33,409 bases of DNA. It comes from a virus. Lineage: Duplodnaviria > Caudoviricetes. The stretch spans positions 1 through 33,409 of IMG/VR virus record IMGVR_UViG_3300037839_000771; one strand, 5' to 3'. The notes under the pieces are model-generated. The model was given only the letters and a program-made list of their open reading frames with translations. It was not told where the DNA came from and did not search any database. The position numbers and the translations under genes are program-made. Shown piece by piece: positions 1 to 33,409 of this stretch (position 1 is its first letter; each line of letters begins with the position of its first letter).

Positions 1-1447
1 ATCTTACGATAAGATCGCAGGTCTTTTCAAGATCTAGCCAGTTTTTAATTTCTAGCATATTCACTGCCGAAAGAATACACATCCCAATTTCGCCATTTTT
101 ATCATGATAATCATTTAATGGAATAGTAGGATGAATCACTTCTGTACAGAGGTTGCTCATTGTGACTTTATCTAACCAAGCGCCATGATTATTTGCATGA
201 TCAACATTAAGTATATAAATCCTTCCAGTTTCGACTCGTTCTTTTATTATAAGAGAAAACAATTTGCGCGCAGAAATTTTCTTTTTAATTTTTAATTTTT
301 TAGATTCGCATTCCTTATACACTTTATCAAAATCTTTAGTACCCCATGCTTCATATAATTCTGGTACTTCTGCATTGTTAAACAAGATAACATCTTCATC
401 TTTTAAAACTCTATCATAGAATAACTTACTCATCCCAACCGTATAATCTAATTTACGAACCCTATTATCATCTGTACCAGCGTTATTTTTTAATACAATT
501 ATATCTTCAATTTCGTAATGCCACCATTGAATATTGCAAGTAGCACTTCCTCCTCTTAATCCATTTTGTTGCCAAGCTTTAACGCTACTTTCATAAATTT
601 TTAAAAATGGAATTAAACCAGTATGTACCACTTCTCCATTCTTTATCGGTGATCCAACTGCTCTAATTTTACTTACATCTATTCCAATTCCACACCTATT
701 AGCTGTAGCCATACTTACAGCAGTTGCGCTAGCCGTAATACTTTCCCTAGTGTCATCAACTCCTATCAAGCAGCAACTAGCGTAGTTTTTGCTACTTGTT
801 CTAACCCCAGCCATTATTGGAGTTGGTAAGTTTATTTTATGTTTGCTGATAGCGTCATAAAATTTTCTGACATAAGAAAGTTTTGTTTCTGCTGGGTATT
901 TAGCAAAAGAGTATGCGGCAATTAGTATATAAGCAAATTGTGGAGTTTCATAAATTTGATTTGTGGTTCTATTTTTAATTAAATATTTATCGCAAAGCTG
1001 TTTTATGCCAGCGTATGTAAAAATAAAATCTCTATCGTGATCAATAAATTCACCAATTTTATTAATTTCATCTTCCGAATAATCTTTTAAAATACTATCA
1101 TCATAAATTTTATTTTTAATATTTTCTTTTAAAAATTCAGATAGTCTTGGTGGGTGCTTGCCTTTCCATACATCTTTTCTCAATTGATAGCTTAAAAGTC
1201 TAGCTGATACGAATTGATAATTTGGTTTTTCAATAGAAATTAAATTGGCTGCGCTTTCAATCAAAAGACTATGTATCTCTTTACTCGATACTCCATCGTG
1301 AATATTTATTTTTGCATTAATTTCAATGTCAGTTAAACTTACCCCAGAATAACCATCTATCGCCCAATTAATTACCCGATTGATCTTTTCAATATCAAAT
1401 TTTTCAGTTGATCCATTCCGCTTTTTTACATTTATATATTTACTCAT
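1..1447 (-). CDS. nrdA: Ribonucleoside-diphosphate reductase class Ia alpha subunit, N-terminal part (runs off the window)
   Basis: Not in the ORF track; translated by hand from ATG at 1447. MSKYINVKKRNGSTEKFDIEKI (ATP-cone start), ETPQ, LPTPIMAG, YASCCLI, GIGID, QNGLRGG, ERVETGRIY and SNLCTE (thiyl-radical Cys motif), then CILSAVN. Confidence 0.96.
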   Translation of the reverse strand, partial: MSKYINVKKRNGSTEKFDIEKINRVINWAIDGYSGVSLTDIEINAKINIHDGVSSKEIHSLLIESAANLISIEKPNYQFVSARLLSYQLRKDVWKGKHPPRLSEFLKENIKNKIYDDSILKDYSEDEINKIGEFIDHDRDFIFTYAGIKQLCDKYLIKNRTTNQIYETPQFAYILIAAYSFAKYPAETKLSYVRKFYDAISKHKINLPTPIMAGVRTSSKNYASCCLIGVDDTRESITASATAVSMATANRCGIGIDVSKIRAVGSPIKNGEVVHTGLIPFLKIYESSVKAWQQNGLRGGSATCNIQWWHYEIEDIIVLKNNAGTDDNRVRKLDYTVGMSKLFYDRVLKDEDVILFNNAEVPELYEAWGTKDFDKVYKECESKKLKIKKKISARKLFSLIIKERVETGRIYILNVDHANNHGAWLDKVTMSNLCTEVIHPTIPLNDYHDKNGEIGMCILSAVNMLEIKNWLDLEKTCDLIVR

Positions 1448-1569
1448 ACTTACTGTGAGTATAAGTTTACAGTATTTTTAAAAATTATAAAAGAAAATTT
1501 TTACTGTTGTTAACAATACTTTTAACTCACTTTAGATATGTGTACAGAATCTCTAATCTCTTATTAATT

Positions 1570-1650
1570 ATTTTCCCAATGAGCTCTTGCAAAGCGAAGC
1601 TTTCCCTGTATTAGAGGGTCATTTCGAGCTAACTGATCCATTTTCCCAAT
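1570..1650. repeat. 11-bp direct repeat ATTTTCCCAAT at 1570-1580 and 1640-1650
   Basis: Exact copies 70 bp apart, followed by GAG and TGAG respectively. Confidence 0.85.
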
Positions 1651-1810
1651 TGAGTCTATAAGCCTTTCGGCTCGCCTAACACTTATCGGATGTCGGTAGG
1701 ATCATCCATCGCGCGTTAGCCCTTGCACCTACACTCCCTTAATTTCTTAAGGTTTCTCGGGTCGCAAGCTTCGTTAGCGTTGCCCGACGTTTCGGATCAG
1801 TTCAAACTCA
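1570..1810 (-). ncRNA. Putative structured RNA (5' leader of nrdA or stand-alone ncRNA), family unassigned
   Basis: 1621-1800 is 49% GC by hand count (88/180) versus 15% in 1861-1920. No ORF of 60 aa or more. Long-range stem 1631-1639/1794-1802; hairpins CCUUAA-GAAA-UUAAGG (1737-1752) and AGCC-GAAA-GGCU (1661-1672) have GNRA loops only on the minus strand; further stems are present. Confidence 0.7.
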
Positions 1811-1864
1811 CTATTTTTAGAAAATAGCAAAACTTTGTATTATTTTACTAATACTATATGATGT

Positions 1865-1893
1865 ATACTATCTATTATTTTTTTGTTTGTCAA
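1865..1893 (-). promoter_or_regulatory. sigma70-like promoter towards the structured RNA and nrdA
   Basis: Minus-strand TTGACA (1893-1888), 17-bp spacer, TAGTAT (1870-1865). Confidence 0.65.
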
Positions 1894-1914
1894 TTCTATT
1901 TTTTATGTTATAAT
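1887..1914 (+). promoter_or_regulatory. sigma70-like promoter of the glycan island, probably giving a leaderless transcript
   Basis: TTGTCA (1887-1892), 16 bp, extended -10 TGtTATAAT (1906-1914). The ATG at 1921 is 7 nt after the -10 box. Confidence 0.7.
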
Positions 1915-1920
1915 TACTAA

Positions 1921-2682
1921 ATGTTTAGTATATATAGTTCAGCTTTTAATCTTATTAAGAATAACTTCAACTATATTGAATCTATTAATAATTTTTGTAG
2001 CTTCGCAGATGAAGTAGTAATAGCAGTAAACAAGTCAGAGGATAATACTTTTGAAGCGTTAAAATCATTGAATTTAAATAATTTAAAATTAATTGAAACT
2101 GACTTCTCTTATCAAGACCCGTTATTAGATGGCAAAATTAAAAATAAAGCTTTACAAGCCACAAAAGAAGAATTTAAAATTGGATTAGATATGGATGAGT
2201 ATATTCCATTATGGCAAAAAGACATTTGGACTAATCTAGCATATCAATTAAGGTTTGATATTTATGATTGTTATATGATACCTTCGCTTAATCTTTATAA
2301 AGATAAAGATCACTATTTTTTAATAAATCATAAGTGGTACTTGCATAAAGGAAATCTTTTTAGAGGTGCAGTTAATTTTGCTAAAAACCCAAATGGAACA
2401 GTAGATACCTCAAGAAGCGATACATGTGAATTAATAGACTCAAATGGAAATTTAGTACCATCTAAAATGTTTGATAATGATATAAACTCGCTAAGGTCTA
2501 AAATAGTTCCATTTGTAGTTCATAATGGATATTTGAATCTGCAAGATAGAGTCTTAAGGAATAAGAATTTTTGGAAACAGCATTGGAAAATTGAATCTGG
2601 CGGAACCGAACCAGCTCATAAAGTCCATGAATTTTTAGAAGATTTTTCAGAAAGATATTATCAACACAATTTAGATATATGA
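1921..2682 (+). CDS. Glycosyltransferase, GT2-like (GT-A fold)
   Basis: DEVVIAVNKSEDNT (GT2 D..S.D.T-like region) and DxD-type GLDMDEY. Confidence 0.7.
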   Translation: MFSIYSSAFNLIKNNFNYIESINNFCSFADEVVIAVNKSEDNTFEALKSLNLNNLKLIETDFSYQDPLLDGKIKNKALQATKEEFKIGLDMDEYIPLWQKDIWTNLAYQLRFDIYDCYMIPSLNLYKDKDHYFLINHKWYLHKGNLFRGAVNFAKNPNGTVDTSRSDTCELIDSNGNLVPSKMFDNDINSLRSKIVPFVVHNGYLNLQDRVLRNKNFWKQHWKIESGGTEPAHKVHEFLEDFSERYYQHNLDI

Positions 2683-3692
2683 AAGTTGCTTTAATAGCAA
2701 ATGATTATGTACAACAATTCCCATTAGAAAATTATGGAGGAATTGAAACTTGCGTTGAAAATTTAGCTCAAGGTTTATTTGATAATAAGATTGACTTCTT
2801 TGTTGTCTGTCCTAAAAGAAAAGATAAAAAAGAATACCCTTTTGAGGTTTATGAAACAGAAGAAGAACCAACATCATTAAGTAATAAGAATAGTTCATAT
2901 TATGCCTACTCTGTGGCGAAAGTTTTAAAAAATTTAAAATTTGATATAATTTGGAGTCAAAGTCATTGGAGTATCAGTCCTCTTTTATTTTTTAAAAAAC
3001 CAATCATTTCTACATTTCATGATAGTTGCGAAAAACAATATGGATGGATGAAAGATTTAGATAAGGTCAAATATAGATTTATTTCTAATTTTCAATACAA
3101 TAACTGGGTTAAAGAAGAATGGGAAAAAGAAAAAAGCTTCATGTGCTATACAGGTCTAGCAGATTCAGAATTTAAATTAAATGAATCAAAAAAAGATTAT
3201 TTTCTATGGTGCGCTGGATTAAACTGGGGATTGGACGCGAAAGGATTAGATATTTTTATAAAATTATCAGAAACTTTTAAAGATAAAAATTTTGTTGCGT
3301 ATGGAGCTGGCAATAAACAATTAGAAGAGTATCTTTTAAATAAAAATAAAACAAACTCTAATTTTTTATATAAAGGCAAACTAAACAGAGGCGAGGATCA
3401 TCAATTAGTATTTTCTAATGCTAGAGCATTTTTCCTTCCGACCAGACTACCAGAAGCATTTGGAAGAACCGTTATAGAAAGTTTTTCTAAAGGTACCCCA
3501 GTTTATGGTTCAAATAACGGAGCACTAAAAGAATTAATAAAAGACAATATAAATGGGTTTAAATTTTGTTTAGAAACTTTAAGCTTGAATTTAGACTACA
3601 GTTTTAATTATAAGAAAGTATTCGAATCATCATATATATTTAACATTTCCGAAGAAATAAAAACCTTATTAAAAGAAAGTAATAATATATGA
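2679..3692 (+). CDS. Glycosyltransferase family 4 (GT-B)
   Basis: MKVALIA..P...YGGIE N-terminus, KG motif, EAFGRTVIES..GTPV (EX7E), ELI.DNINGF. Confidence 0.9.
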   Translation: MKVALIANDYVQQFPLENYGGIETCVENLAQGLFDNKIDFFVVCPKRKDKKEYPFEVYETEEEPTSLSNKNSSYYAYSVAKVLKNLKFDIIWSQSHWSISPLLFFKKPIISTFHDSCEKQYGWMKDLDKVKYRFISNFQYNNWVKEEWEKEKSFMCYTGLADSEFKLNESKKDYFLWCAGLNWGLDAKGLDIFIKLSETFKDKNFVAYGAGNKQLEEYLLNKNKTNSNFLYKGKLNRGEDHQLVFSNARAFFLPTRLPEAFGRTVIESFSKGTPVYGSNNGALKELIKDNINGFKFCLETLSLNLDYSFNYKKVFESSYIFNISEEIKTLLKESNNI

Positions 3693-4393
3693 AATATATA
3701 AACAACGTAACGCTTTTAACAATTCTTGGTAATTCAAATCCATCTCTGAAAGAGAACTATCATTTAATGAATAAAATAATAGATTCTTCTTACGATAAAT
3801 TGAGATTTAATAATATAAAAATATTATCTGCTCAAAATGAATCGTTTGACTTTAAAGAAAAAAATGTATCAATTGTAAATATTAATCCAATGTCACAAGC
3901 GGGATATAACGCCTTTTGTGTTAACGAATTATATAAATACGTAGACACGGAATTTGTATTGCTTTTTCAAAATGACGGTTTTATTTTAAACCCTCAACAT
4001 TGGTCAGATGATTTTTTAAATTATGATTATATTGGAGCACCTTGGCCAAACCATGAAAAATCTAGAGTTGGAAATGGTGGATTTTCATTTAGAAGTAAAA
4101 AGTTTTTAAATGCGACCAAAGATCTAGTTTATTTAGAAAATATTGGACTATCTGGAGGGGTATGCACACCAGAAGATCATCTATTATGCAGATATTATTA
4201 TGATCATTTAATAAAAGCTGGCATAAAATTTGCCCCAGTTGATGTAGCTATTAGATTCTCTTTTGAACAATTTATACCAGAATATCCTTTTTGGAATAAT
4301 GATATGTCACTAGGATTCCATGGTTTATTTCAAACAGGATGGGATAATGATGAATTTAGATTAAATGTAAAAAAGCAATATAATCTATTATGA
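3689..4393 (+). CDS. DUF5672-like putative glycosyltransferase
   Basis: QNDGFILNP..W.DDFL.YDYIGAPW, VGNGGFS.RS, PED and GFHG motifs. Confidence 0.8.
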   Translation: MKYINNVTLLTILGNSNPSLKENYHLMNKIIDSSYDKLRFNNIKILSAQNESFDFKEKNVSIVNINPMSQAGYNAFCVNELYKYVDTEFVLLFQNDGFILNPQHWSDDFLNYDYIGAPWPNHEKSRVGNGGFSFRSKKFLNATKDLVYLENIGLSGGVCTPEDHLLCRYYYDHLIKAGIKFAPVDVAIRFSFEQFIPEYPFWNNDMSLGFHGLFQTGWDNDEFRLNVKKQYNLL

Positions 4394-5358
4394 AAGTAGC
4401 TTTTTTCAATCATCAATTATGCATTAGAGGGTCTACTGTGTCTTTATATAATTATGCAGTAGCTAATCAGAAATTACTAGGGAACGAATCAATTGTAGTA
4501 TATATGGCTGACGCAGAAAATATTAATCACACAGACCCTACTGTATTAGAAAAATTTAATAAAACATTTAAAACTAAAGGATTTGATAATTGGGATAGTC
4601 TAGATGAGTACCTAAAAGAAGAAAAAGTTGATGTACTTTTTAAAAGTTGCGGTGGATGGAACGATAATAAAGTAAGCAAATATGCAAAGACATGTGTCCA
4701 AGCAATTTTTGATATATATCAACCCCACGGAGATGTATATTCATATCTTCACGAATATATGTCAAACAAAATGACAGACGGCAAAGCTCCACATGTCTAT
4801 GGTATTTGTGATTATCTTCCAGAGCCTAATTTGAATTTAAGAGAAATTTATAATATCCCATCTACCGCTAAAGTGTTTGGTAGAATTGGAGCAAAAGATT
4901 CATTTAACGTAGATTGCGCAAAGCATGCAATTATAGATTTAGTTAATAATACGGAAGATGTTTATTTTATGTTTTTTGGTACAGACTCTTTTTATGAGCA
5001 CCCTAGAATTATATATTTGCCAAAGTCCCATGAATATCAAGATAAGTCAAATTTTGTGGATGCTTGTGATGCAATGCTTCACGCCAGAATAGATGGAGAA
5101 ATCTTTAGTTTATCTATATCTGAATTTTTATGGTTTGATAAACCGATCATAACATTTAATATAGGGTTTCAAACTGGACATTTTGAAATTCTAAAAGATA
5201 AAGCTATAATTTATAAAGATAAAGAGTCTTTATGCTCTATTATTAAAAATTTTAATAAAAATGATTACCCTAAAAATTACTATAAATCAATCATATTAGA
5301 TAATGGATTTACAACAGATAAGGTAATGCAAAAATTTAAAGAAGTTTACTTAACTTAA
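4390..5358 (+). CDS. GT-B glycosyltransferase (GT4-like)
   Basis: RGSTVSLYNYA, VFGRIG, DACDAMLHARIDGEIFSLSISEF (EX7E), KPIIT. Confidence 0.75.
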   Translation: MKVAFFNHQLCIRGSTVSLYNYAVANQKLLGNESIVVYMADAENINHTDPTVLEKFNKTFKTKGFDNWDSLDEYLKEEKVDVLFKSCGGWNDNKVSKYAKTCVQAIFDIYQPHGDVYSYLHEYMSNKMTDGKAPHVYGICDYLPEPNLNLREIYNIPSTAKVFGRIGAKDSFNVDCAKHAIIDLVNNTEDVYFMFFGTDSFYEHPRIIYLPKSHEYQDKSNFVDACDAMLHARIDGEIFSLSISEFLWFDKPIITFNIGFQTGHFEILKDKAIIYKDKESLCSIIKNFNKNDYPKNYYKSIILDNGFTTDKVMQKFKEVYLT

Positions 5359-6161
5359 TGAACCTAACAATAGACCGCTCAAATCGTTTAGCAAATCAAT
5401 GGTGCTGGGAATGGCACTATATTATGAATATTTTTAGAGAATTAGAAAAAATTGATTCAAATAACTATCAGTATGTATTTACAGACAACTTAGAAACGCT
5501 CCCAATTGAACCAAATAATAATACAGTAGTTTTTATTGTTTCTGACGAACGTTATACTATCCCAAAATACGCAGAAAAAATTAAAGCTATTTTTAAAAAT
5601 TACGTTCTTCCAGAGCAAGAGGCTTTAAATATATATCCTATTCCACAAGGCTACAATAAAGATTTAATTTTTTATCCATATAAAAATATAGAAGAAAGAG
5701 CTCACGACATAAGTTTTCAAGGAAACTTTCATACATCGAGACCAATTGTTATTCAAGGCATTCTTGATGAAATAAATAAAAGAAATTTACAATTAAATAT
5801 TCTATTAAATCAAAGCTCAAATACGTTTGATTATTCTAATAATTTATGGAATACAAAAATTTCATTATCACTAGACGGTCAAATTACTCCAGAAAACTTT
5901 AGATTTTTTGAATCAAGTATTTTAGGATGCGCAATTATTGCCTCTAATAATTTACCAAAAAATTGGATATATGATCAAAACCATTACATAAAAGTAGACT
6001 GGAAGAATTCAAAAGAAGTTGTAGATAACATAGAAAATTTATTAAGAGATAAGGGGTTACTAGAAAGACTTTCAATAAGATCCTACAACGCATGGAACAA
6101 TTTATACAATCCAAAAAACGTGGCATTATATATAACCAATAAATTGAAAGAAATAAAATGA
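5358..6161 (+). CDS. Putative glycosyltransferase (exostosin/GT47- or CgeB-like GT-B C-terminal domain)
   Basis: DISFQGN...R, TKISLSLDG, FRFFESSILGC. Paralogous to 6747..7556. Confidence 0.6.
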   Translation: MNLTIDRSNRLANQWCWEWHYIMNIFRELEKIDSNNYQYVFTDNLETLPIEPNNNTVVFIVSDERYTIPKYAEKIKAIFKNYVLPEQEALNIYPIPQGYNKDLIFYPYKNIEERAHDISFQGNFHTSRPIVIQGILDEINKRNLQLNILLNQSSNTFDYSNNLWNTKISLSLDGQITPENFRFFESSILGCAIIASNNLPKNWIYDQNHYIKVDWKNSKEVVDNIENLLRDKGLLERLSIRSYNAWNNLYNPKNVALYITNKLKEIK

Positions 6162-6757
6162 ATACTAAAATTAAAAAAACGCTATTAGAATATGGGCATA
6201 AAGGAATAATTACGAACAAAGGATATTTCCAATGCTTAACAGATAAAGCTGCTTTATACGCGCAAATTGGTCATTCATATGAAAATGCATATCCTCATCT
6301 TTTAGAAAGATTTCTTGAAAAAGAGGAGTTTAATATGCTTGAACTAGGAATTCATAAAGGGTACAGTTTAGAGATGTGGGCTAAAATATTTCCCCAAGCG
6401 AACATTTATGGGCTAGATTTTGATCATTCTTTAATTGACCCATACGCAAATTTAAATCAAAAAAATATTAAAATATTGCCACAAGCAAGTCAAACTGATC
6501 CCAGCATTTTAAATTTTATACCAAATATGGATTTGATAATAGATGACGCTTCACATGAACCAAATTTAACAATTAAATCTTGGGAGATTTATAGAAATAA
6601 ATTAAATAAAAATGGTTTATATATTATTGAAGATGTACCAAGCAGCATTTTTGATGAGGCTATTTTTCCAAAATTATTTAAAGATAATTTTAAATTAATA
6701 GACTTGAGATCAATAAAAGGTAGGGATGATGATATAATTTTATATTATGAAAATTAA
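6158..6757 (+). CDS. Class I SAM-dependent methyltransferase (sugar O-methyltransferase-like)
   Basis: HSY...Y, LELGIHKGYSL..W, IYGLD, DLIIDDASH, GLYIIED. Confidence 0.85.
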   Translation: MNTKIKKTLLEYGHKGIITNKGYFQCLTDKAALYAQIGHSYENAYPHLLERFLEKEEFNMLELGIHKGYSLEMWAKIFPQANIYGLDFDHSLIDPYANLNQKNIKILPQASQTDPSILNFIPNMDLIIDDASHEPNLTIKSWEIYRNKLNKNGLYIIEDVPSSIFDEAIFPKLFKDNFKLIDLRSIKGRDDDIILYYEN

Positions 6758-7556
6758 ATATTCAATGCCAGACAATCCAAGGATTGTTAGCCAATTTAAT
6801 AATTTTCCATTTGGATGTGGAGAAATAAAAAATTTTATAGATATCTGTAGAGAAATTCAATCAATTAAAAATATAGATAATACTATTTGGTATGCTGATC
6901 CAGATTATAATTCTCAAAACGCACCAGAAGGTTTATCAAAAGAAGATATAGTTTTTTACAAAGGAGATGAACACTACAGGATTCCCTCTTGGCATAAAGA
7001 TTGTAAATTAATTTTAAAACATACCGTTCGAAATGATTTCCCAGAAAATATTATACATATACCGTTTTTGTATACTTCAGATTGCATAAGATTTCCATAT
7101 GTTCCATTTAACAACAGAAAGATAGACGTATTCTTTACTGGGACTTGCTGGCCAGAAACTAATAGAAAATTTATTATAGATTACTTAAAATCAAAACTAA
7201 AGGGAGTAAATTTTATTCTTGGCGATTTCATAAACCCCAAAGAATATTATTATATTTTAGCAAATACTAAAATTTCTTTATGTTTAGATGGCAAATGGAC
7301 TCCAGAATGTTATAGATTTTCAGAATCAGTACAAGCAGGATCATTAGCTTTTTCTTCTGATTTGTCTTATTCAAAATTATTTGATAATTGCCCCTACATA
7401 AAAACTGATTGGTCTAATCTAGATCAAGTCATAGATCAAATATATTTTTACTTAACAAGTAAAGATTCTGAAGAAATTTCAATATGCGCTCATGATTTTT
7501 GGCAAAATAAGTGGCATCCCAAGAAATGGGCTGAATTAATTTTAAGTAAAATTTAA
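6747..7556 (+). CDS. Putative glycosyltransferase (exostosin/GT47- or CgeB-like), paralog of 5358..6161
   Basis: DVFFTGT....NR, NTKISLCLDGKWTPECYRFSES, YIKTDW. Confidence 0.6.
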   Translation: MKIKYSMPDNPRIVSQFNNFPFGCGEIKNFIDICREIQSIKNIDNTIWYADPDYNSQNAPEGLSKEDIVFYKGDEHYRIPSWHKDCKLILKHTVRNDFPENIIHIPFLYTSDCIRFPYVPFNNRKIDVFFTGTCWPETNRKFIIDYLKSKLKGVNFILGDFINPKEYYYILANTKISLCLDGKWTPECYRFSESVQAGSLAFSSDLSYSKLFDNCPYIKTDWSNLDQVIDQIYFYLTSKDSEEISICAHDFWQNKWHPKKWAELILSKI

Positions 7557-8506
7557 TGATAATCGCTAAAACACCATTTAGAATTTCACTAGCGGGAGGA
7601 TCTACAGATCTTGAATCTTTCCTAGATTTATATGGACAAGGCTCTGTTATAAGTTTTCCTTGTAATCTTTATACATACATAACAATTTTTGATGATAAAT
7701 TAGGCCTTAATTCTTATGATAAGAAATACATTATAGCGTACTCTAAAAGAGAGGCAATTAATCAGGTAGATAAGATAAAAAATGATATAGCGCGAATTAT
7801 TTTAAAAAAATACAATATAGCCCCAATTAATGCTACATTCAATTCTGATATATTCAGCTCAAATTGCGGGTTAGCATCATCAAGCTCTTATACATTATCA
7901 TTTTTAAATGCCATTTTTAAATTCAAAGGATTGAATTATTCCGATGTTGATCTATGTAAAGAGGCTTTAGCTATAGAAAGAGAATTTAACCCGTTAACTG
8001 GACAACAAGATATATTTGGATGCGGAATAGGTGGATTCAAAAAAATTGACTTTTTTAAAGATAAAAACCCAACATTTAAATATCTTAATTCAGATATCTT
8101 TGATAGATATGACTTTAGCTTAATATATACTGGAGTATTAAGATCTTCAACTAATATATTAAAACAAATAGATTCAAGAAAATCATTCTCATTACTTAAT
8201 CTAGTACAAGAAATGGAAATAGCTATAGAAAAGAACAGACACAAAGATTTCATATCTATTATTAAAGAAGGATGGATAAAGAAAAAAGAATCTAATCCTA
8301 ACATTATAGCAGATAAAGTGGTTAAAAAAATTGATCAAGATATATCAAATGATAAGTCTATTCTAGCTCATAGATTATGTGGGGCTGGAAACGGTGGGTA
8401 TTTTCTTATAATAAAAGAGAAAACATCAAAAATAAATTTGAATACTAGCTCTAATATTATTAATATATCTTATGATAAAGAAGGATCAAGATCCTACAGG
8501 TTTTAA
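7556..8506 (+). CDS. hddA: GHMP sugar kinase, D-glycero-D-manno-heptose-7-phosphate kinase-like
   Basis: TPFRISLAGGSTD, GLASSSS, E....GQQD..GG, LCGAGNGGY. Adjacent to a SIS isomerase. Confidence 0.85.
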   Translation: MIIAKTPFRISLAGGSTDLESFLDLYGQGSVISFPCNLYTYITIFDDKLGLNSYDKKYIIAYSKREAINQVDKIKNDIARIILKKYNIAPINATFNSDIFSSNCGLASSSSYTLSFLNAIFKFKGLNYSDVDLCKEALAIEREFNPLTGQQDIFGCGIGGFKKIDFFKDKNPTFKYLNSDIFDRYDFSLIYTGVLRSSTNILKQIDSRKSFSLLNLVQEMEIAIEKNRHKDFISIIKEGWIKKKESNPNIIADKVVKKIDQDISNDKSILAHRLCGAGNGGYFLIIKEKTSKINLNTSSNIINISYDKEGSRSYRF

Positions 8507-9020
8507 AAATAGCATTAATTTAATCAATAGAATCACAGCAAAAATAACTAATGCCGAATTAGTTGATTTTCGTCAAATATTTTATGATTATGATAATATT
8601 ATTATCATAGGAAATGGTGGTAGCAATTCAATAGCTAGTCATATTGCAGTAGACTATAATAAGTTCCTTAAAAAGAAGACGCTTGCGTTTACCGACGCAT
8701 CAATGCTAACTGGATATTTTAATGATTATGGCCTTGAACAAGTATATGTGAAATTTATTGAACAAAATTTAACTAAAAAAACTTTAGTAATACTTATATC
8801 TTCATCTGGAAACTCATTAAATATTTTGGAGTGCGCAAATTTTTGTGAAAAAAATAAAATAGCTTTTTGTTCTTTGACTGGTTTTAATAAAAATAATAAA
8901 GTAAAAGTAAAATCTGAAAAATCTAAAAACTGTAAGTTCAATTACTGGGTGGATTCAAAGAGCTACGGAGTCGTGGAGAATTGTCATCAAATATTCTTGC
9001 ATGCAATTGTGGTAAATTAA
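8472..9020 (+). CDS. gmhA: Phosphoheptose (sedoheptulose-7-P) isomerase, SIS domain
   Basis: GNGGS..IASH..D, LT...ND.G, ISSSGNS.NI, LTGF, YGVVE..H...LH. Confidence 0.85.
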   Translation: MIKKDQDPTGFKNSINLINRITAKITNAELVDFRQIFYDYDNIIIIGNGGSNSIASHIAVDYNKFLKKKTLAFTDASMLTGYFNDYGLEQVYVKFIEQNLTKKTLVILISSSGNSLNILECANFCEKNKIAFCSLTGFNKNNKVKVKSEKSKNCKFNYWVDSKSYGVVENCHQIFLHAIVVN

Positions 9021-9021
9021 T

Positions 9022-10350
9022 ATGAGATATTGTCTAGACCTAGATAATACAATCTGTATTACTCCTAGAAATGAATATGAAAAATCAACAATAATAGAAA
9101 AAGCTAAAAATTTAGTTAATAAATTATATCACAATGGAAATTATATTATTATAAATACAGCAAGGGGCGCGTCTTCTGGTATAGATTGGACAGAGTTTAC
9201 AGAAAAACAATTAGCTGATTGGGGAGTAAAGTACAACGAGCTTGTTACAAATAAAAAACCTAATGCAGACATCTTTATTGACGATAAGAATATGTCTATA
9301 GAAGAATGGTATAATTCCGATAAATTTCCTAAAGGATTCATTGCGGGTACATTTGATATAGTCCATAATGGATATATTAAATTCTTTGAATTTGCAAAAG
9401 AACATTGTAATAAATTAATGGTTGCGGTACATGAAGACCCATCTTTAGAAAAAAACGAGAAAAGCAAACCAATTCATACTTTAGAAGAAAGAATGGAAAT
9501 CCTTAAATCAATTAAGTATATAGACGAAATTTTTATATATCAAACAGAAGAGGACCTTCACGAATTAATAAGATTAATGAAACCAAGCGTAAGATTCTTG
9601 GACGAAACTTATAAAAATAAAAAAATAACAGGCGAAAAATTATGTCCAATCATATATCATGAGAGAAAGCATGACTACTCTTATACAAATTTAAGAAATA
9701 AAATTCTTGGTGGCGAAGCGTTAAATAACAAAATAAATCAAATTATTCTAGACTTAGTAGAAAAAGATAATCAAAACATTGATCTCCCCAATCAACTGCC
9801 CAGCGAAATTTTAATAAATTCTTTTATTGATAGCGCAATATCTAATATTACAGTTAAAGACGGTTTGATTTTAGAGTTTGGAGTTTATCAAGGTAGAACA
9901 ATAAATTATATAGCCTCAAAATTTCCAAACAATACAATATATGGATTTGATTCATTTGAGGGGCTTCCAGAAGAATGGAATGATAAAAATCCAAAAGGAA
10001 TTTATACATTAAATGGCAATCTACCTAAAGTTGAAAAAAATGTTGAATTAATTAAAGGATGGTTCAATGAAACATTGCCTTCGTTTATAAACGATCATAA
10101 GAGTCCAATTTCATTGTTACATGTTGATTGTGATATTTATTCATCTACTGTATGCGTTTTAGAATCATTAAAAGATCAGATCGTAGATGGTACAGTAGTT
10201 ATATTTGATGAAATTTGGAAATACCCAAATTATAAAGAACATGAAATAAAAGCTTTTGCAGAATTTCTTTTAAAATATAATTTTAAATATGAATGCATTA
10301 GAACTCTCAAGTCAAGATATGCGAAAGGAATATTTATATTAAAAAAATGA
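9022..10350 (+). CDS. Three-domain fusion: HAD phosphatase + cytidylyltransferase-like nucleotidyltransferase + TylF-like SAM methyltransferase
   Basis: aa 1-~98: DLDNT, TARG, KP.ADIFIDD. aa ~103-230: GTFDIVHNGY, KP...EER...L.SIKYID. aa ~275-442: LEFGVYQG, GFDSFEGLPE, KGWFNETLP, HVDCDIYSST, VIFDE. Confidence 0.85.
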   Translation: MRYCLDLDNTICITPRNEYEKSTIIEKAKNLVNKLYHNGNYIIINTARGASSGIDWTEFTEKQLADWGVKYNELVTNKKPNADIFIDDKNMSIEEWYNSDKFPKGFIAGTFDIVHNGYIKFFEFAKEHCNKLMVAVHEDPSLEKNEKSKPIHTLEERMEILKSIKYIDEIFIYQTEEDLHELIRLMKPSVRFLDETYKNKKITGEKLCPIIYHERKHDYSYTNLRNKILGGEALNNKINQIILDLVEKDNQNIDLPNQLPSEILINSFIDSAISNITVKDGLILEFGVYQGRTINYIASKFPNNTIYGFDSFEGLPEEWNDKNPKGIYTLNGNLPKVEKNVELIKGWFNETLPSFINDHKSPISLLHVDCDIYSSTVCVLESLKDQIVDGTVVIFDEIWKYPNYKEHEIKAFAEFLLKYNFKYECIRTLKSRYAKGIFILKK

Positions 10351-11237
10351 AAACTAAAGTAATAGTAACAGGAGGATGTGGTTTTATAGGAAGCCATGTA
10401 GTAGATTTATTAGTAGAAAATAATTTTGATGTCAATGTAGTAGACAACGTTTCTACTTCAAAAAATAATAAATACATACATGAAAAAGCAAAGTATATTT
10501 ATTTAGACATAACAGAAGATATTGAAAAACTAAAACAAGCATTTAATGGCGCAAAATATATATTTCATTTAGCGGCTTTTGCTAGAGTAGTTCCGTCTAT
10601 ACATGATCCAATGACTTTTCACAATATAAACGTAAATGGATCTTTAAACGTTTTCTTAGCGGCAAAAGAAGTTGGAGCAAAAGTTGTATTTTCTTCATCA
10701 TCATCTGTATATGGAAACCCAATAGAATTACCAGTAAAAGAAACTCATAGACTAGATTCAATGTGTCCGTATGCACTTCACAAGCAGATAGGTGAAGAGT
10801 ATCTTGAATTATTTAATAAAATTTATTCTTTGAATAGTGTTTCTTTGCGTTATTTCAATGTTTTTGGAGAGAGAGCCCCAAGAGAGGGAGCTTACGTCCC
10901 AGTAGTAGGAATATTCTTAAGACAAAAAGAAGCTGGAGAACCATTAACTATAGTTGGCGATGGACTTCAAAATAGAGATTTTGTACATGCAAAAGATGTA
11001 GCGAGAGCAAACCTAGCCGCAGCCTTAGATGAAAGAAATGGGGCATTTATATATAATGTTGGTTCTGGAAAATCGTTATCAGTAATAGAAATAGCAAATA
11101 AAATTTCAAAAGATACAATTCATATACCAGAAAGATTTGAATATAAAAGCGCAAGAAGCGACGTTAGTAAAATTAAAGAAGAATTAAATTGGGAATATAA
11201 AATAGAACTTATGGACTGGTTAGATTCATACGTATGA
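10347..11237 (+). CDS. NAD-dependent nucleotide-sugar epimerase/dehydratase (extended SDR)
   Basis: VTGGCGFIGSH, HLAA, SSSSVYG, YALHK (YxxxK), LRYFNVFG, GDGLQ.RDF. Confidence 0.93.
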   Translation: MKTKVIVTGGCGFIGSHVVDLLVENNFDVNVVDNVSTSKNNKYIHEKAKYIYLDITEDIEKLKQAFNGAKYIFHLAAFARVVPSIHDPMTFHNINVNGSLNVFLAAKEVGAKVVFSSSSSVYGNPIELPVKETHRLDSMCPYALHKQIGEEYLELFNKIYSLNSVSLRYFNVFGERAPREGAYVPVVGIFLRQKEAGEPLTIVGDGLQNRDFVHAKDVARANLAAALDERNGAFIYNVGSGKSLSVIEIANKISKDTIHIPERFEYKSARSDVSKIKEELNWEYKIELMDWLDSYV

Positions 11238-11872
11238 AAATATTATTTTTTATTACAATGCATAGGCAATTAGATGAATTAAAAATATATTCATATTTTT
11301 TCAATAAATTTAATCATATTAAAAATTTTGATATATTTATTTACAACACTAATAAAAATATTTCCGAGCAAATGGTTCGCAATAATTTAAACTTAAATAC
11401 GAAGGTGTATGTTCATTGCGATACTAATAATGAAGGATATGTTTTAGGGCTTTTTTCTGGATTAAGTCAAAATTATGATTTATATAGAGAATATGATTTT
11501 ATTGTTCACTTGCATCCAGATGTATTTATTTTAGACGATAAAAAGCTATATGAACTTTTAATTGATCAAAAAGATAAAGATATAGATTTTCTTGTTTCTC
11601 AAGTAGTCGAAGCGCCATTCGCGTATTTAACAGATTTATTTATATTTAAACCAAAGAATAATTTTATATCAAAATATATAAATTATCGAAATCTTGATTC
11701 AGCAGAAAAAATATTATTCTCAATAATAGAAGGCAATAATTTAAAAAAATATTTATTCTCAAGATACCCTAATGACGAAATAGGCGGTAAAAATAGAGAA
11801 ATAGATGAATATAATATATGGCACGAACATAAATTAGAAAATGTACTAAATTATATTCATAATATTAAATGA
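11234..11872 (+). CDS. Hypothetical protein, possibly GT-A-like
   Basis: ATGA-coupled ORF in the glycan island. N.GY..G and YDFIVHLHPDV resemble the GT-A DxD region. Confidence 0.45.
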   Translation: MKILFFITMHRQLDELKIYSYFFNKFNHIKNFDIFIYNTNKNISEQMVRNNLNLNTKVYVHCDTNNEGYVLGLFSGLSQNYDLYREYDFIVHLHPDVFILDDKKLYELLIDQKDKDIDFLVSQVVEAPFAYLTDLFIFKPKNNFISKYINYRNLDSAEKILFSIIEGNNLKKYLFSRYPNDEIGGKNREIDEYNIWHEHKLENVLNYIHNIK

Positions 11873-12645
11873 AAGTAATCGACTGCTTCCTATTCTCTAA
11901 TGAATTGGATATGCTTGAAATCCGTTTAAACGAATTAAATGATAAAGTAGATAAATTTTTAATTTGCGAATCAAGAGAAACTTTTGCTGGGAAACCTAAA
12001 GAATTGGTATATGAAAAAAATAAAGATAGATTCTCCCAGTTCGAAGAAAAGATTATTCATTTAGTCGTTGAAAAGTTTTCAGGCAGTGCTTCAGCAGAAA
12101 ATAGAGAATATTTTAATAGGAATTACATTCTAAATGGCGTACCAGATTCGTTTAATAATGAAGATATAATTATATTTTCAGATGTAGATGAAATCCCTAA
12201 GATAGAAAATCTTGACAAATCCCTAGACATCGCTGTTTTTAGACAAGATATGTATTATTTTAATTTTAATAGTAAATTTACAGAACCAAATGATCACGCA
12301 AATTGGCATGGATCAATAGCATTTAAAGCTAAATTTAAAAATAAATCAAACCTACAGAACATTAGATTTAATAGATACAATATACGACCAGTAATAATTG
12401 ATGGTGGGTGGCATTTTTCTTATTTTAATGACGTACATAACGTAATTAATAAAATCAAAAATGGAGGACATACTGAAATGCTTCATTTAGATTTAGATGA
12501 AAAACTAATTTCTGAAAGAATTAAAAATAGAATTGATGTTCTTGGTAGAGATGGTTATCTTTTAAAAGAAATAAAAAATAATCAAGATTTGCCTAAATAC
12601 GTTTTAGATAATAAAGAAAAGTATAAACATTTATTTTATGAATAA
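11869..12645 (+). CDS. Glycosyltransferase family 17-like (beta-1,4-GlcNAc transferase/MGAT3-like)
   Basis: DCFLFSNELDMLEIRLNEL...VD.F...ES..TF.G.PK, SDVDEIP, GGWHFSY. Confidence 0.88.
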   Translation: MKVIDCFLFSNELDMLEIRLNELNDKVDKFLICESRETFAGKPKELVYEKNKDRFSQFEEKIIHLVVEKFSGSASAENREYFNRNYILNGVPDSFNNEDIIIFSDVDEIPKIENLDKSLDIAVFRQDMYYFNFNSKFTEPNDHANWHGSIAFKAKFKNKSNLQNIRFNRYNIRPVIIDGGWHFSYFNDVHNVINKIKNGGHTEMLHLDLDEKLISERIKNRIDVLGRDGYLLKEIKNNQDLPKYVLDNKEKYKHLFYE

Positions 12646-13303
12646 TCTATTTATTGATATTGGAACTCATATGGGTGGTGGGCTGTTTAATTTTATTAAC
12701 AAATATAATATGACTAACCAAGATTGGGAAATTCATACGTTTGAGCCGCATCCATATTTATTTAAAACTGCTGGAGAAAATAACACAGAAAGACAAATTG
12801 GATATCCTCATTCATTTAAAGACATGAACGAATCGTTAAAACTAATACCACAAATAAATAGGCATAATGCTGCATGCGCAGATTTTGATGGGGAAGTAGA
12901 TTTATTTTTTGATAAGGGTCTTGAAGAGAATCACATGGGTAACACCATAGTAAAAGATGTATATGAAAATCCTGTTTTTAAAAATTATGATTTCAATAGA
13001 AGTTCATACATAAACGCTCCAGTTAAAGTAAAATGCATTGATGTATATAATTTTATAATGAATATTACTACATCTAAAAAAATAAACAATTTAATAATTA
13101 AAATCGATGCCGAAGGAGCAGAATTTTCAATTCTAAATAAATTTATTAAATCTGAATATAAAAATATTTTTGACGTAGATCATTGCAATATATATTGTGA
13201 ATTTCATCATTTTATGCTTAAAAATCCAAATGAATATCCATCTGTAGATTCATATAGAAATGAATTAGATAAGAAAGGAGTCCAACTTCATCCTTGGGGT
13301 TAA
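12638..13303 (+). CDS. FkbM-family SAM methyltransferase
   Basis: FIDIGTHMG, HTFEP.P, HNAA, KIDAEGAEF.IL, EFH. Confidence 0.85.
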   Translation: MNNLFIDIGTHMGGGLFNFINKYNMTNQDWEIHTFEPHPYLFKTAGENNTERQIGYPHSFKDMNESLKLIPQINRHNAACADFDGEVDLFFDKGLEENHMGNTIVKDVYENPVFKNYDFNRSSYINAPVKVKCIDVYNFIMNITTSKKINNLIIKIDAEGAEFSILNKFIKSEYKNIFDVDHCNIYCEFHHFMLKNPNEYPSVDSYRNELDKKGVQLHPWG

Positions 13304-13305
13304 TT

Positions 13306-14301
13306 ATGAAAAAACTTTTAATAACTGGCGGAGCAGGAATGATAGGTTCTATTTTAGCTAGATATTTTATTGATAAAAAATATCAAGTAATTATTCTAGA
13401 CGATTTAAGCGGTGGATTTATAGAGAATATTCCTAGTGAAGCAAAATTTTATTTAGGAAATATTTGCGATCAAAATTTCATTAATAAAACTTTTGAAATT
13501 GAAAAGCCCAATTTTGTAATTCATTGTGCAGCTTACGCAGCAGAAATACTTAGCCCTTTTATAAGGAATTATAATTATCAAAATAATTTAATCGGATCGG
13601 TTAATATTATCAATGCATGTATAAATAATGATATTGAGAAAATTGTCAACTTCTCTAGTTTTGCTACTTATGGGGAAGGGAAGCCTCCATTTAAAGAATC
13701 TGATTTAAGAGATCCAAAAGATTGTTATGGAATAGCTAAACTAGCAGTAGAAATGGATTTAAAAGAAGCACACGAACATTTTGGATTAAGATATTCAACA
13801 ATACTGCCGCATAATGTAGTTTCTAAGTATCAAAATTATTGGGATAGATATAGAAACGCAATAGCCATATGGATTAGACAATGCTCTCTTGGGGAAGATA
13901 TTACTATATATGGAGATGGTTTACAAACAAGAGCTTTCTCTGATTGTAAATTTTTATGCGAACCAATCGAAAAACTGCTTTATTCTTTTGATAATAATTT
14001 TTATAATATTGGATCAGATAATCCAATCACAATTAAAGATGCATCAGAGTTAGTATTAAAAGTCGGGACAGAGTTTGGATTTAATAAATCTAAATTAATT
14101 TTTCTTGAAAAAAGAAAAGAAGTAGTTCATGCTTACTGCGATCACGAAAAAGCTAAAAAAGAATTAAATTTCCAAGATGATACAGATCTAGAGAGCTTAA
14201 TAAAAAACATGTATATTCATTACTTGTCTTTTCCAGAAAAGAAAGTTGAATACATGAAATATGAAATAGAAAAAAATATGTATAGTTTCTGGAAAAAATG
14301 A
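13306..14301 (+). CDS. Second NAD-dependent epimerase/dehydratase (extended SDR)
   Basis: LITGGAGMIG, DDLSGG, HCAA, YGIAK, GDGLQTRAF. Start placed at ATG 13306 rather than TTG 13294. Confidence 0.9.
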   Translation: MKKLLITGGAGMIGSILARYFIDKKYQVIILDDLSGGFIENIPSEAKFYLGNICDQNFINKTFEIEKPNFVIHCAAYAAEILSPFIRNYNYQNNLIGSVNIINACINNDIEKIVNFSSFATYGEGKPPFKESDLRDPKDCYGIAKLAVEMDLKEAHEHFGLRYSTILPHNVVSKYQNYWDRYRNAIAIWIRQCSLGEDITIYGDGLQTRAFSDCKFLCEPIEKLLYSFDNNFYNIGSDNPITIKDASELVLKVGTEFGFNKSKLIFLEKRKEVVHAYCDHEKAKKELNFQDDTDLESLIKNMYIHYLSFPEKKVEYMKYEIEKNMYSFWKK

Positions 14302-15389
14302 AATATGATTTTTTAATAGTTGGATGTGGTTTATTTGGAGTAACCTTTGCCCAGCAAGCAAAAGAAAAAGGCAAGAAATGCTTAATTATTGATTCTAGAA
14401 ACCATATTGGTGGAAATATTTATACCGAAAATAAAGACGGTATTAATATTCATACATATGGCCCGCACATATTTCATACAAATAATGATGAAATATGGAA
14501 TTACGCTAATAGATTTACAAAATTTAATCACTTCATTAATAGACCAAAAGTAAACTACAAGGACAAGCTTTATTCATTTCCAATTAATTTGTTTACTTTA
14601 TATCAGCTTTGGGGAATAAAAACTCCAGAAGAAGCTAAATTAAAATTAGATTCAGTTAAAGTTAGAATTGAAGAGCCAAGGAATCTAGAAGAGTGGATTT
14701 TGTCTCAAGTAGGAGAAGAGCTTTACTATACTTTTATTCATGGATATACAAAGAAACAATGGAGCAAAGAGCCCAAAGATCTTCCTTCTTTTATTATAAA
14801 AAGACTACCAATTAGATTAAATTTTGATGATAATTACTTTTTTGATAAATACCAAGGCATTCCAATTGGTGGTTATACTAAAATTATAGAAAATATGACC
14901 GAAGGAATAGAAGTAATATTAAATGAAAATTATTTTGATAGAAGAGATTATTGGAATCAAAAAGCTGATAAGGTTATTTTTACTGGTAAAATAGATGAAT
15001 TCTATAATTATAAATACGGAGAATTAGAATATAGATCTCTAAGGTTTGAGGAATTTAAATTAAATATAAAAGATTATCAAGGTAATGCATACATTAACTA
15101 TACAGATGAAAGTGTTCCATATACGAGAATAATAGAGCATAAGCATTTTGAATTTGGACAGCAAGATGTTACTTATATTACCAAAGAGTACCCAGAGAAT
15201 TATATTAAAGGGGAGAATGCTCCATATTACCCTATAAATAATGATAAAAATAATGATCTATATAAAAAATATAGACAAATGAGCGAAAAAGAGAATAATA
15301 CATTATTCGGAGGAAGACTAGCAGAATATAGATATTATGATATGCATCAAATAATTGGATCTGCACTACAAAAAAGTAAAAACGTATAA
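14298..15389 (+). CDS. glf: UDP-galactopyranose mutase
   Basis: GCGLFG FAD site, HIGGN, YGPHIFHT, GYTKKQW, YQGIP..GYT, L.YRSL, TRIIEHKHF, PYYP, GRLAEYRYYDM. Confidence 0.95.
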   Translation: MKYDFLIVGCGLFGVTFAQQAKEKGKKCLIIDSRNHIGGNIYTENKDGINIHTYGPHIFHTNNDEIWNYANRFTKFNHFINRPKVNYKDKLYSFPINLFTLYQLWGIKTPEEAKLKLDSVKVRIEEPRNLEEWILSQVGEELYYTFIHGYTKKQWSKEPKDLPSFIIKRLPIRLNFDDNYFFDKYQGIPIGGYTKIIENMTEGIEVILNENYFDRRDYWNQKADKVIFTGKIDEFYNYKYGELEYRSLRFEEFKLNIKDYQGNAYINYTDESVPYTRIIEHKHFEFGQQDVTYITKEYPENYIKGENAPYYPINNDKNNDLYKKYRQMSEKENNTLFGGRLAEYRYYDMHQIIGSALQKSKNV

Positions 15390-16531
15390 TGAATACAAAT
15401 TTTATAGAAACATATCATGGCAAGAAAATAGACACTGCAAATATTTTAAATATTGAAGACGCAAGTAGACTTATCAAAGGTAGGAAAACTGTAGTAATAA
15501 CTGGAGTAACAGGCCAAGATGGAAGTCATATGGCAGATTTTCTTTTAAAAAATACTGATCTATTAATTTTTGGTGGAGTAAGAAGACTAAGCGTATACAA
15601 TCATGAGAATATCAGACACATTCAATCTGATCGATTCCATTTAATAAATTTTGATTTAACTGATTCTCACGCAATAGCCAGAACAGTAGAAAAACTTCAA
15701 CCAGATTATTTTATTAATTTCGCAGCACAAAGTTTTGTAGCAAGTAGTTGGGATTTCGCAAAACAAACATGGGCAACTAATTCTACTAGCGTTTTAGATA
15801 TACTAGAGGCCGTGAGACTTTATAAACCATCTTGCAGACTATATCAAGCTGGATCGAGTGAAGAATTTGGAAATGTACTATATAGTCCACAAGACGAAAA
15901 ACACCCATTGAGACCAAGAAGCCCATACGGAGCAAGCAAAGCAGCCTCTAGACAATTAATTAAGGTATACAGAGACTCTTATAACCTTTACGCAATTCAA
16001 GGATGGTTATTTAATCATGAAGGGACAAGAAGAGGAGAGGAATTCGTAACCAGAAAAATTACTAAAAATGTAGCAAGAATAAATAATGCTTTAAAAAATA
16101 ATGAAGAATTCAAGCCGATGGAGCTCGGGAATATGGAAGCTAAAAGAGATTGGAGCGACGCAGAAGATTTCATAGAAGGTGTCTGGATGATGTTAAATCA
16201 AGATAAATATAATTCAAATTATAATGGAGCACCAGAAGAGTATGTATTCTCCTCTAATGAAACTCATACGATTAAAGAGTTTGTTGAGAAAGCTTTTAAT
16301 ATAGCTGGAATTAAAGGTAATTGGATAGGAGAAAATGAACACAGTATGTATGTATCAAATGATAAGAAAATCCTAGTTCAAGTTAATCCTAAATTCTATA
16401 GACCAGCAGAAGTAGAACTATTATTAGGAAATTCAAATAAAGCAAGAGAAGAACTTAATTGGAAGCCAAAGATTTCATTTGACAAACTAATAGAAAAGAT
16501 GGTAACATCAGATATTGATAATTTAAAATGA
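15389..16531 (+). CDS. gmd: GDP-mannose 4,6-dehydratase (or GDP-heptose dehydratase homolog)
   Basis: ITGVTGQDGS, AAQSFV, SSEEFG, PRSPYGASK, FNHE..RRG..FVTRKI, LGN..AKRDW, RPAEV..LLG. Confidence 0.93.
   Translation: MNTNFIETYHGKKIDTANILNIEDASRLIKGRKTVVITGVTGQDGSHMADFLLKNTDLLIFGGVRRLSVYNHENIRHIQSDRFHLINFDLTDSHAIARTVEKLQPDYFINFAAQSFVASSWDFAKQTWATNSTSVLDILEAVRLYKPSCRLYQAGSSEEFGNVLYSPQDEKHPLRPRSPYGASKAASRQLIKVYRDSYNLYAIQGWLFNHEGTRRGEEFVTRKITKNVARINNALKNNEEFKPMELGNMEAKRDWSDAEDFIEGVWMMLNQDKYNSNYNGAPEEYVFSSNETHTIKEFVEKAFNIAGIKGNWIGENEHSMYVSNDKKILVQVNPKFYRPAEVELLLGNSNKAREELNWKPKISFDKLIEKMVTSDIDNLK
16479..16508 (+). promoter_or_regulatory. Possible internal sigma70-like promoter at the end of gmd
   Basis: TTGACA (16479-16484), 18 bp, TGgTAACAT ending at 16508. 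Confidence 0.4.
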
Positions 16532-17160
16532 AAAAAATATTAACTTCACAAGAAAAAATATACGAATTTCATGCACCAAAAGATTTGCTCGATAAGGTCC
16601 ATGAGCAAGTATTAAAAATAAATTTCTATAAAAATGAACACAATAAAATTTCTATTGACGTCTCTAGAAAAAATCAAGAAGAAATAGAAAAAAATTTAGC
16701 CAAAAACCCCAATTTTGACGAACTCCATCAATGGTTTATGGAATGTATTCAAAAAGTTTCAGTTGATACTGGTTATGAATGTGATTTTAAAATAGTTCAT
16801 ACATGGGCGAATAAGTCTGAAAAGGCAGAAAAACATCACGAACATAATCATCCTATGGCCGTAATAAGTGGAGTTTTTTATTTAACAACAGCTAGCGAAA
16901 ATGGTGGAGGAGAAACTTATTACGTTTATAGTTCAAGTACTTGGGATAAAGCCTTTTTAAGATATATTCATGAAGAAAAATATCTTATTAAACCAGAAGC
17001 AGGAAAATTAATACTTTTTCCTTCAATTCTCAATCACGGATGTCTTCCAAATAAAGAAGAAGACCCTAGATATACAATAGCTTTTGACGCTTTCCCTTGT
17101 GGTCAATTAGCTAGAATAGAAAAAGATGGGATAGACCTTGTTATTAGTGTCGTTAATTAA
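16528..17160 (+). CDS. 2OG-Fe(II) oxygenase (TIGR02466-like)
   Basis: WAN, HEHNHP..ISGVFYL, G.LILFPS.L.H, R.TIAF. Confidence 0.85.
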   Translation: MKKILTSQEKIYEFHAPKDLLDKVHEQVLKINFYKNEHNKISIDVSRKNQEEIEKNLAKNPNFDELHQWFMECIQKVSVDTGYECDFKIVHTWANKSEKAEKHHEHNHPMAVISGVFYLTTASENGGGETYYVYSSSTWDKAFLRYIHEEKYLIKPEAGKLILFPSILNHGCLPNKEEDPRYTIAFDAFPCGQLARIEKDGIDLVISVVN

Positions 17161-17165
17161 TTTTA

Positions 17166-17510
17166 ATGCAAAAAAATACAAATCATAAACTCTGTCAGTT
17201 TATAATTAAAAAATATATTAATCAAAAAGTAGACTGGCCAAGAGAAATTAAAATAGCTCAAAAATTAATTAAAACCTATAAAGGGTATTCTTTTTGGAAC
17301 GGACTCAAGCCTGCTAACCTCCCTAGTTTAGCGTTCTTTTTGACAGAAGATGGTAAGAAATTTATAGCTATGGAAAAAATCAAAGATAATCTAGAGCTAG
17401 ATAAACCGATTAAATTCGAAATACAAGAAATAAAAATTGGTGAAGATAAAAAAGTTTGCAAAAAACCTAAAAGCCTGTTAGAATTTATAAACTATGGGAA
17501 GAAAACCTAA
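17166..17510 (+). CDS. Hypothetical protein
   Basis: 114-aa ORF filling the gap before the recombinase on the coding strand. Confidence 0.7.
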   Translation: MQKNTNHKLCQFIIKKYINQKVDWPREIKIAQKLIKTYKGYSFWNGLKPANLPSLAFFLTEDGKKFIAMEKIKDNLELDKPIKFEIQEIKIGEDKKVCKKPKSLLEFINYGKKT

Positions 17511-18639
17511 AGATCAAGAACCAGTACAAGATACTGGACCTAGCGCAAAGAGTAGACTATCTTCATTTTTGAAAGAAAATAAAGATGATCATTATAATTA
17601 TGAAGAAGATGTTTATTATAAAGTCTCTACTGGAAGTCTAAATTTAGATATTGCTACAAGCGGAGGACTATGCCCAGGATTACATAGATTTATAGGTATG
17701 AATGAAGGTGGTAAAACTTCAGAAGCCTTAGAGGTGATGAAGAATTTTCTTAAGACCGTAAAAGATTCTAAAGCTTTATTGTTTAAAGCCGAAGGAAGAC
17801 TAAGCAAGGAAATCAAAGAAAGATCTGGAATAAAATTTGTAACATCTGCTGATGAATGGGAAGACGGCACATGTTTTGTTTTTGAATGTAATATTTTTGA
17901 AACGGTTTCGGAATTGATGAAAGACTTGATTCAAAATAATGATGAAGGCAAAAGATATATGTTTATTTTAGATTCTGTTGATGGTTTAATGACCAAAGGC
18001 GATAGCCTTAAAAACATGACAGAGGCAACAAAAGTTGCGGGTGGAGCAGTCATATCTTCGATGCTCATGAAAAAAATATCATTGGCTCTTTCTAAACGTG
18101 GGCATATCGCTATTTTTATAAGTCAAGTACGTTCTGATATTAAACTTGATCCATACGCCGCTAATAAAGATATTCGCCAAACGACTGCAACTGGAGGAAA
18201 TGCGCTTCTGCACTTTGCTAATTGGATACTTGAGTTTGAACCAAAATTTGGTAAAGATCTTATTTTAGAAAAGCCAAATGAAAGATACGATCAAACCAAG
18301 AATAAGATAATCGGACATAATGTTAAAATTACTATTAAAAAATCCACGAATGAGACAACTAATTCAAAAGTTCAATATCCTATTAAGTATGGTAGAAAAG
18401 ACGGCTCTTCGGTATGGAGAGAATACGAAGTTATTGATCAAATTCTTTCTTGGGAATTCGCAAGCGCCAAAGGAGCATGGGTAACTTTTGCGGACGAGAT
18501 AATAGAAGAACTTAAAAAAGAAAATTTAGAATTAAAAAAACAACATCAAGGCGTAGATAATCTTAGATCTTATTTAGAAGATAATAAACCGATTGTAGAT
18601 TATTTTTATAATAAATTCATTAATGCCTTGATTCTATGA
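17494..18639 (+). CDS. recA: RecA/UvsX-like recombinase
   Basis: STGSLNLDIA..GG, Walker A GMNEGGKT, Walker B ILDSV, FISQVR, GGNAL.H.A, GAW. Confidence 0.88.
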   Translation: MGRKPKDQEPVQDTGPSAKSRLSSFLKENKDDHYNYEEDVYYKVSTGSLNLDIATSGGLCPGLHRFIGMNEGGKTSEALEVMKNFLKTVKDSKALLFKAEGRLSKEIKERSGIKFVTSADEWEDGTCFVFECNIFETVSELMKDLIQNNDEGKRYMFILDSVDGLMTKGDSLKNMTEATKVAGGAVISSMLMKKISLALSKRGHIAIFISQVRSDIKLDPYAANKDIRQTTATGGNALLHFANWILEFEPKFGKDLILEKPNERYDQTKNKIIGHNVKITIKKSTNETTNSKVQYPIKYGRKDGSSVWREYEVIDQILSWEFASAKGAWVTFADEIIEELKKENLELKKQHQGVDNLRSYLEDNKPIVDYFYNKFINALIL

Positions 18640-19055
18640 GACTATTAAATGTTAATGGAAAACTAGTTAACAAGAACGTTACAAGATACTCAATTAATTG
18701 GCAAAAAAAAAGTAGAAGCAAGCTTCAATTTAAATTTAAAGAGTTTTTTTACCCTTACTGGAAGAACCATATAGTTTATGAAGAGTTTCCAGTATATGGA
18801 AGCATGCTTAAAATAGATTTATTAAATGCAACAAAAAAGATAGCGGTAGAGATACAAGGATCTCAACATGAATCCTTTAATAAATTCTTTCATGATAATT
18901 CAAGATTAAAATATCTTGACAGCATCAAAAGAGATGTTAAAAAAGAAAAATGGATAGAGTTAAATGAATTTAAATTCTTAGAGCTTTATGAGGACGACCT
19001 TAAAAATTTATCACCACAATATATAGAAGAAAAGTGTGGGATACTTATCATTTAA
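18636..19055 (+). CDS. Small PD-(D/E)XK endonuclease (DUF559/Vsr-like)
   Basis: EEFPV....KIDL....IAVEIQG.QH, RD..K..W...N. Confidence 0.7.
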   Translation: MRLLNVNGKLVNKNVTRYSINWQKKSRSKLQFKFKEFFYPYWKNHIVYEEFPVYGSMLKIDLLNATKKIAVEIQGSQHESFNKFFHDNSRLKYLDSIKRDVKKEKWIELNEFKFLELYEDDLKNLSPQYIEEKCGILII

Positions 19056-19061
19056 GTGTAA
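19056..19061 (+). promoter_or_regulatory. GTGTAA box 9 nt upstream of a start codon (candidate phage-specific promoter)
   Basis: Same hexamer and same 9-nt spacing as upstream of the minus-strand gene starting at 32871. Confidence 0.45.
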
Positions 19062-19070
19062 AACTTTATA

Positions 19071-19343
19071 GTGACTAATAAGAAAAAATTTAATTTTCCA
19101 GAATCTTTATTAAAACAGATTGATGAATGCAGTTACGGCGGGTATATTTTATTTAATTTTTCTGCAAAGGGTGAACCCCAAGTATATACAAAATTTGATA
19201 ATCAAATAAACGCTATGGCTCTTTTATATTATTTAAATACATGGGGTCAAAGTGTTGATCAATTGAATTTTGAAGCTACAACAGATTTAATTAATAGAAA
19301 TAATGAAAAAGAAGATGAACAAGATGAAGATGAGGATAGTTAA
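19071..19343 (+). CDS. Hypothetical protein with acidic C-terminus
   Basis: 90-aa GTG-start ORF ending EKEDEQDEDEDS. Confidence 0.75.
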   Translation: MTNKKKFNFPESLLKQIDECSYGGYILFNFSAKGEPQVYTKFDNQINAMALLYYLNTWGQSVDQLNFEATTDLINRNNEKEDEQDEDEDS

Positions 19344-19346
19344 AAC

Positions 19347-19375
19347 TTGACTTTTCATTTTTAGTTTGGTATCAT
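19347..19375 (+). promoter_or_regulatory. sigma70-like promoter for the dnaB operon
   Basis: TTGACT, 17 bp, TGgTATCAT. ATG is 10 nt downstream with no Shine-Dalgarno. Confidence 0.7.
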
Positions 19376-19384
19376 ATAGATTGA

Positions 19385-20869
19385 ATGATTTACTCCCTAC
19401 AAGTAGAACGCCATGTTCTTAGCGGTTTATTAAAATATCAAGATTTGTTCGCTGATATTGATGTCTTTTTATCTGAAAATGACTTCTTTAATGATGTTCA
19501 TTCTACTATTTATTCAGTATTCAAGAATATTAAATACAAAGGTGAAAATGTAGATAAGGTCTTATTAGCGGAAAAGATAAAGAATTTAGGGATATCTTTT
19601 AAAGATGAAATTAATATTTTTGATTATATAGATAATTTAACTTTTTCCCAGATCACAGAAGAAGCTACTATGACCGCTTGTAAAGAGTTAATTAAATTCC
19701 GAGTTCGAAGAGAGCTTTGTCAAACAGCAGATAATCTTAAAGAATATGTTACTAAGAACGCAGAAGATTCATTAGATGATATAATTGGTAAGATAGACGG
19801 GATATATAATAAAAAAATATCATCTTATTCTGAAAATGATATACCAATTAATATCTTTGAAGGAGTAGAGGATCTTATCGAAGAAAGAGGAAACTCACCC
19901 AAAGACGAAACTGGACTTATAACGCCATACTCAGAATTTAATAGAATGTATGGCGGTTTAAAAAATGGTAATATTTATGCTATCGCTAGTAGACCTGGAC
20001 AAGGCAAATCGACTTGGCTCAATGACATCTGCTTTAAAACTGCGATTAACCCAAAGAATAAAACAAAGACTTTGATTTTGGATACCGAAATGCAAACCGT
20101 AGATATTCAATTAAGAATGGTTGCATCTTTGAGTAGGGTACCAGTTTGGTATCTTGAAACTGGCAACTGGCGCAAAAACGAAGAGATGACAAAGAAAGTT
20201 AGAGAAGCTTGGAGCAAGGTAAAGAAATATGAATATTTTCATTATCATGTTGGTAATAAAAATATAGATCAAATTTGCTCGATTATCCGTAGATGGTATC
20301 TTTCAAAAGTTGGCAGAGGAAATCAAGCAATGATCGCTTATGATTATATAAAACTAACTGGAGAAAAAGTTGGCCAAAATTGGGCAGAGCATCAAGCCAT
20401 TGGAGATAAAATTGATAAACTTAAAAGAATATCGGAAGAAATTCAATGTCCAGTAGTTACTGCAATGCAATTAAATAGAACTGGAGAAAGCTTTAATAGA
20501 AAGGGCGCGGAAGTAGTTGATGATAGTTCAGTAATCTCTTTATCAGACAGACTTCAATGGTTTGCTTCTTTCGTGGCAATCTTTAGAAGAAAAACTTTAG
20601 ACGAACTTGCTTTAGACGGTCAAGCGTTTGGTACGCACAAATTGATACCAACGAAAACTAGATTTCAAGGTAAAGACGCTGCGGGTCATCAAGATTTAGT
20701 TAGGAGATTAGATTGCACGGGCAAAGAAACATGGGCGCAAAATTACTTAAATTATCAAGTAGAAAATTTTAATATCGAAGAGCGCGGCTCTTTGAACGAT
20801 GTATCTGCCTCTCAAAGAGAGCGTTATGAACTTAATGACTCTAATCAAAATGATGGAGAAATACTATGA
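19385..20869 (+). CDS. dnaB: Replicative DNA helicase DnaB-like
   Basis: N-terminal ER.VL..L...F....H..I; Walker A ASRPGQGKS, DTEM, YDYIKL, AMQLNR, K.R. Confidence 0.93.
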   Translation: MIYSLQVERHVLSGLLKYQDLFADIDVFLSENDFFNDVHSTIYSVFKNIKYKGENVDKVLLAEKIKNLGISFKDEINIFDYIDNLTFSQITEEATMTACKELIKFRVRRELCQTADNLKEYVTKNAEDSLDDIIGKIDGIYNKKISSYSENDIPINIFEGVEDLIEERGNSPKDETGLITPYSEFNRMYGGLKNGNIYAIASRPGQGKSTWLNDICFKTAINPKNKTKTLILDTEMQTVDIQLRMVASLSRVPVWYLETGNWRKNEEMTKKVREAWSKVKKYEYFHYHVGNKNIDQICSIIRRWYLSKVGRGNQAMIAYDYIKLTGEKVGQNWAEHQAIGDKIDKLKRISEEIQCPVVTAMQLNRTGESFNRKGAEVVDDSSVISLSDRLQWFASFVAIFRRKTLDELALDGQAFGTHKLIPTKTRFQGKDAAGHQDLVRRLDCTGKETWAQNYLNYQVENFNIEERGSLNDVSASQRERYELNDSNQNDGEIL

Positions 20870-21522
20870 ATGTAAAATTAATATCAACCACAGCCCCAAA
20901 AATAACAGGAATAGAAAAAGCAGAACATCTAATAGCTTATTATGCTAGAGTTAGTAATCCTTCAAATCAATTCAATAAAGAAACTGCTCCAAAGTTGTTA
21001 GCGTTTCTTATTAAACACAAGCATTGGAGTCCATTTGAAATGGTAGATATGGCTATTGAAATTAAAACTAGTAGAGCTATCGCAGCTCAAATTTTAAGGC
21101 ATAGATCTTTTAATTTTCAAGAGTTCTCTCAAAGATATAGTGAAGCTACCGATTATGAAGACGTGGAACTAAGACTTCAAGGAAATAAGAATCGCCAAGT
21201 TGGAGAAGACCTTTTATCTAAAAATCATCCAGAATACAATAATTTAAATGGACTAATAGCAGAAACTCTTTCTTTATCAGAGCATTGTTACAGAACTATG
21301 ATAGATAATGGCATAGCTAAAGAAGTAGCAAGAATGGTTTTACCTTTGACAACACAAACAACCATTTACATGAAAGGGTCTTTAAGAAGTTGGATTCACT
21401 ACATTGAATTAAGGACTCAAGAAAACACTCAAAAAGAACACAGGTTAATTGCTGATGAATGTAAAAAAATATTCATACATAACTTTACAGTAATAGCAGA
21501 GGCATTAGAATGGAAGAATTAA
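20866..21522 (+). CDS. thyX: FAD-dependent thymidylate synthase
   Basis: ARVS, HWSPFE, QILRHRSF.FQEFSQRY (RHRX7S), EVAR.VLP, TQKEH. Confidence 0.96.
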   Translation: MNVKLISTTAPKITGIEKAEHLIAYYARVSNPSNQFNKETAPKLLAFLIKHKHWSPFEMVDMAIEIKTSRAIAAQILRHRSFNFQEFSQRYSEATDYEDVELRLQGNKNRQVGEDLLSKNHPEYNNLNGLIAETLSLSEHCYRTMIDNGIAKEVARMVLPLTTQTTIYMKGSLRSWIHYIELRTQENTQKEHRLIADECKKIFIHNFTVIAEALEWKN

Positions 21523-22415
21523 ACGTCTTTCAAGTCCTTACTGATTTAGGATACAAATTGAAAGATCATGGCAAGGAATATCGCGCAAGACCTTTGTACA
21601 GAGATAGTGATAACGACACAGTATTAAAAATAGAAAAAATTAGTGGTAATTGGTTTGATTTTAAGCAGAATATAAGCGGTGATTTAAATTCATTAGTAAA
21701 ATTAACTTTAAAATTAGATGGTGTTGATGAAGCAAAGCAATGGCTTAAAAATAAAAATTTTATATCTCAAGTGTCCACAAATATAGAAAAGCCTTTAATT
21801 AAATCTCCTAAAAGTTTTGATATAAACATTTTGGATAGGCTAGAGAATCGGCACGATTATTGGATCAATAGAAATATAACCCAAGAAACTGTATCTCAAT
21901 TTAAAGGTGGTGTAGCTTATGCTGGTAAAATGAAAAATAGATATGTTTTTCCTATTTTCAATTTAAGAAATAATATTATAGGTTTTTCTGGTAGAGATAT
22001 CACAAATATGTCTAATATAAAATGGAAGCATCTTGGAGAAAAAAGTGACTTTTTATATCCGTTATTTCTAAATCATTCTATACTGCAAGAGCAAAAAGAA
22101 ATCATATTGGTAGAGAGCGTAGGAGATATGCTAAATCTTTGGCAAAGCGGCATCAAAAATGTTCTAGTCACTTTTGGCACTAGTCTCAGTTTGCCAGTAT
22201 TAAATCATATGCTCAAATTAGATATTAAAAAAATATATATTAGTTTGAATAATGATTCAAATAAAAATATGGCAGGAAATATTGGCGCAGATAAAATCCA
22301 CACTAGACTCAAAAGATATTTTGATCAACGACAACTTAAAATAGCATTACCTATTAAAAAAGATTTCGGAGAAATGACGAGAGAGGAAATACTTCAATGG
22401 AAAAAAGCTCTTTAA
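21510..22415 (+). CDS. dnaG: DnaG-type (TOPRIM) DNA primase, divergent
   Basis: RYVFPI......IIGFSGR, ILVESVGD, FGTSLS, ISLNND...AG, KDFGE. Lies in the dnaB operon. Confidence 0.85.
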   Translation: MEELNVFQVLTDLGYKLKDHGKEYRARPLYRDSDNDTVLKIEKISGNWFDFKQNISGDLNSLVKLTLKLDGVDEAKQWLKNKNFISQVSTNIEKPLIKSPKSFDINILDRLENRHDYWINRNITQETVSQFKGGVAYAGKMKNRYVFPIFNLRNNIIGFSGRDITNMSNIKWKHLGEKSDFLYPLFLNHSILQEQKEIILVESVGDMLNLWQSGIKNVLVTFGTSLSLPVLNHMLKLDIKKIYISLNNDSNKNMAGNIGADKIHTRLKRYFDQRQLKIALPIKKDFGEMTREEILQWKKAL

Positions 22416-23347
22416 AAGTTTTATCTGCTTCTAGAATTAAAACTCTTGAAACTTGTTCTTGGGTCTATTGGAATAATTATCATGATAAAGTTCCTCAAGC
22501 TCAAAACGAAGGAGCTTTGAGGGGTACTATATGCCATACAGTTTTTGAATTATTGTTAAAAGAAAGACATAAAAGACATTACGACATTATAATTGCAAAT
22601 AATTCAATTAACGGTAGTAAAGGCATATCTAAATTAGTTAAAAAACTATCATTGAAAGTCGGTCTTATTGAATCTCATTACGAATTATTGGATCAAATGA
22701 TACTAGTAGGTCTTAAAGAAGATTTTTTTGGAGAGAATGGAAAAATAGTAAAACCAGAATATGCATTTAATATTCAAAATGATAACCCTAAATATCATAT
22801 TCGTGGATTCATGGATAAGCCCATTAAAATCAAAAAAGAAATGCATATAATCGACTACAAGAGCTCCAAATATAAATTCAGGGGAGATGAGCTAGAAGCC
22901 AATATTCAGGCTATGATGTATAGTCTAGCCAGCAAAAAGCTTTGGCCTAAATTAAAACCTATAATCAAATTTCTTTTTCTTAGATTTCCTAAAAAGCCCA
23001 CTCAAGAGCTTTCATTTAATGATGAACAGATAAAAGGTTTTGAATATTACCTAGAGCATATTAATGAATATATAAATAATTTTGATGAAGATAGCGCAAA
23101 GGCTAATTTCGCAGTAGATAATCAAAAGAATAAATGGATGTGTGGGATAGGATCTTGGGTTTGCCCATATAAATCACCTTATGATTATTATGTTAAAATA
23201 AATGAAGGTGGGGAAATAGTAGAAACCAGCCTAAAGAATGATTTTAAAAATATTGATGGGTTTAAAATAGAAATTAGAAACTATAATGGATGCCCAAAAT
23301 TCAACAACAAACAAGGCGATGCAAAGAAAGATAGCTTTTTAGATTGA
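22397..23347 (+). CDS. PD-(D/E)XK exonuclease (RecB/AddB/Cas4-like superfamily)
   Basis: LSASRI....C, RGT..H..FE, E..F, IRGFMD, IIDYKS, Q..MY, C-terminal Cys cluster. Confidence 0.85.
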   Translation: MEKSSLKVLSASRIKTLETCSWVYWNNYHDKVPQAQNEGALRGTICHTVFELLLKERHKRHYDIIIANNSINGSKGISKLVKKLSLKVGLIESHYELLDQMILVGLKEDFFGENGKIVKPEYAFNIQNDNPKYHIRGFMDKPIKIKKEMHIIDYKSSKYKFRGDELEANIQAMMYSLASKKLWPKLKPIIKFLFLRFPKKPTQELSFNDEQIKGFEYYLEHINEYINNFDEDSAKANFAVDNQKNKWMCGIGSWVCPYKSPYDYYVKINEGGEIVETSLKNDFKNIDGFKIEIRNYNGCPKFNNKQGDAKKDSFLD

Positions 23348-23372
23348 TTTTTTATAAAATTATTGTTAAGCT
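23344..23372 (+). promoter_or_regulatory. sigma70-like promoter for the polymerase operon
   Basis: TTGATT, 17 bp, TGtTAAGCT. ATG is 8 nt downstream. Confidence 0.55.
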
Positions 23373-23379
23373 AGTATAA

Positions 23380-24126
23380 ATGATACCGTTATTCAAATCT
23401 CACTACTCTTTGGGTAGATCTATTTTAACCCTTGAAGATAAAGACGAAATGGACGATTATCCAGATTCCATTATCCAAATCTGCAAACAAAACAAGATGA
23501 AAGAACTTTATCTAGTAGAAGATAACATGTCTTCATTTCTTGAAGCTTATTCTAATTGTCGTAAAAATAATATCAAATTGAATTACGGATTAAGAATATC
23601 TGTTACAGAATCAATGAGCGATAAATCTGAAGAGTCAAAAACCAAGTCCTCAAAGATTATTTTATTCTTTAAAAATAAAAAAGGATATCAGCAATTAACA
23701 AAGCTTTATAGTATTGCAGCAAAAGAAGGTTTTTATTACGAACCAAGATTAGATTACGAAACAATTTCTAAAAATTGGACTGATGATTTAATTTTATGTA
23801 TACCTTTTTATGATTCTTTTATATTCAATAATACTCTTAGAAATAGCCTTTGTATTCCTCAGTTTGATTTTACAAAACCTATATTTTTTATAGAGGATAA
23901 TGACCTACCATTTGATTCGCTAGTAAAAGAAAGGGCTTTATCTTTTGCAGAAAAAAATGGTCTAAAAATATATAAAGCACAAAGCATTTTTTATAACTTA
24001 AGAGAAGACTTTAAAGCTTACCTAACTTTTAGGTGCATTAACAATAGAAGTATTTTGAATAAACCTAATTTAGATCATATGTCAAGTAGTGAATTTTGTT
24101 TTGAAAGTATTGGTAAAAGGAGTTAA
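23380..24126 (+). CDS. Stand-alone PHP domain of DNA polymerase III alpha
   Basis: SHYSLGRS (cf. .YS.LDG), K..IK..YG, ILF.KN.KGYQQL.KL.S, GFYY.PR.D are DnaE N-terminal hallmarks. Confidence 0.85.
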   Translation: MIPLFKSHYSLGRSILTLEDKDEMDDYPDSIIQICKQNKMKELYLVEDNMSSFLEAYSNCRKNNIKLNYGLRISVTESMSDKSEESKTKSSKIILFFKNKKGYQQLTKLYSIAAKEGFYYEPRLDYETISKNWTDDLILCIPFYDSFIFNNTLRNSLCIPQFDFTKPIFFIEDNDLPFDSLVKERALSFAEKNGLKIYKAQSIFYNLREDFKAYLTFRCINNRSILNKPNLDHMSSSEFCFESIGKRS

Positions 24127-24765
24127 ATGGACGAGCATCTTTTAAGATACGATAAAGATAAGACTATAGTTTTTATAGATTGCGAGACTTTTAATCTTTG
24201 TCTAAACTTTTGCCATAATATTCCTTGGCAAATAGCAATGATAAAAGTTAAAGGTGATAAGAAAATAGATCAGAAGAACTTTTACTTGAAATGGGATACA
24301 GATTTAAAGATAAGCGAAGATGCTGCAAGAATAACAAGATATGATCACAGAAAAGTCCAAAAAGAAGGCTTTGATCCCAAAGAGGTATTCCCTACTATAA
24401 AAGATTGGCTTGATCATGCAGATTATATCATAGGGCATAATATTTTAGGATTTGACATTTATCTCATAAAAGAATATTATAAAACCATGCAGTCGAATTG
24501 GAAAGGATTAATGAATAAAATTATAGATACTAATGCCGTGGCAAGAGGGATTAAATATAATTCTATTTATACTCCTAAAGATGATTTACTTGAATATCAA
24601 TATAAAATTCTTAACACCAGAAAGAAAAACGTCAAAAGCTCTTTAACTTTTTTGGGTAAAGAAAACGGTATAGACCATGATTACGAAAGTCTTCATGACG
24701 CTATAAATGATCTTGATTTAAATTTAAAAGTGTGGAATAAATTAAAATGGCAGATAGAGGTATAA
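24127..24765 (+). CDS. DEDDh 3'-5' exonuclease (DnaQ/epsilon-like)
   Basis: ExoI FIDCET, ExoII GHNILGFD, ExoIII HDAIND. Confidence 0.9.
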   Translation: MDEHLLRYDKDKTIVFIDCETFNLCLNFCHNIPWQIAMIKVKGDKKIDQKNFYLKWDTDLKISEDAARITRYDHRKVQKEGFDPKEVFPTIKDWLDHADYIIGHNILGFDIYLIKEYYKTMQSNWKGLMNKIIDTNAVARGIKYNSIYTPKDDLLEYQYKILNTRKKNVKSSLTFLGKENGIDHDYESLHDAINDLDLNLKVWNKLKWQIEV

Positions 24766-24766
24766 A

Positions 24767-24994
24767 ATGGGTTCACTAGATAATGTTTATGATACAATAC
24801 AGAAGCTAGAGGATTACGGTATAGAATATCTTCTAATAACTATAGAAAAAGGCAAGAAGAAAGGAAAGGCCGATGTATTTTATAGTTTAAAAGACAAAGC
24901 TTCTATGAAAATATTATCAAAAGGACTAGAGATTTTTAATGAACAAATAGATAAAATTGAACAAGAGCAAGAGGAAGATGAAAACGAAGACTAA
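24767..24994 (+). CDS. Small hypothetical protein with acidic tail
   Basis: 75-aa ORF between the exonuclease and the polymerase, ending EQEQEEDENED. Confidence 0.65.
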   Translation: MGSLDNVYDTIQKLEDYGIEYLLITIEKGKKKGKADVFYSLKDKASMKILSKGLEIFNEQIDKIEQEQEEDENED

Positions 24995-27572
24995 TAATTA
25001 TTCTGATAGTAAAGAGTTCTCAGATGAATTTGAATCAATAGAACTAGATATTCATGGAGTTCGATTACCAGAGTTTGAAATTGATTTAGCGTCCAAAAGA
25101 CATTTGGGAATAAGTGAAGATGTATCAAATTATGATTTTTTAAGAGCTTTAGCTTCAAATGGATTTAAAACTTTAAATATAAATAAGTCCGATAAGAACT
25201 ACAAAAAATATGTTGATAGAGCAAAACATGAATTAGAAACTTTAAAAGAGTTAGGGTTTATTGATTATATATTACTCGTATGGGATGTTATCCATTTTTG
25301 TAAAACTAGCGATATCCCAATAGGTCTAGGCAGAGGCTCGGCGGCGGGCTCTTTGATATTGTATTTGGTAGGTGTTACCAGAATCGATCCAGTTAAATAC
25401 GACCTTTATTTCGAAAGATTTATATCTAAGATTCGTGCTAAAAAGCAGGTTATTGATGGAGTGACGTATCTAGACGGCAGTTTAATGTGTGACGTAGATT
25501 TAGATATTTGTTATTATAATCGTCAAAAAGTACTTCAATATTTAGAGAATAAATTTAAAGGTAAAACTAGTAAGATATTAACCTTCAATAGTTTAAGTGG
25601 AAAATTGCTTATTAAAGAGTGTGGAAAAATCGTAGCCGAAAAACCAGAGCAAGAAATGACGATGATCTCTTCTTTGATTCCTAAAACCTATGGTCAAGTT
25701 AAGAATATCTCAGAAGCTTATCAAGAAGTTGAGCAATTTAAAGAATGGTGCGACCAAAATAAAGAAGCATATCAAATTGCACTTAAATTAAGAGACTTAA
25801 TCAAGAATAAAGGTGTTCATCCTTCTGGGGTGCTGCTTTCTTATTATGATTTAGAAACGATATGCCCAACAGAATTTTCTTCAGATAAAGAAGTGGTATC
25901 TAGTTTTGATATGAATTGGGCTAGCGTCTTTAATATAAAGCTAGATATTCTTGGCTTAAGAAGCGTATCCGTAGTAGATAATGTTTGCAAAAGTATCAAT
26001 ATAAAGATAGAAGATATAGATTTAAACCATGAATCTATTTATAGAAATCTACAAGACTTAAAATCGCCACATGGCTTATTCCAAATTGAAGCAGAAACTA
26101 ATTTTAGAGTATGTCAAAAAGTTAAACCGAAAAATCTAGAAGAACTTAGTGGCGTTCTTGCTTTAGCTAGACCTGGAGCACTTCAATTCGTAGATAAATA
26201 TGCAGCTCATACAAATTATCAACAATCAGAAAGTATCCATCCGTTCTTCGATGAGATCTTAAAAGAAACTGGCGGAGTTGCTTTATATCAAGAGCAATTA
26301 ATGAAAATGGCTCATAAGATTGGCTTTACTTTAGATGAAGCAGAAATCTTAAGAAGAATCGTAGGTAAAAAGAAAACTGAAGAAATCAAAGCTTGGCAAC
26401 AAAAGATCGAACAAAAATGTAAACAAAATAAAATTCCAAAAGAAGTAAGCGAAATTCTTTGGAAGATTCTTGAAGATTCTGCTAATTACTCTTTTAATAA
26501 ATCACACTCTATAGCTTATGCTGGATTAGCAGCAATCACAATTTATCTTAAATTTAATTATCCTCAACAATTCTTTTTATCATTACTAAAGATGAGTAGG
26601 AATGAGCCAGATCCAATTGGAGAAATATCTAAGATTCAAAAAGAAATGCATAACTTTGGAATCAAGCTCCTCCCTCCACATATTATAAAATCAGAAATGG
26701 ATTTCTCAATCGAAGATAAGGATATCAGGTTTGGTTTATTATCAATCAAAGGAATTAGCGACAAATCAATAGAAAAACTAAATAGTTTTAGAAATAAATA
26801 CTCTAATAAATTTGAAATATTTGAAGCCGCAGAAGAAGCTGGATTAAATATTGGAGCATTATCTGCATTAATTCAAGCTGGAGCTCTGAGTGGATTCAAT
26901 CAATCTAGAAGTAAAATAGTACTAGAAGTTCAATTATGGAATATGCTGACCTCTAAGGAAAAAAAATATGTTATATCATTTGCAGATAAATTTGATTATG
27001 ATTTAATTAAAATAATTAAACACCTTAATAAATTTACTGATGAGAAAAATAAAGTTGTAATTAAAGATAATAGATTACATACTATCAAAGAAAAATATGC
27101 ACCATACTTGAGCATATATGAGCAAAATAATAAAAGTGAAAGTTTTGCTAATTGGTATTATGAAAAGAAACTTTTGGGATATACCTATAATAAGAATCTA
27201 AAAGATATCTTTTCTGAAAAAAGAGAGAACCTTAAATATATATCTGATATATTAGACGAACCAGTAAATGCTAAAGTAGCTTTAGTCGGACAGATAGAAG
27301 AAGTATTTTCTGGTATATCTAAAAATGCTAAAAAGACAAGATATGTCAGATTAAAGATATCAGATGAAACAAGCACGATTAGCGTATTAATATTCAATGA
27401 CAATATTGAGACAAATAAACTACTAAATAATAGGAATTTTGAAGAAGGAAACATCGTGATAGTTAAGGGTTCAAAAAGAGATGATTGTATATTTGGCGAT
27501 TTAATAGCTATTCAAGATCATGAGATTTATATGAAATTAAATGATTTAAAAAAGATTGATAAAAATAATTGA
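24978..27572 (+). CDS. dnaE: DNA polymerase III alpha catalytic subunit lacking the PHP domain
   Basis: GF.DY.L.V.D, GRGSAAGS, FERF, DVDLD, HPSG, KLDILGL, FQIE, RPG, YQEQ.M, YSFNKSH, IRFGL..IKG, C-terminal OB-like region. ATG 24978 preferred to TTG 24957. Confidence 0.95.
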   Translation: MKTKTNNYSDSKEFSDEFESIELDIHGVRLPEFEIDLASKRHLGISEDVSNYDFLRALASNGFKTLNINKSDKNYKKYVDRAKHELETLKELGFIDYILLVWDVIHFCKTSDIPIGLGRGSAAGSLILYLVGVTRIDPVKYDLYFERFISKIRAKKQVIDGVTYLDGSLMCDVDLDICYYNRQKVLQYLENKFKGKTSKILTFNSLSGKLLIKECGKIVAEKPEQEMTMISSLIPKTYGQVKNISEAYQEVEQFKEWCDQNKEAYQIALKLRDLIKNKGVHPSGVLLSYYDLETICPTEFSSDKEVVSSFDMNWASVFNIKLDILGLRSVSVVDNVCKSINIKIEDIDLNHESIYRNLQDLKSPHGLFQIEAETNFRVCQKVKPKNLEELSGVLALARPGALQFVDKYAAHTNYQQSESIHPFFDEILKETGGVALYQEQLMKMAHKIGFTLDEAEILRRIVGKKKTEEIKAWQQKIEQKCKQNKIPKEVSEILWKILEDSANYSFNKSHSIAYAGLAAITIYLKFNYPQQFFLSLLKMSRNEPDPIGEISKIQKEMHNFGIKLLPPHIIKSEMDFSIEDKDIRFGLLSIKGISDKSIEKLNSFRNKYSNKFEIFEAAEEAGLNIGALSALIQAGALSGFNQSRSKIVLEVQLWNMLTSKEKKYVISFADKFDYDLIKIIKHLNKFTDEKNKVVIKDNRLHTIKEKYAPYLSIYEQNNKSESFANWYYEKKLLGYTYNKNLKDIFSEKRENLKYISDILDEPVNAKVALVGQIEEVFSGISKNAKKTRYVRLKISDETSTISVLIFNDNIETNKLLNNRNFEEGNIVIVKGSKRDDCIFGDLIAIQDHEIYMKLNDLKKIDKNN

Positions 27573-27597
27573 CATTTGATTATAGTTGATATAATAT
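27569..27597 (+). promoter_or_regulatory. sigma70-like promoter
   Basis: TTGACA (27569-27574) with TGaTATAAT (to 27595) or TAATAT at 17-bp spacing. ATG at 27605. Confidence 0.7.
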
Positions 27598-27604
27598 AAG
27601 CTAT

Positions 27605-28147
27605 ATGATTTCATTTTATAAACCAAATAGTAAAAATACTGGGACTGCTTGCAGTTTCACAGTTAATACAAAAGATGCCTCGATATGGGGATCATTAATT
27701 AAACAATCTTCTTGGAACGAGATTAAGAAAATCGGTTCATTTTCAGAAAATCAAAATAATCCAAATAAAAGCGTCAAAGTAAAATTTTCATTAACAGAAG
27801 CCGCTGGAATTTTAGATGCTATTGATAGAAATATAGAGTTTTCTGCTTATCATAGTTCTGAAAAACAAACTACGAGAATTAAATTTTGCCCATATATTAG
27901 AGACGAAAAACAAGTAGGATATTCGTATTCTGTAAATAAAGAAGACAAGCAAAATAGCGAAAATAAACAATCTTATTTAATTGGATTTTATTTTAATGAA
28001 GCTTCCCTTGTTAAAGAATTTCTAAGATTTGCGTTGCATTCCACTTTTCATCAACAAGAAATAGAAAATATTAAAAGATTAAAGAATAGAAAGACTGAAT
28101 CTGGCGACTCGACACCTAATGTAGAGACAGAAGGCGATCTTTGGTGA
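27605..28147 (+). CDS. Putative ssDNA-binding protein, Whirly/PC4-like fold with acidic tail
   Basis: FYK, KFSLTEAAGIL, FSAYH, GYSYSV, FNEASLV pattern parallels Whirly domains. Ends ETEGDLW and sits next to dnaE. Confidence 0.5.
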   Translation: MISFYKPNSKNTGTACSFTVNTKDASIWGSLIKQSSWNEIKKIGSFSENQNNPNKSVKVKFSLTEAAGILDAIDRNIEFSAYHSSEKQTTRIKFCPYIRDEKQVGYSYSVNKEDKQNSENKQSYLIGFYFNEASLVKEFLRFALHSTFHQQEIENIKRLKNRKTESGDSTPNVETEGDLW

Positions 28148-30069
28148 ATAAAAAGAAAAAAGTTTTAATACAAACTGATTTCTCTCTTGCCAAAACGGGC
28201 TTCGGAAGGAACGCTAAAACTCTTTTAAAATATTTATATAATTTAGATAAATATGATTTGGTTCATTATTGCTGTGGAATGCCTTGGAGTCATCCAGAAT
28301 TAAAAAGAACCCCATGGAAATCAATTGGATCATTACCAGACACGCAACAAGAACTAGAGCTTTTAAATAGAGATCCGAATTTAGCTAGAATGGCTAGCTA
28401 TGGGGCGCACTATCTAGACAGAATAATTGACCAAGAAAAGCCAGATGTATATATTGCTGTTCAAGATATTTGGGGCGTTGATTTTGCTATAGATAAACCT
28501 TGGTTTAATAAAATAAATTCTGTTATTTGGACCACGTTAGACTCATTACCAATATTAGAATCCGCAATTTCTTGCGCCCCAAAAGTTAAAAATTATTGGA
28601 TTTGGAGTAATTTCGCAACAAAAGCATTAAATAATATGGGACATAAACATGTTAAAACTGTCCATGGATGTTTAGAGTCTAAGGATTTTTATAGATTATC
28701 AGATTTTGATAGGAAAAAATTAAGAAATAAATATAATTTATCCCAAGACGCATTTGTAATAGGTTTTGTTTTTAGAAATCAATTAAGGAAAAGCGTCCCC
28801 AATCTTTTAGAAGGATACGCTTTATGGAAAAAAGAAAATCCAGATATTAAAAATACGTTTCTACTTCTTCATACTCATTGGGGCGAAGGATGGAATATTC
28901 ATAAACTATGTCAAGAGTTCAATGTAAATCCAGCAGAAGTATTAACTACATATGTATGTAAAAATTGCGGAGAATATGAAATTAAAAATTTTACTGGTCA
29001 AGATTTAAATTGTAAATATTGTGGAGCAGAAAAAAGCCAAACAACTACGAACGTCGGGATTGGAGTTACGGAACAGCAATTAAATGAAGTTTATAATTTA
29101 ATGGATGTATATTGTCATCCATTTACTAGTGGAGGCCAAGAGATTCCAATTCAAGAAGCTAAACTCACTGAATTAATTACTTTAGTTACAAATTATTCAT
29201 GTGGTGAAGAAATGTGTGAAAAAGACGCTTGCTCTATTCCTCTAGAATGGTCTGAGTACAGAGAGCATGGCACAGAGTTTAGAAAAGCTTCTACTTATCC
29301 AACTTCTATAGCTAAGAATTTAAATAGAGTATATAAAATGTCTAAAGCCGAAAAAATAGAAATGGGTAAAAAAGCAAGAGAGTGGGCAATTAAAAATTTC
29401 TCAGTAGAATCTGTGGGTTCAACTATAGAAAATTTTATAGATAAATCTGAAAGTACAAATTTTGATTTTTTAAATTCTCGAGTGGAGAGAAACCCAAATG
29501 CAGTTATACCAGAAATAAAAGACAACAAAGATTGGATTTTATATCTGTACCATAATATTCTTTGCCTTAAAAATATAAATGAAAATGATTCTGGGTTTAT
29601 TTACTGGATGGATCAAATTGCAAAGGGCGCTTCTAGAAACGATATAGAGTCATATTTTAGAAAAGTCTCAACAGAAGATTTAAGCAAAGACAAACAAATT
29701 CCTTTTGAAGAAATTTTAGGAAAAGATGATCAAGGCAAGAGGCTACTATTAGTAATGCCAGAAAGTGCTGGAGACGTATTTATGGCAACAAGCCTACTCC
29801 CATCAATTAAAAAGATTTATCCAGAATATAATATATATTTCGCCACCAAACAAGAATACTTCTCAATTTTGAACGGCAATGAATATATTTATAAAACTAT
29901 TCCTTATATCCAGCAAATGGATAATTTAATGTGGTTAGAAGGTGCCGCCGACCATAAAGGATTTTTTGAAATTGCATTTTTACCTTATGTGGGAACTCAA
30001 AGAGTTTTAAATTATCTACATAACGGAAAAGATAAAATAGAATTTAACATCAAAAATTTTAATATATAA
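28144..30069 (+). CDS. Multidomain glycosyltransferase: GT4-like GT-B with CxxC/CxxC insertion + DUF4214-like helical segment + GT9-like N-terminal domain
   Basis: TGFGR, RNQLRK, LNEVYNLMDVYCHP..GGQEIPIQEA; CKNC..CKYC; LY..IL...D.G..YW...G.SR; LLVMPESAGDV.MATSLL..IKK.YP. GTGA overlap suggests start 28144. Confidence 0.85.
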   Translation: MNKKKKVLIQTDFSLAKTGFGRNAKTLLKYLYNLDKYDLVHYCCGMPWSHPELKRTPWKSIGSLPDTQQELELLNRDPNLARMASYGAHYLDRIIDQEKPDVYIAVQDIWGVDFAIDKPWFNKINSVIWTTLDSLPILESAISCAPKVKNYWIWSNFATKALNNMGHKHVKTVHGCLESKDFYRLSDFDRKKLRNKYNLSQDAFVIGFVFRNQLRKSVPNLLEGYALWKKENPDIKNTFLLLHTHWGEGWNIHKLCQEFNVNPAEVLTTYVCKNCGEYEIKNFTGQDLNCKYCGAEKSQTTTNVGIGVTEQQLNEVYNLMDVYCHPFTSGGQEIPIQEAKLTELITLVTNYSCGEEMCEKDACSIPLEWSEYREHGTEFRKASTYPTSIAKNLNRVYKMSKAEKIEMGKKAREWAIKNFSVESVGSTIENFIDKSESTNFDFLNSRVERNPNAVIPEIKDNKDWILYLYHNILCLKNINENDSGFIYWMDQIAKGASRNDIESYFRKVSTEDLSKDKQIPFEEILGKDDQGKRLLLVMPESAGDVFMATSLLPSIKKIYPEYNIYFATKQEYFSILNGNEYIYKTIPYIQQMDNLMWLEGAADHKGFFEIAFLPYVGTQRVLNYLHNGKDKIEFNIKNFNI

Positions 30070-30070
30070 T

Positions 30071-31249
30071 ATGCATATTCTAGAACAATACGCTTTAAAT
30101 TGTGGAGTATCAATTTCTAAACCATCCATAAGCGAAGAATTTTTTCCACTCCCATTTGAAAAATATATAACGTTACATCCAAAGGGGAAATTCCCATCTA
30201 GAGAATATGATTATTGGGAAGAAGTAACCGCTAATTTATTTCCTATTTTAGAAAGACATAATATTAAAATAGTTCAAGTTGGAGGAAAAGAAGATCAACT
30301 CATACCCTTTTGTTATCCAACTAATGGACAAACTAATTTAAATAATTTAGCATATTTAGTTAAAAATTCATTACTTCATTTCGGAGTAGACAGCCTTCCA
30401 ATACATTTCGCCTCTGCATTTGGTAAAAAAATAGTTGGACTGTATTGTAATATGTATCCAAACCAATCCGCTCCTTATTGGTCTTCTTCTGAGGATTGCG
30501 ATCTATTATTCGCAGATTTGAAAGGTAAAAGACCATCTTATTCGCCTTTTGAAAATCCAAAAACAATTAATACAATAAAACCAGAAGATATTGCCAATAG
30601 CGTTCTTAAAAAATTAAATATTAATGAAAGTATTAAAAATAAAACAGTTTATTTTGGAGACGCTCATCATATAAGATCCGTAGAAATTATTCCAGATCAT
30701 GTTCCTAATTTATCTTCATTTAATATAGATATAGCTAACGTAAGAATGGATTATTATTTCAATGAGATGTTTTTATTTAATATACTTGGCGTATATAAAA
30801 CTAATATCTTAACAGATAAAGCTATCAATGTAAATGAATTAGTTAAATTTAAAAACAACATTTTGCATGTTTTTTTTATTATTAATGACGAATCAAATTT
30901 TGATATTAAATTTATAGAAAATTTAAAAAATAACGGAATAAAATTCTCAATATTATCATTTCTTCCAGAAGATAAAATTGAAAAGATCAAAATACATACA
31001 ATGGACTTTTCGAATATTATAGTTAAAGATTATGAACCCAATAAAGAAATTATTAAATCATTTAAAAGTAATAATTTAAAGTTTAAATCAAGCAAGCTTT
31101 TACTAAGCCAAGGAAAGATGTATCCGTCTTTTCAAAATTACAAATCAAATGTAAGCTATAATCAGTCTTTAATTGAACATTTTGATTTTAAAGAAGAGGG
31201 TGATCTTTACAAAGAGTTGCAGAATTTTTATATTTTTAGTATTGACTAA
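30071..31249 (+). CDS. GT9 (heptosyltransferase-like) C-terminal domain fused to an unknown domain
   Basis: H..E.Y, YITLHP, W..V...L, IVQVGG..D, GQTNL..LAYLV..S.L.FGVDS.P.H.ASAFG...VGLY, I..I.PE.I. Confidence 0.8.
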   Translation: MHILEQYALNCGVSISKPSISEEFFPLPFEKYITLHPKGKFPSREYDYWEEVTANLFPILERHNIKIVQVGGKEDQLIPFCYPTNGQTNLNNLAYLVKNSLLHFGVDSLPIHFASAFGKKIVGLYCNMYPNQSAPYWSSSEDCDLLFADLKGKRPSYSPFENPKTINTIKPEDIANSVLKKLNINESIKNKTVYFGDAHHIRSVEIIPDHVPNLSSFNIDIANVRMDYYFNEMFLFNILGVYKTNILTDKAINVNELVKFKNNILHVFFIINDESNFDIKFIENLKNNGIKFSILSFLPEDKIEKIKIHTMDFSNIIVKDYEPNKEIIKSFKSNNLKFKSSKLLLSQGKMYPSFQNYKSNVSYNQSLIEHFDFKEEGDLYKELQNFYIFSID

Positions 31250-31270
31250 ATCTTTAAAAGGTAGTATCAT
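31242..31270 (+). promoter_or_regulatory. sigma70-like promoter, probably leaderless
   Basis: TTGACT, 17 bp, TATCAT. ATG 31277 is 7 nt after the -10 box. Confidence 0.7.
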
Positions 31271-31276
31271 CTTAAA

Positions 31277-32077
31277 ATGAGCCCAAAAATTAAAGCAGAA
31301 GAGAATACTATTTCAATTGGAAGTTCTGAATTGTTTGAATCAGTAATTATTTCAGAACAAAAACAAGAGGTTGCTCAAGTAGTTCCACCAAATATAATAA
31401 CCAGAAACCAGTATGGCTTATTAGAAGATAAGAGCCTTAACTACGTATTTAATGATGATAGTACAATTAATTGGCGTAAAATGGTTAAAATAGAACACCT
31501 TGTTCCTAATAGACAAAAGACGCAAGAAACAGATGTTTCAAAGCTTCAAGATAAAGATTTGCTTATCCTGCTTGGGGGTATTAAAGAATTAGCTCAGATT
31601 CGTGGGTATACTACCGTTGAGTATAAAGTGGTCGCTGCATCTGAAAGTTATTTTGCAACAAGCTGTAAGATCACTTGGCTTCCAAATTATGAAACTGGCG
31701 GTAAGGAGATCATTTTTGAATCTCTTGCAGATGCCACAGTAAACAATACAAAAAATTTCGCTAGGTTCTTCTTAGCCGCAATTGCAGAAAATCGTGCTTT
31801 TGTTAGATGTGTGAGAAATTTCCTAAAGATCAATATTGTAAGTCAAGAAGAGCTTGGAGATGCTAAACTTCTAGAAGATTCAATAGCTAAAAATGACAAT
31901 CCAACCTCTCCTCATGCTCTATTGGAAAAAGTAATGAAAGATAAAAGTATAAACTTTGATCAATTAAAAAAGAAACTGATTAAAGAAAAATTTGATAATG
32001 CAGAAAATTTAAATTCAATCTCTGATATCCCTAAAGCTAAAATCTTTGAGCTTATAGAAAGAATTAAAAAAGCCTAA
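31277..32077 (+). CDS. Putative single-strand annealing protein (Rad52/Sak-like)
   Basis: G...LA...G, beta-strand block, ADA...N, AIAENRA..R.VR..L.I...S.EEL, followed by a small helical C-terminal domain. Confidence 0.5.
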   Translation: MSPKIKAEENTISIGSSELFESVIISEQKQEVAQVVPPNIITRNQYGLLEDKSLNYVFNDDSTINWRKMVKIEHLVPNRQKTQETDVSKLQDKDLLILLGGIKELAQIRGYTTVEYKVVAASESYFATSCKITWLPNYETGGKEIIFESLADATVNNTKNFARFFLAAIAENRAFVRCVRNFLKINIVSQEELGDAKLLEDSIAKNDNPTSPHALLEKVMKDKSINFDQLKKKLIKEKFDNAENLNSISDIPKAKIFELIERIKKA

Positions 32078-32871
32078 CTCAAGACGTAAGCGGAAAAACT
32101 AACCGAAGCTCTTCCATTGTCTGCGACGCTTAGATTTAAACTTTCATTATTTTTAATAATATTATTAAAATTAAAAGATAGTACATTAGTTAAGGTTAAA
32201 TAATTTTTAAAATTTATTTGTACCGATCTTAAGTCATTATTTATTAAGAATGACCTCATGTTAGACATCATATAATTATCAATATCTAAATCAAAAGCAA
32301 AATCTATTTTTATTGGATACTTTATAAATACTTCAGTTGGATAATATTCACCAATATTATACTGAGGAATTCTCTCTGAAGATATCGTCATATCAAAAGA
32401 AAGTAATCTATTAGTTAAAGCTTCGTTAAAGGTTATATCAGTATAGCATAAATCATATGGCGTTATATTGTAATTTATTGGATTATTTATTATGATACCA
32501 GTCTGCTCTGCAAATCTACCATAAACATCAACATCAGCCCTACAAACAATTGGGTTATCAATGGCAGTTTTAATATTATATCTAGTTAAATAACCACTAT
32601 TAAAATTTAAATATTTATTAGCATATCCAAAAGTCCCACTTATTGCATTTTGGCCAGTAAAAGAAAGCATTGGATCAACATTAGAAGGTATATACTCTAT
32701 ATTGATAGAAGCTTTATTTTGATTATTTACTAGAAAATTAAAGCCCGTGTCTTCTATAGCTATAGAGGGAGCAATGCTCGTGTCATAAGATACCCCTAAA
32801 GATTGAACACCAGAAACGAACTGTCCGTTTATATAGATATTTTGATTTTGTTTAGAAGAAAAGATAGGCAT
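32074..32871 (-). CDS. Putative virion structural protein (tail-tube-like, beta-rich)
   Basis: ING..VSGVQS, R.P.Y.IG..P....PI.I.F.F pattern; Asn/Ser/Thr-rich; divergent from a gpM-like gene. Confidence 0.45.
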   Translation of the reverse strand: MPIFSSKQNQNIYINGQFVSGVQSLGVSYDTSIAPSIAIEDTGFNFLVNNQNKASINIEYIPSNVDPMLSFTGQNAISGTFGYANKYLNFNSGYLTRYNIKTAIDNPIVCRADVDVYGRFAEQTGIIINNPINYNITPYDLCYTDITFNEALTNRLLSFDMTISSERIPQYNIGEYYPTEVFIKYPIKIDFAFDLDIDNYMMSNMRSFLINNDLRSVQINFKNYLTLTNVLSFNFNNIIKNNESLNLSVADNGRASVSFSAYVLS

Positions 32872-32880
32872 TTAATATAA

Positions 32881-32903
32881 TTACACCATTAAAACAAGTG
32901 TAA
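32881..32903. promoter_or_regulatory. Back-to-back GTGTAA boxes (TTACAC-11 nt-GTGTAA) between divergent structural genes
   Basis: TTACAC at 32881-32886 and GTGTAA at 32898-32903, each facing a start codon. Confidence 0.5.
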
Positions 32904-32924
32904 TTCTTTAAAAGGTATAAGGTT

Positions 32925-33409
32925 ATGGCAAGTATATACGATACAGTTTCTGGCTGGTCAAATAGCGTTAACTATAATAAATACAATATAGTTTCTGGAT
33001 CTAATCTTAAGTATTATTATGCAGTAACTAGTAATAGCGCTTCTAACCCTACGAATACCTCATTTCTTCAAAATAAATGGGATGGATATATAAACATTAA
33101 TAGCGTTCTAGTTCCAAATTTCTTTTGGAAACCGTCTTATACTAGTAGCATAAGTATTACTCCAGATATTAATATAATTCAATTTGGTAATGGATATCAA
33201 CAAAGATTAAATCAAACTATTAATCCCAATCTAGCAAATTTTGAAGCGCAATTTGATAACAGATTAGAATCTGAAGCGGTCAGTCTATTGCATTTCTTAA
33301 ATGCAAGGTCCGCAAAAGAAGCTTTTATATATAATGTTCCTACGATATATAGTAAAACTAATTTTTCAACAAGATTTATTGCACCAAACTGGTCTGTAAC
33401 TTATAATTC
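32925..33409 (+). CDS. Phage minor tail protein (lambda gpM/distal-tail-like), truncated by the window end
   Basis: Not in the ORF track; hand translation MASIYDTVSGW...FFWKPSY...QFGNGYQQR...INP...F..R...EA..LL.FL..R....AF.Y matches the gpM FGDGYEQR-type pattern. Confidence 0.75.
   Translation, partial: MASIYDTVSGWSNSVNYNKYNIVSGSNLKYYYAVTSNSASNPTNTSFLQNKWDGYININSVLVPNFFWKPSYTSSISITPDINIIQFGNGYQQRLNQTINPNLANFEAQFDNRLESEAVSLLHFLNARSAKEAFIYNVPTIYSKTNFSTRFIAPNWSVTYN

Follow-up and report, generated by a model that had tools for sequence, protein, structure and literature searches.

What does the gap between nrdA and the divergent glycosyltransferase cluster that begins at 1921, on its other side, encode? 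Within the window (the whole stretch of 33,409 nt analysed) this gap had been described in an initial annotation as a GC-rich island free of ORFs, and so it proves: the GC content of 1621-1800 is 48.9%, the window as a whole having 29.2%, and the ORF list contains no ORF of at least 50 aa between 1447 and 1921. The gap very probably encodes a real, stand-alone structured RNA gene, the elements of which, together with its neighbours on the nrdA side, are as follows.

2..1447, minus strand: nrdA, class Ia reductase large subunit with ATP cone; runs off the window; the RNA's neighbour
1484..1513, minus strand: separate promoter-like site before nrdA, outside the RNA (11/12 match)
1570..1859, minus strand: whole non-coding RNA, ~290 nt, its ends placed at the limits of conservation; 85 unique full-length homologues
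1570..1587, minus strand: box 2, the 3' end of the conserved unit
1595..1602, minus strand: PK1 pseudoknot, 3' strand; can alternatively form a hairpin with the box 2 lead
1604..1618, minus strand: P7 hairpin of variable length (85% paired)
1626..1639, minus strand: P1 closing helix, 3' strand (covariation in both alignments)
1640..1657, minus strand: box 1, with a 3-nt lead, 4-nt spacer and 10-nt purine-rich tail
1661..1672, minus strand: P6 GAAA hairpin, longer in types 2-5
1676..1719, minus strand: P4/P5 arm, whose loop (1696-1700) is the PK2 3' strand (helices 100% and 95% paired)
1728..1732, minus strand: PK2 pseudoknot, 5' strand, almost invariant in type 1
1737..1752, minus strand: P3 hairpin (99.4% paired, 4/5 pairs change on both sides)
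1757..1787, minus strand: P2 arm, comprising a stem, a CAA/A internal loop, a short stem and the loop that is the PK1 5' strand (100% paired)
1766..1773, minus strand: PK1 pseudoknot, 5' strand (covariation)
1794..1809, minus strand: P1 closing helix, 5' strand (95.5% paired, 5/7 pairs change on both sides)
1810..1828, minus strand: H2 hairpin (100% paired, 3/5 pairs change on both sides in 32 RNAs)
1837..1854, minus strand: H1, variable 5' hairpin (73% paired, 3/4 pairs change on both sides in the 42-RNA alignment)
1865..1893, minus strand: sigma70-type promoter of the RNA gene, -35 at 1893-1888 and -10 at 1870-1865 (10/12 match)

Every helix named in the initial annotation was recovered where it had been placed, and the proposed promoter, TTGACA-17-TAGTAT, is present at 1893-1865 on the minus strand. 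Compared with 200 shuffles, folding of the minus strand gives z values of -2.99 for 1570-1830 and -3.10 for 1569-1859, one shuffle being equally good in each case. The plus strand is nearly as good, its folding energy likewise lying below chance (z -2.65). The minus strand, as first proposed, is therefore assigned from the conserved promoter, folding energy alone being insufficient to distinguish the two. A TTGAC- or TTGA-like -35 element, accompanied by a -10 at similar spacing, lies upstream of RNA types 1-4 (the types are introduced below) and a TTTACA-like -35 upstream of type 5, such that a promoter accompanies the RNA in all five types.

The conserved unit begins about 6 nt past the -10 box (~1859) and stops with box 2 (~1570), the homologues being 280-321 nt in length; 3' of box 2 the sequence is AT-rich and differs among loci. 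The earlier estimate of a structured RNA of ~240 nt was correct as to its nature and short as to its extent, since the unit covers ~1859-1570 and includes two additional 5' hairpins. No terminator-like site was found within 1400-2000. Transcription presumably starts from the conserved promoter, and a lake metatranscriptome provides a weak hint of it. A 239-nt contig, the longest of its run among the pieces listed from 21 contigs placed on window positions 1-20000 (the next is of 144 letters), matches 1582-1817 over 236 letters with 9 differences at a depth of 2.3. These data are the contigs of a single study, giving neither strand nor ends, and those parts of the window without cover in the RNA run (X24) are uninformative.

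Predicted fold and covariation

From 5' to 3' the predicted elements run in the order H1, H2, P1, P2 (with the PK1 5' strand as its loop), P3, the PK2 5' strand and P4/P5 (with the PK2 3' strand as its loop), followed by P6, box 1, the P1 3' strand, P7, the PK1 3' strand and box 2. The two pseudoknots and the two matching boxes (1640-1657 and 1570-1587) are additions to the structure originally drawn. An alignment of 32 type 1 RNAs has 97.5% of its cells paired, and both sides change in 24 of the 55 pairs. None of 500 shuffles reaches the observed covariation, a figure to be read in the knowledge that related sequences can outscore shuffles, and slid controls pair in 35-45% of cells. When type 2 is included, giving 42 RNAs in an imperfect alignment, 85.1% of cells pair, 39/71 pairs change on both sides and, again, 0/500 shuffles do as well.

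The pseudoknot PK1 joins 1766-1773 to 1595-1602 in a long-range helix of 8 bp, in which three pairs show changes in both strands and pairing is intact in 97% of cells. In all types it pairs over 6-8 bases, through many different sequences. The last hairpin of the initial annotation (1581-1601) also pairs in 91% of cells, with one pair broken in 10/32 sequences, but it excludes the better-supported PK1 and may represent an alternative form. PK2, formed by 1728-1732 with 1696-1700, shows changes on both sides in types 3-5, while 8/10 type 2 RNAs contain an A-A mismatch there. Additional pair changes are seen in the P2 arm in types 2-5, and the core holds invariant unpaired bases across four types.

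Some further pairings were observed outside this scheme. In many type 1 RNAs (L029:2097-2143 and relatives) H2 can lengthen into a perfect stem of 15 bp, with which the base of P1 is incompatible, possibly as a folding intermediate or switch. Types 3 and 4 (L371:11037-11216, L461:2305-2482) have possible pairings of a long P3 arm with the P4/P5 junction or with the bases following P4. A third pseudoknot, possible by eye in types 3 and 4 and absent from the window's type, was left uncounted.

Homologues and comparison with known RNAs

Among 80 nrdA-related viral loci, a type 1 copy lies directly upstream of nrdA in 22 and a type 2 copy in five. Of the others, one has a truncated piece, one (L076) carries the RNA one gene further up, and 51 have none within the available flank. 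Pattern scans of viral and metagenome contigs, in which most matches were false and were filtered by profile, led to 42 unique type 1 and 2 RNAs, two cut-off loci being left out. A covariance model of the RNA core was then built and run on whole records, giving exactly one strong full-length match (E <= 2e-11) in 39/54, among them the sole record with a completeness rating of 90% or more. Seven of these matches were type 1 or 2 controls; the other 32 lie away from the nrdA start and constitute types 3 and 4. Type 5, again upstream of nrdA, came from records picked by their capsid protein, and no type 5 copy was found besides that of L562. A profile pass over all loci matched 247, from which, with seven loci cut by contig ends left out, 85 unique full-length RNAs were obtained (32 of type 1, 10 of type 2, 35 of type 3, seven of type 4 and one of type 5). 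The one-copy pattern agrees in further records.

A reading of the RNA as optional, suggested by its absence before nrdA in 51/80 loci and by the result of a motif scan (13/29 records), was rejected because the covariance model located copies elsewhere in the records. The 15/54 records with no match comprise fragments with completeness ratings of 5-31% and four records selected through a glycosyltransferase; in three of these four the reductase match is a distant one. Similarly, 41/44 capsid-picked records have no match to the RNA, and all 13 of these that were checked lack nrdA. G013 (L074), at 55 kb, has nrdA and yet matches neither RNA model, possibly through possession of a more divergent type or through being cut off upstream. 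Almost all holders of the RNA come from lake and freshwater runs. Cultured phages gave no match to the type 1 RNA, the type 3 RNA or the capsid protein (the last in 50,697 phage records), their best NrdA matches being at 51-53%, and a search for hosts in a genome collection yielded two uninformative loci. The RNA has the appearance of a core gene, present once per genome, in a widespread group of uncultured lake phages.

The family went unrecognised in the initial annotation, and the Rfam covariance models do not recognise it either. The window has no match at gathering score and junk alone at E <= 10 (CRISPR-DR64 at 15.7 bits, symR at 15.6), and types 2-5 have no match over the RNA at gathering score or at E <= 1. 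No Rfam model of tmRNA, RNase P or a known ribozyme matches the RNA, while the same search detects a separate tmRNA gene at 95-114 bits. Of the two interpretations originally offered, an independent phage ncRNA is the one upheld, by the covariation, by the absence of an Rfam match and by the single strong copy per matching record; we regard it as a genuine and well-supported gene for a structured RNA of a new class. Large, well-folded bacterial or phage RNAs with no assigned job are rare and have repeatedly been a source of new biochemistry, and the present one is small enough for direct synthesis and probing.

The nearest kind are ROOL (RF03087) and GOLLD (RF01998), neither of whose Rfam models is matched by the lake-phage RNA. 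As described in the accessible part of bioRxiv 10.1101/2024.12.08.627333, these are phage-borne, many-helix, pseudoknotted ncRNAs, often beside tRNA genes, and many GOLLD members exceed 800 nt, in contrast to the 280-321 nt seen here; that part describes them with no pair of identical boxes. The features in common, namely phage encoding, several pseudoknots (PK1 and PK2) and, in types 3 and 4, an adjoining tmRNA, are not distinctive alone. No paper on the RNA was found in the literature searched, most of which was judged by its listing alone. Over ten thousand candidate viral RNAs are reported in the accessible text of Fremin et al. 2023 (PMC10690425). Six motif words from the RNA had no match in three of the six text supplements of that paper, and a fragment of the RNA may be listed in its sequence archives.

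Two matched boxes and their possible partners

Each box is 17 nt long, the 4-nt spacer containing UC or UU. The 10-nt tails are identical between the two boxes in 85/85 RNAs, with 10 tail variants among the phages; the UC/UU step agrees in 85/85 and the 3-nt lead in 84/85. The boxes were masked in building a tree of 72 RNAs, and the distribution of the box variants on that tree requires at least 10 changes. Some of these changes are single bases in near-identical RNAs (L033, L050, L067), matched in both boxes, as are the A/G changes in the lead. In all five types the UC step is shifted by one base between box 1 and box 2. Each box follows a hairpin, the contexts being similar, and in types 2-5 both are predicted to be largely unpaired. 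The signal is an unusual one, of two 17-nt stretches that evolve freely yet in lockstep. Judged from the sequence comparison, box identity is as strict as that of a base-paired helix and about as fast-changing as PK1, which suggests a two-body constraint.

No consistent complement to the boxes was found inside the RNA in the types examined, nor a co-varying complement, wobble allowed, in 15 contigs (one rated 100% complete), nor, by eye, any complement in the tmRNA. The 5' loops, a T-rich motif before nrdA and the tmRNA were considered as pairing partners of the boxes and rejected, no covariation being seen. A recurring box-like word elsewhere turned out to be lysine-rich coding sequence on the sense strand, and a reading of the boxes as codons for tRNA binding was set aside, as any purine 10-mer permits it. 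Retron and DRT types include reverse-transcriptase-linked RNAs with template jumping, and the lake-phage RNA resembles them in having short direct repeats within a structured RNA. It differs in that the stretch between the repeats is structural and in that no RVT_1 reverse transcriptase domain was found in any of five long records (one rated complete) or among the 37 window proteins, by a search whose control was positive in 4/14 genomes.

Such a two-body constraint would arise if the complement of one box had to pair with the other, the simplest such complement being the template strand, the sole one found that changes automatically with the boxes. Our best explanation, offered tentatively and with more doubt than conviction, is that box 1 base-pairs, at the position of box 2, with the template strand of its own gene, in an RNA-DNA hybrid resembling that of ColE1. 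The two-pseudoknot fold would bring the two matching single-stranded boxes together, PK1 presumably drawing the 3' tail towards the junction where box 1 lies. In the folded nascent RNA, box 1 would then engage the template at that site and keep a lasting RNA-DNA hybrid open, as the ColE1 primer RNA does, the possible roles of such a hybrid being to start replication or to end transcription.

In ColE1 RNA II a stretch of rG must interact with a stretch of dC in the template for the hybrid to persist, and T4 origins use promoter-made R-loops, according to the accessible parts of PMC4412123 and PMC5043065. As far as those parts describe them, ColE1 RNA II and the T4 oriF/oriG R-loops involve a promoter-driven, folded ncRNA whose upstream stretch must contact the downstream template, an arrangement to be expected from matched boxes; that box 1 could pair with the template at box 2 in 85/85 RNAs is a likeness of sequence pattern. 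Unlike the RNA discussed here, of 290 nt with two pseudoknots, ColE1 RNA II is of ~550 nt. No RNA I-like antisense promoter was found at the locus, where the sole plus-strand promoter-like site over the 5' part (1816-1843, 9/12 match) is directed away from the RNA body. No resemblance in sequence or structure to these systems was seen, and ColE1 RNA II is used as a working analogy rather than as a family.

Several results bear on pairing with the template. All 72 tails are predicted to favour RNA:DNA over DNA:DNA, by 0.6-3.3 kcal/mol; for the commonest tail the advantage is small (0.8 kcal/mol), and the tails rank in the top 0-50% among the RNA's own 10-mers for this preference. That each genome has one copy is compatible with a role at an origin, and the RNA's own promoter also speaks for the hybrid. 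Against the hybrid stands the one-base spacer offset of all five types, where simple hybridisation would favour a perfect match. Both boxes also share the A/G changes of the lead, even though rG:dT ought to be tolerated. The AT-rich sequence past box 2, different among loci, and the failure to find an RNA I-like antisense promoter likewise count against it. In 5/11 sequences the cumulative GC-skew minimum falls no more than ~1 kb from the RNA, gene direction switching there in all five; in the remaining six the distance is 4-92 kb; base skew follows gene direction, and third-position skew gives no origin signal. It is possible, though we would not expect it with any confidence, that a self-anchoring R-loop, made by re-pairing with the template (or directly between the boxes), opens or primes a phage origin, making this a new class among core phage RNAs. 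Were pairing with the template correct, the gene would encode a structured initiator RNA of phage origin, and covariation by identity would be the signature of an RNA-DNA pairing step; were it wrong, the partner or fold found instead would still define a new RNA class.

A symmetric (dimeric) protein is a close rival. It is conceivable, if on balance improbable, that the fold presents its matched boxes to a two-fold symmetric RNA-binding protein, encoded by either the host or the phage, and acts as its sponge, its decoy or an assembly scaffold, in which case both boxes would follow any change in the preference of the protein. The strong RNA promoter would suit such a role, as would boxes that in types 2-5 are predicted to be largely unpaired in similar post-hairpin contexts, and a fixed one-base offset might be more easily accommodated by two binding pockets than by hybridisation. 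Duplicated protein sites, however, are usually less strictly matched than these tails, of which none is discordant in the 85 RNAs, even where single bases change between near-identical RNAs. Furthermore, none of 47 shared protein families (those in at least 8/16 contigs) tracks RNA type, the largest effect being 0.92 SD, in what is a coarse comparison, by RNA type only, covering phage proteins from partial contigs.

We think it unlikely that the boxes touch one another in parallel through like-with-like pairs (A-A, G-G, U-U), or join copies of the RNA into an RNA-only assembly. A contact of this kind, between two bodies, requires no third partner, and none was found. PK1 would place box 2 near box 1, and ROOL and GOLLD make RNA-only cages (accessible part of bioRxiv 10.1101/2024.12.08.627333). 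The offset spacer, however, would lead to unlike pairs in the middle of the boxes, and types 2-4 are without G runs for quadruplexes. A parallel helix of like-with-like pairs, this long and of mixed sequence, is not known from any natural RNA, which also counts against direct contact.

Both boxes might instead pair with one host RNA (mRNA, tRNA or rRNA) and change together upon a change of host or target. The display of an unpaired, purine-rich 10-mer in two places would suit seed pairing, and the host is left as the source of a target because no phage-encoded complement co-varies. This appears quite improbable, since single-base switches of both boxes between very close phages would need equally fast change in the target, and wobble should permit discordant A/G states, of which one is seen in 85 RNAs. 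There is an equally slight chance that the core with its two pseudoknots acts as a ribozyme or in processing, the boxes being two equivalent cleavage or joining sites. The compact core, with its unpaired bases invariant across four types, is compatible with catalysis, and there is no intrinsic terminator to form the 3' end. Yet no Rfam ribozyme matches even at E <= 10, no internal guide complementary to the boxes is present, and the stretch between the boxes holds the P1 and PK1 strands required by the fold.

Relation to nrdA and neighbouring genes

The next gene on the same strand is nrdA for 26/27 scorable type 1, 8/8 type 2 and 1/1 type 5 RNAs (35/36 together), seven RNAs having too little flank to be scored. 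For types 3 and 4 the corresponding figures are 0/22 and 0/7, with 26 of these 29 RNAs facing a gene on the opposite strand, so that homologues do not always precede nrdA. In 17/21 type 3 and 4 loci a tmRNA gene is found at a distance of 1.5 kb or less, mostly back to back with the RNA. In L076 a 371-aa gene separates the RNA from nrdA. In the window the conserved fold, with box 2, ends ~120 nt before the nrdA start codon, and this AT-rich interval contains the promoter-like site at 1484-1513. Similar promoter-like motifs precede nrdA in phages without the RNA there, and the motifs upstream of nrdA are still similar where a small ORF takes the place of the RNA.

Cobalamin-class riboswitches occur upstream of ribonucleotide reductase genes, and types 1, 2 and 5 likewise place a structured RNA 5' of nrdA. 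A ligand-sensing leader controlling nrdAB, as in the riboswitch-like alternative of the initial annotation, could draw on that arrangement, on possible read-through from the RNA promoter into nrdA (no terminator having been found) and on the mutual exclusion of PK1 and the 3' hairpin, but is very improbable in view of the types 3 and 4, whose position is not tied to nrdA and is mostly back to back with tmRNA, the intervening gene of L076, the separate promoter-like site of nrdA, the absence of a riboswitch family match in Rfam and the lack of an expression platform, with neither a terminator-like site in 1400-2000 nor a fold that extends to the start codon.

Positions 1450-1545 (minus strand) of the window contain GTACAC, a T-rich word and TGTAA before nrdA, a set seen in phages with and without the RNA. 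GTACAC is kept even inside an ORF, and a TGTT-A-TAA word, which we take to resemble a DnaA box, occurs in either orientation.

The tmRNA gene is present in 12/15 contigs of the phage group (e.g. L371:10338-10725). It encodes a long, unusual tag peptide, of which there are two kinds, and has a conserved short leader that presumably resembles the antitermination boxA. A tRNA called as Ser with anticodon ACT is found in 8/15 contigs (L382:11378-11465, L409:8171-8260), and a tRNA-Ile(TAT) in G008; these are either anticodons rare for bacteria or mis-calls. A family of predicted membrane proteins of 320-330 aa (L374:18805-19779) is present in 5/5 type 3 contigs and 0/11 others, its gene adjoining the RNA in two type 3 contigs and lying 67 kb off in G008. 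An unrelated pattern match, outside the RNA family, is an apparently non-coding, hairpin-rich stretch past an ORF (L169:1400-1770).

Elsewhere in the window, DNA polymerase III alpha is apparently split (23380-27572) into a PHP-domain gene, an exonuclease gene, a 75-aa ORF and the catalytic and finger domains, a layout also found in G008. The run of sugar-modifying genes at 1921-16531 (glycosyltransferases, epimerases, UDP-galactopyranose mutase, methyltransferases, a GHMP kinase and a SIS protein) varies among relatives.
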